DNA from: Candidatus Aminicenantes bacterium
Lineage (GTDB): Bacteria > Acidobacteriota > Aminicenantia > Aminicenantales > JAFGBC01
Direction of reading: 5' to 3'
Length of the DNA: 64,000 nucleotides
Assembly: GCA_963702005.1 (NCBI GenBank)
Contig: OY969696.1
Coordinates: 1,472,001 to 1,536,000 of the forward strand
The notes beneath the pieces were generated by a model, which had not been told where the DNA came from, did no database searches, and worked only from the letters and a program-made list of their open reading frames with translations. The first letter of the stretch is position 1. Each line of letters begins with the position of its first letter. Positions 1 to 64,000 of this stretch are shown here, one piece after another. Both the position numbers and the translations under genes were made by a program.

Positions 1-107
1 GCTACGATGTCGAGTGGAAGGCCCTCGGCGACTTGGGCCGGTTCGGCCCCGGACTTCTGGTCTCGATCGAGGAGAAGGGGTCCCGGGTCCTCATCTGGCT
101 TCAGTAG
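1..107 (+). CDS. 3' end of a gene, partial; C-terminus resembles those of ORFs 1530-2375 and 2394-2780
   Basis: Frame from nt 3 reads YDVEWKALGDLGRFGPGLLVSIEEKGSRVLIWLQ, stop at 105-107. Confidence 0.6.
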   Translation, partial: YDVEWKALGDLGRFGPGLLVSIEEKGSRVLIWLQ

Positions 108-140
108 GCGGGCGGGGATCGTCGTCCCCCGGATAGCGAC

Positions 141-731
141 GTGGAGCGAATGGACGGAAAAGCGGTCGGCAACATGCCGGACATTTCTGTCCTGATAGCC
201 CGCGTCAAGGAAGGAGATAAAAATGCGTTCCAGGACATCACCCGACGGTATCAGCAGGGGGTTTTCGTCCTGGCCTACTCCTTCTTCCGGAACAGGGAAG
301 ACGCCTTGGACATCGTCCAGGAAACCTTCCTCCGTCTTTATGAGAAGGCCGTCCTTTTCCGTGACGGCGAGGAGTTTCAGGCCTGGTTGTTCCAGATCGC
401 CCGAAACCTGTGCATCGACAGCTACCGCCGGAACCGGAAGCGCCGCGCGGACCGGGCGGCTGATGCCCGGCTCGAAGACCTGCCTTCAACGGCCGACGGT
501 CCCGCCGATTGCGAACGTCGGGCCGACCTCCGGGCCCTGTTCCGATCCGTCCTGCCAAGGCTGGCCGAGAAGCAAAGGACGGTCTTCGTCATGAAACATT
601 ACAACGATATGCCTTATCAGGAGATCGCCCGGACGCTCGGGATAGCGGTCGGGACGGTCAAGTCTCTGCATTTCAAGGCCGTCCGGAACCTGCGGAAGCA
701 TCTTGGACCGCACATGGGGATGACGTCATGA
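141..731 (+). CDS. ECF-type sigma-70 factor
   Basis: DALDIVQETFLRLY and FQAWLFQIARNLCID (region 2); YQEIARTLGIAVGTVKSLH (region 4). Confidence 0.92.
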   Translation: MERMDGKAVGNMPDISVLIARVKEGDKNAFQDITRRYQQGVFVLAYSFFRNREDALDIVQETFLRLYEKAVLFRDGEEFQAWLFQIARNLCIDSYRRNRKRRADRAADARLEDLPSTADGPADCERRADLRALFRSVLPRLAEKQRTVFVMKHYNDMPYQEIARTLGIAVGTVKSLHFKAVRNLRKHLGPHMGMTS

Positions 732-1528
732 GCGATTGCAAAACTTATCGGGATCAGTGGGTCGCTTTTCTGAGCCGGGAGCTCGCTCCCGAGGACGAGC
801 GGGCGATGTCCGCTCATCTCGGCTCCTGCCGGCGCTGCCGGAGCGAGGTCGATTCCCTCCGGGCTCTATTCGGCGAGGCGGAATCGTTCCGGGAGGAAAC
901 CCGGGCCGTCCTGGCCTCCGTGGATTGGGAGACGCTCCCCTCCCGGATCGCGGCGCGGCTTCCCGAACGGCCCGCTCCTCTCGCCAAGACCGCCGCGCAG
1001 CCCCGGCTTAGGGCGCAGCTTTGGAGCCCGCGGCTCCGTCCCGCCCTGGCTGGACTCCTGGTCGGGCTCCTCCTCGGCGGCCTGGGCATGTTCTTCGCGC
1101 TGCGACGGCCCTCCGCCCGGAGGCCGGCCGCGGAGTTTTTCGCCTCGGGCGAATTCCTGGACAGGGTCGAGCTCGAGATGGCCCGCCGCCAGACCCTGGA
1201 CTACCTGGATAAAAGCCAGTACCTGTTCCTCGACGTCCTGGAGAGGTCGGGCGGGAGCGGTCCCGCCGGCCCCGACTCCCTGGCTTCCCAGGAAGCCCGG
1301 GAACTCATCTCCCGCAAGAAATACCTCAATCCTCAGCTCGATAAGTTCGGGATGGCCAAGGCCAAGGACCTCTGCGACCAGATCGAGCTCCTCGTCTTCG
1401 AACTCTCCCAACTCTCACCCCGGGTCAGCGCGGCCGAGGTCGATCGGATTCGAGCCATGGTCCGGGACCGGCAGCTTCTGATGAAGATCCGGCTCGTCAA
1501 GAAAGAGCTGGAACGCAGCGAGGTCTGA
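728..1528 (+). CDS. Zinc-binding anti-sigma factor (zf-HC2) with one TM helix
   Basis: ATG at 728 overlaps the sigma stop; HLGSCRRC ZAS motif; hydrophobic LAGLLVGLLLGGLGMFFAL. Confidence 0.85.
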   Translation: MSDCKTYRDQWVAFLSRELAPEDERAMSAHLGSCRRCRSEVDSLRALFGEAESFREETRAVLASVDWETLPSRIAARLPERPAPLAKTAAQPRLRAQLWSPRLRPALAGLLVGLLLGGLGMFFALRRPSARRPAAEFFASGEFLDRVELEMARRQTLDYLDKSQYLFLDVLERSGGSGPAGPDSLASQEARELISRKKYLNPQLDKFGMAKAKDLCDQIELLVFELSQLSPRVSAAEVDRIRAMVRDRQLLMKIRLVKKELERSEV

Positions 1529-1529
1529 C

Positions 1530-2375
1530 ATGAGAAAAACCGGTTGGATACTCAGCCTTTGGCTCCTGGCCGCTCCGGTCACGGGCGTGTTCGCCCAGGC
1601 CCGGCCGGACGAGACGCTCTTTCAGGACGCCAAGCTCCTCCTCTTCGACAAGCAGTGGGCGGATGCCCAGGCCAAGCTCGAAGAGCTCATCGGCAGCCAT
1701 CCGGCCAGCCCCCTCCGGGGCCAGGCCATCTTCTACCGGGCCAAGTGCCTCAACGAGCGGAAGGGGATGGAGAAGGAGGCCCTGGCCGCCTTCAAAGACT
1801 ACCTTGCCCTCAAGGAGCGCAACGACAGCCTGATCGAGGAATCGGAAAACTCGATCATTGACCTCGCCTTCGATCTCTACGGCCGGGGAGAGAAGTCCTA
1901 TCTCAAGGAGATCGAGGACCGGCTCGGCAGCAAGAACCGCTCCATCAAGTACTACGCGGCTTTCAAGCTCAGCTACGCGGCGGACAAAGCCGTCGCCGCC
2001 AAGGGCGTGCCCATCCTGAAGCTGATCGTCGAGTCCGAGCGGAACCTCGAGCTCAAGGACCGGGCTAAGATCGCCCTCCTCCGCATCTCGCCCGAAAGCC
2101 TCAGGGGTGTGTCGGACGAACCGGCAGTCATGGGGCCGCGAGTCCTCAAGATCAGGATCTACGAGAAGGGCCGGAAAGAGCCGAGCCTGTCTCTCAACAT
2201 CCCCTGGGCCTTGGCCGACCTGGCGCTGAGCTCGATTCCCGAGGAGGAGCGGGCCAAGCTCCGCAAGAAAGGCCACGACATCGACTCGATCATTCGCGAC
2301 CTGAGCAGGGACAAAGGGACCATCTTCGAGGTCGTGGCTGAGGACCAGAGCGTCATCAAGATTTGGATCGAATAA
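1530..2375 (+). CDS. Exported TPR/helical-repeat protein
   Basis: Signal peptide ending VFA-Q; TPR-like LFQDAKLLLFDKQWADA...AIFYRAKC. Confidence 0.7.
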   Translation: MRKTGWILSLWLLAAPVTGVFAQARPDETLFQDAKLLLFDKQWADAQAKLEELIGSHPASPLRGQAIFYRAKCLNERKGMEKEALAAFKDYLALKERNDSLIEESENSIIDLAFDLYGRGEKSYLKEIEDRLGSKNRSIKYYAAFKLSYAADKAVAAKGVPILKLIVESERNLELKDRAKIALLRISPESLRGVSDEPAVMGPRVLKIRIYEKGRKEPSLSLNIPWALADLALSSIPEEERAKLRKKGHDIDSIIRDLSRDKGTIFEVVAEDQSVIKIWIE

Positions 2376-2393
2376 ACCATCAAGGAGGACATT

Positions 2394-2780
2394 ATGAAAA
2401 AGACAGTACTTCTCGCGGCGGCCGTCTTCGGACTGGCGCTCGTTCTTGGGACCTTCGCCCTGGCCGACAGCCGCCAGGACCTCCAGGCCATCAAGAAAGC
2501 CGTCAAGGACAACCCGAACTTCGAGCCGGGCAAGGAGGTCAAGTGGTTCAAGGTCTTGGTCACGGACACCAAGACCAATAAGGACAAGGTCAAGATCACC
2601 CTGCCTTTGGCCCTGGTCGAGGCCTTCGTCAAGTGCGCCGACAACAAGCACCTCCGGATCGACGACGGGGATTGCGACATCGATTTCGAGGCGCTGCTGG
2701 CCGAGCTCAAAAAGGTCGGCCCGATGGCCCTGATCGAGGTTTATGAGGACGACGAGACCGTCAAGGTCTGGCTCGAGTAG
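2394..2780 (+). CDS. Exported hypothetical protein
   Basis: GGAGG RBS; signal peptide ending ALA-D. Confidence 0.75.
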   Translation: MKKTVLLAAAVFGLALVLGTFALADSRQDLQAIKKAVKDNPNFEPGKEVKWFKVLVTDTKTNKDKVKITLPLALVEAFVKCADNKHLRIDDGDCDIDFEALLAELKKVGPMALIEVYEDDETVKVWLE

Positions 2781-2806
2781 GCCGCGAGGCGCAAATATCC
2801 GCTCCC

Positions 2807-2866
2807 GGGGATTGGACTGGCCCCTCCCTCAAGAAAAGGGGGGTCCAGTCCGGTCCCCTTTTTTTT
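2807..2866 (+). terminator. Rho-independent terminator
   Basis: gggattggactgg...ccagtccggtcccc stem followed by a T run. Confidence 0.7.
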
Positions 2867-3049
2867 GCCGTCCCGAATTGATAAAATAGACGGGTCTTCG
2901 CCTATGAAGGGATGTCAGCGGAAGGGGTCGGAAGCCGCTATTCCGGATTGGAGGGAGTCAGGAGCGATGAAGAAGACGACAACGCCGAGAAAAGCGATCA
3001 GGAAACGGAGGGCCGGAGTCGTCCCAGGAATTCTTTTTGGAGGCGAACG

Positions 3050-4342
3050 ATGGGATTAACGATGGTCGAGAAAATCCTGTCCAAGGCCGTCCGACGGTCC
3101 GCGGTCAGGGCCGGGGATGTGGTCGAGCCCGCCGTGAACATGGCCATGTCCCACGAAAACGCAGCCCTGGTCATCAACCAATTCCTTGAAATATACAGGG
3201 ACACAGGCCTCGAGCCCAAGGTCTGGGACCCTTCGAAAATCGCGATTATCTTCGACCATCGGATCCCGGCCGAGAGCTCCAAGACGGCGACCAACCAGAA
3301 GAAGATCCGCGCCTTTGTCGCCCAGCAAGGCATCAAGAAGTTCCATGATATCCGGGGCGATCAAGGAGGGATCTGCCACCAGATTCTCCCCGAGAACGGT
3401 TACGTCCTCCCCGGAAAAGTCGTAATCGGGACCGACAGCCACACGACGAGCCACGGGGCGTTGGGGGCGTTCGCCTTCGGGATCGGCGCGACCGAGATGG
3501 CCTCGGTCTGGACGTTGGGTACGGTCCTCAACGTCGAGGTCCCCAAGACGATCAAGGTCATGGCCATAGGCCGCTTCCCGCGCTACGTCCTCCCCAAAGA
3601 TCTTATCCTCTATCTGATCGGACAACTGACGGCCGAGGGCGCGAACTTCAAGGTGATCGAGTTCCACGGCCCGGTGATCAAGGCCATGTCCACCTCGGGC
3701 CGGTTCGTCCTCTGCAATATGTCGGTTGAAGCCGGGGCGACCTCAGGGATCGTCCCGCCCGACGCCGAAACCGTTCGCTACCTTCGCTCCGAGGCCAAGG
3801 TCAAGGGCAAGCTCGACCCCTTCGGCCCCGACCCGGACGCCGACTACGACCGGGTTCTCGAGATCGACGTTTCTTCGCTCGAGCCCATGGTCGCCTGCCC
3901 CCACGCCGTTGACAACGTCAAGCCGGTCGGCGCGGTCCGGGGTGTCAAGGTCCAGCAGGTCGTCATCGGATCCTGCACCAACGGCCGGCTCGACGACCTG
4001 GCCGTAGCCGCCCGCATCCTCAAGGGCAAGTCGGTCGCCAAGGGGACCCGCATGCTCGTGTTTCCGGCCTCCTACCGGATCTACGGCCAGGCTCTCAGGC
4101 TCGGCTACATCGCGGACTTCATCAAAGCGGGCGCGGTCGTCATGAATCCCGGCTGCGGGCCCTGCCTGGGCGTCCACCAGGGCGCGCTCGGAGACGGCGA
4201 AGTCGCCCTGGCGACCACCAACCGGAACTTCAAAGGCCGAATGGGAAACTCCAACGCCGAGGTCTATCTCTCGTCGCCGGCCGTGGCTGCGGCGAGCGCC
4301 ATCAAGGGCGCGATCACCGACCCGAGACAAGGAGGACGTTGA
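3050..4342 (+). CDS. Isopropylmalate isomerase/homoaconitase-family large subunit (LeuC/HacA type)
   Basis: MGLTMVEKIL start with GGAGG RBS; GICHQ, GTDSHT, IGSCTNGR, PGCGPCLG, TTNRNFKGRMG. Confidence 0.93.
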   Translation: MGLTMVEKILSKAVRRSAVRAGDVVEPAVNMAMSHENAALVINQFLEIYRDTGLEPKVWDPSKIAIIFDHRIPAESSKTATNQKKIRAFVAQQGIKKFHDIRGDQGGICHQILPENGYVLPGKVVIGTDSHTTSHGALGAFAFGIGATEMASVWTLGTVLNVEVPKTIKVMAIGRFPRYVLPKDLILYLIGQLTAEGANFKVIEFHGPVIKAMSTSGRFVLCNMSVEAGATSGIVPPDAETVRYLRSEAKVKGKLDPFGPDPDADYDRVLEIDVSSLEPMVACPHAVDNVKPVGAVRGVKVQQVVIGSCTNGRLDDLAVAARILKGKSVAKGTRMLVFPASYRIYGQALRLGYIADFIKAGAVVMNPGCGPCLGVHQGALGDGEVALATTNRNFKGRMGNSNAEVYLSSPAVAAASAIKGAITDPRQGGR

Positions 4343-4836
4343 TGGCCAAAGTTGTCCTGAAACTTGGCGACGATATCTCCACCGACATCATCTATCCCGG
4401 ACGCTATCTGGCGACGGTTCTCCCGAGCGAGACGCCCCAGTACGCTTTCGCCGACAACGCCGAGTTCAACGGCCGCCTCAAACGAAACGAGATACCGGCC
4501 GGGAGCGTAGTCGTCGCCGGCAAGAACTTCGGCTGCGGCTCCTCGCGCGAGCAGGCAGCCTCGACCCTCAAGGGTCATGAGCTTACGGTCGTGGCCCGCA
4601 ACTTCGCCCGGATCTTTCTCCAGAACTCGATCAACCTCGGGCTGCGGACCATCGTCTGCCCGGGGATCGAAGCCGAGGAGGGGGACGACCTGGAGATCAC
4701 TCCGGATAAGGGCATCAACCTGACGAGCGGGAAAAGCTTTCCGCTCGAGCCGCTCCCCAAGGCCCGCCAGGCCATCATCGACGCCGGCGGCCTCATTCCT
4801 TACACACGGAACAGGATCTTAGAGAAACTCAAGTGA
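4342..4836 (+). CDS. LeuD/HacB-type small subunit
   Basis: DDISTDIIYPGRYL, GKNFGCGSSREQA, FARIFLQNSINLGL. Confidence 0.93.
   Translation: MAKVVLKLGDDISTDIIYPGRYLATVLPSETPQYAFADNAEFNGRLKRNEIPAGSVVVAGKNFGCGSSREQAASTLKGHELTVVARNFARIFLQNSINLGLRTIVCPGIEAEEGDDLEITPDKGINLTSGKSFPLEPLPKARQAIIDAGGLIPYTRNRILEKLK
4750..4805 (+). repeat. Direct repeat copy 1 (3' end of leuD-like gene)
   Basis: ccgctccccaaggcccgccaggccatcatcgacgccggcggcctcattccttacac; one mismatch to 11100-11155. Confidence 0.9.
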
Positions 4837-5016
4837 TGACCTATATTTTCTCATAAGTTGGCAGCCGAAAGCTCTTATTGAGATCCTTTCTTCAGGTCGA
4901 AGACGATCGGATTGACGCCTGATAGCCTTCTTTTAAAATCTTTTTGCCGCAGCTACGGCCTACACCCTCCTCGTCCTGGGGCTGGTCCTCAGCGGGTCCT
5001 GCTCGGCCGAGGGGGG

Positions 5017-7161
5017 CTAGGCGGGGTACGGTCTCTCGGCGATGCCCCTGTAAACGGCCTGGGAGAAATTGATCGAACGCATCGGCGCCTGGGTGATTCC
5101 TTCCTCGAAGTAGTGGGCGGAGAGGCCCATGATGCGGCCGAAAATGAAGAGGGCCTTGGCCAGCCTGGGATCGAGGCCCATGTCTGCGATGATGGCGCCG
5201 ATGACGCCGTCGACATTGATGGGCAGGCTGAGGCCGCGGACTTCCTTGAGCATATCCTCGGCGATCTTGGAAAGGGCGACGCAGGTTCCGGCTGACCCGG
5301 TCTTCCCGGCGAGCCGCCACAGAACGTCGCGCCGGGGGTCCTTGGTATGGATACGGTGACCCATGCCTTCGATCCGCTTCCCCTGATGGATGTATTCGCG
5401 GATGACGGTCCGGACGGCGTCCTCGGGGCTGAGCCCTTTCTCGGCTGAGAGGCCGGCCGCGCGGCAAAAAAACACGGCCGCCTTTTCGCCGGCCCCGCCG
5501 TGGACGTCTGTGATGGCGCCCACGCCCTGGGCCACAGCGACTTCATAGGACGCCCGGACAGACGAGGCGATGAGGGTCGCCTGCGCCGAGGGGGGCGTGA
5601 CGCCATGGTCGATGGAGGCCACGATGATCGCCTCGAGCATGCGCGCCTTCTCTTTGTCCAAGGACATCGCGCCGCTGACGGCCCGGTAGACGGCGTGGGC
5701 GAAGGGAGCGTCGGGCGCCGACGCCTGGAGGGCCGAGCCGTGGGCCTGGAGCCCGGCCAGATATGCCGTGAAGCGTCCGAGGGCGAAGACGGTTTTCTCG
5801 GCTTGGGCCAGCCTCCCCTGGGGCTTGAAGCCGGCCAGCGTCTCGTCGTTGAGGATGCATTTTTGGAGAGTTTTGGACAGGTCTTCCTCGGGATTCCGGA
5901 CGACGGACGGGAAGGGCTTGAGGGCCGCCTCCATGGCCAGACGCGTGAGGGAGGCCGTCCGCGCCGAGTCCGGCCATTCCCCTTGGATGATGAGATAGGC
6001 GGCTTCGACAAGAGAGGCCCGTTCGATGAGGTCCTGGACTCGATATCCCCGCACGACGAGATTGTTGGGTTCGACTTTCGTGATCAGGGTTGTCCAGCTG
6101 GGACTGGGAGGCGGAGCTTCCCATAGGGACTTCATCTTGGCGTAGTAGCGCTCGGGCTGGAAATAGGTTTTCCCCTTGAGCTTGGACCGGGCGATGTCGA
6201 TTAGATCGTATTGGCTGTTGACGACGGGGACCCCGGCCGCCTCCAGCGCCTTTTTCTTGGACAGGAAAGTGCCCGTTTCGACGCCCGGCGTGATGATGGC
6301 CCCGGCATGGCCCATGGTTTTTCCCTCCGGGGCGTGGGCGCCCGAGATGAGGGCCACGAGGGGCTTGGGGTATCTGTTCGGATGGGCCCGGATGTCCTGG
6401 GCCAGAAGCTCCTCCTGGCACCCGCCGATTTCTCCAGCGACGATGACCAGGTCCGTCTTCTCGAACTCCATGGCTAAGGGGATGAGGTCGCGGAACGTGG
6501 AGCCGATGGCCCCGTCGCCGCCGATGCCGATCACGGCGTTCTGGGCGATGCCGATGCTGGCCATGGCGTCGGACATGTGATAGAGGATCGCTCCGCTGCG
6601 AGAGACGATGGTCACGCCTCCGGCCCCATAGCGCCCGGGCGAGATCTCCTCCGGGTAAAACACATCGGGCAGCATCCCGATCTTGATACGCTCCGGCGGA
6701 AAGATCAGCCCCGGCGTGTTCCCGCCGATGAGGACGGTCCCGTGCTTCCGGGCGGAAACGATGATGTCCCGGACGTCCTTCAAGGGGAGCCCTTCCGAGA
6801 TGAGGACGACCAAGGGAATCCCCGCTTCGATCGCTTCCAGGGCGGTCTCTTTCGCCGTCGAATAGTGACGCCAGATGCTCGCCGCGACGACGTCGGGATG
6901 CTCCGCCAGGCATTCTTTCACCGAGTCGAACACCGGGATGACCTCGTGGACGCGGGTTCCGCCCTCGCCCGGCGCGACGCCGGCCACGATGGACGTCCCG
7001 AAGTCGTGCATCAACCCGGCGTGTTTGGACCCCTGCCCGCCGAGGCCAAGAATGATCGTATCCAGCCGCCCTGTTTGAGCCACCCGCTCGGCCAGCCGCG
7101 GCCGGACCTTCCGGATGATGTGGTAGAGCATGCCGTCCGTCGCTTGGATCTTCTCGTCCAT
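5017..7161 (-). CDS. ATP-citrate lyase alpha-like protein (SucD-like CoA-ligase fused to citryl-CoA lyase/citrate-synthase-like domain)
   Basis: GGNTPG, SRSGA, GEIGG, MGHAGA phospho-His; C-terminal DHGVTPPSA, HGGAGE, GMGHRIH, NVDG; TGATG-coupled to the upstream gene. Confidence 0.85.
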   Translation of the reverse strand: MDEKIQATDGMLYHIIRKVRPRLAERVAQTGRLDTIILGLGGQGSKHAGLMHDFGTSIVAGVAPGEGGTRVHEVIPVFDSVKECLAEHPDVVAASIWRHYSTAKETALEAIEAGIPLVVLISEGLPLKDVRDIIVSARKHGTVLIGGNTPGLIFPPERIKIGMLPDVFYPEEISPGRYGAGGVTIVSRSGAILYHMSDAMASIGIAQNAVIGIGGDGAIGSTFRDLIPLAMEFEKTDLVIVAGEIGGCQEELLAQDIRAHPNRYPKPLVALISGAHAPEGKTMGHAGAIITPGVETGTFLSKKKALEAAGVPVVNSQYDLIDIARSKLKGKTYFQPERYYAKMKSLWEAPPPSPSWTTLITKVEPNNLVVRGYRVQDLIERASLVEAAYLIIQGEWPDSARTASLTRLAMEAALKPFPSVVRNPEEDLSKTLQKCILNDETLAGFKPQGRLAQAEKTVFALGRFTAYLAGLQAHGSALQASAPDAPFAHAVYRAVSGAMSLDKEKARMLEAIIVASIDHGVTPPSAQATLIASSVRASYEVAVAQGVGAITDVHGGAGEKAAVFFCRAAGLSAEKGLSPEDAVRTVIREYIHQGKRIEGMGHRIHTKDPRRDVLWRLAGKTGSAGTCVALSKIAEDMLKEVRGLSLPINVDGVIGAIIADMGLDPRLAKALFIFGRIMGLSAHYFEEGITQAPMRSINFSQAVYRGIAERPYPA

Positions 7162-8444
7162 CACTTCCACCCCTTACGATCGAAGGCGTAGCGGATCCCT
7201 TCCCGGATGACCTCGGCCATGATCTTCCGGTTGCCGACCGTGATGTGCATGTCCTCGAGCTCTTCGGGCGTTTCCCGCTTGGCCCGCTCCAGGAAGTCGC
7301 GGGCGCTCGGCAGGTCCGTCCCCACCATCCGGCCGATCACGGGCACGACGCGCCGCCCGCTCTTCCGCCTCTCCCTCAGGCATCCGACCAGGCCGCGAAT
7401 GAAAACATCGCACGAGGAGATGCCGCCGAACCGGGACGTGATGACGAGGTCGACGGTTTCATTGTCGAACAGGAGGTTGAACATCTCGGCGACCATGGCC
7501 ACGGTCGGGCCGCCGCCCGAGTCCATGAAGTTGACGGGCACCACGCGTCCGCCGAAAAACCTGTCGCCGACGTTAGCGACTTCATCGATGGAAAAAATCC
7601 CGTAGCCCGCCCCGCCGGGGACAAGCCCCACGTACAGCCGTTCCGGGTCCTTCCGGTGGTCCTCGGGCAGGAGGTCGACATAACGGAAGCCGGCTTCCCG
7701 CGCCCGGACTTCGTTCCGGGTTGGCTCGGAGACGTCATGCCGGACCTTCTCGAGCCCCAGGAAACGGAGGAGGCCGTTCTGGCGGTACAGGCCGTTGTCG
7801 TCGAGGACGACCTTGGCGTCCGCGGCCACGGGGCCGGCCGGCGAAATGAGGAGGGGATTGATCTCGGCCACCTTGCAGTCGTACTTCTGGAAAACCGTAT
7901 AGACCCGGGATATAACGGCCTTCAGCCGGTCGTGGTCCTCCTCGCCCAGCCCGAGGCCGGAGGCGAGGAAGGACGCCAACCGGAGGGCCGTGTCCTTGGG
8001 GAGGCTCTCGTCGTTGTCGGGGAGATCGACCCTCATGATCTTCTGTGGCGACTCCCGGGCCACCTGCTCGATGTCCACGCCTCCGGCCGGGCTGACGATG
8101 ACGGTGACATTGAAGTCGGCGGGATTCATTGTCACCCCGACATAGCACGCGCCGGCACCCTCGACCGCCTCCTCGAGCAGGATCCTGTCGACGACATAGC
8201 CGCCGATCCTCCGGCCCAGAATTTTCAGGGCCTGGGCGACCGCCTCCTGAGCGCTGCCGGCTTTTTGGATGCCGCCGGCCTTTCCCCGGCCGCCGACGAG
8301 GACGAGCGACTTGATCATCGCCGGTAGACGCAGCCCCGGCAGCTCCGGGATCTCCTCGGCCCGGCGGACCAAGCCGTAAGCCTTGGGGACGGGGATGCCT
8401 TCCTTTTCAAACAGCTGCTTGGCTTCGTTTTCGTAGAGTCGCAT
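7161..8444 (-). CDS. ATP-grasp beta subunit (SucC/AclB-like)
   Basis: MRLYENEAKQLF, GGRGKAGG, GGVDIE, EINPL, AADAKVVLDDN, NFMDSGGG. Confidence 0.88.
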   Translation of the reverse strand: MRLYENEAKQLFEKEGIPVPKAYGLVRRAEEIPELPGLRLPAMIKSLVLVGGRGKAGGIQKAGSAQEAVAQALKILGRRIGGYVVDRILLEEAVEGAGACYVGVTMNPADFNVTVIVSPAGGVDIEQVARESPQKIMRVDLPDNDESLPKDTALRLASFLASGLGLGEEDHDRLKAVISRVYTVFQKYDCKVAEINPLLISPAGPVAADAKVVLDDNGLYRQNGLLRFLGLEKVRHDVSEPTRNEVRAREAGFRYVDLLPEDHRKDPERLYVGLVPGGAGYGIFSIDEVANVGDRFFGGRVVPVNFMDSGGGPTVAMVAEMFNLLFDNETVDLVITSRFGGISSCDVFIRGLVGCLRERRKSGRRVVPVIGRMVGTDLPSARDFLERAKRETPEELEDMHITVGNRKIMAEVIREGIRYAFDRKGWK

Positions 8445-8489
8445 CTCAACCTCGCATTAGAACGAACCCGCCCGGGCCGGGGTCACTGT

Positions 8490-10328
8490 TTATCCGCCTT
8501 CGATTCCGGATTTCCCCCCCGAGTTTAATAATCCGCCCCTCCGGAAAATCGCCATTTGAGTTTCCGAGAACGGTTTGACGTAGAGGACTTCGCCGGTCCG
8601 ATGCCGTCTCACCTCGCCCGAGACAAAGTCGATGGTGACGTCCTCGCCGCTCTCCAGGCCCGGCGAGAGGAGGTCGCCCGTGAGGGCCGGCAGCCCGGCG
8701 TTGATCGCGTTTCGCTCGTAAATGGCGCCGAACGAGCGGGCGACAATGGCCTGGATCCCCAGACTCTTGAAGCAGTCGACGGCCTGCTGGCGCGAGGAGC
8801 CGGCGCCGAAGTTGCCGGCCGTGACCACGATGTCGCCGCGCGCGGCCTTCTTGGCGAAATCTTCCCAGCCGGCGAGGTTGTTGAAGGTGTATTGGCCCAT
8901 TTGAGCGATGTCCGTGATGGCCAGATACCTGTTGTGGAAGATCATGTCCGTGTCGATGTTGTCCTTGTCGATGACCCAGACGCGTCCTTTGATGACGGAG
9001 GGCCTGTCCACGCCGGCCGCAATCTTTCTTCCTCCTTCTTTCCGGGAAACGGTCTTGAGCCCGGCCGCTGCAAAAAGGACGGGCTTCTCGGGGATGTCCG
9101 AGGCCGCCGTAATGCGGCCGGCAACGGCGGAGGCGGCGGCCGTGGCGGGCGAGGCGAGGTAGACGTTCCCCTTCCCCTGCTTGCCAGCGAAATTCCTGTT
9201 GCCGGTGCTGACCGTGACCTCGCCGGGGCCGTTTTGGCCGATCTGTCCCTCGGCGCAGCCGGCGCAACCGGGATTGCCCACGAGGGCGCCGGCCTTGATG
9301 AACGTGTCCATCAGACCCGTTTCAAGGCATTTCTGCCAGATCGTCCGCGTGGCCGGGACGATTTTCAGGACGACTCCCGGGGCCGCCTTGCGGCCCTTGA
9401 GGATATCGGCGGCCGCGAGCATGTCCTCGTAGCGGCCGTTGGTGCATGACCCGATGAACGCGGAGTCGATCTTGGTCCCGGCGACGTCGCTCACGGGGAC
9501 GACGTCCTCGGGATGACCCGGGCGGGAGATCAGGGGGATGAGGTCCGAAACGTCGATTTCGACAGCCCTGTCGTAGGCCGCGTCGGAGTCGGCGAACGGG
9601 GCCCGGCCCTTTTTGCCGAGCGTGTTAAAATGTTCCAGCACGGCGTTGTTGGGAGGAAAGAGGAGGATGATCGCCCCCATTTCCGTAGCCAGGGAGGCGA
9701 TGGTGATCCGCTCGCTGAGCCCCAGGCCGTTGACGGCTTGACCGTAGAGCTCGGCGCTCATTCCCAGGAGGCCGGCCGCGCCGAACTCACGGAGGAGCCT
9801 CAAGCCGATATCCTTTGCTGTGGTTTCTGAGGGCGGATTCCCCTTCAGGATGACCTTTATGGATCCGGGGACCTTGAACCAGACCTGGCCGTAGGCCCAG
9901 GCGGCGGCGATGTCCTGGTCTCCCATCCCCTGGCCAAAGGCGCCGATAGCCCCCAGGATGTTGGCGTGGGAGTCGGTCGAGACGAGCGTGCCCCCCGGCA
10001 GGACCAGGCCCTCGTCGATGGCGATGTGCGTGCCGATCCCGGCATCGATATCATGGACGATGATGGACTGCTCCCGTGCGAAAACTCGGCAGAGCTGCTG
10101 GTTGGCCGCGTACTTCTGGTCCGAGCCGCCCGGGTTGCAGTCGAAGGTGAAGAATGTCCTGGAGACGTCGTGGACGCCGAGCTTGTTGTCCGTCAGGTTC
10201 TTGACGACGCTGGCGCCGCCGAAATCGCGGGCGATCCGGGCATCGATGCGCACGTCGGCGATGTCGCCGGGCTTGACCTTCCGCCCGGAATGGTCGGAGA
10301 GGATTTTCTCGATGATGGTCTGTCCCAT
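8490..10328 (-). CDS. Fused large+small subunit aconitase/isopropylmalate-isomerase-family protein
   Basis: MGQTIIEKIL start; TDSHAN, IGSCTNGR, PGCAGC, NRNFAG, then small-subunit DNIDTDMI, NFGAGSSRQQA. Confidence 0.9.
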   Translation of the reverse strand: MGQTIIEKILSDHSGRKVKPGDIADVRIDARIARDFGGASVVKNLTDNKLGVHDVSRTFFTFDCNPGGSDQKYAANQQLCRVFAREQSIIVHDIDAGIGTHIAIDEGLVLPGGTLVSTDSHANILGAIGAFGQGMGDQDIAAAWAYGQVWFKVPGSIKVILKGNPPSETTAKDIGLRLLREFGAAGLLGMSAELYGQAVNGLGLSERITIASLATEMGAIILLFPPNNAVLEHFNTLGKKGRAPFADSDAAYDRAVEIDVSDLIPLISRPGHPEDVVPVSDVAGTKIDSAFIGSCTNGRYEDMLAAADILKGRKAAPGVVLKIVPATRTIWQKCLETGLMDTFIKAGALVGNPGCAGCAEGQIGQNGPGEVTVSTGNRNFAGKQGKGNVYLASPATAAASAVAGRITAASDIPEKPVLFAAAGLKTVSRKEGGRKIAAGVDRPSVIKGRVWVIDKDNIDTDMIFHNRYLAITDIAQMGQYTFNNLAGWEDFAKKAARGDIVVTAGNFGAGSSRQQAVDCFKSLGIQAIVARSFGAIYERNAINAGLPALTGDLLSPGLESGEDVTIDFVSGEVRRHRTGEVLYVKPFSETQMAIFRRGGLLNSGGKSGIEGG

Positions 10329-10417
10329 GCTGGACTCCGTATCGGCGTTTTTCTTCAGGGGGCCGTCATCCGGACGTCTTCTCCCCCCGCGCGGTTGGAG
10401 AGGACGAGCCCCGCTCT

Positions 10418-10996
10418 TCAACCCTCGATGATCATCCCTTTTTGTTTCATGACGAGGGGATCGAAGGTCGCAAAATCCGCCTGATGGATGAGGACGGCTT
10501 CGACAACCTGCGGCCTGCCCTCGCCCTCCTTGGCGTGGCAGACGATGATGTTGATGATATCCCCCGGCAGGCCGCATTCGGCGGCTAGGATGGCCCCGGA
10601 AACCGGGTGCCGGGCGTATTGACCCGACAGGCTCTTGCGAAAACCTCCCTTCCCATCGGGTTCGATCTCGAGAAGCTTCCCCACGTCATGAAGCAGGCCG
10701 CCGGCATAGAGGCGGTCGAAGTCGATGGCATAGGGCAGCTTGGCATAGGCCTCGGCCTGGGCCCGCCCCAAGGCCACGGCCCCCTCGGTGACGGCAATCG
10801 TGTGCTCGACGAAATTAACGCCGAGCGGGTCCGTGAGCAGGGTGAAGGGCATCCGTTTCAGCTCTTCGATGGATGTCCAACCGCCCCTCTCACAGGCGAG
10901 AACGAAGACCTTGATGATCTTAGCGTGAAGCGCCTGGTCCTTAATTCGGCCCAGCTGCTTTTCGAACAGCGACTCGACGTCTTTATGGCTGATCAT
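10418..10996 (-). CDS. HD-domain phosphohydrolase
   Basis: FVEHT...LLHDVGKLLE...RHPVSG...HQAD. Confidence 0.85.
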   Translation of the reverse strand: MISHKDVESLFEKQLGRIKDQALHAKIIKVFVLACERGGWTSIEELKRMPFTLLTDPLGVNFVEHTIAVTEGAVALGRAQAEAYAKLPYAIDFDRLYAGGLLHDVGKLLEIEPDGKGGFRKSLSGQYARHPVSGAILAAECGLPGDIINIIVCHAKEGEGRPQVVEAVLIHQADFATFDPLVMKQKGMIIEG

Positions 10997-11099
10997 GCCG
11001 GCCCTCCTCGAACGCGGCAGAGGCGCTGCGATCGAAGCGGCGCCTGGAAACAGGTTTAAAGATAGCATTTGGGGACGAGATTTTCAAGGGCGGGGACTC

Positions 11100-11201
11100 C
11101 CGCTCCCCAAGGCCCGCCAGGCCATCATCGACGCCGGCGGCCTGATTCCTTACACGAGAAAGCGGCTCCTGGAAAAGACGCCGGGGGCCGCGAAAGGCTG
11201 A
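11100..11201 (+). pseudogene. Orphan duplicate of the leuD-like 3' end (repeat copy 2 at 11100-11155) with an alternative C-terminus
   Basis: PLPKARQAIIDAGGLIPYTRKRLLEKTPGAAKG* versus PLPKARQAIIDAGGLIPYTRNRILEKLK*. Confidence 0.8.
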
Positions 11202-11205
11202 CGAA

Positions 11206-12300
11206 TCAGGCCGGCTTTTTTCTCAGGCGCTCCGATAAGGCTACCAGCGCCGGGAGCTTCGACGTCTCGCCGGCCGTCGGACTCCCCCAGATCGTGCACA
11301 GGTGGCCCAGCATCCGGTCCGTGTCGAATTTCAGGGAATAGTTGAACAGGGCTTCGGCCGCCCGGACATTCCGGAAGCTCGTCGGCAGGACTCGGAATCC
11401 CTTGTCCAGAAAAACCTTGATGGACGGGTAGGCCTTCATGGACTCGTAATGCCAGTCGCAGATGACGATGTCCTTGGGGATCCTGTCCAGGGCCCGCCAG
11501 GTCCCGTTGTAGGAGGATTCCCAGACTCCGTAGCTCATGGCCGGGCCTTCGATGAGGCGGTCTCCCCACAGGTACATTTCCTTGCCGCGCTCTTTGACGA
11601 TATGTCCGTAGAGGTCGTTGACGGCCTTGGCGAAGAGGTCGGCGGGATCCCTGCCCTTGCAGCGCGGGCAGTAATCGCTCGCGATCAGGAAGACCTCGTC
11701 CATGCCGACGTGGAGGCCGTCCGCCTCGAAGACGTCGAGAAGCTCGTCCAGGAGGTCGAAGACGATCGGGTTGACGCCGGGATGGAGAGGGCACCAGCTC
11801 CGGCAGTAGATGTCCTTGTTCCCCGCGAATTTCCCGGGTGTTTCGTCGAACTCGGGATAGCGGACCAAGAGCGGAAAGGTTTTCTCCTCCCAGGATTGGT
11901 GCCCCAGGGACTGAAACTCGGGGATAAGCCGGATTTTGTATTCGCGGCCGAGGGCGACGATTTGCTTGACGGTCTCCCGGGAAACCGGATCCGCGCCGCG
12001 CAGCTCGGGATGAGACGTGTACTCGTAGTTATAGTCCATTTCGACGAAAAGGAGGTTGATTCCGGCGCCGGCCAGGGCGGGGATCTCCTTGATGAGCTCC
12101 TCGGCGGCTTTTTGGGATTCGATGAGGACGTGAAGTCCGAAGACAAGAGGCCGGGCGGGGAGGGGGATGATCTCGGCCGGCCGCGTCGGACGGCATCCGG
12201 GCTGGATCAGCATAGCGCTCGTCACCGCCAGAACGGCGAGACCGAGCTTCCAGAGATCGGGGCCTTTTCGATCGTTGAGCGCGAACCTTGGCTGTGTCAT
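11206..12300 (-). CDS. GH20-like glycoside hydrolase, exported/lipoprotein
   Basis: LIPEFQSLGH, LHVGMDEV, YLWGDRL, ICDWHY; hydrophobic N-terminus ending QPGC. Confidence 0.75.
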   Translation of the reverse strand: MTQPRFALNDRKGPDLWKLGLAVLAVTSAMLIQPGCRPTRPAEIIPLPARPLVFGLHVLIESQKAAEELIKEIPALAGAGINLLFVEMDYNYEYTSHPELRGADPVSRETVKQIVALGREYKIRLIPEFQSLGHQSWEEKTFPLLVRYPEFDETPGKFAGNKDIYCRSWCPLHPGVNPIVFDLLDELLDVFEADGLHVGMDEVFLIASDYCPRCKGRDPADLFAKAVNDLYGHIVKERGKEMYLWGDRLIEGPAMSYGVWESSYNGTWRALDRIPKDIVICDWHYESMKAYPSIKVFLDKGFRVLPTSFRNVRAAEALFNYSLKFDTDRMLGHLCTIWGSPTAGETSKLPALVALSERLRKKPA

Positions 12301-12372
12301 GGCGCGGCCTCCTATTCCTCGTCCCATTCTATCACCGTCCCTCCGAAACGGGAAAGCGGATATAATACCTCT

Positions 12373-13176
12373 ATGCCCGTCACTCTGAGCCTGGCCGCGG
12401 CGGCCGCGGCCTACACCGTCCTCGCCCTGGGGTTGGTCCTGATGAAAAAGGGGATCGGCTGGATCGGGCACAAAGGCCCCAAGGACAGAGCTTTCCGGAC
12501 AAGCCTGGCCGTCTGGCTGTCCGGTTTCTTCCTCAGCAACCTTTACGTCCTCCCGGCCGCGGCGGCGCTCGGGACGCTGTCCCCCCATATTGTCGCCTCC
12601 TTCGCGGGTTGGGGGGTGGCGGTCATGGTCGTCCTGGCCGCTTTGGTACTGGGAGAACGGCTCTTCGCCTCCGACCTTGCCTTCACGGCCCTGATCGCCT
12701 CCGCCATCGTCCTGCTCAATATCTACGAGGGGGCTGACGCGGGAAACGTCCCCCGCTCCGCCCCGTTTGCAGCCGTCGCTATCCTTCCTTTTCTGGCCGT
12801 CCTTCCCGCGTTTGCGAGGTCCGCCCGCCCCAGGCTCAAAGCGCTTCTGTTCGCCGCCGTCTCCGGCGCCTTGGCCGGACTGATCGTCGTGATCATGAAG
12901 GTCCTCGTCCGCCTCCACGGCTTCCGGATCGTCCGCTATCCCGGCTCGCTCTATTTCTATCTTTATCTGCTGTTCTCGCTGGCGGCCTTTCTCGCCCTCC
13001 AGCTCGCCTTCAAGCGGGCGGGGCTGATGCGGGTCGGGCCCGTCCAGTACTCGGCCTCGATCGCCTATCCGGTCCTCGGCTCGCTCCTCGTCTTCGGGGC
13101 ACGGCTCCATCCCGTCCAGTGGGCCGCCCTGGCCATCCTCATCATCGGCGTCGCCGGGATCCTCCGCAAACGTTAA
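12373..13176 (+). CDS. Multi-pass membrane protein (DMT/EamA-like)
   Basis: Many TM segments; LAALVLGER motif. Confidence 0.6.
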   Translation: MPVTLSLAAAAAAYTVLALGLVLMKKGIGWIGHKGPKDRAFRTSLAVWLSGFFLSNLYVLPAAAALGTLSPHIVASFAGWGVAVMVVLAALVLGERLFASDLAFTALIASAIVLLNIYEGADAGNVPRSAPFAAVAILPFLAVLPAFARSARPRLKALLFAAVSGALAGLIVVIMKVLVRLHGFRIVRYPGSLYFYLYLLFSLAAFLALQLAFKRAGLMRVGPVQYSASIAYPVLGSLLVFGARLHPVQWAALAILIIGVAGILRKR

Positions 13177-13417
13177 AGCTATCCTTGAAGGTTGAGCGAG
13201 GGGTTGTGGGGTGAAGAGGCCCTACGAAGGGTCGAGCGGGCATGGTCCGATTTGTCTTCAAATCGGGAGCGAGACCCGAAGTGGGAGCGGGTTTGACTCG
13301 CTGGGGCAAACACGCGTCCTCTGAACTCCCACACCCCGAGCGAGGCCGGCAGGAAATTTATTTTTACCGGGTTTTATGGTAATCTTTTGAAACCAATTCC
13401 GGAGAGAGGAGTCGACC

Positions 13418-14533
13418 ATGGCCAAGTATAAGATCGCGATCCTGCCCGGCGACGGGGTGGGCAAGGACGTCGTCGAAGCGACGATGATCGTCCTCAAGAA
13501 GCTCCGGGTCAACGCCGAGTACATCTATGGCGATATCGGTTGGGAGTTCTGGCGCAAGGAGGGGAACGCTCTTCCCGACCGGACCATCCAGCTCCTCAAG
13601 GGGACGGACGCCTGTCTGTTCGGCGCCATCACCTCCAAACCCAAGGAGGACGCGGCCGCCGAGCTCGATCCTTCCCTCAGGAGCAAGGGCTTATCCTACT
13701 TCAGTCCGATCGTCCGACTCCGCCAGGAGTTCGACCTGTATACGAACCTCCGTCCCTGCAAGGCTTACCCGGGAAATCCCCTCAATTATAAAGACAAGAT
13801 CGACCTGGTTGTCTTCCGGGAGAACACCGAGGGCATGTACGCCGGGGTCGAGTTCTTCCCGCTCCCCCAGGGCGTCAAGGACGCCCTCTCCATCCATCCC
13901 AAGATGAAGCCGTTCAAGGACGTTCCCCTCGACCAAATCGCCGTCTCGACCCGAATCATGACCCACAAGGGCTGCGAACGTATCGTTCGGGCCGCCTTCG
14001 AGTTCGCCCGCAAGTACAAGCGGCGCTCGGTCACCGTCGTCGAGAAGCCCAATGTCCTTCGCGAAACGGGCGGTCTGATGCTCGCTGTATCCCGCGAGGT
14101 CGCCAGGGGCTATCCGGACATTCCTTTCAAAGACGCCAACATCGATGCCATGTGTATGTGGCTGGTCAAGAACCCCTACGACTACGACGTCCTGGTCGCC
14201 GAAAACCTGTTCGGCGACATCATCTCGGACCTGGCCGCCCAGCTCGTCGGCGGACTGGGCTTCGCCTCGGCCGGCAACATCGGCGACAAATACGCCGTTT
14301 TCGAGCCGACCCACGGCTCGGCCCCCAAATACGCCGGCATGAACAAGGTCAACCCGATCGCGACCTTCCTGGCCGCCAAGCTCATGCTGGACTGGCTGGG
14401 AGAAACCGGCCAGGCGGCCGCCCTCGAGGGCGCCGTCGCCGAAGTCATCAAAGACGGGAAAGCCCGAACCTACGATCTGGGCGGTAAAACGACGACCCTC
14501 GAGATGGGAGAGGCCGTCGCCGCCAGGCTCTGA
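13418..14533 (+). CDS. Isocitrate/isopropylmalate dehydrogenase family protein
   Basis: ILPGDGVG, FRENTEGMY, NLFGDIISD, FEPTHGSAPKYAG, NPIA. Confidence 0.93.
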   Translation: MAKYKIAILPGDGVGKDVVEATMIVLKKLRVNAEYIYGDIGWEFWRKEGNALPDRTIQLLKGTDACLFGAITSKPKEDAAAELDPSLRSKGLSYFSPIVRLRQEFDLYTNLRPCKAYPGNPLNYKDKIDLVVFRENTEGMYAGVEFFPLPQGVKDALSIHPKMKPFKDVPLDQIAVSTRIMTHKGCERIVRAAFEFARKYKRRSVTVVEKPNVLRETGGLMLAVSREVARGYPDIPFKDANIDAMCMWLVKNPYDYDVLVAENLFGDIISDLAAQLVGGLGFASAGNIGDKYAVFEPTHGSAPKYAGMNKVNPIATFLAAKLMLDWLGETGQAAALEGAVAEVIKDGKARTYDLGGKTTTLEMGEAVAARL

Positions 14534-14545
14534 GCCTCGACGGAA

Positions 14546-15220
14546 ATGATTATCCTGGCCGTCGATACCACGACGCCGGCCGGTTCCGTGGCGCTCCTCC
14601 GGGACGGGACGCTTCTGGCCGAGATCAACTCCGAGTCGGGCCTGACCCACTCCGAGCGGCTTCTGGCCTCGGTCGAGGCCGTTCTCGGCTCCCAGAAAAT
14701 CGCGCTCTCCGGCGTCGACGGATTCGCCGTGGCGGCCGGGCCCGGTTCCTTCACCGGCATCCGGATCGGACTCAGCACCGTCAAGTCGTTCTGCTTCGCT
14801 TCGGGAAAGCCCGGCGTTCCCGTCTCGACGCTCGAGGCGCTGGCCCTCAAGCTCGCCGCTTCCGGCGGCCGGCTTGTGTGTCCGATGCTCGACGCTAAAA
14901 AGGGCGAGGTTTACGCGGCCTTGTACGAGTCGAAGGGCGGGCGGCTCGAGGAGTTCCTTCCCCAAGGGGCCTACCTCCCCGATGCGTTCCTGGCCCGGCT
15001 GCCCTCCCGGCGCGTCGTTCACTTCCTTGGCAACGGGGCCGTCCTCTATAAAGAAAATATCGCGGCCCGGCTTGAGGACAGGGGAGTCTTCGTCCTGCGC
15101 TCGCCCTTTATCGGATTCGAGGTCGGAAAGCTCGGAGGTGAGGCGCTCAAGGCGGGGAAGGGGCTCTCCGGCGCCGATCTGCAGCCTTTCTATTTCCGGA
15201 AATCCCAAGCGGAGGAATAA
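14546..15220 (+). CDS. tsaB: t6A biosynthesis protein TsaB
   Basis: ILAVDTT, HSERLL, GPGSFTGIRIG, LDAKKGEVY. Confidence 0.93.
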   Translation: MIILAVDTTTPAGSVALLRDGTLLAEINSESGLTHSERLLASVEAVLGSQKIALSGVDGFAVAAGPGSFTGIRIGLSTVKSFCFASGKPGVPVSTLEALALKLAASGGRLVCPMLDAKKGEVYAALYESKGGRLEEFLPQGAYLPDAFLARLPSRRVVHFLGNGAVLYKENIAARLEDRGVFVLRSPFIGFEVGKLGGEALKAGKGLSGADLQPFYFRKSQAEE

Positions 15221-15263
15221 GATCAAGGTTGAAGCCGGAGCGCTGCCCTTCCATCTCCGTTGG

Positions 15264-15698
15264 ATGGAGGTGAAGGACGTGGCCGCCGTTCAGGCCATCG
15301 AAAAGCTTTCCTTTGCCAATCCCTGGCACGTCGAAACCTTCCTGGGCGAGATCCAGAACCGCCCCATCTCCCACGCCCTGGTCGCCTACCACGACCTCGA
15401 TAAAAAAGTCATCGGCTATATCATCTTCTGGATCATCAAGGACGAGGCCCAGATCAACAACATGGCCATCCATCCCGACTACCGGGGACGGGGCTACGGA
15501 AAGGAAATGCTTTCTACGACCCTGGAGGAGATGAGGGCGTCGGGCATCCGGATCGTGACTCTCGAAGTCCGCGAGTCCAACCTGAAGGCGTTCAACCTTT
15601 ATAAATCGCTCGGGTTCGAGGCCGTCAGCCGGCGCAGGGACTATTATACCAATCCTCGCGAGGACGCGCTGGCCATGGCCTTGACCTTCGGCCCGTAA
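15264..15698 (+). CDS. rimI: Ribosomal-protein-alanine N-acetyltransferase
   Basis: AIHPDYRGRGYG, LEVRESN, YYTNPREDALAM; follows tsaB; start approximate. Confidence 0.88.
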   Translation: MEVKDVAAVQAIEKLSFANPWHVETFLGEIQNRPISHALVAYHDLDKKVIGYIIFWIIKDEAQINNMAIHPDYRGRGYGKEMLSTTLEEMRASGIRIVTLEVRESNLKAFNLYKSLGFEAVSRRRDYYTNPREDALAMALTFGP

Positions 15699-16447
15699 TC
15701 GACCCGGACCAGACACAGCCCTTTGGCCGGGGCGGTCGGGCTGGCCAGGGTCCTGTGTTTTTCCCCGAAGAGCCGCTCGACGCCCTCGACCGCGATCCGG
15801 CCCCGGCCGACCTCGATCAGCGTTCCGACGATGGTCCGGACCATATAGCGGAGGAAGCCGTCGGCTTCGATGGTGAAGACGATCTCGTCGCCTTTCTTCC
15901 GAAGCTCGGACCGCGTCACCCGCCGGACCGGATTTAGCTCGCGGTTCGAGGAGAAGGCGCTGAAGTCGGCTTCCCGCACGAACAGGCGGGCGGCCCGGCG
16001 CATGCGGACTACGTTCAAGGGGCGAGGATGATGGTGAACGTAGCGGAGGTCGAAAGGGGTGATCCGGGGTCCGAGGACGATCCGGTATTGATAGACTTTG
16101 GACAGGGCGCTCTTCCGAGCGTGGAACTGGGGGCTTGCCTTATCCACCGCCAGAACCCGGATGGCCCCGGGGAGGAGCGCGTTCAGGGCGCGGAGAAGTG
16201 TCGCATCGTCAAGCGTCAGGGCGGCTTTGAAGCTCGCGACCTGAGCACGGGCATGGACGCCGGCGTCTGTCCGGCCCGCGCCGTGGACGGCGATCCGCCC
16301 TCCGGCCAGGCGTTCCAGGGCCTTTTCCAGTTCGCCCTGGATCGTCCGCCCGGAGGGCTGGCGCTGCCAGCCGCGGAAATCCGTTCCGTCGTAGCTGAGC
16401 GTAAGCTTGTAGTTGATGGGGGAAGCGGGTTTAGCGTTTGAAGGCAA
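15644..16447 (-). CDS. truA: tRNA pseudouridine(38-40) synthase
   Basis: SYDGTDFRGWQRQ, GAGRTDAGVHA, GFLRYMVR, TAPAKGLCL; TTG start inferred. Confidence 0.92.
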   Translation of the reverse strand: MPSNAKPASPINYKLTLSYDGTDFRGWQRQPSGRTIQGELEKALERLAGGRIAVHGAGRTDAGVHARAQVASFKAALTLDDATLLRALNALLPGAIRVLAVDKASPQFHARKSALSKVYQYRIVLGPRITPFDLRYVHHHPRPLNVVRMRRAARLFVREADFSAFSSNRELNPVRRVTRSELRKKGDEIVFTIEADGFLRYMVRTIVGTLIEVGRGRIAVEGVERLFGEKHRTLASPTAPAKGLCLVRVDYGPKVKAMASASSRGLV

Positions 16448-16889
16448 GCTCAACCGCCTCCTCCGGAGTACGGGCCGGGATAACGCCCTTGATGTCCCAG
16501 GTTCCCAGGCCGATGACTTTTTTCCCATAGATAATGCCAAAGGCGATTTCGCTCAGGGTCCCATATTCGCCGTCGACGGCGATGAGGACGTCCGCGTTGA
16601 GGGCGACCAGAGAGTTCCTGGTATAGCCGAGTCCGGTCGCGATGGGGAGGTCTACGAAGGCATTGGCCTGGGACGGATCGGTCCCGGGGAGGATTCCCAC
16701 GGCCAGGCCGCCCGCTTCCCGCGCCCCCCGGCAGGCCGCCTCCATGACCCCGCCCAGCCCTCCGCAGACGAGAACGCCCTCCCGTCCGGCGACGAGCCGG
16801 CCCACCTCGCGGGCCGCCTCGAGCGCCGCCTTAGCGGGGCGGCTGCCCCCGATGACGCCGACGCGGGGCCGGCCGCGGATGTCGTCCAT
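16431..16889 (-). CDS. LOG-family (TIGR00725-like) protein
   Basis: CGGLGGVMEAA, GILPG, GEYGTLSEIA. Confidence 0.88.
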   Translation of the reverse strand: MDDIRGRPRVGVIGGSRPAKAALEAAREVGRLVAGREGVLVCGGLGGVMEAACRGAREAGGLAVGILPGTDPSQANAFVDLPIATGLGYTRNSLVALNADVLIAVDGEYGTLSEIAFGIIYGKKVIGLGTWDIKGVIPARTPEEAVELAFKR

Positions 16890-16934
16890 GGCTTCCTTTT
16901 ACCATACGGGCCGGGCCATTTCAATCGGAGGGGT

Positions 16935-17220
16935 TGCCCTTCGCAAGGCTCAGGACTATCGCAATACAATCCCGGCCTGATGGCCGGAGTGTTGAGCGAG
17001 GTGCCCTTCGCAAGGCTCAGGACTATCGCAATACAATCCCGGCCTGATGGCCGGAGTGTTGAGCGAGTTGCCCTTCGCAAGGCTCAGGACTACCCTTATA
17101 CAGTCCCTGTTCGAGGCTGCACTCACAATCTGTTAGCACAGCTAGTGAGTACGGGCGAAGCGCCCGGAGGCAGAAGGGGTTGCCCTTCGCAAGGCTCAGG
17201 ACTACCCTTGTACAGTCCCC
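16935..17220. repeat. Intergenic tandem repeat, 67-bp period, REP-like core
   Basis: tgcccttcgcaaggctcaggacta at 16935, 17002, 17069 and 17181. Confidence 0.9.
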
Positions 17221-17340
17221 GCCCGACGGCTAGAGGCAGAAGGGGTTGATGTCGGCCGGGCTTATGACTACAATGGGACTTCCCAAGGGCCCCTTGGCGG
17301 CCTCGCCCGAAATACAATAAAATAGGCAGGGAGTGCGACC

Positions 17341-17553
17341 ATGGCCGATTATCTGGAGATCAAAGGATTGAGCGCGGAGGAGCGCCGCCGTCTCCTCGCC
17401 GAGATCGAAGACAGGATCGCCCGGAGGATCAAAGACGGCCTCCTGAGCGAGCGGGAGGTCAGGGAGATCGAAGAGATGCGACTCCGTCCCCTGCCCGACA
17501 TCCTGGACGTCCAGAGCGTTTACGACGGTACGCTCTTCGACCGGAAGAGCTGA
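17341..17553 (+). CDS. Small hypothetical protein
   Basis: GGGAG RBS; host-like codon usage; leads the GT operon. Confidence 0.7.
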   Translation: MADYLEIKGLSAEERRRLLAEIEDRIARRIKDGLLSEREVREIEEMRLRPLPDILDVQSVYDGTLFDRKS

Positions 17554-17585
17554 GACGGACCAACCCGCGAGAGGAGGGAGATCCC

Positions 17586-18374
17586 ATGGATCAGACCGGA
17601 ACCGATCGCCACGATCCATCCGGAATCGTCATTGACTACGACCGCCTCGATGTCGCGGACATCATGGCCCAGATCAAGGCCAGGATCGCCGAACAGCCGG
17701 CCGCGCCGCCTCCCGAAGTTCCCGCCGAAGGTCCCGGTCCTTTGGCCGCCGAAGAGCCGCCGCTTCCCCCTCCATCCGGCCTCAAGGGGAAGCTCAAACG
17801 GATCTTCTTCAAGATCATGCGTCCGTTCGCCCCCCTTCAGAAGCTCCTGGCCTTGCCGACCCACCGGGAGCTCATGGAGACCGTCCGCAAGCTCCACCAG
17901 ACGAACCTCCGGCTTGAGCGGCTGGTGGTCCAAATGGACCTTGAGTTCCGCCGGGTCAATGCGAATGTCTCCCGGGCCGAGAATCGGATCGACGTCGCCA
18001 ACGAGAGGCTCGATATAGCCCAAAACGCGTTGGGCGAGCGGATCGGCTCGGGCTTGAGAGAGGCCAACCAGCGGATCGAGGATATCCTCCGCATGGCCAA
18101 CGAACGGATCGACGAGGTCCACGCGACGCTCAGCGACCGGGTGGACCTGATCAACCGGACGACCAACGAACGGGTCGACGACGCCTATGACGAGATCCAG
18201 AGGGCGATGGAGTTCGTCAAGCTCCTTCACAACCTGTCCCACAACCTTGTCGTCGAGCTCAGCAAGCTCAAGATCGAGGAGGAAGGCCTCAAGCTCAAGA
18301 CGCGCGTCATGGAGAAAGACTTCGAGTTCCTGGGCCGGCGCGAGAAAGCCCTGGAGAAAGAACTCGTGAAATGA
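17586..18374 (+). CDS. Coiled-coil hypothetical protein
   Basis: Repeated ANERID/ANQRIE/TNERVD units; ATGA-coupled to the next gene. Confidence 0.75.
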   Translation: MDQTGTDRHDPSGIVIDYDRLDVADIMAQIKARIAEQPAAPPPEVPAEGPGPLAAEEPPLPPPSGLKGKLKRIFFKIMRPFAPLQKLLALPTHRELMETVRKLHQTNLRLERLVVQMDLEFRRVNANVSRAENRIDVANERLDIAQNALGERIGSGLREANQRIEDILRMANERIDEVHATLSDRVDLINRTTNERVDDAYDEIQRAMEFVKLLHNLSHNLVVELSKLKIEEEGLKLKTRVMEKDFEFLGRREKALEKELVK

Positions 18375-19546
18375 AGGTCTGTTTCGTCGTCCAGAGGTAC
18401 GGCCTGGAGATCAACGGCGGCGCCGAGCTCCATTGCCGCTGGGTCGCCGAGCACATGCGCAAATACTGGGACGTCGAGGTCCTGACGACCAAGGCCTACG
18501 ACTACGTGACCTGGAAAAACCACTACCGGGAGGCCGAGACGGTCATCAACGGGATTCCAGTCCGGCGCTTCCCGGTCAGCCGGCCCCGGAGCCCGGAGCG
18601 ATTCGGCCAGATCCAGAACCACATCCTCGAGAACGAGCACGGCGAGGAGGAGGAGCTGGCCTGGCTCGAGGAGGAGGGGCCGCTCGTCCCCGCCCTGATC
18701 GATGCCATCAAGGCCGAGGAGCGCCGTTTCGACTATTTCATCTTCTTCAGCTACCGCTATTACCATTCCTTCTACGGGATCAAGGCCGTCCCCGCGAAAA
18801 GCATCCTCGTCCCGACGGCCGAACACGACCCCGTCATCCACCTCCGGATCTTCAAAGACCTGTTCCGGATGCCCCGAGCCTTCGTCTACAACTCCTACGA
18901 GGAACGGGCCATGATCCAGGGCCTTTCCCGCAACGAGGATGTCCCCGGCGATGTCGTCGGGGTCGGGACCGAGGTGCCGGATTCCTACGACGGCGAGCGC
19001 TTCCGGGCCAAGTTCGGGATCGCCGGACCTTATCTCATCTACGTCGGCCGGATCGACCAGAACAAGGGCTGCCACAAGCTGTTCGAGTACTTCCTCCGCT
19101 TCAAGAAGGAGACCGGGTCGCCCGCCCGGCTCTTGCTGGTCGGGAACACGATCCTTCCCATCCCCGACCACCCCGATGTCCGCCACTTGGGATTCCTGTC
19201 CGAGCAGGACAAGTTCGACGGCATCGCCGGGGCCGACGCCCTGATGATGCCCTCCTTCTACGAGAGTCTGTCCATGGTCACCCTCGAGGCTTGGGCGATG
19301 GGGAAGCCGGTCCTGGCCAACGCCGCCTGCGAGGTTCTCCGGGGACAATGCCGCCGGAGCAACGGCGGGCTCTATTACGAAAACTACCGTGAGTTCCGGG
19401 AGGCTCTCCTTCTCATCCTCGAGGATCCGGCGCTTCGGGCGGCCATGGGCCGCAACGGCCGGGCCTATTTCAACGCCAACTACACTTGGGACGTCATCGA
19501 GAGCAAATACCTGGCCATCGTCGCCGGGCTGGAGAGGAGGCCCTGA
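18371..19546 (+). CDS. GT4 glycosyltransferase
   Basis: YVGRIDQNKG, PSFYESLSMVTLEAWAMG. Confidence 0.9.
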   Translation: MKVCFVVQRYGLEINGGAELHCRWVAEHMRKYWDVEVLTTKAYDYVTWKNHYREAETVINGIPVRRFPVSRPRSPERFGQIQNHILENEHGEEEELAWLEEEGPLVPALIDAIKAEERRFDYFIFFSYRYYHSFYGIKAVPAKSILVPTAEHDPVIHLRIFKDLFRMPRAFVYNSYEERAMIQGLSRNEDVPGDVVGVGTEVPDSYDGERFRAKFGIAGPYLIYVGRIDQNKGCHKLFEYFLRFKKETGSPARLLLVGNTILPIPDHPDVRHLGFLSEQDKFDGIAGADALMMPSFYESLSMVTLEAWAMGKPVLANAACEVLRGQCRRSNGGLYYENYREFREALLLILEDPALRAAMGRNGRAYFNANYTWDVIESKYLAIVAGLERRP

Positions 19547-20614
19547 GTGGAGGTCCATCAGTTCTCGACATCCCTGACCTACGGTGACGCCATTTCCGAC
19601 GAGATCCTCGAAATCCGCAAGGCCCTCCGGGAGCGGGGCCTCGGCTCCGAGATCTTCGTCCGCTTCTTCGAGCCGAGAATGGCCGGTTATATCCATGACT
19701 TCCGGGAGTACCCCCGCTTCAGCGCGGCCGGGAACGTCGTCATCTTCCATTTCTCGATCGGCTCGCCCGTCTCCAAGATGTTCCTGCGCATCCCGGATAA
19801 GCGGATCCTGATCTACCACAACATCACGCCCTACGACTATTTTCTGGACAGCCACCGGATCCTGACCCGGGAGTGCTATAAGGGCCGGCTCGAACTGGAT
19901 CAGTTCAAGGACAAGATCAATCTGGCCCTGGGCGATTCCGATTTCAACCGCCGGGAGCTGGCCGAGGCCGGCTACCCTCGGACGGGTGTTCTCCCCATCC
20001 TCCTCGACTTCGCCAAGTTCGACGTCCCGGGCGATCCGGTCGTCCGCTCCATCTTCGCCGAGCCCAAAACCACCATCCTCTATGTGGGCCGGGTCATTCC
20101 CAACAAGAAATTCGAGGACGTTATCAAGACATTCTATATTTATAAGAAGGAATTCAACCGGAACGCCCGGCTCATCCTGGCCGGGGATTTCCGGGGCATG
20201 GAGCGCTACCTGGCCGCCCTCCAGGATCTCATCGATCGGCTGGCCCTGGACGACGTCCACCTGACCGGCCACGTCGACTTCGAGGAGCTCGTCGCCTACT
20301 ACAGGCTGGCCGACGTTTACCTGAGCATGAGCGAGCACGAAGGATTTGGCGTGCCCCTCCTCGAGGCCTTCCACCTCAAGATCCCGGTCGTCGCCTTCGC
20401 GGCCGGCGCCGTCGAGGAGACCATGAACGGCGGCGGAGTCCTCCTTCGTCGCAAGGACTTCCTGCGGACGGCGGCACTCATCGACCGGATCGTCCAAGAC
20501 CGCGCCCTCCGGGAGCGGATCGTGACCGGGCAGCTCAAGGCTCTCGCGAAATACAGCAGGGCGAACGTCAGCCGCATCCTGTTCGACCACATCGATGGAG
20601 TGGTCAGGGCATGA
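19547..20614 (+). CDS. GT4 glycosyltransferase
   Basis: YVGRVIPNK, SEHEGFGVPLLEA. Confidence 0.9.
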   Translation: MEVHQFSTSLTYGDAISDEILEIRKALRERGLGSEIFVRFFEPRMAGYIHDFREYPRFSAAGNVVIFHFSIGSPVSKMFLRIPDKRILIYHNITPYDYFLDSHRILTRECYKGRLELDQFKDKINLALGDSDFNRRELAEAGYPRTGVLPILLDFAKFDVPGDPVVRSIFAEPKTTILYVGRVIPNKKFEDVIKTFYIYKKEFNRNARLILAGDFRGMERYLAALQDLIDRLALDDVHLTGHVDFEELVAYYRLADVYLSMSEHEGFGVPLLEAFHLKIPVVAFAAGAVEETMNGGGVLLRRKDFLRTAALIDRIVQDRALRERIVTGQLKALAKYSRANVSRILFDHIDGVVRA

Positions 20615-21684
20615 GGATCGACCAGCTCATTCCGGCCTTCCACCGCGGCGACGCCATCGGCGACACGGCCTTCCACCTCCGGAACGCCCTCCGCGCCCGC
20701 GGCTTCGGGTCGGACATTTATTGCCTCAATCACGATCCGGACCTGGCCGGCGAAGCCCGGCTGTTCGCAGACTTCCCGCCGCCCGGGGCCGGGGATATCG
20801 CCATCCTCCACTTCGCCCTTCCCAGCCCGCTGACCGAAGGCCTCATCCGGCAACCATGCCGGAAGTTTATTATCTACCACAACATCACCCCGCCCGAGTT
20901 TTTCGAGCCCTTCCATGCCGAGATGGCCCGGCTCTGCCGGCTCGGCCGCGAGGAACTCGTCCGGCTGGCCCCCCATGTCGAGGTCGGCCTGGCCGATTCC
21001 GAGTACAACCGGCTTGAGCTCGAGGCGCTCGGCTACCGGACGACCCGGGAGTTCCCTCTCTTCGTCGATTTCGCCAAATACGAGCGGCCGCCCAGCCGGT
21101 TCGTCCGGGATTTGTTCAGGGACGGCCGGACTAACATCCTGTTCGTGGGCCGGATCGTCCCCAATAAGCGGATCGACGACCTCATCAAGGTTGTCTTCTA
21201 CTATAAAAAATACATCTCGCCCCTGGTCCGGCTCATCGTCGTCGGCAAGACCTCTTCGCTTCCGGTTTACACCCAAGCCCTGGTCCGGATGGCCGACGAA
21301 TTCTACCTCAAGCCCGAGGAGATCACCTTCGCCGGCCACATTCCCGACGAAGAGATGTACGCTCTCTATCGGGCGTCCCACGTCTTCCTGTCCTTGAGCG
21401 AGCATGAGGGATTCTGCCTGCCGCTCGTCGAGAGCATGGTCTTCGACCTCCCCATCGTCGCCTACGCTTCGACGGCCGTCCCCTACACCCTGGACGGGGC
21501 GGGCGTCTTGATCCATGACAAGCGGGTCGACCGGACGGCCGAGCTCGTCGACATCGTCGCCCGCGACGAGAAGATCCGTAAAACGGTCGTCGCCGGGCAG
21601 CGCCGGCGCCTGGAGGCCTTCAAGGCCGAGCAAAAAAAAGCCTTTCTCTTCCGGGAGTTCGAGTCCCTGCTGAGGTCCCGCTGA
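20611..21684 (+). CDS. GT4 glycosyltransferase
   Basis: [22 protein letters not shown]. Confidence 0.9.
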
Positions 21685-21685
21685 G

Positions 21686-22867
21686 ATGAGAATCGCCTTC
21701 GTCGTCCAGCGCTACGGGAAAGAGGTCATGGGCGGCTCCGAGCTCCACTGCCGGATGGTTGCCGAGCGGCTGGTCGCGGCCGGCCACGATTGCACCGTCT
21801 ACACGACGACGGCCAAGGACTACATCACCTGGCGTAACGAGTACGCAGCCGGGCGCTCCGTCTACAACGGGGTCGTCCTCCGCCGCTTCCCGATCGAACG
21901 GGAGAGGGAGATCGTGTCCTTCAACGCCTATTCCGACTGGATCTTCTTCAATCCGCATTCCCGGCAGGACGAACTGGACTGGCTGGACCGCCAAGGCCCG
22001 GTCTGCCCGGCCTTGGTCGATGCCCTGGAACGGGAGGAGAAGGACCACGACCTTTTTATCTTCTTCACCTACCTCTATTACAACACCTACTGGGGATTGA
22101 AACGGGTCCGGGGGGCCAAAGCGCTCGTCCCGACCGCCCACGATGAGCCGGCCCTCCACCTCGACGTCATGAAGGAAGTCTTCGAGCCCCCCCAAGCCTT
22201 CATTTTTAACACCGAAGCCGAGCGTGACATGCTCCACCGGCTCTTTCCCTTCGAAGGCAAATACCAGGATATCGTCGGCGTCGGCGTCGACGTCCCGGCC
22301 AAACTCGACGTCGCCGGTTTCCTCCAGCGGGCCGGCATCCCCGGTCCCTACATCCTGTATGCCGGCCGGATCGAACCCGGCAAGGGCTGCCGCGAGCTCA
22401 TCGATTATTTCCTGCGCTACCACCCGCGTCGGCCGAGCCTCTTCCTGATCCTGATCGGGAACCTGCTGATGGATCTCCCCTTGCATCCCCGGCTCAAGTA
22501 CCTCGGCTTCGTATCCCCCGAGGACAAGAACGCCGCCATGGCGGGGGCTGCGGCCGTCATCCATCCTTCCCACCTCGAGAGCCTGTGCATGGCGGCCCTG
22601 GAATCCATGGCCGTCCGGTCCCCGATTCTGGTCCAGGAGGGGGCCGAGCCCCTCAAGCAGCACTGCCTGAAGGGGCGGAGCGGGCTCTATTACTCGAACG
22701 ACCGGGAATTCGAGGCGGGCCTGGACCTCCTGCTCGGGGACGATCGGCTTCGGAAGGCCTTGGGGGCCAACGGCTACGCCTATGTCCAGGCCAATTATAC
22801 CTGGGCCCAGGTTATCGCCAAGTACGAGAAAGTCATCGATCGCCTGAGGAAAGGCGGTAACGTCTGA
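21686..22867 (+). CDS. GT4 glycosyltransferase
   Basis: [24 protein letters not shown]. Confidence 0.9.
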
Positions 22868-22897
22868 TCGGGCGTCCGTAGGCGGGCCGGAGGCCGA

Positions 22898-23335
22898 TCA
22901 GATGTATTTGCCCATGATGTAGTCCTGGAGGTGTCCGATCGTGATCTTCTGATCGGAAATGATGGCCTTGACGACGTCGCCGATGGAGATCAGCCCCCTG
23001 AGATGATTGTCCTCGATGACAGGCAGGTGACGGATATGTTTTCCCGTCATAAGAGCCATGCATTCTTCGGTCGTCGTTTCCTTCCTCACGCAGAAGACTT
23101 CGGAGGTCATGACATCCCGGATAAGGGTATTCAAGGAACTTCTTTCCTTGAGCACGACCTTGCGCGCGTAATCCCTCTCCGAGAATATACCCACGACCCT
23201 TTCACCGGAAACGACGACGAGGGCTCCAATCCCCTTGACCGCCATAATCTTGAGGGCGTCAAGGACTCGCGCTTCCGGCGCAATCGTCCAGACATCGCGG
23301 CCCTTTTGATCGAGCATGTCTTTAACCGTCCACAT
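22898..23335 (-). CDS. Tandem CBS-domain protein
   Basis: GIFSERDYARK, IRHLPV, LISIGDVVK. Confidence 0.92.
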   Translation of the reverse strand: MWTVKDMLDQKGRDVWTIAPEARVLDALKIMAVKGIGALVVVSGERVVGIFSERDYARKVVLKERSSLNTLIRDVMTSEVFCVRKETTTEECMALMTGKHIRHLPVIEDNHLRGLISIGDVVKAIISDQKITIGHLQDYIMGKYI

Positions 23336-23447
23336 CTCTTCTTGCCTCCCTTATTCAATGTAAGCGGGGAGCGGGAGAGTCGGAAGCGAACCCGCGTTAT
23401 CCCCGCGCTTGCCTTTCTTCCGGGGCTCCCGGCCTCGGGGGAAAGCA

Positions 23448-24047
23448 TTAAAATTCATCGGTGCTGACGATTCTCTGGCGGCAGCGGGCGCAGACGTACT
23501 TGATCTGGTCTTCGCGGCGCAGGCGGGCCTTGGGGCGGGAGGCGGGCGGATGATCCCACTGCTCCTGGGCAGACAGAAGGAAGTTGGGATGGGCATAGGC
23601 CTCGGCGCCCAGGCGGTCCTTTATCCAATCGAGATGATCGCGGCAGCCGATGATTTGGCCGCAGCACTCGCAAAGGATGAGATCTTTCTCGATGGTCTCA
23701 TAAACTTCGGGGGCCTTGAGATCGGAAACGGCCAGAGAATATTCGTTCGTGTTCGCGACGCCCCGGCCGGTGATGCATTTTTCTCCGCATTGCCCGCATT
23801 GGATACAGGATCCGAAGTCGATTCGCAACCGGCGTATCCTCCGGGCCGCGTCGTCGCTGACCTCGATCGCCTGGGAGGGGCAGACTTGGGCACAGGCCCC
23901 GCAGCCGACGCAGTCATCCGCGCGGAACCTGGGAAAGCCGCGGTAGGATGGGAAAGTCGCCTTTGGCCCCGCCGGATAACGGGTGGTGAACGGGGCGCTG
24001 AAGAAGGAGGTCAGCGCCTCCTTGATTTCACGGAGCTTAGGCCACAT
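23448..24047 (-). CDS. NuoI/MbhN-like 4Fe-4S subunit
   Basis: FTTRYP, CVGCGACAQVCP, CIQCGQCGEKC. Confidence 0.88.
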   Translation of the reverse strand: MWPKLREIKEALTSFFSAPFTTRYPAGPKATFPSYRGFPRFRADDCVGCGACAQVCPSQAIEVSDDAARRIRRLRIDFGSCIQCGQCGEKCITGRGVANTNEYSLAVSDLKAPEVYETIEKDLILCECCGQIIGCRDHLDWIKDRLGAEAYAHPNFLLSAQEQWDHPPASRPKARLRREDQIKYVCARCRQRIVSTDEF

Positions 24048-24396
24048 CACGGGGGGGCTCCTCGCGGAGTTCGCGGTCGGATTCGTAAGCGTCGGTGGTG
24101 CTCTCCGGGCAGAGCGGAATCCGGCTGCGGTGGGCGGCCCGGGCGATGGCATGGGCCGCGACGGGCGAAGTCAGGAAGATGAAACCGATGCCGAGCAAAG
24201 CCTTGATCCCGAAGCCGGAAAAACCCTGGAGGATGAAGACGCCGAAGAGCAGGCCGGCCGAACCGAAGGTCACGCACTTGGTGGCGGCCTGGAGCCTGTT
24301 GTAGACATCGGGGAGGCGAATGAGTCCCAGGACGCCCAGGAAATTGAACAGGATGCCGACCCCGACGAAGATCATCCCGATATCCTGCCTAATCAT
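24037..24396 (-). CDS. MrpG/MnhG-like antiporter subunit
   Basis: RLPDVYNRLQAATK, PVAAHAIARAA. Confidence 0.9.
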   Translation of the reverse strand: MIRQDIGMIFVGVGILFNFLGVLGLIRLPDVYNRLQAATKCVTFGSAGLLFGVFILQGFSGFGIKALLGIGFIFLTSPVAAHAIARAAHRSRIPLCPESTTDAYESDRELREEPPRDVA

Positions 24397-24727
24397 CGAG
24401 TCCCCTCCCTTCCAGAATCTTGGCGAAGGCCAGCGACGCCACGAAACTCAACAGAGCCCAGATGAGGGCGATGTCCATGAAAAATCCCTGGCCGTGGGCG
24501 AGGCCGTAGAGGGCCAGGACGCTGATGATCAGGATGCCCAGGATGTCCACGGCGATGACTCGGTCGGCCGGGCTTGGGCCCCGCACGACCCGGTAGAGCA
24601 CGAACAAGGCGCTGAACAGGCTGACGTTGATGAGCTTCACCAGGAGGGGAGCGCTCAGGACGAGGAAGTTGAGATAGGCCAGGGCCGCGAGGACGCCGGT
24701 CCCGACGAGCCAGCGCAATGCTCTCAT
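24389..24727 (-). CDS. MrpF/MnhF-like subunit
   Basis: RGPSPADRVIAVD. Confidence 0.88.
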   Translation of the reverse strand: MRALRWLVGTGVLAALAYLNFLVLSAPLLVKLINVSLFSALFVLYRVVRGPSPADRVIAVDILGILIISVLALYGLAHGQGFFMDIALIWALLSFVASLAFAKILEGRGLDD

Positions 24728-25230
24728 TCGAAAACCTCCTTGAGGATCCGTTCGAACTTCCCGCCGATGGCCCGGGTGTTCTCCTCGAGGTCGGTCGAGC
24801 CGACCGTGATGCAGTGGATATAGAGCTCGCCCTTCCCGGGATGGATGTCGATCGTGAACGTTCCCGGAGTCAACGTGATGGAATTCGCCAGGATCGTCAG
24901 CGCCGTGTCTCGGGTCAACCCCGTCTTGATCTTGACGATCCCGGGGCGGATCGGACAGCGGGGATGGAGCACGATGGAGGCGACCTGGAGATTGGCTTTG
25001 ATCATTTCTAAGAAGAACCGGGCGATGTAGCGGACGGCGAACAGGGCCCGGCGGACGCTGCCCCGGCCGCGCGGGAATCCGGCCAGGAATCCTCCGGCGG
25101 CCCAGGAGACGATCAGGGCCGCGGCCACCCCGGCCGCTATTTCCGGCGTGCCCCCGCCGCGCGTCAGGCCCAGCCAGACGAGAAGGGACAGGATGAAAAC
25201 CAGGATCCGACTTTGCATTTTCTTGCTCAT
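24724..25230 (-). CDS. MrpE/MnhE-like subunit
   Basis: ILANSITLTPGT, LYIH. Confidence 0.9.
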   Translation of the reverse strand: MSKKMQSRILVFILSLLVWLGLTRGGGTPEIAAGVAAALIVSWAAGGFLAGFPRGRGSVRRALFAVRYIARFFLEMIKANLQVASIVLHPRCPIRPGIVKIKTGLTRDTALTILANSITLTPGTFTIDIHPGKGELYIHCITVGSTDLEENTRAIGGKFERILKEVFE

Positions 25231-25234
25231 GGCG

Positions 25235-26710
25235 TCACTTCCCCAGCACCGAAAGAATATACCCTCCCTTGCCCATGATGACATCGACCACGGGGTCGAG
25301 CGTCCATTCGCGGATACCCGGGACGATCATCAGGCTCGTGACCAGGCAGAGCAGGGCGAGGACGGCCATGGCCGCATTCATCCCGCCTCCGACCGGCTCG
25401 ATCAGCGCCCCGACCGGCCGCTCTCCGCGCAGCCCGTATCTTTGGACCTTCATGAAAGAGGCCAGCGTCAGCAAGCTGCCGACCACGGCCAGAAAAGCGA
25501 ACAAGGGACGGCCGGCCTGGACGGCGGCGACGATTATCAGAACCTTGCTGAAAAAGCCGTTGAAGGGTGGAATCCCGGAGATGGACAGGGAGGCGATCAT
25601 CGAAGAATGGGCGGTGATCGGGAGCCGCTTGGTGACGTTCCCCATTTTCCGGAGGTCCCGCGTTCCCAGCGCCATCTCCAGGGCGCCCGCGTTGTAGAAC
25701 AGAAGGGACTTGAACACCGCGTGGTTGAAGAGATGGAAAACGGCCCCGGCCATTCCCAGCGTCGTGTTCAGCCCCATCCCGAGCAGGATGTAGCCGATCT
25801 GACTGATGCTGTGGTAGGCGAGGAGACGCTTGATGTCCCACTGGCCGATAGCCAGCAGAACGCCGAGGATGATCGAGACCGCTCCCAGGACGAGAAAAAC
25901 CTGCAGGAAAAGCGGCGGCGCTCCCAGGACGTTGTAAAAAATACGGATCAGGGTGTAGATACCGAGGGCTTTGATCAGGACGCCGCTCAGCATGGCCGAT
26001 ATGGGCGCCGGGGCCGAGGAGTGGGCGTCGGGAAGCCAGGCATGGAAGGGCATTGCGGCGGCTTTCAAGCCGAATCCGGCCATGAACAGCCCCCCGACCC
26101 AGAGGACGAGGTAGGGGTCCTTGCCGGGAAGGGTCTGGGCGATGGTGGCCATGGTCAGGGAGGAGGTGGCGCTATAGACGACGGCGATGGCCACCAGAAT
26201 AAGCGACGAGGAGATTCCCGCCATGACGGCGTACTTGAAGGCGGCTTCGAATTCGTGGGCCTGACCGCCGTAGGCGACCAGGGCGAAGGCGGCGAACAGG
26301 GCGATCTCCATAAAGACGAAAAGATTGAAAAGGTCGCCGGTGACGATGACGCCGTTCATCCCCGCCACCAGGGTCATGAACAGGGCGTAGTATTTCCAGT
26401 CGGAGGACAGACGGCGGATGTATTTAAGAGAAAAGACCAGGGAGGTCAAGGCGATCAGGCTGACCATGACGAGCATGAACGAGCTGAGGGCGTCCTGGAC
26501 GAGGCAGATTCCGATCGGAATCTTCCAGTCGCTCATGAAGTAGACCAGGGTTTCCCCCCTATGAGCGATGAAGGCGTAGACCGAAACAACCATGAGCGCC
26601 GCCGTCGCCGTCAGCGAGATCGCGGCCGCGACCGTCTCTCTTCGGCCGGAAATGAGAACGATCAAGATGGTCCCAAAAAGAGGAATGATTATGAAATAGG
26701 GGAGGATCAT
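25235..26710 (-). CDS. MrpD/MbhH-like ion-translocating subunit
   Basis: GDLFNLFVFME, PFHAWLPDAH, KRLLAYHSISQIGY, GIPPFNGFFSK. Confidence 0.92.
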   Translation of the reverse strand: MILPYFIIIPLFGTILIVLISGRRETVAAAISLTATAALMVVSVYAFIAHRGETLVYFMSDWKIPIGICLVQDALSSFMLVMVSLIALTSLVFSLKYIRRLSSDWKYYALFMTLVAGMNGVIVTGDLFNLFVFMEIALFAAFALVAYGGQAHEFEAAFKYAVMAGISSSLILVAIAVVYSATSSLTMATIAQTLPGKDPYLVLWVGGLFMAGFGLKAAAMPFHAWLPDAHSSAPAPISAMLSGVLIKALGIYTLIRIFYNVLGAPPLFLQVFLVLGAVSIILGVLLAIGQWDIKRLLAYHSISQIGYILLGMGLNTTLGMAGAVFHLFNHAVFKSLLFYNAGALEMALGTRDLRKMGNVTKRLPITAHSSMIASLSISGIPPFNGFFSKVLIIVAAVQAGRPLFAFLAVVGSLLTLASFMKVQRYGLRGERPVGALIEPVGGGMNAAMAVLALLCLVTSLMIVPGIREWTLDPVVDVIMGKGGYILSVLGK

Positions 26711-27045
26711 CCGACGAGCCTCCTTGTCTTTGAGATGTCAAAAGTCTTATTTTTCTGGTAGAGCCGGAGGGCCAGGGCGACGAGAAGAGCGGTGATCCCC
26801 AGCTCGATGACGATCGAGGTCAGAACGAGCGCCTGGGGGAGAGGGTCGACCATGGCCGTTACTTCCTTACCGGGCTCCAGGATGGGATAGACGGCGTTTC
26901 GGCGGTAGCCGATCAGGACGATGAAGAGGTTGGCTGCGTAGCCCATGATGCCCGAGGCGAGGATGATTTTGATGAGATCGCGTTTGGTCAGGATCCCGTA
27001 GAGGCCGGTTAAAAACAGGGCGAAACAGAGCACGTAGAGCGTCAT
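26707..27045 (-). CDS. MrpC/MnhC-like subunit
   Basis: DPLPQALVLTSIVI. Confidence 0.9.
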   Translation of the reverse strand: MTLYVLCFALFLTGLYGILTKRDLIKIILASGIMGYAANLFIVLIGYRRNAVYPILEPGKEVTAMVDPLPQALVLTSIVIELGITALLVALALRLYQKNKTFDISKTRRLVG

Positions 27046-27491
27046 TCCTCGGCTCCTTTCTCCGGATCGAATTCGGCCAGGGCCAGGACGGCAAAAAACA
27101 GGGACAGGCCGACTTTGATTCCGATCAGGATGTTGAGGATGGGGATGAGCCCCGCGCTGAACAGGGAGAACAGGGTCCCTTTGGCCAGGACGTTGCGGAG
27201 GAATGCGCCGCCCGCGGCCATGCCCATGAGGCCCGCGGCCAAGAACAGTAGCAAGCTGGAATAATCCAGCCGGCGCAGAAACGGCAGCGGCAGCCACTCT
27301 ATAGTGAAGGCGCGGCCGTAGGCCAGGAGCATGCAGAGAAGCCCGAGGGCCAGGACGACGCCGCCGCCGAATCCTCCCCCCGGGCTGAGGTGTCCGTGAA
27401 AGATGATGTAAATCCCGTAGAGGAAGATCAACCAGACGATAAGGCGGGTCACGGTTTTGACGATGAGGGTCATTCCCGGCGTTCGGCTCAT
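27042..27491 (-). CDS. MrpB/MnhB-like subunit
   Basis: GHLSPGGGFGGG. Confidence 0.9.
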   Translation of the reverse strand: MSRTPGMTLIVKTVTRLIVWLIFLYGIYIIFHGHLSPGGGFGGGVVLALGLLCMLLAYGRAFTIEWLPLPFLRRLDYSSLLLFLAAGLMGMAAGGAFLRNVLAKGTLFSLFSAGLIPILNILIGIKVGLSLFFAVLALAEFDPEKGAEE

Positions 27492-28035
27492 GATGTCACG
27501 CCTCCTTGTCTACTCCGAGCCCTGACGCGCAGGACGGTCAGGGTTCCCAGGATGGCCGTGAACAGGACCGTGACCTCCCCCAGAGTGTCGTAGGCCCGGT
27601 AGTCGAGGACGATGGCCGCGACCAGGTTTGCGGCGCCGACTTCGGCCGCCCCGGACTCCAGGTAATGCCGGGAGACGCTCATAAGGGGCTGGCCGAAGGG
27701 GGGAGCAGGCGGAAGACCCTGACGCTCAATACCAGGATGGCCGCCAGGCCCAGTACGGTGAAACCCAGGATCCAGCGGCCGGATTTGGAGGGCTCCAGGA
27801 CGTGAGCGTCTTTCCGGATGAAGGCTCGGACGAGGAGAATGAGGGCGAAGATCTCGAATAGGAATTGGACGATGGCCAGGTCCGGAGCCTGGAGGAAAAT
27901 AAAGGAGACCGAGACGGCCAACCCGACGACGCCGACCGCCACGATGGATGAGAGAATATCCTTGATCTCCAGGGCGACGATCGACGCCACGATCATAAAC
28001 GCCAAGAGACAAATCAGCCAGGTATCGATGGGCAT
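27488..28035 (-). CDS. MbhD/MbhE-like subunit, frameshifted at a homopolymer (~27698-27703)
   Basis: LQAPDLAIVQ in one frame and NLVAAIVLDYRAYDTLGE in another; adding one C to the C6 run joins them. Confidence 0.75.
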
Positions 28036-28107
28036 GAATCCCTCCCCGCCGGCGGTTGTATCCGCCGAGGAATAGTCGGAGCTGTGTCCGGCATGTTCGT
28101 TCGGTCC

Positions 28108-29914
28108 TCACTGGATTAGGAGCATGAACAGAACGAGGCCAAAGACGATGAAGAGAATATACAGGGGCAACAGTCCGGACTGGACCTTCTGGAGAAGCCG
28201 GGACAGTCCGAAGGTCGCCCCGCTGCCGACGTGATAGATGTCGAAGATTTTCTTATGGGCCAGGCTGAAAACGCTCCGCAACGGACGCATCTCGACGATT
28301 TCCTTGTAGAACTCGGTCCCGGTCACGCGGAACTGCTCATCCGGGGCGTGCCCGCCCAGGTAGACTTCGTCAAAGCGGGGCTTTCTGACCAACAAGAAGA
28401 GCAATAGCCCGAGAATCAAGGGCAGGGCGAGGAGGATCAGGATGAGCTGCGGGCTGTAAAGACCAATCGCTCTGGCGGCCGCGAAGCCGCTCTCCTCGGC
28501 GGCGGGGCCGATCAGCAGCCGGAGGGGGATCTCTCGGGCAAACAGCCCGAAGCCCAGGCAGAGCAGAGCCAGGACGCCCGTTGTGAGCCACTGGTTGAAG
28601 GACGCCTCCTTGACGCTTTCCAAACGGCGGGGCCGCTTCCCCAAGAACACGGAATGGATGAACATGATCAAGGTGGCCAGGGTCAAAGCGCTTCCAAAAA
28701 TGGCCAGAATAAGACAGGCCAGCAGCCAGATTTGGTATCCGGGCGGGAGTCCGGCCGCCTTCTCCAGAAGCCCTTGATAGATCATCCATTTGGAGAAGAA
28801 GCCGTTGAAGGGCGGGATCCCGGAAATGGCCAGGGCCCCCACCAGCGCTGCGGCGAACGTCATGGGCATCGTTTTGCCCAATCCTCCCAGATCGTCGAGT
28901 TCGTTCGTCCCCGCGCGTTTTTCCACCGAGCCGAGAACGAGGAAGAGATTGGACTTGTAAAGGGTGTGGTTGATGAGGTGGAAAAGCCCTCCCAGGAAAG
29001 CCAGGGCCGAACCGCTGGCGATGCCCATGATCATGTAGCCGACCTGGCTGACGGCATCGTAGCCCAAAAGGCGGCGGCCGTTGCGCTGGACCAGGGCCAT
29101 CATGACCGCGGTGATGACCGTCAAAGCCCCCAGCGTGATGATGATCATCCGAACCAGAAGGCCGACCTCGAAAAAGACCGTCATCATCCGGACCAACAGA
29201 TAGATGCCCAGGATCTTGTCCAGGGAGGCGGGGAGGAAGGCCACCGCTTCCACCGGGGCATCCTTGGAGAAATCCGGAACCCAGGTGTGCAGGGGGAAGC
29301 CCCCGGCCTTGGCCAGGGCCGCGATCAGGAGAAAGAGGAAGGCCAGCCAGGCGTATGCTCCGTCAAGCCCGATCGGAGGATGATCCAGCGACCAGCCGGA
29401 CTTCATCCCGATCATGGCCAGGCCCAGGAGCAAAAAGGCGTCGCTCCCCCCGACGATGATGAATGTTTTTTTGGCCGTTCCCGGCGCCTCCTTCCCCCGG
29501 CCGAGCAGGGCGAACCAATAGAGCGCCAAGCCGGATAATCCCCAGAACACAAGCAGACTCATGGCGTGCCGGCTTAAAACGACGCCGCAGCAGAATGGAA
29601 ACGGTCAAAGGATAGAGGACGAGAAAAACCTTCTCGGTTCCGGCGTCCAGGCCTTTAAGGCAGAACAGGAATATAATGAGACTCAGGACGTGGATGGCGA
29701 TGAGGCAGAGAAAGCCGAGCTTGTCCAGGGCCAGCGCATTCCGGCCGAGAATCTCGAAGGCCGGTGGGGCGGCGCCCGCGATCCGAATCGTCCAGACCAG
29801 GCCCAGGACGAGCGAGAGCCCGGTCAGGAGCTTTCGGAGGACAACCGGCAGGATCCCGTTGAGCAACGCCGCGACCAGAGGGGTGATGATGATGAGGAGC
29901 AGCGGATTAGCCAT
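28108..29914 (-). CDS. NuoL/MrpA-like ion-translocating subunit, frameshifted near 29598
   Basis: N-terminal TM part 29914-~29600 continues as FCCGVVLSRHAMSLLVFW; PLHTWVPD, GIPPFNGFFSKW. Confidence 0.8.
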
Positions 29915-31091
29915 GGATCTCCCTCCTCAGGCGTTCGGTCTTGCGGCGCGACAGCTCGACCAAGTTGACGGCGCGGGGCCTTTTTTTCCGGTCGACGACG
30001 TGGATGGCCCGTTCGGTGCAGCAGTAGCAGGGGTCGATTGAGGCCAGGGTGATCAGGGCGTCGGCCAGCGGAATCCCCTTGCAGGAGACGGCGCAGGTCG
30101 GGATGTTCATGTAGCTCGGAGCCCGGACCTTATGCCGGACGGGACGGTTGGAGCCGTCGGTCCGGACGTAGTGAAACACTTCGCCCCGGGGGGCTTCATA
30201 ACGGCCGATGCCCTCCCCGGCGGGGATTTCTTTGACGTCGTTGAGAATCGGCCCCGGCTCGGTCTTGAGCTTGTCAAGGCACTGGCGGACGATCTTGATG
30301 GATTCGAACGTCTCCAGGACCCGGACCACCAGCTTGTCGTAGACGTCGCCGTTGGGGAGGACGATGGCCTTGAAATCGACCCAGCCGTAGGCGTCCTTGG
30401 GTTCATCCTTGCGGACGTCGATCGCCACCCCGGACGCCCGGGCGGTGGGCCCGACGGCGCAGGCGTCGACCGCGGCCTGCCGGCTCAGAACGCCCACGCC
30501 CTTCAGGCGCGAGTGGAGGACGGGGTCGTCGGCCGCGGCTTTGGCCAGCATGGCCATTTTGCCCTCGACCCTGTCGAGGACGGCGGCCAGCCCCGGGATG
30601 ACATCGGCGGGGACGTCGCGCGAGACCCCCCCGACCCGCATGATCCCGTAGTGATTGCGGTTGCCGGAGACGACCTCGAACATGTCCAAGACGGACTCCC
30701 GGTATTTCCAGGCCCACATCCATAGGGTGTCATAGCCGATGAAATGCCCGGCCAGTCCCAGCCAGAGCAGATGGCTGTGGATGCGCTCCAGCTCCCCGAC
30801 CAGAGTCCGGATGTAGGCCGCCCGGGCGGGAACGTCCGTCCGGGCGACGTCCTCGACGGCGTGGACGAAGGCGAGCGGATGGGAGGTCGAGCAGATCCCG
30901 CAGATCCGTTCGACGAGGAAGATGGACTGCGTAAAGGTCTTGCGCTCGGAGATGAATTCATGGCCCCGGTGCATGTAGCCGATGTCCACCTCGACATCGG
31001 TCACGGTTTCGCCGTCGACGGTCAACTTGAAATATTCCGCTTCCTCCAGCAGCGGGTGGAAGGGACCGACCGGGATGACGTTCTTGGTCAC
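29907..31091 (-). CDS. Group-4 [NiFe]-hydrogenase large subunit (MbhL-like)
   Basis: GPFHP, GYMHRG, ERICGIC and DPCYCCTER motifs, EAPRGE; C-terminal extension after the Arg. Confidence 0.9.
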   Translation of the reverse strand: MTKNVIPVGPFHPLLEEAEYFKLTVDGETVTDVEVDIGYMHRGHEFISERKTFTQSIFLVERICGICSTSHPLAFVHAVEDVARTDVPARAAYIRTLVGELERIHSHLLWLGLAGHFIGYDTLWMWAWKYRESVLDMFEVVSGNRNHYGIMRVGGVSRDVPADVIPGLAAVLDRVEGKMAMLAKAAADDPVLHSRLKGVGVLSRQAAVDACAVGPTARASGVAIDVRKDEPKDAYGWVDFKAIVLPNGDVYDKLVVRVLETFESIKIVRQCLDKLKTEPGPILNDVKEIPAGEGIGRYEAPRGEVFHYVRTDGSNRPVRHKVRAPSYMNIPTCAVSCKGIPLADALITLASIDPCYCCTERAIHVVDRKKRPRAVNLVELSRRKTERLRREIHG

Positions 31092-31519
31092 GGCTGCCTC
31101 CTCAGGCGCAAGGGCCGATCCAGGCGGCCTGGATGGCGGCGGGTCAGGAGTTTCTCCGGCCGCGGATGCCCTTCGAAGCGGATTCCCCAAAGCTCGGCCA
31201 TCTCCCGCTCGATCCACTCGGCGGCCGGGACGATGGGAGTGATCGAGGTCACTCGCGGGGCGTTCTTGTCGGTGATGATGACCCTCGGGCAGTAGTACTG
31301 GCCGGTCGCGTCATGGGAGAAATGATAGAGAACCTCCAGGCCGTGGAACATTTCCATGGCCGTCGCCGTCGAGAGCCGACAGCCCATCGTCCGGAAGAGG
31401 TAACGGGAGACCTCGGACAGCTGTTCGTCCGCCACTTCGAAATAAAGCCGTCCTTTTTTGTCGATGATCGAGCCGATCCTGTTCCTCATGGCCTCCAGGA
31501 ACTGTTTTTTATCAACCAC
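31088..31519 (-). CDS. NuoC/MbhK-like subunit
   Basis: AEWIEREMAELWGIRFEGHP. Confidence 0.9.
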   Translation of the reverse strand: MVDKKQFLEAMRNRIGSIIDKKGRLYFEVADEQLSEVSRYLFRTMGCRLSTATAMEMFHGLEVLYHFSHDATGQYYCPRVIITDKNAPRVTSITPIVPAAEWIEREMAELWGIRFEGHPRPEKLLTRRHPGRLDRPLRLRRQP

Positions 31520-31931
31520 GGAGCACTCCGATCAGCCGGACGATTCCGTCGATCATCGCCTCGGGCTTGGGCGGGCAACCCGGGATGTAGAGATCGAACG
31601 GGATGATCTCTTCCCGGCGGGGGACGATATTGTAGCTCTCCTTGAAGCAGCATCCCGAGGTCGGGCAGGTCCCGACCCCGACCACGAAGACCGGCCGAGG
31701 GGCCTGCTCATAGAGCCGGCGGATGTAGGGGGCGACTTTTTGGTTGATGACGCCCGAGACCAGAAAGACATCGGCCTGCCGGACCGAGCCGACCAGCTTG
31801 ATCCCGAAGCGCTCGACGTCGTAGCGGGGCGTCAGGAGATCCAGGATCTCGATGTCGCAGTTGTTGCAGGGCGAGGCGCTGACGTGGAAGACCCAGAGGG
31901 ATTTGGCTAAACGTTTGTTGTACCATCCCAT
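31512..31931 (-). CDS. Hydrogenase small subunit (NuoB/MbhJ-like)
   Basis: CNNCDIE, GTCP, YIPGCPPKPE. Confidence 0.92.
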   Translation of the reverse strand: MGWYNKRLAKSLWVFHVSASPCNNCDIEILDLLTPRYDVERFGIKLVGSVRQADVFLVSGVINQKVAPYIRRLYEQAPRPVFVVGVGTCPTSGCCFKESYNIVPRREEIIPFDLYIPGCPPKPEAMIDGIVRLIGVLRG

Positions 31932-31933
31932 GT

Positions 31934-32863
31934 CTAAACTCCTAGTACGGCCAGGACGACGGCCGCCAAGGCCAGCGGGGCGGCGAGCTTCCAGAAGAAG
32001 GCCAGGGCAGTATCCGTCCGCAGGCGGGGATTCGTGTTCTTGATGATAATCATGACGACGACGATCAGCAGATACTTTCCTGCCGCTCCCAGCCAGCCCA
32101 TGCCCCGGAGGTTGAACCCCCCCCAGAAGAGTAGGATGAGCAGGAAGGGGAAAACGGCATACATCATGAACTGGGCGATTTTCCAGAAGGCGAGGAGCGG
32201 GCCGCCGTATTCCATGAGCGGTCCCTCCACGATTTCGGTTTCGGCCTCGGGGATGTGAAAGGGCGGAAGGGCCATTTTAGCCTGGACGGAGAGGAGGCCC
32301 ACGACGAAGGCCAGGACGCCCGAGATCGACCCTAAGAACACTCCGTGCTCGGCCTGGGCCGCCAGGATCCGGTCGAGCTCCAGCGAGTAGCCCGAACGGA
32401 TGACGGGGACCAGGCAGACGAGAAGAAATGCCAGCTCGTCGGCGAGCAGTAGCTTGATTTCACGGCCCGCGCCCAGGCTGGAGAAAACGTTGCCGGTCGC
32501 CGCGCCGCCCAGGACGATGGCAACCGAGTAGATCATCAGGAGATAGATCACGACGATAAGGTCGCCGCCGACCCCCCGCCCGAAGAATAAAGCGCCACCG
32601 ACAAGGGTCGCCACGACCGAAAGCATGGCCAGCGCGACGATCGGGGCCGCCGTGAACAGCCAGGGAAGGCCGGATTTGGGCAGGATCGTCTCCTTGCCCA
32701 TGAGCTTGAAAACGTCGTTGAAATTCTGAAAGAGCGGCGGCCCAACCCGATATTGGAAACGCGCCGAGACCTTTCGATCCAGCCAGCCGGCCATCAGGCC
32801 CAACCCGGCCGAGAACAGGAACCCGGGAAAGAAGAGAAGCTGAACAACGATCGATCCGCTCAT
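31934..32863 (-). CDS. NuoH/MbhM-like membrane subunit
   Basis: DRKVSARFQYRVGPP, PFHIPEAETEIVEGPLMEY. Confidence 0.92.
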   Translation of the reverse strand: MSGSIVVQLLFFPGFLFSAGLGLMAGWLDRKVSARFQYRVGPPLFQNFNDVFKLMGKETILPKSGLPWLFTAAPIVALAMLSVVATLVGGALFFGRGVGGDLIVVIYLLMIYSVAIVLGGAATGNVFSSLGAGREIKLLLADELAFLLVCLVPVIRSGYSLELDRILAAQAEHGVFLGSISGVLAFVVGLLSVQAKMALPPFHIPEAETEIVEGPLMEYGGPLLAFWKIAQFMMYAVFPFLLILLFWGGFNLRGMGWLGAAGKYLLIVVVMIIIKNTNPRLRTDTALAFFWKLAAPLALAAVVLAVLGV

Positions 32864-33369
32864 GGCCGGCCTTCCTTGCGCCGCCAGTTCGGGCTTTTCA
32901 AAGCCAGGCGCTCGCCGACGAGATAGATATGATTCGCGGGATCTTCCTTTTCGACGTCTTTCATCGCGAAGCTCCCGGGCGGGGCCGTCCGGACGCAGAG
33001 AGGTTGATAGTCCGGATCGTCATGGAGCTGGTTCAGGCAGAGGTCGCAGTGGGCGCTGACGTAGTTGATGACCTCGGGGACAATCGTCCCGAACGGGCAG
33101 GCCAGGACGCAGCTTTTGCAGCCGACACAGCGCATGTTGAAGCGCTTGACGGTCCCGTTGGCCTGACGTTCCAGGGCCTCCTTGGGGCAGGCCTTGACGC
33201 AGAAGGCTTCCCGGCATTGCCGGCAGTAGGCGGCGAACTCGGCGACCTCGAGGAGCGAGAACACGCCGGGATTGATCCGGTGGAACAAGTACTCGCAGGC
33301 GATGGTCTCGGCGGAAACGCCGGACGCCAAGAGGACGGGGACGTCGATGAATAATTTCTTCAATCCCAT
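32860..33369 (-). CDS. 4Fe-4S ferredoxin-type subunit
   Basis: CRQCREAFCVKACP, CVGCKSCVLACPFG, CDLC. Confidence 0.88.
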   Translation of the reverse strand: MGLKKLFIDVPVLLASGVSAETIACEYLFHRINPGVFSLLEVAEFAAYCRQCREAFCVKACPKEALERQANGTVKRFNMRCVGCKSCVLACPFGTIVPEVINYVSAHCDLCLNQLHDDPDYQPLCVRTAPPGSFAMKDVEKEDPANHIYLVGERLALKSPNWRRKEGRP

Positions 33370-34184
33370 AGTCCCTCCTCGTTCTTGATTTGGGCATAGG
33401 TGAAGACGGGGCCGTGTTTACAGACGTAGTATTCCCCCATCAGGCAGTGGCGGCACTGGCCGATCCCGCAGTACATTTTCTTTTCCATGGACAGGTAGAT
33501 GTTCTCCTCCCGGAATCCGAGCTTGAGGAGGTCCAACGTCCCGAATTTCATCATGACCGGCGGGCCGCAGACGACGGCCGGGTTGGTGCGGGGGTCGATC
33601 TTCAGCTTGGCGAGGAGTTTGGTCACCAGGCAGATGTCCTCGTCCCAGGTTTCGCCGGCGGGGACGGCGTCCACGGCCCGGAAGAGGCGGACCTTGGGGT
33701 GGCTGCGCCATTGGGGGAAGGCGTCCTTGTAAATGCAGTCCTGGGGGGTTTTGGAACCGGCGTAGAAAGTGATGCTGTTGTATTTGTCGCTCTCGTCAAG
33801 GAGCGTCAGGAACAACGAGCGGAGCGGCGCCAGCCCGCAACCGCCTCCGAGGATGAGAAGGTCCCTGCCTTCGAACTTGTCCAGCGGATAGAACGAACCG
33901 AAGGGTCCCCGCAAACCGACCCGATCTCCGGGCCGGGAGAGATGGACCTGCTCGGTGACAAACCCGGCTTTCATGACCGTCACGTCGATGACGTCCGAGA
34001 CGAAATGGGACGAGGACGGGGTAAACGGCGCTTCTCCGATGCCGGGAAGGCTGAGTTCGATGAACTGGCCGGTCCGAAACGGGATGGGGCGCTCGGGCCG
34101 GAGACGGAGGGTCAGGATAAGGGGCGATTCCGGGATGGTTTCCTCGATCACGGCCGGAATCACCTCATAAGGATTGGGGTTCAT
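33360..34184 (-). CDS. FAD/NAD(P)-binding 2Fe-2S subunit (AsrB / sulfhydrogenase gamma-like)
   Basis: GEAPF, RGPFG, GGGCGLAPLRS, CGPPVMM, MYCGIGQCRHC...CKHGPVF. Confidence 0.9.
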   Translation of the reverse strand: MNPNPYEVIPAVIEETIPESPLILTLRLRPERPIPFRTGQFIELSLPGIGEAPFTPSSSHFVSDVIDVTVMKAGFVTEQVHLSRPGDRVGLRGPFGSFYPLDKFEGRDLLILGGGCGLAPLRSLFLTLLDESDKYNSITFYAGSKTPQDCIYKDAFPQWRSHPKVRLFRAVDAVPAGETWDEDICLVTKLLAKLKIDPRTNPAVVCGPPVMMKFGTLDLLKLGFREENIYLSMEKKMYCGIGQCRHCLMGEYYVCKHGPVFTYAQIKNEEGLWD

Positions 34185-34194
34185 GATCGACTCC

Positions 34195-35250
34195 TCATCG
34201 GGGAACGTTCCGGTCCTGCGGCTGAGCGGAGGGCGCCCCCAGCATCCGGCGAACCACGTCTCGGAACTCGATGCCGCCCGGACAAGCTTCCGTACAGCGT
34301 CCGCATCCGGTGCAGCCCAGGCGTCCGAATTGGCCGTTCATGAAGACGAATTTGCAGAGATACCTATGGCGGAAGCGCTCGGAGATTTGGGGCCGGGGCG
34401 ACGCCCCGCTGGCGACGCGGGCGTAACCGTGCCACTGACAGGAATCGTAGGAGCGAGCTTTGACGAACGGCCCGCCCTCGCCTTCCTCATTCAGGATGAG
34501 GCAGTAACACGTGGGGCAGATGTTGGTACAGGCTCCGCAGCCGACGCACTCGCCGGCCGCCTCCTTCCAGCCCTCCGGGGGAGCGGATCGGAGCCGGGCG
34601 TAGTCGTCCGGGCGCCGGAACGGCTCGTTCTGGGAACGGACGCGCCGAACCATTTCGGCGCGTCGCGCCTCGACCGCCGACATGATCCGGCTGCCGGGCT
34701 CTTCCAGGGAGGCGTTGGCTTTGAGTTCCTCCACGAACCGCTTCCCTTTTTCGCTCGCCGCGGTCAGGAGGTAGCTCCCCTCGACCGGGGAAGCGTTCAG
34801 GTCGAATCCCGTTTCCGCATAGGGTTTCCCCCCGACCAGCGTGCAGTGGCAGGTCGGCGCCGCGTCGGTGCAGTCGAACGCGATAAGGGTCGTGTCCTCA
34901 CGCCAGGCCGCGTAGGCGGGATCGATGAAGTCGTCGTTGATCAGGGCGCGGTCGAGGAGTTCGAGACCTTTGAGGTCACAGGCTTTCGCTCCCGCGATGA
35001 GGCGCCGGATGCGCTTCCGGCCGAACGGCGCGACGCGCTCCCGGGCCAGATAGAAAAGGGATTTGAGGGGGTCGATGGAGCGAAAGCCGTCGAGCGCGGG
35101 TCGTCCCCGGGCCGGGAACGGCTTGAAGAAGGATTTTCCTCCGAGGTCTTCTGGAGGCAAGATGGGAAGATAAACCTCTTCGTAGGGGCTGAATCTCTCT
35201 TCGGAACACCATCTGAGAAAGGCGAGGAACGGTTCGGCAGGAATAAGCAC
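34195..35250 (-). CDS. AsrA / sulfhydrogenase beta-like Fe-S protein
   Basis: GAKACD, CVGCGACTNICPTCYC, CTGCGRCTEACP. Confidence 0.88.
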   Translation of the reverse strand: MLIPAEPFLAFLRWCSEERFSPYEEVYLPILPPEDLGGKSFFKPFPARGRPALDGFRSIDPLKSLFYLARERVAPFGRKRIRRLIAGAKACDLKGLELLDRALINDDFIDPAYAAWREDTTLIAFDCTDAAPTCHCTLVGGKPYAETGFDLNASPVEGSYLLTAASEKGKRFVEELKANASLEEPGSRIMSAVEARRAEMVRRVRSQNEPFRRPDDYARLRSAPPEGWKEAAGECVGCGACTNICPTCYCLILNEEGEGGPFVKARSYDSCQWHGYARVASGASPRPQISERFRHRYLCKFVFMNGQFGRLGCTGCGRCTEACPGGIEFRDVVRRMLGAPSAQPQDRNVPR

Positions 35251-35376
35251 TCGGCTACCTCCTTCAAGATGGGGAAACTGCGGAGAGAAAAAGAATGAAT
35301 GGCAAACCCAAATCTGCTTCGCTGTCGCGGCAAGCCGATAAATTCCTTTTCTACGGTAGCTACCGTTTGTTGGTTC

Positions 35377-35407
35377 GTTTATATAATGAGGGTCGGGATA
35401 TTGTCAA
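35377..35407 (-). promoter_or_regulatory. Candidate sigma70 promoter of the hydrogenase operon
   Basis: Minus strand TTGACA, 16-18 nt spacer, then TATATA/TATAAA. Confidence 0.45.
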
Positions 35408-35539
35408 TAAGTAATTTTTGGTTGAGTTTTGCCCTGGGTTTCGACCGGCCGCAGGGCGAGGTTCGGATCCCGCCAAGATTGACTCATCCCGGCATTTATG
35501 CTAATAATAAACTCTTGTAAATATAGAAATCAGGGAACC

Positions 35540-36358
35540 ATGGCGTTCGTTAACTATACGACCAACAACCTGGCCGTCAAGGTCGTCTGCTACGGCCCCG
35601 GCCTGAGCGGGAAGACGACGAACCTCCGCTACATCTATTTTAAGCTTGACGCCTCCTCCCGGGGCGACCTGGTCTGCCTGGAGACGGACACCGAGCGGAC
35701 CTTCTTCTTCGACCTCCTCCCCATCAAGGCCGGCCTGATCGGCGACTTCAAGGTCCATTTCCAGCTCCTGACCGTCCCCGGCCAGGTCTTCTACGAGGCT
35801 TCCCGCAAGAGCGTCCTCAAGGGCGCGGACGGGCTCATTTTCGTGGCCGATTCTCAGATCCCCCTCCTCGACGCCAACCTGGAAAGCTTCGACGGACTGC
35901 GCCGGAACCTCCTCGAGCAGGACGTCGACCTCAACCAGGTCCCGCTCGTCTTCCAGTACAACAAACGCGACCTGGAGCACCTCATTCCGGTCGAGACCTT
36001 CAACAACCTCCTCAACCCGCGGCGCCTGCCCTTCATCGAGGCTTCGGCCCTCAACGGCTGGGGCGTCTTCGAGACCCTGCGCGAGATCGCCAAGATCACG
36101 ATCCCGGTCGTCCGGGAGAAGGTCCTGGGCGACAAGCGGAAGCCGGACCAGAAAGAGATCGCCGAGAAGCGGATGGACGAGTACATCGAGAAGGAAGCCC
36201 AGCGGCGGAAGGAGATGAAGGACGCCAAGGTCGACGTCGAGTTCGCCTCGCCCGAGTCCGCCGCCCCGATCAAGGTCACCAAGATCAAGATCAAGCATCC
36301 CGACGAGATCGAAAAAGAAATCGAACGGCTGGCTCGGGAATTCACGAGCAAAAAATAA
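35540..36358 (+). CDS. mglA: MglA-like small GTPase with charged C-terminal extension
   Basis: YGPGLSGKTTN, TERTFFFD, TVPGQVFY, QYNKRD. Confidence 0.85.
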   Translation: MAFVNYTTNNLAVKVVCYGPGLSGKTTNLRYIYFKLDASSRGDLVCLETDTERTFFFDLLPIKAGLIGDFKVHFQLLTVPGQVFYEASRKSVLKGADGLIFVADSQIPLLDANLESFDGLRRNLLEQDVDLNQVPLVFQYNKRDLEHLIPVETFNNLLNPRRLPFIEASALNGWGVFETLREIAKITIPVVREKVLGDKRKPDQKEIAEKRMDEYIEKEAQRRKEMKDAKVDVEFASPESAAPIKVTKIKIKHPDEIEKEIERLAREFTSKK

Positions 36359-36496
36359 AAACGGGGCAAACCCGCGCTTTTATTTCTCCTACAATTTCCT
36401 GAAATTTTCCGTTTTTCCCGGGTGCGAATGAAAAGCGCAGGCTAGCCCTTTGATATCTTCCCAGGCCGAGGCGCGTCTTTTCTCGATGGGGACGCC

Positions 36497-37545
36497 ATGC
36501 TCTTCCGGATCGCCTCGGCCGCCCTGCTGGGGATCGACGCCTACCTCGTCGAGGTCGAGGTGGACGTCTCGGCCGGGCTCCCCCAGTTCGTGATCGTGGG
36601 GCTCCCCGACGCCGCGGTCCGGGAGAGCAAAGAACGCGTTCAGGCGGCCCTCAAGAACTGCGGTTACGAAGGGATGCCCTCCAAGGTCGTCGTCAACCTC
36701 GCCCCCGCCAATCGGCGCAAGGAGGGCTCGTCCTTCGACCTGCCCATCGCGCTCGGCCTGCTCGCGGACCTTGGCGTCGTGCCCTCCGAGCGGCTCCGCG
36801 ACCGCCTCTTCCTGGCCGAACTGGCCTTGGATGGGCGGCTTAAGCCCGCTCGGGGGATCCTTGCGGCTACGGTTCTCGCCCGGAGCAAAGGATTCCATGG
36901 CGTCGTCGTCGCCAAGGACAACGAAAAGGAGGCCTGCTTGGTGGGGGATGTCTCCGTCCACGGCCCGGAGAACCTTGTCCAGGTCGTCCGGCTTCTCCAG
37001 GACCCCGAGGCCGTGCCGCCGTCCCGGTTCGAGCGCGAGCTCCTGCCGGCTTCCGAAGACCATGACCTCGATTTCGGGGATGTCAAGGGCCAGACCCATG
37101 CCAAGCGCGCCCTCGAAGTGGCCTCGGCGGGGGCCCATAACGTCTTGATGGTCGGGCCGCCGGGCGCCGGGAAGACCATGCTGGCCCGGCGTCTGCCGAC
37201 CATCCTTCCTCCCCTGAGCTTTGAGGAGATCATCGAGGCGACCCAGATCTACAGCGCCGCGGGGCTCCTCCGGGACCGGGCCTGCATAGCGTCCCGGCCC
37301 TTCCGCGCGCCCCATCACACGGTCACGGACTCGGCCATGATCGGAGGCGGGGCGATCCCTCGGCCCGGGGAGGTCAGCCTAGCCCACCACGGCGTCCTCT
37401 TCCTCGACGAGCTCCCCGAGTTCCGGCGCCCCGTCCTCGACGGCCTTCGCCAGCCGCTCGAGGACGGCCGGGTGACGGTCAGCCGCGTCCTGCATTCCGT
37501 CACGTTCCCGGCGCGGTTCATGCTCGTCGCGGCCATGAATCCCTG
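36497..37545 (+). pseudogene. comM: ComM/YifB Mg-chelatase-like ATPase, 5' part, interrupted by an integrative element
   Basis: [38 protein letters not shown]; homology stops at LVAAMNPC (normally NPCPCG). Confidence 0.92.
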
Positions 37546-39023
37546 TAGTTGCGTTGCTCAGTTGCCATCATTTTAGAAGATGAGGGAAGGTAGGCAAGAT
37601 GAATCGTGACGTCTTCCTTGCCGATAATGATCTTCTCGGTAATATTTTCTATGATTTTTCTTTTTTCTTCAGCGGTAAGCTCAGGCCAGCGGGAGTAGAG
37701 GTCTTTAGCTTCGGCCAGTATTTGATCACTAGAAAGGAATTGAATCTTCAAGAAATCTATCTCTCCTTGAAGATCGGGTATCCGAGTCTCAAGCTGTTTG
37801 ACTCTCTCTTCCAAGGGCTTATGATATCGTCCAAAGACTTCTACGGAAAGCTCGTTATTGATATAGGCTCGATAGAGCTTTTCCATCTCTGATTCGAGCT
37901 TCTTCTTTTCTTCGTTTATCGCCCGAAGTAGCTCTTCTTTTTCTTTGATCACATGATCGGCTTGGCTGAGGTAATTGGCTATCTCTTTAGGAGAGAAAAA
38001 GAAGGTCTTCAGCTGCTCATGAAAAATGTCTTCTAAATCCTTTTCTCCGATCTTGTTCCGGCACTTGTAGCAGATATATTTAGGAGAATTCGAGGGCACG
38101 TACATCTTATATTCGCACTGGCAGTAGACATGCCCGGTGAATAAGTGGACCGGCTTCCTGGCCGGTCTTTTATTGGTTTTTTCCTGCTCGTCGAGGATGG
38201 CGTTGCACTGATCCCAGAGCTCTTCAGAGATAATCGGTTCAACTTTTATATATACCCACTCGTCCGTGGGCTTGATGATCCGTTTTTTGCCCTTCTCCGG
38301 CGGTCCTTTTGTCCAGTTTGCTCGATGAAGACCCTTGGCTGTGGTGTCTTTTATAAGCCTTACAACCGTTGTATCCGAAAATTTATGGCCTCTTCTTGTA
38401 CGATATCCAGCTTCATTAAGCACCCGAGCGACTGTCTTTTTTCTTCTGTGTTCCAGGAAAAGCTCGTAGATTAGCTTGCGGAGAGGCGCTTCCTTGGGAT
38501 CCGGGATGAGCTTTTTTTCTTTCCATTGATAGCCAAAGGGAGCTTGTCCGCCAGTGGGTTTTCCCAGCTTAGCCCTGATTGAGACCGAAGCAGCTACTCT
38601 TTCGGAAATCTCTTCCCTTTCCCATTGGGCCATGGCTGCGATCATGGTGTAGAAGAGCCTGCCTGCGGGGGAGGAGGTGTCGATAGCTTCTTGGAGGGAT
38701 ATAAGGTCGACATTGTGTTCCCTGAAGATGTCAGCGAATTCAAGGAGTTCTTTGGTGTTTCTGGCGAGCCTGGCGAGCTTTGAAAATATCAAGGCAGTGA
38801 TATGGCCTGATTTGATATGTCCGAGCATTTTCTGGGTCTCGGGCAAGCCCATGACGGACTTTCCGCTGACAGCCTCAAGGTGATAGACCTCTTTAACCTG
38901 CCAGCCCTTGGATTCGGCGTAAAACCGGGCTCTTTTCTCGTGATGTTCCGGGCTTTCGCCCCTGGCCTGGTCTTCGGTCGAGACCCGAATCCAGATGCCA
39001 ACGGGCCTGGAGTTGACTATCAT
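37518..39023 (-). CDS. Large serine recombinase (integrase)
   Basis: WIRVSTEDQ catalytic Ser, [15 protein letters not shown] recombinase domain, CQC...CYKC zinc ribbon, coiled coil. Confidence 0.95.
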
Positions 39024-39093
39024 TAGAATCCTGAAATATAGAAGTAAACCTGAGATTATTTTATTCCGAGTAGGCCTTTATATCAATTAAATC

Positions 39094-39354
39094 TCATAGA
39101 ATCGATGAACGATGCGAGCTATGAGAGGCATGAGAAGAATGCGAACCGTGATTGGGGCCGCTTGGGATGTTGCAGGCGGCCATGCCTAATTTTAAGATCA
39201 GTCCTTGATTTTTTTGAAGGCCACTTTTATTGAAATTAAGTAATCTGCTTTTTATCGGACTGCCAAAATCACCTGAGGGCATTTTGGAAATAGAAAATCC
39301 TAAAAGTACAAATAACGATAACAATCCTTTAAGAACAATTTTGAATATTTTCAT
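39094..39354 (-). CDS. His-Xaa-Ser repeat precursor peptide (HxsA-like), 86 aa
   Basis: AGGGAG RBS; C-terminus HGS-HSS-HAS-HSS-HRS-SIL. Confidence 0.85.
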   Translation of the reverse strand: MKIFKIVLKGLLSLFVLLGFSISKMPSGDFGSPIKSRLLNFNKSGLQKNQGLILKLGMAACNIPSGPNHGSHSSHASHSSHRSSIL

Positions 39355-39575
39355 CTCCCTTAAGCTCCTTTTAGCAATTCTGTGACTACCAGGCACTTTC
39401 TTAGGAACTTCCTTATAGCGCCTGATCTCTGTTGAAATAAATATAATCGGGATATTCTTAATTGTCAAACACCTTTTTTCGTGTTTGTAAGCGTGAAGTT
39501 TGATAAAATAATATCACTATTTTTGGACGTGCCTTTAGTTTAGTATTAAATAAAATGAGGATTGGGGGAACAGGA

Positions 39576-40385
39576 ATGGAGAAAATTAAGAAAAAAGTCT
39601 ATGCGCTTGTCGAGGTCGTTTCGCACAAAGATCTCATAACTCGTAAGTTCGATGTTTTCGATATCTTCATTATCGTTTTAATTGTCTTGAATATTCTTGC
39701 TGTAATCCTCGAAACCGTAAAAGGTATATATAACTCAATTCCACAGCTGTTTAGGTATTTTGAAATATTCTCGATAATAGCTTTTACGATTGAATATACG
39801 CTCAGGGTTTGGACTTGTACGGTCAACGAAAAATATAGAAATCCTATTACCGGGAGAATTAGATTTGTTTTGTCTCCTCTTGCCTTGGTCGATTTATTTG
39901 CTTTCTTGCCGTTCTATATCCCAATGATCATCCCTTTCGACCTGAGATTTCTGAGAGCTTTCAGATTATTGAGATTGATCCGCGTTCTTAAGATCGGAAG
40001 ATATTCGGAAGCGGTCAAGCTCTTCGGTCGAGTACTAAATGCTAAAAGGGCCGAATTATTTACAGCGATATTCGTCATTTTCGTGCTTCTGATCATATCT
40101 TCGAGCTTGCTATACTATATCGAGCACGAAGCGCAGCCGGATAAATTTTCAAGTATTCCCGAGGCAATGTGGTGGGGCGTAGTCACTCTGACGACCGTAG
40201 GCTACGGAGATATCTATCCGATTACACCTTTCGGAAAATTCATAGCGTCCGTCATTAGCCTTTTGGGCATAGGCTTGTTTGCTATGCCCGCAGGTATCTT
40301 GAGCGCGGGGTTTGTTGAAGAGATTAAAACAAAAAAAACGGCACGGGATAAATGCCCTCATTGTGGGGTGGACTTGAACGATTGA
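39576..40385 (+). CDS. Voltage-gated-type potassium channel
   Basis: S4-like LRFLRAFRLLRLIRVLKIGR; filter TTVGYGD; C-terminal CPHC. Confidence 0.92.
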   Translation: MEKIKKKVYALVEVVSHKDLITRKFDVFDIFIIVLIVLNILAVILETVKGIYNSIPQLFRYFEIFSIIAFTIEYTLRVWTCTVNEKYRNPITGRIRFVLSPLALVDLFAFLPFYIPMIIPFDLRFLRAFRLLRLIRVLKIGRYSEAVKLFGRVLNAKRAELFTAIFVIFVLLIISSSLLYYIEHEAQPDKFSSIPEAMWWGVVTLTTVGYGDIYPITPFGKFIASVISLLGIGLFAMPAGILSAGFVEEIKTKKTARDKCPHCGVDLND

Positions 40386-40449
40386 AAAAAGACGAAATGA
40401 AGAATAAAGTCCGAGATAGGATGATGAATAAGCGTAAGAGTAATCGGCA

Positions 40450-42129
40450 GTGACTCTAAATCCTTTTGAAGTGACGGGCATTTTCTTTTTCGGAAGCCTG
40501 GTTCTCGGATTTGGTTATTTAACGATAAACAAATACACAAGAAATGTATTCAAGAAGTATTGGAAAATCATCATCATCTTGATCTTGGTCAACATTGCTA
40601 TGAAGATTCCTTATAAATCGTATTTCTTTGATGGCTTGGAATATGAAGACTCTTATATCTACAAGGCTTCAGCCAGGGCACTCTATGAAGGAGAATACGA
40701 ATTCTCAGCTATCAACCCTTACTATCCGACATCTTGTATTTGTGGGAGTCTGAAAGACTGCCGAATGTCAGGGATTTTTGTTACGAACTTTTTAGGCTAT
40801 CCATATCTCATTAATCTCGGCTATCGCCTTTTTGGCTATCAGATAAATATCGCCAATATCGTTTCGCTGTTATTTTCGGGGATATCGATTGCTTTTTTAT
40901 TTACAGCGGCCCTTCTCATAATAGACAAGCTTCTTTTTGCCCTTATCTGTTGTTTTATCTATATCACGATCCCCATATTCAACGTATATGCTTCGACTTC
41001 GCTGACCGAACCATTGTCCAACGCCTATCTGATCCTAATACTTCTGCTATGTCTGACATTTATGAACCCGGACATAGAAGGAAAAAGAGTTCAATTTCAA
41101 AATATCCTTGGATTATCTGCTATTGTCTTCAGCCTGATATTCTCGATTCTGGTAAAGACCACCAATATATCTTTGGTCGTCTGTCTGCCGGTTGCCGGCC
41201 TGATATCTTTGGTGGCCGATAAGAAGATTAAAGATAAATATCAGAGGAACAGGCTCTTGATCTTTCTTTCGGTCATCTTTCTTGTATTTTTATTCAGCGC
41301 CCTGGTATTGAAATTTCAGGCGGCGGTTGAAATCAATAGAGGAGATATCGGGGCAAATCCCTTCTCACTTTCGTATTTTAAATCCCTGGCCCCGGTATTT
41401 GTTAAGTCTTTCTTTGATTTCCAATGGTATTTAGTCTATACGATATTTTTCCTTACTGGAATCGTTTTTGGGTTGAAAGAGAAGAACGGAATATTACCGA
41501 TTATTGTTTTTGTCTTCTACTTCGTTTTATATACGGTCCACTATCGGAGCTATTATTTTACACGGGGCCTTCCTGTGATGAAGGATGAAGCCCTGAGATA
41601 TATGACGAGCATCGTTTCGGTATACTCGCTTATTGTCGGTCTTGGCATTTATTATCTCTGGCGCTCGATCAAAAAAGCAACGACGAATAGCCAGGTAAGG
41701 CTTTTTGATAAATCATTAATCGCTTCGCTGCTTGTTATTATTCTGGGCGTATCTGTGTTCTTCACGCTCAAATGCCGAGCTCATTTCGTAGAAGACGAAC
41801 AAAACGTTCGAGTTGCACCAGTGATAAAAACCTTAGATTATTTATCCACCAAAGACGATGTCTTGATTACTTCCGAGCATGTTCTCTTCCAGATATACGG
41901 AAACGCTAATCTCAGGCTTATCGATTTCTGTTCCATTGGCACCCTAATTTCTAAAGAAGGAATCGATAGCCTGATTAGATCAGCTAGTGTCTATTACCTG
42001 GAAACGATATCCCGGGACAGCTTGGATGAAAAACGGTATCGACCGCAACTGCAATATCTCGATTCAAAGAGGAAAGAACGTGTTTATTCCGGTCAGGATT
42101 TCAGAATCTTTCGGTTGTTACCTGAGTAG
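40450..42129 (+). CDS. Polytopic membrane protein, GT-C (ArnT/PMT)-like
   Basis: Many TM helices; acidic first loop LEYEDSYIY, GYPYL, SLTEP, LRY motifs; soluble C-terminal domain. Confidence 0.55.
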   Translation: MTLNPFEVTGIFFFGSLVLGFGYLTINKYTRNVFKKYWKIIIILILVNIAMKIPYKSYFFDGLEYEDSYIYKASARALYEGEYEFSAINPYYPTSCICGSLKDCRMSGIFVTNFLGYPYLINLGYRLFGYQINIANIVSLLFSGISIAFLFTAALLIIDKLLFALICCFIYITIPIFNVYASTSLTEPLSNAYLILILLLCLTFMNPDIEGKRVQFQNILGLSAIVFSLIFSILVKTTNISLVVCLPVAGLISLVADKKIKDKYQRNRLLIFLSVIFLVFLFSALVLKFQAAVEINRGDIGANPFSLSYFKSLAPVFVKSFFDFQWYLVYTIFFLTGIVFGLKEKNGILPIIVFVFYFVLYTVHYRSYYFTRGLPVMKDEALRYMTSIVSVYSLIVGLGIYYLWRSIKKATTNSQVRLFDKSLIASLLVIILGVSVFFTLKCRAHFVEDEQNVRVAPVIKTLDYLSTKDDVLITSEHVLFQIYGNANLRLIDFCSIGTLISKEGIDSLIRSASVYYLETISRDSLDEKRYRPQLQYLDSKRKERVYSGQDFRIFRLLPE

Positions 42130-42169
42130 AAGGAAATTATTCGTAAGGATATTGTAAAGGAGAATTCAG

Positions 42170-42493
42170 ATGTCTGAGGAAGATAAGATCGAAATCAAAA
42201 TCGACCTATCAATTTACGATAAAGTGGCCACATTGAAGACCTGCTATGTTTTTCAGGATAGGTTTTATACTAGCCTTGAAACAGAGGTTGGATCCATTGC
42301 AATCGTTAAGCTGATACCTAAAAAAGAGTCAATTGACCTTGAAGAGATCGAAAAGCAGTTTAAAGATGAACTGATTGATCAACAAATTAGATTAGAAAAC
42401 GAAAAACTATTTTCCGAAATCAGAAAACTGATCGTCGAACAGGCATTCAAACCAATAAGCTATCCGGAGTTTAAAGCAAATATTGGGAAATGA
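42170..42493 (+). CDS. hxsD: His-Xaa-Ser system protein HxsD-like
   Basis: IDLSIYDKVATLKTCYVF...FKDELIDQQIR...IRKLIVEQAF; directly upstream of hxsB. Confidence 0.8.
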   Translation: MSEEDKIEIKIDLSIYDKVATLKTCYVFQDRFYTSLETEVGSIAIVKLIPKKESIDLEEIEKQFKDELIDQQIRLENEKLFSEIRKLIVEQAFKPISYPEFKANIGK

Positions 42494-43953
42494 AATTTAA
42501 TAATCTGGCCTACACGATTCTTCCTTTTCGGTTCATGAGGTTCGGGCCTGATGTGCTGATTATCAATGAAGCTGGAGGATACGGTTTTCTATCCGGCAAA
42601 GACTTCAACCGGTTTATAAATTATCAGCTGGACCCGAAAGAGGACGTATTCTTGAATCTGAAAAATAGGCACATTGTAACTGACACAGACCTGGCGCTTC
42701 CAGTTTACCTTTTAGCTACCAAGTACAGAACGAAAAAAAGTTATTTATATGATTTCACGGCCCTGCACATTTTCATTATCACCCTGCGCTGCAGTCAAAA
42801 ATGCCGGTATTGCCAAGCGAGCAGTGAGGATGAAGCCCAGCTCGGATTTGATATGAGCGCAGAAATAGCAAAGAAGTGCGTTGATCTGGTTTTTCAGTCT
42901 CCTTCGCCGGCAATAAAGATTGAGTTCCAAGGCGGGGAGCCGCTTCTCAATTTCGAGGCGGTTAAATATGTTGTCAAATACGCGAAGAAACTCAATGGGG
43001 TGTATCGGAAGAATCTCGAATTCGTCATCTGCACCAATCTATTAGGACTAAATAAAGAAATTCTGAATTACCTCGCGGAACACCAAATATGGATTTCCAC
43101 TTCTTTGGACGGGCCGAGAAACTTGCACGATGCCAATCGAATAACTAGAAAAGGCACAGGGACATATGACGTGGTTAGAAATAATATCCGGCTAGCCCAG
43201 GACAGGCTCGGGATTGAGAGAGTTTCTGCGCTTATGGTCACTACGAGAGATAACGTTCATAAACTGAATGATGTTGTTGATGAATATATCGATCAAAGAT
43301 TCAATTCAATTTTTATCCGAACCATCCATCCTTATGGAAGGGCAGCCAAAGAAAAACTCGGCTGTGACGTTGAAGCCTTTATCGAGAATTACAAAAGAAC
43401 CTTGGATTACATAATCAGGCTTAACCTTGATGGAGTGATGTTTTCTGAGCAATATGCCACGATCATTCTAAAAAAGATATTAACTCCATTCGCCACGACG
43501 TTCGTTGATCTTCAATCTCCGGCTGGAACCGGAATCAGCTGCGTCGTCTACGGTTATAACGGCGATGTCTTTGTCTCTGATGAGGCAAGGATGCTCTCCA
43601 AGATGGGCGACAACCGGTTTATGATGGGAAATGTTTATAAAAACAAATATCAAGAAATATTTAAGGGCAAAGTTATTCGGGAAACCGTGGAAAATTCGTG
43701 CGTTGAAAACATGCCTCTTTGTTCTGAATGCGCTTTCCAGTTGTATTGCGGCGCTGATCCTGTCCGGAACTACAGCATGCAGGGTGATCTCATGGGACAC
43801 CGGCCCACTTCCGAATTCCATCAAACCAATTATCTGATTATCCGTCATTTAATAGAACTTATTAAACAAAACGACCCGGAGATCATGAACGTCTTTTGGT
43901 CATGGATCACAGCCCGGTCGATTGAAGAGATTAAGGGATCAAAAAGAGGATAA
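42490..43953 (+). CDS. hxsB: His-Xaa-Ser system radical SAM maturase HxsB
   Basis: LPFRF, LATKYRTKK, CSQKCRYCQAS, IKIEFQGGEPL, VDLQSPAG, SDEARML, SPASM-like CSECAFQLYCGADP. Confidence 0.9.
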   Translation: MKFNNLAYTILPFRFMRFGPDVLIINEAGGYGFLSGKDFNRFINYQLDPKEDVFLNLKNRHIVTDTDLALPVYLLATKYRTKKSYLYDFTALHIFIITLRCSQKCRYCQASSEDEAQLGFDMSAEIAKKCVDLVFQSPSPAIKIEFQGGEPLLNFEAVKYVVKYAKKLNGVYRKNLEFVICTNLLGLNKEILNYLAEHQIWISTSLDGPRNLHDANRITRKGTGTYDVVRNNIRLAQDRLGIERVSALMVTTRDNVHKLNDVVDEYIDQRFNSIFIRTIHPYGRAAKEKLGCDVEAFIENYKRTLDYIIRLNLDGVMFSEQYATIILKKILTPFATTFVDLQSPAGTGISCVVYGYNGDVFVSDEARMLSKMGDNRFMMGNVYKNKYQEIFKGKVIRETVENSCVENMPLCSECAFQLYCGADPVRNYSMQGDLMGHRPTSEFHQTNYLIIRHLIELIKQNDPEIMNVFWSWITARSIEEIKGSKRG

Positions 43954-43957
43954 TAAT

Positions 43958-45094
43958 TTGCGGCAGCTAAGTGGAATACCTTTGAATTCCAGGGCTAGGA
44001 TAATAGGGAAAATATCCAAAAACTCCGCTCAAACAAAGGAAATAAAGGACTGCATTCTTGTGACTGAATCAATTGAAAAGAGGATTAAGAGATTTAAGGC
44101 CATCTTATGCTTAGCTGCCATCGAAAAAACGACAGCTGAGCGGCTCAAAACGCCGATTGTTCATGGCGTTGAGAATATCGAAGCCTTAAGCGAGGGCGAT
44201 ATTGTCATCGTTGATATGGTAACCGGAGAGATTATTGTTGTTTACGAAAAGAACTCCGTTCACAATTCAATCCTCGCTTCAACGGACTGCAATTGCCGCT
44301 GTATCATGTGCCCTCAATCCTTGGTCGAGGATTCGCCGGAGAACCTTAAGAACAATATAGAAATCATCAGATTGATCGATAAAAACACCAAGGCTTTGGG
44401 AATCACAGGCGGAGAGCCCCTGATCCTGGGAGACGGCTTAATCAAGCTTTTAAAGGAATGCAAGAGACTATTGCCCGAGACTCAAATTCAGATTCTGACG
44501 AACGGGACATTGTTAAAAGATGATGCTTATATCAGACGCATAACCCTGCTGAGGCTGAAGAAACTGATTTTTTGCATTCCACTCTATGCTGATACAGATA
44601 GAGAACATGATTTCATAATGCAACGGAACGGCGCTTTCGAAGACACGATCCAGGGATTATATAACCTTGCGGCCAGAAAGCAGCTGGTCGAGATCCGAAC
44701 CGTTGTCATGTCGCTTAATTATCGGCGACTCCCTCAAATTGCCGAATTTATTTACCGTAATCTACCTTTTGCTATCCACGTTGCCTTTATGGGCATGGAA
44801 GTCGAGGGTCAGGCAAGAAAGAATATCCAGAAGCTCTGGGCCAGCCCTGTTGAATACGCGCCCTACTTGAAGGAGGCCGTCATTTATCTTTCGCGACAGA
44901 ATATGGATGTTTCGATCTATAACGAGCAATTGTGTTTGATGCCCAATGAGATATGGAATTTTATGCGAAAATCAATTTCCGAGTGGAAAAATACATACTT
45001 AGAAAAATGCAGCTGTTGTAGGGCTAAAAATGAATGTGCGGGCTTTTTCGCCCAACCGGTAGAGGAGCATAAACGCCTTATCAAGCCCCTCTGA
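43958..45094 (+). CDS. hxsC: His-Xaa-Ser system radical SAM maturase HxsC
   Basis: CNCRCIMCPQ, GITGGEP, VAFMGME, KSISEWKN...CSCC...CAGFF; TTG start inferred. Confidence 0.88.
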   Translation: MRQLSGIPLNSRARIIGKISKNSAQTKEIKDCILVTESIEKRIKRFKAILCLAAIEKTTAERLKTPIVHGVENIEALSEGDIVIVDMVTGEIIVVYEKNSVHNSILASTDCNCRCIMCPQSLVEDSPENLKNNIEIIRLIDKNTKALGITGGEPLILGDGLIKLLKECKRLLPETQIQILTNGTLLKDDAYIRRITLLRLKKLIFCIPLYADTDREHDFIMQRNGAFEDTIQGLYNLAARKQLVEIRTVVMSLNYRRLPQIAEFIYRNLPFAIHVAFMGMEVEGQARKNIQKLWASPVEYAPYLKEAVIYLSRQNMDVSIYNEQLCLMPNEIWNFMRKSISEWKNTYLEKCSCCRAKNECAGFFAQPVEEHKRLIKPL

Positions 45095-45175
45095 ATCTCC
45101 ATAATAAGGGACGGTGAAAAATTATCCTTGACTTCTGGAAACGATTCGGATAATTTTTGGACTGAGGGGATTAAG

Positions 45176-45874
45176 ATGAAAACAATAAATAAAATTGGCT
45201 ACGGGCTTTTGTCTTTGGTCACTCTCTTTTTCTATACCGTAACGAACGGGTTGCCCAGAAGCAGAATTTTCAGTTCAATTAAAGAGAAAGTTTTAAAAAT
45301 TCAAAAAAATAATGCTAATGCTCCTGAGAGTTTGATATTAAAGCAATCAAATAGTTCATATGGTAATGAGTACGCGAGTCATACTTCCCATAGATCGCAT
45401 AGCTCTCATCGTTCGCATGCCTCACATCGGTCAGGTACGACTGGGACGGTCAGATCTGCACCCGCAAAAAAAACGGCTCCTGCCACCACATCAGTTTACG
45501 CAAATCCATATGCTCAATATCTTACCGTTGCTGATGTTGAAACAATAACGAGTTTCAGCGGCATCCAGCAAAACCTAGAGCCCTCCATTCTCCATTTTCT
45601 TCGCGAGGATGGGAAGGAAATCCTTCAGGTGAAGTTCTGGACGAAAGAATATTTCAGCAACTTCAAAAACGACAACAAATATAGCCCAATTAGTGGAATC
45701 GGGGAAGCGGCTCTTGTCGGCACACCGCAATTGCCGATCGAATTGGTTTTTACAAAAGGGAAACATTGTGTCGAGATTTCGACTTTCCCCGAGGAAGGAC
45801 TTATACTATTTGTGTCTTTAGATCAGCTGAAGACCGTTGCTAATTATATTTCATCTCGGCTGACAGATTATTAA
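45176..45874 (+). CDS. Second His-Xaa-Ser repeat protein with C-terminal globular extension
   Basis: HTS-HRS-HSS-HRS-HAS-HRS followed by ~145 aa; leader resembles 39094-39354. Confidence 0.85.
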   Translation: MKTINKIGYGLLSLVTLFFYTVTNGLPRSRIFSSIKEKVLKIQKNNANAPESLILKQSNSSYGNEYASHTSHRSHSSHRSHASHRSGTTGTVRSAPAKKTAPATTSVYANPYAQYLTVADVETITSFSGIQQNLEPSILHFLREDGKEILQVKFWTKEYFSNFKNDNKYSPISGIGEAALVGTPQLPIELVFTKGKHCVEISTFPEEGLILFVSLDQLKTVANYISSRLTDY

Positions 45875-45907
45875 GCCCGAACCCCAATTCGGCTTGTCAG
45901 AACGAAG

Positions 45908-46999
45908 ATGAGAAAAATCAAAATAGGAATGTGGCCTATAATTCTGGGTTTCTTTTTTTTAATTGCCTGTGCTTCTTCACCTCAGCAGCCTGTCAAGGTC
46001 GCTGCAAGTCCGGAAAAGACTAAGACATTAGAGATTCATGTCATTAACGTCGGTCAGGGAGACAGCTTTCTGATTATCTCGCCGTCCGGGAAAAGAGTCC
46101 TCATTGACGCAGGAAATACTGGCCGTGGTGCTGGGTTTGTCCTTCCTTATCTTCAAAGCCATAAAATATCTTCAATCGATTATATCATTGCATCTCATTT
46201 TCACTCAGACCATATTGGCGGCCTTGACGAAGTTGTAAACGGCCTGGGCGGGAGTACGCAAATCTTGAGCGCTGCCTTTGACAGGGGCGGAACATATAAT
46301 TCTGGTGCTTTCAGAGAATACATAACGTCAGTCGGAAAAAAAAGAAAGACCATTTCTCCCGGCCAAATAATTGACTTGGGCGACGAAGTTATAATGAAAT
46401 GCATCGCCTCTAATGGAGATATTCCAAGTGGAAGGATATATTCAGGCACGGATGAGAATACGCTGTCGATTGTCCTTTTATTAAAGTATCGTACTTTCGA
46501 TATATACCTGGGCGGAGATAGCAATTCGGCAATTGAGCCTTCTCTTGTTCCCTATGCCGGCGATGTCGACGTTTATAAAGTAAGTCATCATTGCAGTGCC
46601 ACAAGCTCGACCCAAGAGCTTCTTGATTGTTTGAAACCCGAAGTCTCGGTAATTGCCGTTGGAAATGGCAATACCTATGGACATCCCAATTCTGAGACCC
46701 TTTCCAGATTAATCGCTATAAATAGTTATATTTATCAGACAGAATCAGGGGCTGCTGTGCCGCCGGTTGGAAAGGGCGAGGTTGCCAATGGGAATTTTTT
46801 GATAGTTACCGATGGCGATTCCTACACAATTTCTGGTTCAGCGCTAGTTAGTAAAACAAGATTGACCGATTCAAATCAAGCCTTCGCCTATTTGATGGAC
46901 GAATACTCAAGGCAATGGCCTTTTACTTATATTATATCTATCCAGAAAATGAAGCTGACGAGGGTGAGCGAATTAAACAGAATTTGGCATGGAGCCTGA
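45908..46999 (+). CDS. ComEC-like metallo-beta-lactamase-fold lipoprotein (probable nuclease/hydrolase)
   Basis: Lipobox LIAC; NVGQGDS, SHFHSDHIGG, KVSHH, NTYGHP. Confidence 0.88.
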   Translation: MRKIKIGMWPIILGFFFLIACASSPQQPVKVAASPEKTKTLEIHVINVGQGDSFLIISPSGKRVLIDAGNTGRGAGFVLPYLQSHKISSIDYIIASHFHSDHIGGLDEVVNGLGGSTQILSAAFDRGGTYNSGAFREYITSVGKKRKTISPGQIIDLGDEVIMKCIASNGDIPSGRIYSGTDENTLSIVLLLKYRTFDIYLGGDSNSAIEPSLVPYAGDVDVYKVSHHCSATSSTQELLDCLKPEVSVIAVGNGNTYGHPNSETLSRLIAINSYIYQTESGAAVPPVGKGEVANGNFLIVTDGDSYTISGSALVSKTRLTDSNQAFAYLMDEYSRQWPFTYIISIQKMKLTRVSELNRIWHGA

Positions 47000-47031
47000 C
47001 AGGAAAGCAATAATAGAGATAAGGAGGTTTC

Positions 47032-47460
47032 ATGGGCAAAATAAAAGTCCTGTTTCCGTTTATATGTTTACTTATTATCTCCAACTCCCTTCTTAGCCAG
47101 ACACAAACATCCAGAACCCAAACTATCCTAACTACAGCAGAGGCGGCTCAGCATATTGGAGAAACGGTCACAGTGTGTGGCCTTGTAGTGGACACGCGTT
47201 ATGCTTCATCAAGCCGAGGAAGGCCGACCTTCCTAAACCTGGACAAACCCTATCCAAAACAAGTCTTTACTGTGGTGATATGGGGGGAGGACCGGGACAA
47301 ATTCGGAGAGCCTGAAGAGAAATACCGTGACAAGCATATTTGTGTGACAGGCAAGATTAGAAGTTATCGAGGCGTGCCCCAAATTCAGGTAACCGATCCA
47401 AAGCAAATTGAGGTTAAAGAAGAGCAGCAAACTATTGAAAGCGTTTCTAAGTCTCGTTAA
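47032..47460 (+). CDS. Exported OB-fold nucleic-acid-binding protein
   Basis: Signal peptide; HIGETVTVCG, TFLNLDKPYP..FTVVIW, VTGKI..YRG.PQI. Confidence 0.75.
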   Translation: MGKIKVLFPFICLLIISNSLLSQTQTSRTQTILTTAEAAQHIGETVTVCGLVVDTRYASSSRGRPTFLNLDKPYPKQVFTVVIWGEDRDKFGEPEEKYRDKHICVTGKIRSYRGVPQIQVTDPKQIEVKEEQQTIESVSKSR

Positions 47461-47931
47461 CAAATGAGGCGGCTGGAGGCCAGATTTTCCCTGGCCTCCC
47501 GATATCAGAATGACCGCCTTGAAGCAGGATATGCGCCTCATATGTATAGACGGTGGGAATAGCGTAAGATACCATCTAAAAAATATCGCTAGTTCATCCT
47601 CAGGATAAAAAGGTAGGTTCAATGCTCCGGCCGCAGTGAAACGAGGTCGCATCTCGATAACTTTATCTCTGAACGTTTGAAGAAGATGGCTCGAATAGTT
47701 TTCATTGAAGATTAAGCTTGGCAAACGAAAATTAGATTGCTTGCCTTGATTTGGTTCAATAATATCAACTCTTGACGATATCCCTTCTTTGAAGGATAAT
47801 ATTTCCGATATTGGAGGGGGGAGGTGCCTTTGATGGTCCTCGGGAACGCCACTCATTTCCAGTCCTAGAATTATGGGATTTTCTGGCTTCGGCAAGGGTA
47901 ATATTTAAATATTTCAAAGGGGAGGTTTTGT

Positions 47932-48279
47932 ATGAAAAAAATCACTGTCAAGCTTACGGGAGAAAATATCTTGAAACGTGCCTGGCTAAAAAAGAAGAAC
48001 GAGAAGAACCGTGATTGGGCTCAAGCGAAAGAGCTCCAGTTCAACGATAAAGGAATCGCCGAAGAAAATGTCGAGGAGAATGCCGAATATATCCTTTCTT
48101 GGACACTCGTGGGGACACCAGGAGACACATGGAGCCTTGAGGTCGATGATCCTTCAATCTATGTTTGGAACTACTATAGTAGTACGAGTCCATGGAAAAC
48201 GACGAAAATCTCAATAACAAAAGCCTTAGTAAGGGCTGGCTATGCTGATTTACGGGTCCTTAAGATAAATAAGGAGTAG
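47932..48279 (+). CDS. Hypothetical protein
   Basis: GGGAGG RBS, 115-aa ORF. Confidence 0.65.
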   Translation: MKKITVKLTGENILKRAWLKKKNEKNRDWAQAKELQFNDKGIAEENVEENAEYILSWTLVGTPGDTWSLEVDDPSIYVWNYYSSTSPWKTTKISITKALVRAGYADLRVLKINKE

Positions 48280-48282
48280 ACC

Positions 48283-49347
48283 ATGAAAACTTCTTTAGTG
48301 ACAATCCTAATATTTTTAATATGCTTTCCTGTTTTTATAGTAGGACAAACAAATCAAGAAGCAAACTCTAAAAAAGAGCCTGAGAAAAAGGGACAAGATT
48401 TTTTAGGCGCGATTAGTTTCGATCCCAGTCTTTCATCTAACTCGAGTGGGAAAAATATTCAGCTTATACTCGAAACCACAAAGCTGGACGCGAAGAGAGC
48501 AAAGGCGCAAATTGGATTTCAACAAGGCGATTCAATATTCAGTATTAAAATCGAAGGTCCAGTAGGAGCAAAAGCTGACCCAACTACTTGGGCGGATTTA
48601 AACGGACTAGCCAACTCTGTGGTCGCTGACATTGGCTTCTGCAATTATATTTGGCATCCTCGTGGCTCGATAGAGGATGCGATAAATCAATACCACAAGG
48701 ATCTCCTCGCACAGGGGATGACTGAAACCGAGTATCAGGAGCTACTTGAAAAAGTCCACGGCTTCAATAGTGATAATATACCCTATAAATATATTAAAAA
48801 CTTATTTGGAACGCCTCTGCAATGGGGCATGAGATTTAAAATTGGCCGCGAGAAATTCTCTTATCTCGATTCAGTTAATTATGATGAAAAGGATAAAGTA
48901 AAAACGAATTTTGCTATAGTCTGGTTCTATGGAATCGTTTTACCAGCCTCAAGCCTATACCTAGGGTTGAGTTATCGATATGAATCTGCTTTTAAAGCAG
49001 GAGATGCGCAAAAGATCAGTGTCCCTATTAAAGATGTTCCAGGAGCTCTTCGTAGTTATGAGTTGCCAATTGAAGAGCCAAAAAGCAAAATAGGCAGTAT
49101 CGGCCAGTTTGAAGCTCGATATTTCGTTTCCCCCCAATTCGCTTTGAACCCGAAAATCGCATATGACTTTAAAGCCAATGCCCTCGGGATAGAAATCCCC
49201 TTCTATTTCCTAACGAATACGGGAAAGGATCTCAAAAATCAGGAACAGGGTTTGAACGGAGGTATCTCTTTTGGCTGGCGTTCTGATACAAAAGATTTGG
49301 GCATAGCTTTATTTGTGGGAAACGTTTTCAATATATTCCGCGACTGA
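48283..49347 (+). CDS. Exported hypothetical protein, possibly beta-barrel
   Basis: AGGAG RBS; signal peptide; alternating aromatic beta-strand pattern. Confidence 0.65.
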   Translation: MKTSLVTILIFLICFPVFIVGQTNQEANSKKEPEKKGQDFLGAISFDPSLSSNSSGKNIQLILETTKLDAKRAKAQIGFQQGDSIFSIKIEGPVGAKADPTTWADLNGLANSVVADIGFCNYIWHPRGSIEDAINQYHKDLLAQGMTETEYQELLEKVHGFNSDNIPYKYIKNLFGTPLQWGMRFKIGREKFSYLDSVNYDEKDKVKTNFAIVWFYGIVLPASSLYLGLSYRYESAFKAGDAQKISVPIKDVPGALRSYELPIEEPKSKIGSIGQFEARYFVSPQFALNPKIAYDFKANALGIEIPFYFLTNTGKDLKNQEQGLNGGISFGWRSDTKDLGIALFVGNVFNIFRD

Positions 49348-49354
49348 CCCCGGG

Positions 49355-49532
49355 ATGAAATTCTACATCGTCATCGTCTCCTGCCCGCGCTGCGGATGGA
49401 TTCTTCCGGCCCATGACCGGAGCGATCCCAGACTCCACGACGCAACGTGTTTTGAACTGCGGGCTGGAGATCGAGATCGTCTTTGATCGGTTCGGGAATC
49501 TCAAGGAGGTCAAGCCGAAAACAATAAACTAG
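49355..49532 (+). pseudogene. Small Zn-ribbon protein with +1 frameshift
   Basis: CPRC...TC then LNCGLEIEIVFDRFGNLKEVK* if one T is removed from T4 at 49450-49453. Confidence 0.5.
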
Positions 49533-49540
49533 GGGGTTGC

Positions 49541-50923
49541 ATGAAAAAGAAAGCTTTATTTCTCGTCTTCGTCTTTCTTCTTCTCTCTCTTCCTTCGGAG
49601 GCCGTAAAGCTCGTCACCTGGAACCTGCTGAACTTCCCGGGATCCACGGGCGCCGCGCGCGAGGATGACTTCCGGCTGGTGATCAACAAGATCGCGCCCG
49701 ATATCCTGGTCGCCCAGGAGATGATCGATCTCACCGGCTGCAATCAGTTCCTCATTCAGGTGATGAACTTCACCATCCCCGGGAAGTACGCGGCCGCGCC
49801 TTTCTACGACAGTAGCGACACCGATAACGCGCTCTTCTACCGGAGAGCGACTATCACCTATCTTGGGAAGACCCAGATCAAAACACCTCTCCGGGACATC
49901 ACGGAATACGTCCTGAAAGTGAAGAGCGGGCCCGGGACGGGGACGACGTTTCGTGTCTACTCGATACACCTCAAAGCAGGATCCGAAGCAGCCGATAAGA
50001 CTGAGCGCACTGAGGAAGCGAAGAAACTCAGAAATCGTCTGAACGCGCTCTCCGTGAACACCCTGGCCCTTGCCTGCGGCGATCTCAACCTCTATACGAA
50101 CGATGAGGTCGCCTACCAGTACCTGGTTAACCACGACGCCCCCTACTACGCGCGGCTGAACGACCCCGTCCAGAAGCCCGGGAAGTGGCATGACGGATCC
50201 CAGTTCGCGCTGATTCATACCCAGTCGACCCGGACCACCCAGTTTGGCGGGGGCGCGTCGGGCGGCCTGGATGATCGCTTCGACTTTATCCTGATCTCGG
50301 ATCCGATGATGGCAAGCACGAAGTTGGGCTATGTCCAGGGGAGCTATAAGGCTTATGGGAATGATGGAAAGCATTTCAACAAGGCCGTCAACGCCGGCAC
50401 AAATTATGCCGTTGGTAAAGCCCAGGCCAATGCCCTGTGGGCGGCCTCTGATCATCTCCCGGTGATGGTGGAGCTCCTCCCCCAGTCTGGCGGGATCCCG
50501 AAGGCCCCGACCGGCCTGGTCGCCCCTTCGATCTCATCGACACAGATCCAGCTTTCCTGGAACGACAAGTCGAATAACGAGAAGGGCTTTAAGATCGAGC
50601 GGAAATCAACGGGCGACTGGGCCCAGATCTGCACGGTCCTGGCCAACACAGAGACCTATCTCAACGGGGGACTTTCCTCAGCTTACACCTACACTTATCG
50701 AGTTCGAGCGTACAACACGGACGGAGATTCAGAATATTCCAACGAAGCCTCCCGGAAGCCTGGCGAGGATATCACGGTCTACATCACGAACACCGGGACT
50801 AAATACCACCGGAGCAGCTGTCACTACCTCAGCTCGAGCAAGATCCCGATCAATCTGCTCGATGCAAAGGCACAGGGCTATACGCCGTGCTCGGTGTGCG
50901 ATCCGCCAACGAGCCATCGCTAG
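49541..50923 (+). CDS. Secreted endonuclease/exonuclease/phosphatase-family protein with FN3 and C-terminal Zn-binding domain
   Basis: Signal peptide; TWNL, VAQE, HLKA, GDLN, RFDFIL, SDHLPV; FN3 LSWND...YTYRVRAYN; TGTKYH..C...PCSVC. Confidence 0.88.
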   Translation: MKKKALFLVFVFLLLSLPSEAVKLVTWNLLNFPGSTGAAREDDFRLVINKIAPDILVAQEMIDLTGCNQFLIQVMNFTIPGKYAAAPFYDSSDTDNALFYRRATITYLGKTQIKTPLRDITEYVLKVKSGPGTGTTFRVYSIHLKAGSEAADKTERTEEAKKLRNRLNALSVNTLALACGDLNLYTNDEVAYQYLVNHDAPYYARLNDPVQKPGKWHDGSQFALIHTQSTRTTQFGGGASGGLDDRFDFILISDPMMASTKLGYVQGSYKAYGNDGKHFNKAVNAGTNYAVGKAQANALWAASDHLPVMVELLPQSGGIPKAPTGLVAPSISSTQIQLSWNDKSNNEKGFKIERKSTGDWAQICTVLANTETYLNGGLSSAYTYTYRVRAYNTDGDSEYSNEASRKPGEDITVYITNTGTKYHRSSCHYLSSSKIPINLLDAKAQGYTPCSVCDPPTSHR

Positions 50924-50945
50924 AAGTACAAATGGAGTGCAAAAA

Positions 50946-51500
50946 ATGAAAAATATATTCAAAAAAATAAAACAAACATTTAAATTAAATATATTGATTG
51001 GAGCGGTCTTCCTAGTAATCTTGATTGCAAATCTAATCTTTCTAATAAATATTCGAGACAACTACTCTCATATAAGCCAAGTATTAGATAAACGTTTCAG
51101 TCCCAATGAAGAAGATGCAATAACGGTTAAAGCCATATCTCCAATTCAATCCGATAAACAAAAAGTAAATGAAGCTTCACCTAAGGAGCTTTCTTCATCA
51201 CTCCAGACGCTTCCTCCAGCGAACAAAGGACGCACTATCCAAGAGAATTTCTTGAGCGTTTCTGTCCTATTATTTGGACTCTTAGTTTGTACTCTCCTTA
51301 CTATAGCTATGAAGAGCAAATCGGCTAAACTGTTAGAATCAACCTTTACAAAGCTCGTCGGCTTAACAGTTGTGATAACAGCAGGAGTATTCCTTATTTG
51401 TGCAGGCTATTCTCAATCTCAGATAGCAACCATGATGGGATTGCTTGGAACGATAGCAGGATATTTACTCGGTAAAGAAGTACGGAAGAGAACGTCATAA
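50946..51500 (+). CDS. Membrane protein, paralog A
   Basis: GRTIQENFLSVSVLLFGLL...AGYSQSQIATMMGLLGTIAGYLLGK. Confidence 0.75.
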   Translation: MKNIFKKIKQTFKLNILIGAVFLVILIANLIFLINIRDNYSHISQVLDKRFSPNEEDAITVKAISPIQSDKQKVNEASPKELSSSLQTLPPANKGRTIQENFLSVSVLLFGLLVCTLLTIAMKSKSAKLLESTFTKLVGLTVVITAGVFLICAGYSQSQIATMMGLLGTIAGYLLGKEVRKRTS

Positions 51501-51636
51501 AAAAGAAGCATAAAGGAGGCGCCCGGGGCCGGGGCCGCTAGCCCCCGGGGTATGATAGAAGCCAAAGGCGTAATTACGCCTCATTATGGATAGACGGATG
51601 AATGAGACTAATTTGCTCAATTTCAAAGGGGGATCT

Positions 51637-52179
51637 ATGAAATTATTTTTACTCGTTCTATTGGTTCTTATGGTTGTAGCGGCCGGGCTTTATGCCGACC
51701 ACAATCCCCAATTAAAACCTGAGAAGGCGCCAGAAGAAAAGCCAACGCCGAAGAAGCCAAAACTGACCACAGAGAAAACTGAACAAGTGCCCAGCCCATC
51801 AGAAATTCATGCGGCGGAGGTAGGGGAATATATGATGCCTGGTACAGTGGTGAAATCACAAGAAGAAGGCCAAATACAGGAGCCCCCGAAGAGCATCGGA
51901 CGCACTGCTCAGGAGAATTTTTTGAGTGTCTGTGTCCTTTTATTTGGGCTCTTATTTAGTGGTCTCTTAACTATGGTAGTTTTGAAGACTAGTCCAGCTA
52001 AGCCACTAGGGACAACCAACATTAAACTCTTCGGTTTAACGATTGTGATAACGGCCGGATTATTTCTTATTTGCGCCGGCTATTCTCAAAATCAGATCGC
52101 GCCAATGATTGGATTGCTTGGCTCAATAGCAGGATATATACTCGGAAAAGACGCGCCAAAGGAATCCGCAGAAAAATAG
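51637..52179 (+). CDS. Membrane protein, paralog B
   Basis: GRTAQENFLSVCVLLFGLL...AGYSQNQIAPMIGLLGSIAGYILGK. Confidence 0.75.
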   Translation: MKLFLLVLLVLMVVAAGLYADHNPQLKPEKAPEEKPTPKKPKLTTEKTEQVPSPSEIHAAEVGEYMMPGTVVKSQEEGQIQEPPKSIGRTAQENFLSVCVLLFGLLFSGLLTMVVLKTSPAKPLGTTNIKLFGLTIVITAGLFLICAGYSQNQIAPMIGLLGSIAGYILGKDAPKESAEK

Positions 52180-52294
52180 CGAGATGATAAATGACCCGGG
52201 TGGGCCCAAGTTGAGCCCAGGTCCCTGGTTTGAGATAGACGCTTAGCGCGGTGTCGCCTCAGATAGATAGACGTCCGAAGGGAGGTTTTGTGTC

Positions 52295-52471
52295 ATGAAA
52301 AATGCGTCTGAGATTGAGAGAATTCTTTCAAGGGTTCTTTTTGAGATTAACGAAATCAAGAAAATAATATCCCTTTCTAATATTTCTCGGCAGATAAAAC
52401 ATAACTTTGACCTAAAAATCGCTGAGGTAGAAAGACTAGTCAGAAACGCAAAAAAATTGATTGAAGAATGA
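52295..52471 (+). CDS. Small helical protein, 58 aa (below ORF-track cutoff)
   Basis: GGGAGG RBS; MKNASEIERILSRVLFE...LIEE*. Confidence 0.55.
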   Translation: MKNASEIERILSRVLFEINEIKKIISLSNISRQIKHNFDLKIAEVERLVRNAKKLIEE

Positions 52472-52751
52472 ATTGGCGATTTATTTAAATAGCAGTAGAA
52501 TCAGTCAAAGCAGGAGGAGATCATGCCCGATATCCTAGGACAGCAACAAAAAAATGAAATCATTAAAGCCCTAGAAAAGGCAAAAGCTACACAGCCTTGC
52601 CCGCGCTGTGGGAATAAAAAATTTGCTATAGTTGATGGCTATTTCACCCAGATGATACAGACAAAGCTAGGTATTTTAGTCTTCGGGGGGCCGAGCATCC
52701 CTTGTATAATAGCTGTCTGTGATCAATGTGGCTTCATGGCGCAGCATGCAC

Positions 52752-53357
52752 GAAAGCTTTACAGGCTGCCCCGTGGCTTGCCACGGGGTGGAATGTATGC
52801 CTTGCCGAGGGGGTGATCAGGGGGACCGGAAAGTCCCCCTGATCCACAAAGGCCCTTGCTCGGGAATATGGTAGAGTATATGGGTGACGCTGAAACGGAC
52901 GAGTCATTCGGTCTACGACACGTCCTACCATCTGGTCTGGTGTCCGAAGTACCGGAAGAAGATATTCGAGCGGGTGGAAGTCCGGGAACGAGCGAAACAG
53001 ATCGTGGGAGAGATTTGCGAATCGTACGATATTGAAATCATCGAGATGGAAATTACCGAAGATCATATTCATTTGCTAGTATCATTTCCGCCATCGCGAT
53101 CGATCGGGGAGGTCGTCAGGATCATAAAGAGCATGAGTGGGAGGGGGTTGTTTCGCGAGTTTGCGGGCTTGAAAAAGAAGCTATGGGGCGGGGAAGTGTG
53201 GGAGGACGGATATTTCGCAAGGACGGTCGGAGACCGGATGACGAGGGATGTGATCGCGAAGTACATCGTCAGTCACCGAGAACTGGAGCAAGGGCCTGCG
53301 CAGCTGGCCTTGAAGCTGCGCTCCTAATGCCCCGCGGCTTGCCGCGGGGATCTTTAC
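52752..53357 (+). mobile_element. IS200/IS605-family element, tnpA only
   Basis: Subterminal hairpins ccccgtggc-tt-gccacgggg (52769-52788) and ccccgcggc-tt-gccgcgggg (53330-53349); no tnpB. Confidence 0.88.
52884..53327 (+). CDS. tnpA: Y1 HUH transposase
   Basis: YHLVWCPKYR, DHIHLL (HUH), WEDGYFARTVG, KYI catalytic Tyr. Confidence 0.95.
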   Translation: MTLKRTSHSVYDTSYHLVWCPKYRKKIFERVEVRERAKQIVGEICESYDIEIIEMEITEDHIHLLVSFPPSRSIGEVVRIIKSMSGRGLFREFAGLKKKLWGGEVWEDGYFARTVGDRMTRDVIAKYIVSHRELEQGPAQLALKLRS

Positions 53358-53430
53358 TTGGAACGCTCGGACTCATGTCCCCAGTTTCAGAACCGATGCC
53401 TACTGCGATGCCACAAGAGGGAGAAAATAA

Positions 53431-53913
53431 ATGAAAAGTCCCTCAGGAAAAATAACAACTAAATTTCTTAATGAAGATATCCAAAAACGTATCGCTCAAG
53501 AAACAAATATTTATTTCAATTTGGGACAAAACGCGATTGTTACTACTGAAGATAAACTTAAAATCGTACTAATGACGTGCTTACCTAAAATAGAATCACG
53601 TAGGGCTTGGATAGCGCCCACTGGTATTCTTGTTGCTATTGTCACAGCTATTGTCACAGCGAGTTTTAAAGATTTTCTTTTCATTGATGCTGCTACTTTG
53701 AAAGCATTGTTTTATTTTTTTGCCTTGACTTGTCTAGGCTGGCTCGTAATGACCTTCATTAAAGTGGAAAAAGCACCATCTGTTGAAACCATTTTATTGG
53801 ATATGAAGAGATCTTCGTCAGCAATTACAGGTATTAAAGGTCTCCTTCTATATGATCCACGTATAAATGGATACATTCCCTTTAATTCTGTATCAGAAAG
53901 AGAAATTCTATAA
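53431..53913 (+). CDS. Two-TM hypothetical membrane protein
   Basis: TEDKLKI...WIAPTGILVAIV plus a second TM helix. Confidence 0.7.
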   Translation: MKSPSGKITTKFLNEDIQKRIAQETNIYFNLGQNAIVTTEDKLKIVLMTCLPKIESRRAWIAPTGILVAIVTAIVTASFKDFLFIDAATLKALFYFFALTCLGWLVMTFIKVEKAPSVETILLDMKRSSSAITGIKGLLLYDPRINGYIPFNSVSEREIL

Positions 53914-54075
53914 GTGATCAAAAAGCACGGTCGTTTCTTCTGGCTCGACATCCGCGCGGGCGGGCACCGCGTCCGCCGGTCGCTCAAGACGGACGAGTAC
54001 CATCTCGCGCTTGATCGAGCTAACAAGATTACGAAAGATCTCAGGGAAGCAGCGCATACGGAGGAGATCAATTAA
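53914..54075 (+). CDS. Integrase arm-type DNA-binding domain fragment or small accessory protein
   Basis: GTG start; IKKHGRFFWLDIRAGGHRVRRSLKTDEYHLALDRA. Confidence 0.45.
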   Translation: MIKKHGRFFWLDIRAGGHRVRRSLKTDEYHLALDRANKITKDLREAAHTEEIN

Positions 54076-54161
54076 AAATAAAAAAGGAGACGCCTTAGGC
54101 ATCTCCTTTTCCTCTCTGCCCTTTATATAAACACAGGCATATTAGAAAATAAGGAACAAAT

Positions 54162-55145
54162 CTATAGCTCGTCCAGGGCCTTGAACTCCTCCATCGGAAG
54201 CGCGGCGAGTTTTCCACCCAGCCGTTCCAGTTCCACGCTTTTCTCCCAGGTTTCCTCTTTCTGAGCGGCCAGAGTCAGGGCGTTGGCGATTCCGTACTTG
54301 TCGTATTCAGGCTCCGCACCGAAGGCCATCAGAATATTCGCTTTTTGGACTTCGCTGAGCTTGTACTGGTCGACCACGTTCTGGATCACTCGCTGAGGAT
54401 TCCTGATCTTGATTTCCGTGGATTCCCTCATCATCAGAACAATCTCGCCGAATCTGTTGAACAGCTCTCGGATTGAGCGCCGAAGGGAGAGATATATGAT
54501 CTCATCTGATATCTCGTCGCCGTTCCCAATATGGATTTCCCGCGTGACCAGTTCTTCGACGATCATCCCGTTTGAGCATTTGACCCGGAACATTCTCGGT
54601 TCTACCCGAAGCGCCTTGTGGCCGGTTTCGGAATTCGTGAGAAAGAGTCCGCCCATGATCAGATCGTCTTTGTGCCGGACGAAGTCCCTGAGCTTTGCGC
54701 TTTTCACTTTGATGTTCATCTCGATCTCCGAGAGATAGCAATCCTCGATCTCGGCGTTATGAGCTTGGAGCTCGTTCAGGGCACAATAGAGAACGTCCAG
54801 GTGGTCGATCACCCGATAGCGGTCGCTGAGGAACGCTCGGACAGAATCACCCTGGCCGCGAATGAAAACATCTTTTCCGTTCTTTTTCAGCCAGGCGTTG
54901 ACGTTCTCGACAAGAAGTTCAGGCGCCGATTCCTCCATCTTGTGGTAGTACTTGAGCGGGATTTCAAGTTTCTCCGCAAACTGGGTGTGGCAGGGTTTAG
55001 AGATGGAGAATAATTCTTCGCCCGGTAGCCTGAGAATGGGTGTATTCTCAGCCAGAGCCATCGCGATCTGCGCAGCGTTCAGTTTCTTGTCCCATTTTAG
55101 GGGCTTTTGTTGCTCCAATTCTTTGATTAAAGACCTAATCTGCAT
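54162..55145 (-). CDS. DUF932-like protein
   Basis: RAFLSDRYRVIDH, LTNSETG, FRVKCSNGMI. Confidence 0.8.
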   Translation of the reverse strand: MQIRSLIKELEQQKPLKWDKKLNAAQIAMALAENTPILRLPGEELFSISKPCHTQFAEKLEIPLKYYHKMEESAPELLVENVNAWLKKNGKDVFIRGQGDSVRAFLSDRYRVIDHLDVLYCALNELQAHNAEIEDCYLSEIEMNIKVKSAKLRDFVRHKDDLIMGGLFLTNSETGHKALRVEPRMFRVKCSNGMIVEELVTREIHIGNGDEISDEIIYLSLRRSIRELFNRFGEIVLMMRESTEIKIRNPQRVIQNVVDQYKLSEVQKANILMAFGAEPEYDKYGIANALTLAAQKEETWEKSVELERLGGKLAALPMEEFKALDEL

Positions 55146-55212
55146 AAAGACCTCCTCTTAAAGAAGTGTAGGCAGAGAGGGTATATGTGAATGGAAAGAG
55201 CAATAAGGTACT

Positions 55213-55722
55213 TTAGCGTCGAATGTCAGAATAAAGCCTCCAATTTTCGATTAGAAGTTTCATTCTCTTGGGCTTAGGGATTCCCTTGAACACCATCAGC
55301 CCTTGTGTCCCGGCTGATTCGATTATCAAATCTCCGTAACCCAGGATTCGCCCAAGAATTCCATAGCTGCAGACAATATCTTCGATATCCTTAAGATGAA
55401 TAGACATATATCGCTTTCCGATAATTGCTCTTTCCTTAATAAGTCTATAATTCGTCAGATAGAGTCGATTGAATTTCCAATCCAGATAAAAGATGAGGCT
55501 TATAAAAAATAGGACGAATGAGGCTGCAGCATAGCAGTAGTTTTTCAACGCACCAGCGATAAATCCTAAAATCGGGCAAGCGAAGAAATAGTACAGGAAG
55601 AAAAATAAGAAGATTTGACTCATGGAAACAAGAAGGAACAGCCAATGGGGATTGGATTGGAAAACGATCTGTTCATTCGGTAAAAGAAATTTATTTGATT
55701 TAGAAAGATAATTGTTGACCAT
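55213..55722 (-). CDS. Bacterial PH-domain membrane protein
   Basis: PHW, two TMs, LYLTNYRLI, GRILGYGDLIIESAG. Confidence 0.8.
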   Translation of the reverse strand: MVNNYLSKSNKFLLPNEQIVFQSNPHWLFLLVSMSQIFLFFFLYYFFACPILGFIAGALKNYCYAAASFVLFFISLIFYLDWKFNRLYLTNYRLIKERAIIGKRYMSIHLKDIEDIVCSYGILGRILGYGDLIIESAGTQGLMVFKGIPKPKRMKLLIENWRLYSDIRR

Positions 55723-57019
55723 GAAAATTATCGGAATGATACGGCTGAGAAGCGAATTGTCGTTCTATAACGCCTCTCGGCTTTGTATATTTCTTTCTTG
55801 AAAAATCGATTATTTCCTCTTTATGAGAAGTATTGATTTCTCTGAGCCGTATGGTAACGGCGCTGAATGGCCGCGAAGTCACGCCGTCAATCATGAGCTT
55901 GAGGCAGATATGGAAATTGGGGAGGTTAATTAAGTCGGCTTCTTCAAATACGGGCTCAAATTCCTGAGCAAGATATTTTGCATCCTCAGCCCCGATTCTG
56001 AAGGATATGATCGTCCCGACATTCCCGAAGATCGCCGCCCTTATTTTTTCGTCCAATTGCTCGATATACTGATGGGCGAGAATAAGGTTCAAGCCGTACT
56101 TCCGGGATTCGGACATAATATCGGCAAAGGAGAGGGTTATGAAGCTGTGGATTTCGTCCACATAAAGATAGAACGGCGTTCTTTTCTCTTCCAGTAAATC
56201 TGCCCGGCTCAGCGCGGCTAACTGGATTTTGGTAAGAACCAGAGCGCCCAAAAGAGAGCAGTTGTCTTCACCGATCTTTCCTTTGGCGAGATTGACGATG
56301 AGAATCTTTCCTTCATCCATGGCTCTGCGGACATCGAAGGTATTTTCTTTCTGGCCGACTATGTTTCTAAGCGGAATGCTGACCAGGAATTGGCCGATTT
56401 TATTGAGTACGGGCGAAATCGCTTCTGACCGCAGCCAGGCGGAATATTTCTCAAACTCTGAGAGCCAGAATTCTCTGACCTGGGGATGGGTGATGTAATT
56501 GAGGACATTCCTTCTGAAATCCTTATCCAAGAGAAGCTTGGGCATGTCGAGAAGCGTACTATTTGGATATTCGAGAAGCGTGAGCAGGGCGTGCCGGAGA
56601 ATATGTTCCAATCTCGGCCCCCAGGATTCAGACCAAATCTTTTTGAAAGTCGAGATGATTCCCGAAGCCACAAGATGATGAAAATCTTTGGGGACTTTTT
56701 CCAGAGGATTAAATGCTATCGGATATTCAAGATCAGCGGGATTGAAGTAGATGACATCCTTAATTCTTTTTTTAGGAACGTAGTCCAATATTTCTTCCGC
56801 TATATCGCCGTGAGGATCGATAAGAGCTAAGCCACAGCCGTGCTTGATATCAGAGATCGCCATGTTCTCCATTAAGCTTGATTTTCCAGTGCCGGTCTTG
56901 CCGATGATATACATATGGCCTCTACGGTTTTTCTCTTTGATGCCGAAGATTCTTTTAATATCCCTGTAGTCGGTCACGGCAAAGGGGGTGATGCGATTGT
57001 TCTTATGAGAATCAGTCAT
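55700..57019 (-). CDS. VirD4/TrwB/HerA-like P-loop ATPase
   Basis: HMYIIGKTGTGKS, IDPHGD, FNPL, YLYVDE, ESRKYG...AHQY..QL, GNVGT. Confidence 0.85.
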   Translation of the reverse strand: MTDSHKNNRITPFAVTDYRDIKRIFGIKEKNRRGHMYIIGKTGTGKSSLMENMAISDIKHGCGLALIDPHGDIAEEILDYVPKKRIKDVIYFNPADLEYPIAFNPLEKVPKDFHHLVASGIISTFKKIWSESWGPRLEHILRHALLTLLEYPNSTLLDMPKLLLDKDFRRNVLNYITHPQVREFWLSEFEKYSAWLRSEAISPVLNKIGQFLVSIPLRNIVGQKENTFDVRRAMDEGKILIVNLAKGKIGEDNCSLLGALVLTKIQLAALSRADLLEEKRTPFYLYVDEIHSFITLSFADIMSESRKYGLNLILAHQYIEQLDEKIRAAIFGNVGTIISFRIGAEDAKYLAQEFEPVFEEADLINLPNFHICLKLMIDGVTSRPFSAVTIRLREINTSHKEEIIDFSRKKYTKPRGVIERQFASQPYHSDNFHGQQLSF

Positions 57020-57159
57020 ATATTTTCAGCATAAGCCGGCAAAATATTGAATAAAAGACAGGAAATTTCCACTTTTTCGGCAATTTCTCCCGTCTTGTAT
57101 GTCTCTGTCCGTGCGCTAAGCTTGAAGTAGAACTTTAAAATTTAAAGGAGTAAGGAGAA

Positions 57160-57534
57160 ATGAAAGACAAAGCAAGACGGCTGGAACTCAGAACTGCGGA
57201 CGGCAAGGTTATCCTCGTTCTCTATCTCTCCGAGGAGATAGCTTTAGAGGATCAACCGAAGGCGAAGGAAAGCCCGAAACCGGACGCCGGTAAGTCCAAG
57301 CCTCAAACGAGCGCTCCGTCATCCGAGAATCCTCCGATGACAGATGCCCAGAAGCGCTACCTTTTCAGAATCATGGCTGAGAAAGGCTACGAAAACGACA
57401 AAGGCTACGCCAAGCTGAAGGAGCTTTTCCAGGTCGATTCTCTGAAAGAGGTCACGAAGCTTGAAGCTTCGCGGATGATCGAACGGCTTCTCGACGAAGC
57501 AAAAGGCGAAAACCATGACGCCGTACCTTTCTAG
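57160..57534 (+). CDS. Hypothetical protein
   Basis: AAGGAG RBS; MTDAQKRYLF...TKLEASRMIERL. Confidence 0.7.
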   Translation: MKDKARRLELRTADGKVILVLYLSEEIALEDQPKAKESPKPDAGKSKPQTSAPSSENPPMTDAQKRYLFRIMAEKGYENDKGYAKLKELFQVDSLKEVTKLEASRMIERLLDEAKGENHDAVPF

Positions 57535-58282
57535 CTCTCAGATCAATCTTTATCTGCTTTGCGGTCTGAAGTACAAATTCCAGTACATTGACGAGATCCC
57601 GAAACGCTTCAAATCTTCAGGATTGGCTTTTGGCAGCGCTATCCATTCGGCTCTTTCCTGGTATCACAAGCAGACGATGAACGGAAACGGAGTGACGATT
57701 GACCGGTTGCACAAGATTTTCGACGCTGACTGGTACAGCCTGAAAACGGAAAACGAGATTCGCTTCAAAGAAGGGGAAGAAGAGATGAAGCTCGTCGTCC
57801 TGGGAAAAGAGATGCTGGCTCAGTATTTTGATCTGCCGAGAAAAAAAATCAAAGGTACGGAGATTCCGTTTTCTGTCCCGCTTATCAATCCTGAAAACAG
57901 CAAGTGCGCAGCCATCGAGCTTGAAGGCGTGATCGATTTGATCGAGGAGGACGACACCATCACGGAATTCAAGACTTCGGCCCAGACCATGGACTCTCAG
58001 GAGCTTGGAAACCACGTCCAGCTGACAATCTACAGCTACGCTTTCGAAAGGATCAGCCACAAGCCGCCCAAGTCCTTAAAAATCGTCAACTTCGTCAAAT
58101 CCAAGAAGCCGAAGATGATTCAGATGGACACGAATCGAGACAACGACGACTATCAGCGGCTCTACTTCCTGGCCGGACAGATCCTCAAAGGAATTCAGCA
58201 GCGCATCTTTTTCCCGAGAACCGGATTCCTTTGCAAAGACTGCGAGTACGCGGAGAACTGCAAAATGTGGAAGGGGAACTAG
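57515..58282 (+). CDS. PD-(D/E)XK nuclease (RecB/AddB/Cas4-like, four Cys)
   Basis: SSSQINLYLLC, FGSAIH, GVIDLI...EFKT, QLTIY, CKDCEYAENC. Confidence 0.88.
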   Translation: MTPYLSSSQINLYLLCGLKYKFQYIDEIPKRFKSSGLAFGSAIHSALSWYHKQTMNGNGVTIDRLHKIFDADWYSLKTENEIRFKEGEEEMKLVVLGKEMLAQYFDLPRKKIKGTEIPFSVPLINPENSKCAAIELEGVIDLIEEDDTITEFKTSAQTMDSQELGNHVQLTIYSYAFERISHKPPKSLKIVNFVKSKKPKMIQMDTNRDNDDYQRLYFLAGQILKGIQQRIFFPRTGFLCKDCEYAENCKMWKGN

Positions 58283-58304
58283 CTCATTTTCTTCCAACAA
58301 AGCA

Positions 58305-58333
58305 AGGAAGCAGGCAATCCTGCTTCCTTTTAA
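58305..58333 (+). terminator. Rho-independent terminator
   Basis: aaggaagcagg-caat-cctgcttcctt followed by T's. Confidence 0.75.
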
Positions 58334-58406
58334 TATTTTACAGGGTTTTCTAAATGTGCTAACATTTAAAAAAAGGGTTGATTATTAATTTTGGGCATTA
58401 ATAAAC

Positions 58407-61298
58407 ATGGCACAAGAAATGCTCTTCCCAGAAGGATCAAAATGGAGAAAATGGGACCTTCATATTCATAGTCCACTTTCTATACTTAATAATAAATATC
58501 CAAAATCTGCCAGTGGCAAGCCGGACTGGGGAGGCTTCATAGATAAACTAGAACGCTCGGACCTAGCTGTAATTGGAATTACAGACTATTTTTCTATCGA
58601 AGGCTATAAAAAGGTACTGGATCTTAAGAATAATGAGAAGAGATTATCGAACATATTCACCGTGCTTCCGAATATTGAATTTAGACTCAACAGTGTATTG
58701 TCTAGTAAAAAAAACGGGAGACATCCTCGAAGATTAAACTTCCATGTGATTTTTTCAGATGAGGTCTCTTGCCGAGACATCGAGGAGCATTTTTTACACG
58801 ATCTTCTTTTTTATTATGAAGGGAACCCTCAAGATAAAGACGAGAGACGAAAATTGAAATTATCTAATCTTAGGGAATTGGGGGCGAAACTCATATCTCA
58901 ACATAGCGGATTTGAAGGAAAGGATGCGCTTGAAGTTGGCGCAACGTGTGCAGTGGTCAACCATGAAGATATAACGGAAATTCTGAGTGGGGATAGCAGA
59001 TTTAAAGGGAAGTACATAATAGTTTTTCCTGAAGACCTATTCAGCCTGATAGATTGGGATGGACAGGATCACCATATAAGAAAAGGGGTGCTTCAGAAAT
59101 CGGATATGGTTTTTTCTTCTTCTCAAAAAACGATTCAGTGGTGCCTTGGGAAACCACCTTATCAGGAAGGCGAAAAGAAGTTTATTGAGGAGTTTAAGAC
59201 CCTGAAACCATGTGTTCACGGCTCTGACGCGCATCAAATTGAGGAAATTGCGGCTCCTTGTGCAAAAAGAGGAGAGCCGGATCATAAATGCGGAGAGTCT
59301 TCTTCAAAGTGCGAGATGAGGTACTGCTGGATCAAAGCTGATCCGATATTTGAGGGATTGAGACAGTTGCTTTATGAACCAGAAGAAAGAGTTAAGATTC
59401 AAGAAGATGACCCCACGCCTTCAAGAAGCAATATAACGCTGTCAAAAATCACCGTGCCGGGATCAGAAATTAATGAAGAGCTATCAATAGCTAAAACGGA
59501 AATAGATCTAAATATAGGCTTAGTGGCTGTTGCAGGAGGAAAGGGCACTGGGAAAACAGCCTTTGTTGATTTGATTGCGAATTGCTTTCAAGATCGCGTT
59601 AATACAGACGACAAGAACTCATTTGTGAAAAGAATAGTTGACCAAAAGCCTGATCTGGATGTTGAACTAGACTTTAAAAATAATATAATTTTCAAGAAAA
59701 AGATTAGGGATGATTCTTATTTCCAGGAGGGAGAGATATTATATATTGCCCAGGGCGAGCTCGAGCATTACATCGGAGAAGGATCTGATCTAGACAAGTA
59801 TGTAAATAATTTAATATTTCTTAATCCTAAGATCATAAATTCACTACAAAAATACGAATACTCGAAGATGGAAGCCGATCTCAAGGAAATAGAAGCGAAG
59901 ATACAAAAGAAGTCTGAGTCAATAGAGCGGCTAGAACAAGAAACTGTAAGTGCTGTTCTACGAGACGCCGAAATAAAAGAAAAACAGCTTCAGAATTCCC
60001 TGAGAGATATAAATCAGCGATTAGCTGAATTAGAAAAAAAGCTTAGTATCGATAAGGTAAAAATCGCCAAAGAAAAACAGGGAAGAATGGCTGAGTTAAA
60101 AACGAAAAAGGAATTATATGTTGGATTGAAAGAACAAATTGGATTAGCGATTAGTTTTTTTGATGAAGAATTAGTTGGATTAAATACGATAATAAGAAGG
60201 ATAAATAACATCCTCGAATCATTGGGGATCCCCGAAAAATATCCTGAGATTAATTATGCTGATCGCAGCAAATTGATAGAGCGGTCAAACCAAACCGATG
60301 GAATAGTTACGAAAATTATTGGAGAAATCGAAGTAATTCAAAAAGAGATAAACAAGTATGAGATTGGCATTCAAGATCATGCATCTCTGCTCAACAAGAA
60401 GAAAGACATAGAAACCTCAATAGAGAAAAGCAATACGAGGCTAAAGAACCTTGCTTTTAAGAAGACAAAGTTGTCTGAAGATATATTACAGAGAAAGAAC
60501 CTCTTCAAGGATATGATCATTGCAGTAGTGGCTCTAAAAACTAAATATGCAGAAGTTATAAAATTATTTTCCTCTCAAAAAGCCATAGTACTCTCCGATA
60601 TTGAATTCATCGCCGAGATGACGTTTGACGCTGAAGGTGTCTTGAAAAACGCAGAGGATGTATTAGATAACAGAAAGGTGATTGTCTACCCTGAAGGAGA
60701 TGGTTGGGTTTTTAAAAGAATGATAGAAATATATGGTCAAATAACGGCCGGAGATACAACAAAGGCTGACGAATTGGTTGAGGAAGTTGAGCGTCTAAAT
60801 AATGAATTGAAACCTAAAATTAAATCCTCAAGTGCAGTCAATGTGGGAGATTTCTATAAATTCTTATATACGAATTATTTAAATGTTCTTCCTGTCGTTA
60901 AGTATAAAAATACCAGGATCAATAAATTGTCGCTTGGACAAAAGGCGACAGTGCTTATAAAAATATATTTAGCTGAAGGAGATAATCCAATTATTATAGA
61001 TTCACATGATGAACACCTGGATAATGCGTATATCATGGAAGAATTAACAGGGTCGATTAGAGAAGCTAAAAAATATAGACAAGTGATCATGGTTTCAAAC
61101 AATGGCAACATAGTGGTAAATAGTGATGCGGAACAATTGATAATAGCGGAGCGGAATGATGAAGGAGAAATATCTTATATAGCTGGGTCAATCGAGAATC
61201 CTACCATACGAGAGAAAGCGATAAAAGTCTTAGAAGGCGGGCCGGAGGCATTTAAGAAACGACAGCAAAAGTATCGTATCTCTGGCTCAGCATTCTAA
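58407..61298 (+). CDS. PHP phosphoesterase + ABC/SMC-like ATPase (Ppl/TrlF-like)
   Basis: WRKWDLHIHSP, GITDY, HGSDAH, WIKADP; GGKGTGKT; coiled coil; LSLGQ, IIIDSHDEHLDN. Confidence 0.85.
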   Translation: MAQEMLFPEGSKWRKWDLHIHSPLSILNNKYPKSASGKPDWGGFIDKLERSDLAVIGITDYFSIEGYKKVLDLKNNEKRLSNIFTVLPNIEFRLNSVLSSKKNGRHPRRLNFHVIFSDEVSCRDIEEHFLHDLLFYYEGNPQDKDERRKLKLSNLRELGAKLISQHSGFEGKDALEVGATCAVVNHEDITEILSGDSRFKGKYIIVFPEDLFSLIDWDGQDHHIRKGVLQKSDMVFSSSQKTIQWCLGKPPYQEGEKKFIEEFKTLKPCVHGSDAHQIEEIAAPCAKRGEPDHKCGESSSKCEMRYCWIKADPIFEGLRQLLYEPEERVKIQEDDPTPSRSNITLSKITVPGSEINEELSIAKTEIDLNIGLVAVAGGKGTGKTAFVDLIANCFQDRVNTDDKNSFVKRIVDQKPDLDVELDFKNNIIFKKKIRDDSYFQEGEILYIAQGELEHYIGEGSDLDKYVNNLIFLNPKIINSLQKYEYSKMEADLKEIEAKIQKKSESIERLEQETVSAVLRDAEIKEKQLQNSLRDINQRLAELEKKLSIDKVKIAKEKQGRMAELKTKKELYVGLKEQIGLAISFFDEELVGLNTIIRRINNILESLGIPEKYPEINYADRSKLIERSNQTDGIVTKIIGEIEVIQKEINKYEIGIQDHASLLNKKKDIETSIEKSNTRLKNLAFKKTKLSEDILQRKNLFKDMIIAVVALKTKYAEVIKLFSSQKAIVLSDIEFIAEMTFDAEGVLKNAEDVLDNRKVIVYPEGDGWVFKRMIEIYGQITAGDTTKADELVEEVERLNNELKPKIKSSSAVNVGDFYKFLYTNYLNVLPVVKYKNTRINKLSLGQKATVLIKIYLAEGDNPIIIDSHDEHLDNAYIMEELTGSIREAKKYRQVIMVSNNGNIVVNSDAEQLIIAERNDEGEISYIAGSIENPTIREKAIKVLEGGPEAFKKRQQKYRISGSAF

Positions 61299-61417
61299 AT
61301 CTAAATTTGTCTTTGAAATCATCATCGGCAACTCATCTTGCGACTCAAATATGATCTATCTATGGCTGTATTCCGGGTCTTTGGCCTTCGATGTGAAAAC
61401 TTTCTCAGCATTGTCGG

Positions 61418-61990
61418 TCATAACAGGTCAAACAACAAGCTTGGTGCGATATCTGCTCCTTCTCCAAAATACGGGCATAGCTCACATTCGGGACATGTCG
61501 ACATATCTCTATCTTTACTTCCGCAAGATGTAGCAATTCTTTTCTTTATCTCTAGAGCCCTCAGATTCCTTAGGCCTTGGAATTCCTTGAATTTACGATA
61601 ACCTTTTGCTGCACGGCGATACCATTTCACGAAATCTTCGACGTCGATGTGGATAATAGTCTGGGGTAACTTTTTCTTAATATCCCTTGGCGGCTTGAAG
61701 GGGCTCAGAACGACCAAAACATTTGCGCCCCTAAAACGCGGGTCTTTATGATGTCCATGCTTTATATATAATTCACAGGTTTTTTCAACTTCTACGATAA
61801 CCTCCATGCCTTCAAATACCGCTTTGAAGTCTGGCCCAAATTTAAAAGGTCCCTTAATCTTAGAAAAACCTAATTTTTTATAATTCTCTCTAACATATTC
61901 ATTAATCCAATATTCCCTAATGCCACCTTTCTCAGCACGTTCGTGTGCAGTTGGCTTTGTAGGTTGACTCGCAGCTTTTTCTTGCTTCAT
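61418..61990 (-). CDS. Restriction-endonuclease-like hypothetical protein
   Basis: GPDFKAVFEGMEVIVEVEK (PD-ExE-like); C-terminal Cys cluster. Confidence 0.5.
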   Translation of the reverse strand: MKQEKAASQPTKPTAHERAEKGGIREYWINEYVRENYKKLGFSKIKGPFKFGPDFKAVFEGMEVIVEVEKTCELYIKHGHHKDPRFRGANVLVVLSPFKPPRDIKKKLPQTIIHIDVEDFVKWYRRAAKGYRKFKEFQGLRNLRALEIKKRIATSCGSKDRDMSTCPECELCPYFGEGADIAPSLLFDLL

Positions 61991-62161
61991 GCAGCACCCT
62001 TAACTGATTTTCTCTCCATTGCTTCGCCATTGTCAATTCCTTTACTGAGTCTTTCTATGTGCTAGATTAAAAGTATACCAACCAGTCAATCCTTATCAAT
62101 TGATAAATTCTTGGCTCAAATCTATTATTGACTCCGGCTTTCAGTTGATACATCCAGCGCT

Positions 62162-62275
62162 ATGAACTGTCTCCTCTACGCCCGTGTCTCCACGGACAAA
62201 CATGTTCAAAAAGACCTATCTATCCTGCCCCCGATCGATATGAGGGAACACTTTGCTGAAGAGTCCGGCCTTTAA
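62162..62275 (+). pseudogene. Serine recombinase N-terminal remnant
   Basis: MNCLLYARVSTDKHVQKDLSI then stop after 37 aa. Confidence 0.7.
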
Positions 62276-62324
62276 TCACCTCTTCAAATTCGGGATCATA
62301 GCCTCTTTATTAGTCTCGAAAAAG

Positions 62325-62386
62325 GTTCTAACGTCCTCTACTGCGGTGTACTAAAATTGCCGAAATAGGCAAAAATTCCCTTCTTG
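62325..62386. repeat. att-like direct repeat, copy 1
   Basis: gttctaacgtcctctactgcggtgtactaaaattgccgaaataggcaaaaattcccttcttg. Confidence 0.85.
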
Positions 62387-62511
62387 TGTGAAGCATTATT
62401 TTAAATGAGTTAAAATGCGAGAATCACGCTACAACAGATAGATATTGGGAGGGCGGTAGTTTCCCCGTTTCCCCCTTTACTTTGTATTTATTTGTTATAT
62501 AATCAAAATAT

Positions 62512-63039
62512 ATGAGCCGATTAGAACAATTTCTATTATTTGTCCTAGACAGAGCTCATAGGATCGGAATTAAAGACCTATCCCGTTTTCAGTTATTCAA
62601 GATATCCTATATTATTCAGGTACTGTCTTTAAAATACGCTGGTAAAGAATTTATCCCGAATTTAGTATTCGTTAGGCATAAACATGGACCGATATCTACG
62701 GATATATATCATGCGATAGATGATTTATATAAGAAAAAATATATTAGTAGAGAAATTAGTAAGAAAGAAGACTATGAATTTGCCCGTCATGGCCATAAAT
62801 TAATCAAGAAAATCCCCAGATTGAACTTTAGTAAAGGGGAAACTGTTTTTTTGGATAATTTTCTGTCGGAGTTATTGCCGTTATCTCAAAATAAGTTGAA
62901 ACAATACGCTTACACAACCGAACCGATGAAAGAAATCTTGAAAAAGGAAAAAGGCGAGATTAAGACAGGAGTAGTTATTGATTTTTCAACCGTTATTGTT
63001 GATCCAGATGTCGTAAATAGCTATGCTGACGAATTATGA
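62512..63039 (+). CDS. Panacea/SocA (DUF4065)-like antitoxin
   Basis: QLFKISY, FVRHKHGPIS, LKQYAYTTEPM. Confidence 0.7.
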   Translation: MSRLEQFLLFVLDRAHRIGIKDLSRFQLFKISYIIQVLSLKYAGKEFIPNLVFVRHKHGPISTDIYHAIDDLYKKKYISREISKKEDYEFARHGHKLIKKIPRLNFSKGETVFLDNFLSELLPLSQNKLKQYAYTTEPMKEILKKEKGEIKTGVVIDFSTVIVDPDVVNSYADEL

Positions 63040-63461
63040 GTTTTTCTGTCGGCGACATTCCCTTTTTTAAAGAATACCAGTTTACTGATACTGGACGATT
63101 CGCCCCTCATTTTGGGCTAGTACTTCTACCAGAAACCGCGACTAAATATCAGAATAGTCTTTTGTGTTGTGTAATTACCTCACGTGAACCTAAAAGAATC
63201 AAATGGAGTTTATTGTTGGAATGTTCCAAATATAGTTGTTTTTCGAAAAATAGTCATGCTTGTTTCGATAGAAAGGACCTCGTTTCTAAGAGCGGCCTCG
63301 GAGATAATCCTCAACCTAAAGCGCGACTGTGCGTGGATGATCTTAAGAGAGCTTATAAAATATTAAGAAGCTCTCTTTTTGTCATAAGAGATATTGCGAA
63401 TGATCCTTATATGCGAGGCGTAATTATTTATGAGTGGAAGAAGGCACTGGGGAAAAACTAG
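63036..63461 (+). CDS. Putative toxin, possibly PemK/MazF-like fold
   Basis: ATGA-coupled to the antitoxin; VGDI...FTD...PHFGLVL...CVITS. Confidence 0.5.
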   Translation: MSFSVGDIPFFKEYQFTDTGRFAPHFGLVLLPETATKYQNSLLCCVITSREPKRIKWSLLLECSKYSCFSKNSHACFDRKDLVSKSGLGDNPQPKARLCVDDLKRAYKILRSSLFVIRDIANDPYMRGVIIYEWKKALGKN

Positions 63462-63516
63462 TTGAATTTTGTCCCAGGATTACGCATCGGACTCTCTAAC
63501 GTTTGATTTGAAATAA

Positions 63517-63577
63517 GTTCTAACGTCCTCCACGGTGGTGTACAAAATTGCCGAAACAATCAAAAATACCCGCCTTG
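63517..63577. repeat. att-like direct repeat, copy 2
   Basis: gttctaacgtcctccacggtggtgtacaaaattgccgaaacaatcaaaaatacccgccttg. Confidence 0.85.
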
Positions 63578-63668
63578 CTACGGAGAGTAGGTTTTTATAA
63601 TTAATAAGTAAGATTAAGAAAATCGTTTGTGCTTAATTATAAGAAATAGGGTGTGGATAAATAACCTC

Positions 63669-63711
63669 TTGACAATATAAGTTACATAAGATATCATTCC
63701 CAATATGGGAA
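63669..63711 (+). promoter_or_regulatory. sigma70 promoter plus palindromic operator of higB
   Basis: TTGACA-17 nt-TATCAT followed by palindrome TTCCCAATATGGGAA. Confidence 0.7.
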
Positions 63712-63747
63712 CATATGCTAATGTAATATATTGTTCCACGGTAAGAA

Positions 63748-64000
63748 ATGAAACTAATAGGAAAATCAATATTAGACGAATTCAAACAAAAGCATGCCGA
63801 TGCTCGACCACAAATTGATTCTTGGGAAGCAGAAGTTAAGGAAGCAGAATGGAAAACCCCGCAGGATCTCAAAAACAGGTATCCCAAGGCTAGTATTTTA
63901 AGTAAGCAGCGTGTTGTTTTTAATATTTATGGAAATAAATATAGATTGCTAGCACTAGTCACCTATAAGACAGGAGTAGTATTGGTAATTAAAATAGGAA
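63748..64000 (+). CDS. higB: HigB-family toxin, truncated by the window end
   Basis: WEAEVKEAEWKTPQDLKNRYPKASIL...RVVFNIYGNKYRL. Confidence 0.88.
   Translation, partial: MKLIGKSILDEFKQKHADARPQIDSWEAEVKEAEWKTPQDLKNRYPKASILSKQRVVFNIYGNKYRLLALVTYKTGVVLVIKIG

Follow-up and report, generated by a model that had tools for sequence, protein, structure and literature searches.

A putative HXS-type anti-phage system of a distinct clade carried by a comM-targeting island of a Candidatus Aminicenantes bacterium

A His-Xaa-Ser (HxS) radical-SAM locus lies at positions 39,094 to 45,874 of a 64,000-nucleotide stretch of the genome of a Candidatus Aminicenantes bacterium (GCA_963702005.1 OY969696.1:1472001-1536000; hereafter the window, from whose first nucleotide positions are counted). 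By analogy with the characterized HXS system of Escherichia coli, the locus is interpreted as an HXS-type anti-phage system that is intact, was acquired horizontally, and belongs to a distinct clade, a reading to which we assign a probability of approximately 0.62. Li et al. (Nat Commun 2026, PMC13128918) showed that HxsDBCA works as an anti-phage system, keeping phage DNA from entering, so the statement in a preliminary description of this DNA that the family has no settled biological role is outdated. The same description had regarded the locus as RiPP-like; E. coli HxsA is reported to act as an effector in the periplasm and not as a diffusible RiPP, with a peptidoglycan-binding domain in the canonical protein, a radical-SAM-dependent +8 Da modification at an SHRSS motif, and cleavage (PMC13128918). 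According to this report, 99.7% of HXS systems occur in Pseudomonadota, 99.8% consist of four genes only, and 99.6% have the gene order D-B-C-A.

Identity of the locus and its carrier island

A search with family HMMs confirmed the earlier identification of a His-Xaa-Ser radical-SAM locus. The products of hxsD (42170 to 42493, plus strand; TIGR03976, 66.1 bits), hxsB (42490 to 43953, plus strand; TIGR03978, 572.6 bits), and hxsC (43922 to 45094, plus strand; TIGR03977, 343 bits) all exceeded the curated NCBIfam cut-offs of 50, 370, and 267.9 bits, respectively. HxsB is a radical SAM/SPASM protein that matches profile positions 1 to 466, including CxxxCxxC, and is nearest to peptide-modifying SPASM maturases. 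The radical SAM cysteine motifs of HxsB (CSQKCRYC) and of the radical SAM protein HxsC (CNCRCIMC) are intact. The arrangement hxsD-hxsB-hxsC-hxsA (42170 to 45874, all on the plus strand) is the canonical D-B-C-A. These four genes belong to a co-directional array, which runs from a K+ channel gene and a GT-C-like membrane protein gene through hxsD, hxsB, hxsC, and hxsA to the genes of a metallo-beta-lactamase (MBL)-fold lipoprotein and an OB-fold protein, with gaps of 33 to 81 nt. No terminator-like sites were found on the plus strand between 39555 and 46118. Among 54,996 stop-to-stop frames of at least 40 aa in the 4.31-Mb genome, only two contain at least three consecutive HxS triads, and these are the two open reading frames (ORFs) of the locus. 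As previously described, they carry five and six triads and stand on either side of hxsDBC; however, they do not bracket it directly, since the K+ channel and membrane protein genes intervene. A 220-aa minus-strand ORF (47233 to 47895) that overlaps the OB-fold gene and belongs to no family was taken as spurious.

The junction sequences indicate that the cassette comes first among the cargo of a low-GC island that a large serine recombinase put into yifB/comM, in agreement with the preliminary description, which had placed it first in an integrative element. The 5' part of yifB/comM (36497 to 37545, plus strand; TIGR00368, 442 bits, profile positions 2 to 350 of 499) has an open frame that continues in island DNA to 37576, and the 3' part (profile positions 357 to 499) lies 55.7 kb downstream at G000:1565265-1565690, equivalent to window positions 93265 to 93690. 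The attL core CCCTG (37541 to 37545) recurs as five identical bases at the right junction, beyond the window (window-equivalent positions 93235 to 93239), and the island is 55,694 bp long. The GC content falls from about 0.62 to about 0.40 at the left junction and ranges from 0.36 to 0.50 in the island versus 0.59 to 0.66 in the host. The 501-aa recombinase (37518 to 39023, minus strand; Resolvase, 108 bits; Recombinase, 66 bits; Zn_ribbon_recom, 19.6 bits, below the cut-off) adjoins the cassette. Its homologues occupy the same position in the related loci L033 (81% identical) and L037 (79%), in both of which a comM 5' fragment abuts the recombinase at the same residue. Of 41 genomes searched, only that of the host had HxsB above the cut-off, and none of its 40 relatives did, which, together with the GC contrast, the split comM, and the shared comM site in L033 and L037, indicates a horizontal origin. 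Defence genes detected in the island with PADLOC include PD-Lambda-2 B (469 bits) and C (138 bits) and Ppl-like and mad8-like genes. The PADLOC version used (2023) contains no Hxs models, and HxsB and HxsC gave weak viperin-like matches. In related loci, restriction-modification (R-M), ResIII/NERD, and OLD-like genes are found beside the cassette. Host BamA and LpxC scored above their cut-offs, which indicates that the host is diderm and therefore has a periplasm.

The two HxS-repeat proteins

The long HxsA-like effector (232 aa; 45176 to 45874, plus strand, with an ATG at 45176) comprises a signal peptide, a leader, six HxS triads (residues 69 to 86), a Thr/Pro/Ala-rich linker, and a folded C-terminal domain (residues 109 to 232). 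It scored 44 bits with the HxsA equivalog model TIGR03979, failing the cut-off of 121.65 bits and matching only profile positions 38 to 101 through its leader and repeat part, and 38.3, 27.1, and 24.2 bits with the HxsA2, HxsA3, and HxsA4 models (cut-offs, 48, 65, and 55 bits). The anti-phage function is carried over from a system with an HxsA equivalog model that this protein does not satisfy. The C-terminal domain was modelled with a pLDDT of >90, and residues 105 to 232 matched no family in Pfam. Foldseek of the HxsA model against the PDB gave no match at an E value of ≤0.001. The fold was assigned from VIA-align, with Z scores of 10.3 for 3v7b, 10.1 for the PknH sensor (4esq), and 9.6 for TiME (7cu8). 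Structurally, the domain is closest to Dip2269, the PknH sensor, TiME, and Tsi3, and the titles of these structures do not mention peptidoglycan binding. This fold represents an otherwise stand-alone exported family, with HxS repeats in only 4 of 114 representatives. Conserved synteny suggests that the clade effector ends in a PsbP/Mog1/PknH-sensor-like exported domain. In addition, short HxsA forms without the C-terminal domain are the sole HxS protein in L026, L036, and L039.

The short HxS-repeat protein (86 aa; 39094 to 39354, minus strand) begins with an ATG at 39354, after a GGGAG Shine-Dalgarno sequence. It consists of a signal peptide, a leader with GLILKL, an invariant Cys61, and five triads (HGS, HSS, HAS, HSS, and HRS at residues 69 to 83) ending in SHRSSIL; the signal peptides of both HxS proteins were judged by eye from their hydrophobic N termini. 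Its last repeat forms SHRSS, the motif that is altered by +8 Da in the HxsA of E. coli. The conserved MAAC at residues 58 to 61 was considered as a lipobox and rejected, being about 40 residues past the hydrophobic segment. The protein reached the cut-off of none of the four HxsA models, with 27.6 bits for TIGR03979 and 24.4, 19.6, and 19.7 bits for HxsA2, HxsA3, and HxsA4, respectively. Its family has five members with 77% to 93% identity to the window copy and the frame intact in all five, including four further database clusters of 85 to 89 aa. The dN/dS ratio against the L033 copy is 0.135 at a dS of about 1, similar to that of neighbouring genes. Judged from this conservation, the ORF is a real gene under purifying selection. 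Among nine related loci with at least 1.9 kb upstream of the membrane protein gene, only L033 contains the 86-aa gene, accompanied by the K+ channel and the recombinase, and in L037 a BamHI-type R-M system occupies its slot. The gene is missing from eight of the nine loci and is therefore dispensable, an optional add-on outside the core of the system. A promoter-like site (TTGACA-17-TATATT; 39440 to 39468, minus strand) is located about 85 nt upstream of the gene; it is a consensus match only, with 11 of 12 positions matching, the best between 38900 and 47600, where the number of such sites is not above that in shuffles.

The leader alignment sustained the earlier claim that the two proteins have homologous leaders. 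GLLSL starts at residue 10 in both, IK at residues 34 and 35, LILK at residues 52 and 53, and the first repeat histidine is residue 69 in both. The motifs thus stand at matching positions as described, but LILK lies 13 residues ahead of the first repeat and not just before it. The BLASTP alignment of the 86-aa protein with the 232-aa protein was not significant (32% over 81 aa; E value, 0.81). A leader-only HMM, made from 10 long HxsA proteins with the repeats left out, gave 18.0 bits for the 86-aa leader, a score reached by none of 5,000 full shuffles and by 1 of 5,000 segment-preserving shuffles. When the HMM was run against 41,023 ATG-initiated N termini of the genome, the 86-aa ORF ranked second after HxsA, and hence as the best non-self N terminus, with 17.6 bits (E value, 0.006); the next scored 8.4 bits. 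These results indicate that the 86-aa protein is, at the sequence level, a paralogue of the leader-plus-repeat part of HxsA. The preliminary description had gone further and proposed one maturase set with two substrates. This part was not carried beyond a proposal, with the small gene on the opposite strand, 2.7 kb from hxsD, behind a promoter-like site of its own, and present in one of nine loci; we infer that the same maturases most probably act on the 86-aa protein as a second substrate, one without an anchor.

Conserved neighbours of the cassette

The clade architecture was determined with tblastn over 23 related loci, all of which were fetched with HxsB as the query, and it therefore describes synteny from the HxsB side. 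The preliminary description had overlooked the genes of the GT-C-like membrane protein, the MBL lipoprotein, and the OB-fold protein, which are additional and conserved. The first gene of the array encodes a six-transmembrane K+ channel-like protein (276 aa; 39555 to 40385, plus strand; Ion_trans, 120.9 bits) with a TVGYGD filter. Copies of it are found in L033 (88% identical) and L026 (61%), and L024 and L034 retain C-terminal remnants only.

The second gene (40450 to 42129, plus strand) encodes a 559-aa polytopic membrane protein that is GT-C-type glycosyltransferase-like according to remote homology and structure. It has no direct Pfam or NCBIfam match, and no Pfam family, PMT_2 (PF13231) included, was found at E values up to 10. 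Over the same range, 12 homologues showed only weak matches to DUF6541 (6 of 12; best E value, 0.0002) and DUF1409. Its ESM Atlas neighbours are PMT_2 clusters. Foldseek with its model, which is of low confidence (pLDDT, 59), returned GT-C enzymes at all of ranks 1 to 22 (E values from 7.8e-5; TM scores, 0.29 to 0.45), with matches to ArnT, STT3, and PglB. In addition, hhalign of the family profile with the PMT_2 member P0049 (36.3 bits for PMT_2; cut-off, 26.1) gave a probability of 98.9% and an E value of 2.9e-17 over 480 columns. These comparisons indicate that the protein shares homology and a predicted fold with GT-C enzymes. A homologue lies directly upstream of hxsD in all 14 loci in which HxsB is at least 63% identical and the upstream region is covered; four further clade loci begin inside hxsD or hxsB and so fall outside this count. 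The homologue is absent from the distant loci L021 and L022, each with >7 kb upstream. In 3 of 11 loci (L020, L026, and L042), the neighbour of the membrane protein gene is a GT2 gene (about 265 aa). Conserved synteny suggests that the GT-C-type glycosyltransferase-like protein is an integral partner of the system. Viral contigs scanned with the membrane protein alignment and with HxsB gave no matches.

Downstream of hxsA, a 363-aa ComEC-type MBL-fold lipoprotein is encoded (45908 to 46999, plus strand; Lactamase_B, 58.9 bits; cut-off, 22.7). It scored 93.7 bits with TIGR00361, below the cut-off of 190, with a match to profile positions 439 to 659, the MBL part only. The lipobox Cys21 and H97, H99, D101, and H102 (HxHxDH) are invariant in all nine aligned sequences. 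In 9 of 9 related loci, this gene comes next after the long HxsA. Overall, 11 of 12 related loci have an exported nuclease-family gene beside the cassette, which encodes the ComEC-type MBL lipoprotein in nine and an SNase in two; the latter, with a signal peptide, adjoins the cassette in two of the three short-HxsA loci (L036 and L039). The next window gene encodes an exported 142-aa OB-fold protein (47032 to 47460, plus strand; PF01336, 22.8 bits, below the cut-off of 27). Its homologues occur as tandem pairs, which in L024 and L029 follow the MBL gene and in L036 stand beside the SNase gene; the double OB-fold protein of L036 has a weak match to DUF4131, the ComEC N-terminal domain (E value, 0.0015, below the cut-off). 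By its fold, which does not prove activity, the MBL lipoprotein may be a nuclease. Conserved synteny suggests that an exported nuclease and OB-fold DNA binders work alongside the system, so that arrested DNA may be cut in the periplasm. A complex prediction for MBL lipoprotein residues 22 to 325 and HxsA residues 105 to 232, run without controls, scored 0.00.

Possible function and comparison with known systems

If the locus works as its E. coli counterpart does, HxsB, HxsC, and HxsD would modify and process the exported HxsA, and mature HxsA would act in the periplasm against incoming phage DNA. A more elaborate "arrest and destroy" envelope system is conceivable, and we regard it as an improbable extension of this reading. 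In such a system, the HxS effector, matured by the radical-SAM enzymes and perhaps glycosylated or placed by the dedicated GT-C enzyme, would hold phage DNA in the periplasm, the ComEC-type MBL lipoprotein (SNase in sister loci) and OB-fold binders would degrade it before it reaches the cytoplasm, and the short 86-aa protein would be another effector, one that diffuses freely.

Three other explanations have to be weighed. The GT-C-like protein, the MBL lipoprotein, and the OB-fold protein may be independent defence-island cargo and merely neighbours of hxsDBCA. Unrelated systems do stand side by side in defence islands, including the window island and related loci, MBL-fold proteins match parts of other PADLOC defence systems (LmuA, Avs1a, and DRT), and four genes suffice for the canonical system (PMC13128918). 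However, the membrane protein (14 of 14 loci) and the MBL gene (9 of 9) keep their position and order amid varying flanks at synonymous divergences of about 1 to 3, and a GT2 partner stands beside the membrane protein in three loci. In addition, SNase, an unrelated nuclease fold, replaces the MBL gene in two short-HxsA loci, one of which has OB-fold proteins, and the short gaps across the array are free of terminator-like sites, which makes mere adjacency rather unlikely. Somewhat less credence is given to the possibility that the 86-aa protein is not a substrate of HxsBCD but a partial hxsA duplicate that is being lost or has another use, such as a partner of the divergently transcribed K+ channel, a decoy, or a regulator. 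The strand, distance, and promoter-like site of its gene, its travelling with the K+ channel and recombinase in L033 and absence from the other eight loci able to show it, a Cys61 without counterpart in long HxsA leaders, and scores below all four HxsA cut-offs would fit such a duplicate. Its low dN/dS and intact frames, its GLLSL, IK, and LIL motifs at HxsA positions, the retained S-H-x-S-S end, which is modified in the E. coli protein according to the published account, and the short HxsA forms that act as the sole HxS protein in three loci argue against it.

The locus might also make secreted, His-rich, modified RiPP-like peptides, for example metal-binding ones, for a purpose other than phage defence. 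Metal binding by His-rich repeats is conceivable, the nearest relatives of HxsB modify peptides, and the short forms consist of leader and repeats only. We nevertheless consider this the least probable alternative by far, because the cassette resides in defence-rich islands in the window and its relatives, no RiPP-export-type transporter or peptidase is conserved beside it in related loci, and the sole experimental study of the family reports phage defence by a protein effector retained in the periplasm (PMC13128918).

HXS, as reported in 2026, defends at the step of phage DNA entry. If the locus is indeed an HXS-type anti-phage system, its clade offers natural experiments on the radical-SAM chemistry of HXS and on how the effector stops DNA. 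Short and long effectors occur alongside closely related maturases, and the anchoring domain of the effector has been swapped. The recurrence of two unrelated exported nuclease families at the cassette makes the choice between blocking DNA only and blocking and destroying it directly testable. In this clade, HXS is also seen to move between hosts, carried by a comM-targeting serine-recombinase island. Homologues of HxsB reach beyond Pseudomonadota, home of nearly all systems in PMC13128918, to L020 through L023, which are labelled Bacteroidaceae, Campylobacteraceae, Cloacimonadales, and an archaeal bin.

Parts of the array resemble other known systems. ComEC combines OB-fold, channel, and MBL domains, of which the MBL domain is a nuclease. 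The window lipoprotein matches this MBL part with HxHxDH kept, and an exported OB-fold protein is encoded next to it; the window set differs from ComEC in having no channel domain and in distributing the domains over separate exported proteins. GT2 and GT-C enzymes form periplasmic glycosylation pairs, such as ArnC/ArnT, GtrB/Gtr-type, and Ppm/Pmt. The 559-aa protein resembles them in its homology to a PMT_2 member and in having a GT2 neighbour in three related loci, but no Pfam GT-C model matches it directly. HxS-repeat types beyond HxsA are already catalogued as HxsA2, HxsA3, and HxsA4 (NF038296, NF038309, and NF038313), and their likeness extends to short forms that end after the repeats, as the 86-aa protein does. 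By model score, both window proteins fall below all three cut-offs.

The closest likeness is to the canonical HXS systems of E. coli, Klebsiella, and Pseudomonas (TIGR03976 to TIGR03979). The locus shares with them the same HxsD, HxsB, and HxsC equivalogs in the same D-B-C-A order and, with canonical HxsA, a signal peptide, a hydrophobic L-x-L-[EK] leader motif, and five to six basic HxS repeats ending in S-H-x-S-[SG]. In contrast, the window HxsA fails the equivalog model and has a C-terminal domain of a different, PsbP/Mog1/PknH-sensor-like fold, and the window clade adds a GT-C-like membrane protein, an MBL lipoprotein, and OB-fold proteins. The window locus further contains a second, short HxS protein and is carried by a comM-targeting serine-recombinase island. 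The HXS systems described in the accessible text of PMC13128918 contain no GT-C-type enzyme and almost always consist of four genes, and the extra genes of the window are therefore without precedent in that text. Taken together, the gene content indicates that the locus represents a new, distinct HXS clade, with a conserved membrane protein, a different HxsA C-terminal domain, and an exported nuclease-family gene.

Gene Order and the Two HxS-Repeat Proteins

The locus is preceded by a truncated yifB/comM gene (positions 36497-37576) and a large serine recombinase gene (37518-39023, minus strand), which are followed by the 86-amino-acid (aa) His-x-Ser (HxS) repeat ORF (39094-39354, minus strand). 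The plus strand then carries a K+ channel-like gene with six transmembrane segments (39555-40385), the gene for a 559-aa polytopic membrane protein (40450-42129), hxsD, hxsB, and hxsC (42170-45094), the gene for a 232-aa HxS-repeat protein, referred to here as long HxsA (45176-45874), and genes for a metallo-beta-lactamase (MBL)-fold protein (45908-46999) and an OB-fold protein (47032-47460). Matches of HxsD, HxsB, and HxsC to their NCBIfam models (66.1, 572.6, and 343 bits) all exceed the curated cut-offs (50, 370, and 267.9, respectively), which confirms the assignment to the His-Xaa-Ser gene family made in the preliminary description. The plus-strand genes of the array overlap or are separated by gaps of at most 81 nt, and no plus-strand terminator-like site was found within 39555-46118.

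The two HxS-repeat proteins had been described as having five and six HxS triads, and these counts are exact, with five triads in the small protein (residues 69-83) and six in long HxsA (residues 69-86). When every stop-to-stop frame of at least 40 aa in the whole 4.31-Mb genome was surveyed (54,996 frames), only these two contained three or more consecutive triads. The leaders of both proteins are 68 residues long and have the motifs GLLSL at residue 10, IK at residue 34/35, and LILK at residue 52/53 in common. Because a BLASTP comparison of the small protein with long HxsA was not significant (E value of 0.81), a leader-only HMM was built from ten long HxsA proteins. The small-ORF leader scored 18.0 bits against this HMM, a score reached by none of 5000 full shuffles and by 1 of 5000 shuffles in which the signal-peptide segment was kept apart. 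When 41,023 natural N-termini beginning with ATG were taken from this genome and scored, only HxsA itself ranked above the small ORF (17.6 bits, E value of 0.006), and the third-ranked N-terminus reached 8.4 bits. The leader alignment is therefore better than random, and the proposed homology of the leaders stands.

A GGGAG Shine-Dalgarno sequence precedes the small ORF, and a promoter-like site close to the consensus also lies upstream of it. Its counterpart in the metagenome contig L033 lies in the same order of recombinase, small ORF, K+ channel, membrane protein, hxsDBCA, and MBL genes. Between the two copies, the dN/dS ratio is 0.135 at a dS of 0.98 (neighboring genes range from 0.04 to 0.15), and they differ by an in-frame 2-codon indel. 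In addition, four further clusters of 85- to 89-aa proteins with 73-91% identity (BLASTP) were retrieved from a collection of 5.8 billion proteins, with the frame intact in all of them. The longest contigs of two of these four clusters (10,690 and 52,800 bases) equal in size those of close membrane-protein homologues, which suggests two more loci with both genes. A tblastn search detected the small ORF in only 1 of the 23 related loci; of the 9 loci in which the sequence upstream of the membrane protein gene extends for 1.9 kb or more, 1 has it. The small gene is thus not among the core components of the system. In L037, another related locus, the slot between recombinase and cassette is occupied by a BamHI-type restriction-modification pair instead. 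The proposal of one maturase set with two substrates is plausible, with the 86-aa protein as an optional second substrate.

A Distinct HXS Clade and Its Proposed Partner Proteins

Searches with HxsB retrieved 23 loci (4 in species genomes, 19 in metagenomes), on which all window proteins were mapped. HxsB is 63-87% identical in 18 of these loci. A membrane-protein homologue (51-78% identical) lies directly upstream of hxsD in all 14 of the 18 that reach this position, and the remaining 4 begin inside hxsD or hxsB. The membrane protein is absent from the distant loci L021 and L022 (HxsB identities of 44-47%), which have long upstream flanks. The cassette belongs to a distinct HXS clade. The closest match to it from a species genome is L020, a 6154-bp contig with bacterial-type neighbors binned as a Promethearchaeota archaeon metagenome-assembled genome (MAG; HxsB, 71% identity; membrane protein, 69%), for which mis-binning and a true archaeal host are equally likely. 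In L023, from a Cloacimonadales MAG, the HxS-repeat protein (3264-4463) has about 390 aa, with a long C-terminal part rich in Asn and Ser, and its gene is followed by one for an Rce1-like CAAX protease; it represents another effector architecture of the family.

The K+ channel-like protein has a TVGYGD filter and a Cys-x2-Cys tail, and its gene is divergent from the small HxS gene. A copy with 88% identity occupies the same place in L033, and one with 61% identity lies 4 kb downstream of hxsA in the related locus L026. In two other loci, L024 and L034, the channel gene is reduced to its final 30-38 codons directly upstream of the membrane protein gene, and these remnants adjoin other defence-type genes. 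The channel seems to be an old, dispensable neighbor of this HXS clade.

The 559-aa membrane protein has no direct Pfam or NCBIfam match. Its nearest ESM Atlas clusters carry PMT_2, and a Foldseek search with its predicted model (pLDDT of 59) returned GT-C enzymes at all of ranks 1-22 (among them STT3, ArnT, PglB, AglB, DPY19, and ALG9/12), with a best E value of 7.8e-5 and TM scores of only 0.29-0.45. The family profile aligned with a protein passing the PMT_2 threshold at 98.9% probability over 480 columns. These three independent routes agree and point to membership in the GT-C glycosyltransferase superfamily. The family is small (44 clusters), and its named members are all annotated as hypothetical proteins. 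In 3 of 11 loci (L020, L026, and L042), a GT2 glycosyltransferase gene adjoins the membrane protein gene.

Long HxsA fails the HxsA equivalog model, with profile positions 38-101 alone matching. Its C-terminal domain (residues 109-232; pLDDT above 90) belongs to no Pfam family, and the modeled structure resembles exported sensor or lipoprotein domains, namely, Dip2269 (Z score of 10.3), the PknH extracellular domain (10.1), TiME (9.6), and Tsi3 (8.7), with a looser likeness to PsbP and Mog1. A profile search of 1.84 billion representatives revealed 114 relatives (median length, 162 aa), and a lipobox-like motif occurs in 30 of these. Only 4 of the 114 carry HxS repeats, which indicates that in this clade a stand-alone exported domain is fused to the leader-repeat module.

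Twelve clade loci extend past hxsC. In nine, HxsA is of the long type (about 230 aa; 61-84% identity to the window protein), and the MBL gene follows in every case. In the other three (L026, L036, and L039), HxsA is short, at roughly 88-112 aa, and ends after the repeats. The MBL protein matches the MBL part of ComEC, and its lipobox cysteine and HxHxDH site are invariant in 9 of 9 aligned sequences; the OB-fold protein has a signal-peptide-like N-terminus. Two of the three short-HxsA loci have a gene of the SNase family beside the cassette, the product of which carries a signal or anchor at its N-terminus. In L039 this gene comes after hxsA; in L036 it precedes the membrane protein gene and is accompanied by a double OB-fold gene. 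Exported nuclease-family genes of two unrelated folds therefore adjoin the cassette in 11 of the 12 loci; no such neighbor was found in the part of the L026 flanks that was scanned.

The Carrier Island

Near 37.5 kb, the G+C content drops from about 62% to about 40%, and the low values persist to the window end and, in the whole genome, to about 93 kb in window coordinates. The yifB/comM gene is split by this insert, with profile positions 2-350 up to the left junction and positions 357-499 located 55.7 kb downstream on the same strand. CCCTG is common to both junctions, and the inner island ends are imperfect inverted repeats. In L033 and L037, where the comM fragments are only 70-72% identical to that of the host, the junction between comM and a homologous recombinase falls at the same residue, which indicates that the carrier belongs to a site-specific element family. 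HxsB exceeded its cut-off in 1 of 41 genomes, namely, the host itself, and in none of 40 relatives.

The island is a mosaic of a second serine recombinase, a tyrosine integrase, IS200, coupling-protein-like genes, and defence genes (PD-Lambda-2 B/C, Ppl-like, mad8-like, and Panacea-domain genes), and it is probably a composite of nested elements. The IS200-type transposase gene lies at 52884-53327. The region 58407-63461 encodes a 963-aa AAA_23 protein with a Ppl-like C-terminus (79 bits) and contains the SocA/Panacea-domain gene. Just past the window end lies the PD-Lambda-2 B/C pair (469 and 138 bits; window-equivalent 64052-66347, or 52-2347 of host stretch L018), and the second large serine recombinase and tyrosine integrase genes are at window-equivalent 67035-71825 (L018 3035-7825). 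Directly after the comM 3' part is a low-GC (0.40) PAS/HD-GYP gene (93864-95675; 13864-15675 of host stretch L019), the product of which is similar in architecture to an island protein (L019 5047-6942); this points either to a right boundary too complex for one insertion event or to an additional acquisition next to the island. Another island gene (49541-50923, plus strand; GC of 0.57, above its neighbors') encodes an exported DNase I-like (Exo_endo_phos) and fibronectin-III protein, with a Cys-rich C-terminal module about 45 aa long (YIT.TG.KYH...C.YL..SKIPI...GYTPC..C.PP). The protein is not conserved in other related loci, and the SNase encoded after hxsA in L039 (2215-3045) terminates in two copies of this module.

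Relation to the Known HXS System

The preliminary description knew of no settled role for these genes, a view that is now outdated. A recent report (Li et al., Nat Commun 2026, PMC13128918) describes HxsDBCA in Escherichia coli as an anti-phage system giving broad protection by blocking DNA entry. As given there, HxsA comprises a signal peptide, five HxS repeats, and a peptidoglycan-binding domain, and its N-terminal cleavage and periplasmic accumulation require HxsB, HxsC, and HxsD, all three. The same report states that 99.6% of HXS systems have the order D-B-C-A, 99.8% consist of only these four proteins, and 99.7% are found in Pseudomonadota. The observation of a small and a long HxS protein is sound, and the system is no longer one of unknown function.

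The host encodes BamA and LpxC and therefore has a periplasm. By analogy with the E. coli system, maturation of the exported HxS proteins by HxsB, HxsC, and HxsD would take place in the cytoplasm, and the mature effector would meet incoming phage DNA in the periplasm and act on it there. Judging by synteny, the GT-C-like enzyme may modify or position the effector or its surroundings at the periplasmic face using a polyprenyl-phosphate sugar, which the neighboring GT2 enzyme might supply in some loci. The MBL lipoprotein and its OB-fold partner may cut DNA held by the effector, and the 86-aa protein could serve as a second, unanchored substrate.

The main interest of the locus lies in its clade-specific partners and swapped effector domain. 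With regard to the repeats themselves, the published study assigns a +8-Da change on E. coli HxsA to the SHRSS motif of the last repeat (PMC13128918). The small protein of the window ends in SHRSSIL, which contains this motif, and long HxsA has SHRSG at the corresponding position.

What the first reader, a model, noticed from the sequence alone, without database searches (positions are those of the whole stretch)
62325..64000. ~62-bp att-like direct repeats delimit toxin-antitoxin cassettes: possible serine-recombinase cassette array
Seen: two imperfect repeats (62325-62386 and 63517-63577) bracket a ~1.19-kb unit holding a two-gene Panacea operon, and a higB gene with its own promoter follows copy 2. 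On the minus strand both repeats read YT(A/T)VEDVRT(F/Y)F and reach a stop soon after, and a YARVST recombinase stub lies just left of copy 1. Inference: these are recombination sites that double as swappable recombinase C-termini, as at the comM junction in this window, with cassettes stacked integron-like but without attC structure or IntI.
Basis: partly seen in the sequence, partly recalled or inferred. Interest (0 to 1): 0.75.

Follow-up and report, generated by a model that had tools for sequence, protein, structure and literature searches.

The report
Recombinase-tail repeats bracketing defence gene cassettes
The two repeats are spare copies of the DNA site that forms the last codons of a nearby serine recombinase gene, and in many related mobile elements such copies separate interchangeable anti-phage and toxin-antitoxin gene cassettes.

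Summary
The repeats lie at 62318-62386 and 63510-63577 (about 83% identical). A third partial copy lies 3.5 kb past the window end, inside the 3' end of a 537-aa large serine recombinase (LSR-2, minus strand).

In distant relatives the same arm is the element-side half of an attachment site, and the partner site is a tRNA 3' end. Its synonymous codon positions are nearly invariant, so it is a DNA site.

Of 35 related loci with at least 1.5 kb downstream, 13 carry one or two such orphan copies. These partition a variable hotspot between the recombinase and a conserved backbone. Its cassettes include PD-Lambda-2, CBASS, Ppl and a Panacea pair. The "higB" is PD-Lambda-2 component A.

Recombinase tails are uncoupled from recombinase phylogeny. 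Tails seen on orphans here end recombinases elsewhere. One cassette recurs in other samples with a breakpoint exactly at the site edge.

Recombinase-driven cassette exchange is well supported but not shown. Canonical accretion through alternative attL sites is the main rival. This is a new variant of SCC-like or accretion-type cassette stacking.

The parts
62318..62386 (-). Orphan site 1 (last of the array). The X arm at 62318-62351 copies the recombinase's 3'-terminal site arm. The Y arm at 62353-62386 holds a short hairpin plus a T run when read on the minus strand.
   Evidence: Terminator-like hairpin at 62372-62357. X plus tail plus stub block conserved in L024, L025, L075 and L014.
63510..63577 (-). 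Orphan site 2. The X arm is 63510-63543 and the Y arm is 63544-63577. 30 of 32 positions of the X block match the LSR-2 copy.
   Evidence: X1 and X6 contigs diverge exactly left of window 63511.
62387..63509 (+). Cassette 1: promoter-like site at 62476-62503, Panacea-domain antitoxin-like gene at 62512-63039, and an overlapping 141-aa gene at 63036-63461 with no known family (putative toxin).
63578..64000 (+). Start of cassette 2, which runs to window-equivalent 67034. It holds a promoter-like site at 63669-63697 and PD-Lambda-2 component A (HigB-like) from 63748. Components B and C and an sce7726-family gene lie beyond the window end.
   Evidence: The same cassette lies next to the recombinase in L022 and L050, and inverted in L049. 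An X2 contig carries it with a Y-type orphan on the recombinase side.
62162..62275 (+). Conserved stub: the first 37 codons of an unrelated serine recombinase. It is convergent with, and abuts, the tail of orphan 1. Homology between loci stops at its start codon.
   Evidence: Contig loose ends at window 62161 in 7 contigs.
58332..62161 (.). Distal part of the variable hotspot: a Ppl-like PHP plus AAA gene at 58407-61298 (+) and a 190-aa gene at 61418-61990 (-).
   Evidence: A Ppl gene plus a 181-aa gene form the repeat-bounded cassette in L045.
57515..58331 (+). PD-(D/E)XK nuclease gene and the edge of the conserved backbone, where homology to relatives resumes. This is the far border of the hotspot.

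Best explanation
The repeats are orphan recombination sites of a large serine recombinase, LSR-2. It is 537 aa, on the minus strand, at window-equivalent 67035-68648. Its own attachment site overlaps its last codons.

Each site has a shared right arm when read in the recombinase's direction. I call this arm X. It encodes ..VEDVRTF.. and contains a tRNA T-loop-like GTT(A/C)GAAC motif. The left arm is either the recombinase coding sequence (Z) or a clade-specific non-coding arm (Y).

Shown:
- X is the element-side arm of the attachment site in relatives that sit at tRNA 3' ends.
- X is conserved as DNA, not merely as protein.
- Orphan Y|X sites recur downstream of related recombinases.
- These sites divide a variable hotspot of defence and toxin-antitoxin cassettes that lies between conserved backbone genes.
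- X-plus-tail units are found either as a recombinase terminus or as an orphan in different genomes.
- One breakpoint in another sample falls exactly at the X edge.

Inferred:
- LSR-2 recombines its own terminal site with a Y|X site on a circular cassette.
- The cassette is inserted next to the recombinase.
- The old X-plus-tail is pushed outward as an orphan.
- The recombinase receives a new C-terminal tail of about 10-15 residues.
- Recombination between direct sites would excise cassettes again.

The array here reads: LSR-2, then cassette 2 (PD-Lambda-2 plus an sce7726-family gene), then site 2, then cassette 1 (Panacea pair), then site 1 with an ancestral-type tail, then the stub.
For: Third copy and recombinase:
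- The third copy lies inside the LSR-2 3' end.
- LSR-2 has the Resolvase, Recombinase and Zn-ribbon domains.

X is the element-side arm:
- In L059 the left junction is flank, then a 6-nt core at the tRNA CCA end, then X. The right junction is recombinase, core, tRNA-Gln.
- In L093 (67% identical recombinase) X lies 3 kb upstream and tRNA-Tyr abuts the recombinase.
- Fifteen distinct relatives abut a tRNA gene on the opposite strand.

X is a DNA site:
- Among 46 unique recombinase copies, third codon positions are GTT in 46/46, (A/C)GA in 44/46 and TTT in 40/46.
- Third-position information upstream is mostly only 0.1-0.7 bits.

Recurrence:
- 13 of 35 de-duplicated loci with the site in the recombinase gene and at least 1.5 kb downstream carry 1-2 same-orientation orphans. 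This is, with L059 reclassified.
- In addition there is a diverged second orphan in L014 and a decayed one in L022.

Variable hotspot inside a conserved backbone:
- Homology to relatives ends at the tail side of X and resumes at window 58331 in 9 loci.
- Seven recombinases at least 86% identical have six different first cassettes.

Orientation:
- 23 of 30 cassette ORFs of 80 aa or more face the recombinase.

Swapping:
- Copy 1's tail ends the recombinase in P0004 and L024.
- The L091 orphan's X plus tail matches the L011 recombinase terminus.
- Tail similarity against core identity gives r=0.27. There are 19 pairs with cores at least 80% identical and unrelated tails, and 22 pairs with cores at most 70% identical and similar tails.

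Breakpoint:
- A contig in run X2 carries cassette 2 (74 differences over about 3,470 nt). At the X/Z boundary it continues into a Y arm instead of the recombinase.
- X1 and X6 contigs diverge at the other edge of site 2.

Y arms:
- Y arms are shared within recombinase clades and within arrays.
- They show no homology to recombinase coding sequence.
Against: - No circle or deletion junction could be examined in this strain. No run holds more than 32% of the sampled words, and only contigs were laid.
- Large serine integrases are described as recombining attP with attB and as inactive on the product sites. I saw this only in the search-listing abstracts of 10.1101/2025.05.02.651858 and PMC5737554. 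A Z|X by Y|X reaction is therefore not canonical.
- The orphan next to the same cassette in L022 is decayed, so orphans are not always maintained.
- The PD-Lambda-2 cassette is inverted and lacks an orphan in L049. A directional site-specific insertion would not give that.
- 22 of 35 loci have no detectable orphan although their hotspots also vary.
- For 5 of 15 orphans the X block is no closer to its own recombinase copy than to several others. This fits foreign origin, but it also fits old relics.
Confidence: 0.55

Rival explanations
1. Canonical accretion. The orphans are attL-type junctions (a host-side or cassette-side left arm joined to the element-side arm X). When the element sits at a tRNA, several attL sites lie in direct order. 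Excision with an inner attL drops a cassette next to a regenerated attB. Excision with an outer attL picks it up. Only attP x attB and attL x attR reactions are needed. The array seen here is the excised-form order, fixed inside a larger comM island.
For: - Orphans have exactly the structure of true attL sites in L059, L074 and L093: a T-rich or hairpin flank, the core, then X.
- Close relatives do occur at tRNA-like ends. Examples are L014 (87% identical, tail replaced by a tRNA 3' fragment) and P0007.
- In L014 the order is an attR-like junction, 5.9 kb, then a Y|X site.
- Accretion and cis-mobilizable remnants are established for integrative elements (passages of PMC5704250; passages of the tycheposon preprint 10.1101/2020.12.28.424599).
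Against: - In the LSR-2 clade the recombinase is found with backbone on both sides in 9 loci, that is, not integrated by this site.
- Y arms are conserved within recombinase clades and within arrays, rather than being random host flanks.
- The tRNA-integrated relatives examined carry a single attL.
- The origin of the first inner attL is left unexplained.
Confidence: 0.27
2. Passive hotspot. Cassette turnover is driven by homologous recombination in the conserved flanks (the recombinase 3' end and the PD-(D/E)XK nuclease gene) or by illegitimate events. The repeats are decaying footprints of past events and have no present activity.
For: - Hotspots vary also in 22 of 35 loci without detectable orphans.
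- The orphan in L022 is decayed.
- The cassette in L049 is inverted.
- Identical X blocks of 30-36 nt within a locus could result from gene conversion.
Against: - It does not explain why new copies of X with a clade-specific Y arm arise repeatedly in recombinase lineages 47-92% identical.
- It does not explain a breakpoint exactly at the X/Z boundary.
- It does not explain why displaced X-plus-tail units match recombinase termini of other genomes.
Confidence: 0.13
3. The repeats are remnants of decayed recombinase genes from tandem elements, or chance similarity.
For: The left arms encode the conserved C-terminal peptide of the family.
Against: - No recombinase-like sequence lies upstream of X in any orphan. 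Local alignment of Y arms against 200 nt of recombinase 3' coding sequence gave z of 1.4 or less in 10 of 10 orphans.
- tblastn finds no second recombinase fragment of this family in the array.
- Chance is excluded by E=1e-12 and by 0 of 400 genomes matching the core pattern.
Confidence: 0.05

Closest known systems
SCCmec / Enterococcus cassette chromosome composite islands (CcrAB or CcrC large serine recombinases)
   Same: - Large serine recombinases are used.
- Direct repeats of about 50 bp carry the 3' end of a gene.
- Variable cargo lies between the repeats.
- Each insertion supplies a new 3' end to the target gene (passages of PMC6222049).
- That recombinase-less units are stacked and moved in trans in SCC islands is recalled, not seen in a call.
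   Different: - The gene whose 3' end holds the site here is the recombinase gene itself, not rlmH.
- LSR-2 scores far below the NCBIfam cut-offs for CcrA, CcrB and CcrC (76, 89 and 63 bits against 700-900).
- Relatives of LSR-2 target tRNA 3' ends.
- The array sits inside another mobile island, not at a chromosomal locus.
Accretion of integrative elements and cis-mobilizable elements (CIMEs); tycheposons at tRNA genes
   Same: - Successive site-specific integrations at one att site leave att-flanked, recombinase-less segments.
- tRNA 3' ends are the targets.
- Cargo includes defence and niche genes.
(Sources: passages of PMC5704250, and of 10.1101/2020.12.28.424599.)
   Different: - Those cases are mostly tyrosine integrases, and the repeat is a partial tRNA or target-gene end.
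- Here the repeat is the element-side arm that also encodes the recombinase C-terminus.
- No tRNA fragment is present in the window's array.
Integrons (IntI, attI, attC cassettes)
   Same: - Cassettes are stacked next to the recombinase gene.
- The newest cassette is presumably the one nearest the recombinase.
- Cassette orientation is mostly uniform (23 of 30 ORFs).
- Defence systems occur as cassettes (title and abstract of 10.1101/2024.07.02.601686 in the listing).
   Different: - The recombinase is a serine, not a tyrosine recombinase.
- There is no attC-type structured site. The Y arm is conserved in sequence within a clade.
- Cassettes carry their own promoters.
- Cassettes are multi-gene, 1.2-5.4 kb.
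Variable defence hotspots in P4-like satellites, prophages and conjugative elements (recalled, not seen in a call)
   Same: A variable defence locus lies between conserved backbone genes of a mobile element, next to the integrase gene.
   Different: Those hotspots are not described as partitioned by copies of the integrase's own attachment-site arm.

Membership tests
Large serine recombinase (LSR-2, the acting enzyme proposed) | N-terminal resolvase catalytic domain with the serine nucleophile motif | tested here: met
   Pfam Resolvase, E 2.4e-21. The N-terminus reads ..YCRKST...
Large serine recombinase (LSR-2, the acting enzyme proposed) | Recombinase domain plus zinc-ribbon domain in a C-terminal extension of more than 300 aa | tested here: met
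   Pfam Recombinase, E 4.8e-10. Zn_ribbon_recom, E 1.6e-10. Length 537 aa.
Large serine recombinase (LSR-2, the acting enzyme proposed) | Defined attP/attB pair with a short shared core | tested here: inconclusive
   Seen in relatives: L059 has a 6-nt core at the tRNA-Gln CCA end, and L093 sits at tRNA-Tyr. Not seen for LSR-2 itself, which is in the unrecombined configuration.
CcrA/CcrB/CcrC or XisF equivalogs | Score above the NCBIfam curated cut-off | tested here: not met
   XisF 119 bits against 375. CcrB 89 against 900. CcrA 76 against 700. CcrC 63 against 900.
Integron | IntI-type tyrosine recombinase | tested here: not met
   The adjacent recombinase is a serine recombinase. The only Phage_integrase hit nearby (window-equivalent 71229-71825) is backbone, not adjacent to the array.
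Integron | attC sites: imperfect palindromes conserved in structure rather than sequence | tested here: not met
   The repeats share sequence: an X arm that is invariant at wobble positions, and a Y arm that is sequence-conserved within a clade with only a weak 4-5 bp hairpin.
Integron | Promoterless cassettes expressed from a common promoter | tested here: not met
   Promoter-like sites lie inside each cassette, at 62476-62503 and 63669-63697. This is a consensus scan only.
Panacea (SocA-like) toxin-antitoxin pair (cassette 1) | Antitoxin with a Panacea domain | tested here: met
   Pfam SocA_Panacea, E 2.7e-9, 38.4 bits against a cut-off of 25.7.
Panacea (SocA-like) toxin-antitoxin pair (cassette 1) | Adjacent toxin gene of a recognised toxin family | tested here: not met
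   The overlapping 141-aa gene at 63036-63461 has no hit in Pfam, PADLOC or NCBIfam. Toxicity was not tested.
PD-Lambda-2 anti-phage system (cassette 2) | Three adjacent components A, B and C | tested here: met
   PADLOC hits: A E 1.5e-39, B E 4.1e-141, C E 1.2e-40, in order on one strand. Defence activity was not tested.
tRNA or partial-tRNA att repeat (tycheposon-type) | The repeat is a fragment of a tRNA gene | tested here: not met
   ARAGORN found 0 genes in L009. Rfam found 0 matches at E<=1 in 62100-63800. X only resembles a T-loop motif.

The most novel reading that the evidence does not exclude
A clade of tRNA-targeting large serine integrases has been turned into a resident cassette-capture platform, working like an integron but built on a serine recombinase. 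Its insertion point is the attachment site inside the recombinase's own last codons. Every capture of a defence or toxin-antitoxin cassette rewrites the enzyme's C-terminal tail and leaves the old tail as a site-bearing orphan. Cassettes carry a clade-matched Y|X site and move between elements in phyla as distant as Chloroflexota, Nitrospirota and Gemmatimonadota (phylum names are my own assignment from the MAG record titles).
Probability: 0.35. Interest if true: 0.85.

Novelty: new variant of a known kind. Interest (0 to 1): 0.68.

Why it matters
If the recombinase moves these cassettes, this would be a second way, besides integrons, to stack and shuffle anti-phage systems at a dedicated site. 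It would be built on a serine recombinase and would be spread across very distant bacteria from sediment and groundwater.

It would give a simple sequence signature for finding new defence cassettes: the VEDVRTF-coding arm with GTT(A/C)GAAC. It would also give a natural example of a large serine recombinase acting on sites other than a strict attP/attB pair. That bears on how directionality is controlled in the enzymes used for genome engineering.

Even under the canonical accretion reading, it documents how attL-type sites let elements drop and pick up cargo.

Tried and rejected
- The Y arms do not derive from recombinase coding sequence: z was 1.4 or less for 10 of 10 orphans. I rejected the 'decayed recombinase ends' reading.
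- The repeats are not a tRNA, a tRNA fragment or a known RNA. ARAGORN found 0 genes in the 18 array or close-relative loci scanned, and Rfam found 0 matches.
- The tRNA-like tail in L014 is only a 3' fragment. It gave no tRNA match at E<=1 and no ARAGORN gene.
- I looked by eye for dyad symmetry or shared half-site motifs between the Z, Y and X arms and found nothing consistent. I make no half-site assignment.
- Searching 400 other genomes of the host's phylum for the core pattern found none, so I had no close host relatives to compare cassette content with.
- The search for sequencing runs found no run holding more than 32% of the sampled words, and all laid runs were contigs. Circles or deletions in this strain could not be tested.
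- The joints 214->5069 and 386->5072 rest on 31-34 letters. I use them only as weak hints.
- Three literature searches found no description of cassette arrays bounded by copies of a serine recombinase's own terminal site (one search failed on term length). Subscription journals are not covered.
- The weak inverted matches to the Y arm at 57055-57086 and window-equivalent 72434-72451 (E 1.7 and 0.5) were treated as chance.
Full report
**Observation.** The repeat finder reports two direct-repeat families that together form one unit of about 69 nt, at 62318-62386 and 63510-63577. They are 84% and 82% identical, with spacing 1192/1191, so one 1-nt indel. A search of the whole 4.31-Mb genome with copy 1 finds copy 2 at E=1e-12. 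It also finds a third, partial copy at genome 1539073-1539104, which is window-equivalent 67073-67104 (88% over 32 nt, E=1.4e-4). The window is G000:C1:1472001-1536000. Copy 1 gives YTAVEDVRTFFETNKEAMIPNLKR-stop, with a stop codon directly upstream. Copy 2 gives ...ILYTTVEDVRTYFKSNVRESDA-stop. The 37-codon YARVST stub is at 62162-62275.

**The predicted recombinase exists.** The third copy lies in the last codons of a 537-aa minus-strand ORF at window-equivalent 67035-68648. This ORF ends ...SQFLSWYTTVEDVRTFYEKLPQSEEVFV. It has Pfam Resolvase, Recombinase and Zn_ribbon_recom domains (E 2.4e-21, 4.8e-10, 1.6e-10). I call it LSR-2. Copy 3 shares only the left arm (X, 62320-62351) with copies 1 and 2. 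To the right of ...GGTGTAC, copy 3 continues into recombinase coding sequence (Z). Copies 1 and 2 instead share a 34-nt non-coding arm (Y).

**Setting.** The window's GC content drops from about 0.61 to 0.36-0.49 at about 38 kb. The low-GC stretch runs to about window-equivalent 95 kb, in a genome of 0.604 GC. The island interrupts comM. The 5' part is at 36497-37576 (Mg_chelatase, E 6.9e-77), and the 3' part starts near window-equivalent 93.2 kb. A different large serine recombinase, LSR-1 (501 aa, 37518-39023, minus strand), sits at the left junction. LSR-2 and the repeats are internal to this island.

**What X is.** LSR-2 belongs to a large family: 4690 proteins at E<=0.001 among the 7999 candidates scored. 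Of 121 sequences (the best 120 hits plus LSR-2), 98 carry a W..VEDVRTF(F/Y)-type motif in the last 70 residues, followed by unrelated tails. A minority end instead in peptides that read as the complement of a tRNA 3' end (by eye).

In DNA, 15 distinct relatives abut a tRNA gene on the opposite strand. These are L044, L057, L059, L067, L068, L074, L076, L078, L087 and L088 and L093, L095, L101, L105 and L109.

In L059 both junctions are visible. The left one is a T-rich flank, a 6-nt core at the tRNA CCA end, then X. The right one is recombinase, the same core, then tRNA-Gln. In L093 the recombinase is 67% identical to LSR-2. There X lies 3 kb upstream of the gene and tRNA-Tyr abuts its end. 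So X is the element-side arm of an attachment site that overlaps the recombinase's 3' end, and a tRNA 3' end is the natural partner.

X is constrained as DNA. In 46 unique recombinase copies the wobble positions are GTT 46/46, (A/C)GA 44/46, TTT 40/46 and GAG 37/46. Third positions in the 30 codons upstream mostly carry 0.1-0.7 bits. The conserved GTT(A/C)GAAC resembles the T-loop region of the tRNA partner, but by my count on two loci (OWN and L014) it lies a few bases further from the core. This fits, but does not prove, the known offset between attP and attB half-sites (that offset is recalled, not seen in a call).

**Orphans recur.** I scanned 80 metagenome loci and 19 genome-contig loci, using a fuzzy motif and an nhmmer profile of X. 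I removed 5 duplicate contigs and reclassified L059, where no recombinase lies next to its X. That left 46 loci with X inside the recombinase gene. Of these, 35 have at least 1.5 kb downstream. Of those 35, 13 carry one or two extra same-orientation copies 1.2-5.4 kb downstream. The 13 are this genome plus L011, L015, L021, L025, L036, L040, L045, L064, L075, L083, L091 and L097. In addition, L014 has a diverged second orphan, and L022 has a decayed one at the position of site 2.

In close relatives the orphans carry the same Y arm as the window copies. L064, L045/L083 and L097 have other Y arms, each with a hairpin, and these are shared within the array or clade. Y arms show no similarity to recombinase coding sequence (z of 1.4 or less, 10 of 10). 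So the orphans are not decayed recombinase genes.

**A hotspot inside a conserved backbone.** blastn of all metagenome loci against window-equivalent 36-97 kb shows two things. Homology covers LSR-2 and a small upstream ORF, ending at 67061-67071, which is the tail side of X. It resumes at window 58331, just past the PD-(D/E)XK nuclease gene, in L011, L015, L021, L025, L036, L039, L040, L058 and L075. The segment between is 3.6-7.0 kb in relatives and 8.7 kb here (58332-67034). It differs between loci.

Seven recombinases at least 86% identical (this one plus L011, L014, L015, L021, L022 and L075) have six different first cassettes. Cassette contents are mostly defence-like:
- This genome: PD-Lambda-2 A/B/C (E 1.5e-39, 4.1e-141, 1.2e-40) plus an sce7726-family gene. 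There is also a Panacea-domain gene with an unknown 141-aa partner, and a Ppl-like gene at 58407-61298.
- L025: a CBASS cyclase plus a 2TM effector.
- L015: PDC-S54.
- L021: a GajB-like helicase.
- L045: Ppl.
- L083: Mrr and Schlafen-like genes.
- L011: Dcm-Vsr plus a HATPase gene.

(Relatives.) Of 30 ORFs of 80 aa or more lying between the recombinase and the last orphan in 11 arrays, 23 are on the strand opposite to the recombinase.

**Evidence for exchange at the sites.**
1. The tail of site 1 (ETNKEAMIPNLKR) is the actual C-terminus of P0004, which is 86% identical to LSR-2.
2. In L024 the whole block of X, tail and stub follows the recombinase directly, at 91% identity over 191 nt. This is an empty state.
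3. The L091 orphan's X plus tail matches the recombinase terminus of L011.
4. Tails are uncoupled from the recombinase core. The correlation is r=0.27 over 4465 pairs. There are 19 pairs with cores at least 80% identical but unrelated tails, and 22 pairs with cores at most 70% identical but similar tails.
5. The tail type xNxEAxIPxLK is on the last orphan in this genome, L011, L025 and L036. That is expected if new cassettes enter next to the recombinase and push older termini outward.
6. Cassette 2 lies next to recombinases only 58-61% identical to LSR-2 in L049 (inverted) and L050, and next to an 86% identical one in L022.
7. Contigs from other samples give the most direct evidence. In run X2, a 3.8-kb contig carries cassette 2 with 74 differences over about 3,470 nt. 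At the exact X/Z boundary (L009 5104) it continues with two bases and a Y arm, then unrelated DNA. A contig in X8 does the same. X1 and X6 contigs diverge exactly at the outer edge of site 2 (L009 1511). Seven contigs end their homology at the stub's start (L009 161). These are assemblies of relatives, not reads of this strain.
8. Within a locus, the orphan X block is on average 88% identical to its own recombinase copy, against 75% to other loci. For 8 of 15 orphans no other locus matches as well.

**Mechanism.** My best reading (0.55) is that LSR-2 recombines its own terminal site with Y|X sites. Cassettes would then enter and leave next to the recombinase, and the last 10-15 codons would be exchanged each time.

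Against this reading:
- Large serine integrases are described as acting on attP x attB and as inactive on product sites (search-listing abstracts).
- L022's orphan is decayed.
- L049's cassette is inverted without an orphan.
- 22 of 35 loci have no detectable orphan.

The main rival (0.27) keeps canonical chemistry. Orphans have the structure of attL sites. An element integrated at a tRNA with several attL sites could drop or pick up cassettes by using an inner or an outer attL. L014 fits this: the recombinase tail is replaced by a tRNA 3' fragment, then come 5.9 kb, then a Y|X site. The IME review describes accretion and cis-mobilizable remnants, and the tycheposon preprint describes successive integrations at tRNA genes. 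A passive hotspot with relic repeats (0.13) and decayed genes or chance (0.05) are less likely.

**Comparison with known systems.** The nearest known systems are SCCmec/ECC islands: large serine recombinases with roughly 50-bp direct repeats holding the 3' end of rlmH. Next nearest are accretion, CIMEs and tycheposons. The differences are that the site lies in the recombinase's own 3' end and that the repeat is the element-side arm, not a target-gene or tRNA fragment. It also lies within a resident island. LSR-2 does not reach the NCBIfam cut-offs for Ccr or XisF. It is not an integron, since there is no IntI, no attC and the cassettes have their own promoters. Three literature searches found no description of such arrays. 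Supplements and subscription journals were not examined. A 2026 paper links small serine recombinases to defence genes without describing sites or arrays (abstract and passages).

**Verdict.** The biochemical step, the recombinase moving the cassettes, is inferred and not shown.

Noticed in passing
window 37518-39023 (-) and window-equivalent 92789-93232 (-), L010:10789-11232: LSR-1 sits at the comM junction, and its last 8 codons come from comM DNA (the core is CCCTG). If the island excised, the LSR-1 frame would run on in frame into a 147-aa ORF at the other island end. That ORF has two HTH_3 domains (E 4.7e-22). So the integrated and excised forms of LSR-1 would differ by a DNA-binding C-terminal extension.
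   Followed up: partly
window 62162-62275 (+); L024 4998-5108, L075 1799-1909, L014 13086-13196, L094 9463-9648: The YARVST stub is a conserved N-terminal fragment of 37 codons from another serine recombinase. It always abuts the ancestral-type tail, and homology ends at its start codon. In L094 a 61-codon version lies upstream of the recombinase on the same strand. Its origin is unexplained.
   Followed up: partly
window-equivalent 68713-68934 (-), L009:6713-6934; L021 13604-13774; L045 15051-15218; L094 9756-9950: A 55-73-aa ORF with no known family lies directly upstream of LSR-2 and is conserved with it. It has paralogues (35-54% identical) as the first gene of repeat-bounded cassettes in L021 and L045. 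It is a candidate regulator or directionality factor.
   Followed up: partly
recombinase genes of 46 loci, codons -27 to -24 relative to the V of VEDVRT (about 75 nt upstream of X): There is a second stretch with near-invariant wobble positions. It reads CTCGAACC and encodes LEP. It resembles the GTT(A/C)GAAC of X and a tRNA T-loop. It might be an accessory site.
   Followed up: no
L014 2731-13197: A close relative (87% identical) has its tail replaced by a roughly 35-nt tRNA 3'-end-like fragment without a full tRNA. After it come a second, unrelated large serine recombinase (24% identical), a Dam methylase cassette, and two Y|X orphans.
   Followed up: partly
window 58407-61990: A Ppl-like PHP plus AAA gene (963 aa) and a convergent 190-aa gene lie in the hotspot beyond the stub, without a detectable bounding repeat. 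In L045 a Ppl gene (885 aa) and a 181-aa gene form a repeat-bounded cassette.
   Followed up: partly
window 39555-53913: Other island cargo: an ion-channel gene, two radical-SAM genes with a metallo-beta-lactamase-fold gene (42490-46999), and an endonuclease/FN3 protein. An IS200-type transposase lies at 52884-53327 (Y1_Tnp, E 5e-40).
   Followed up: no
window 54162-58282 and window-equivalent 69-84 kb: Backbone genes shared with relatives include DUF932, a bacterial PH-domain protein, a TraD/TrwB-like coupling protein, DUF3072 and a PD-(D/E)XK nuclease. Beyond LSR-2 lie a short tyrosine-integrase-like gene, an HTH gene, a RuvC-like gene and a branched-chain amino-acid ABC transporter. No relaxase was seen among the ORFs scanned.
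   Followed up: no
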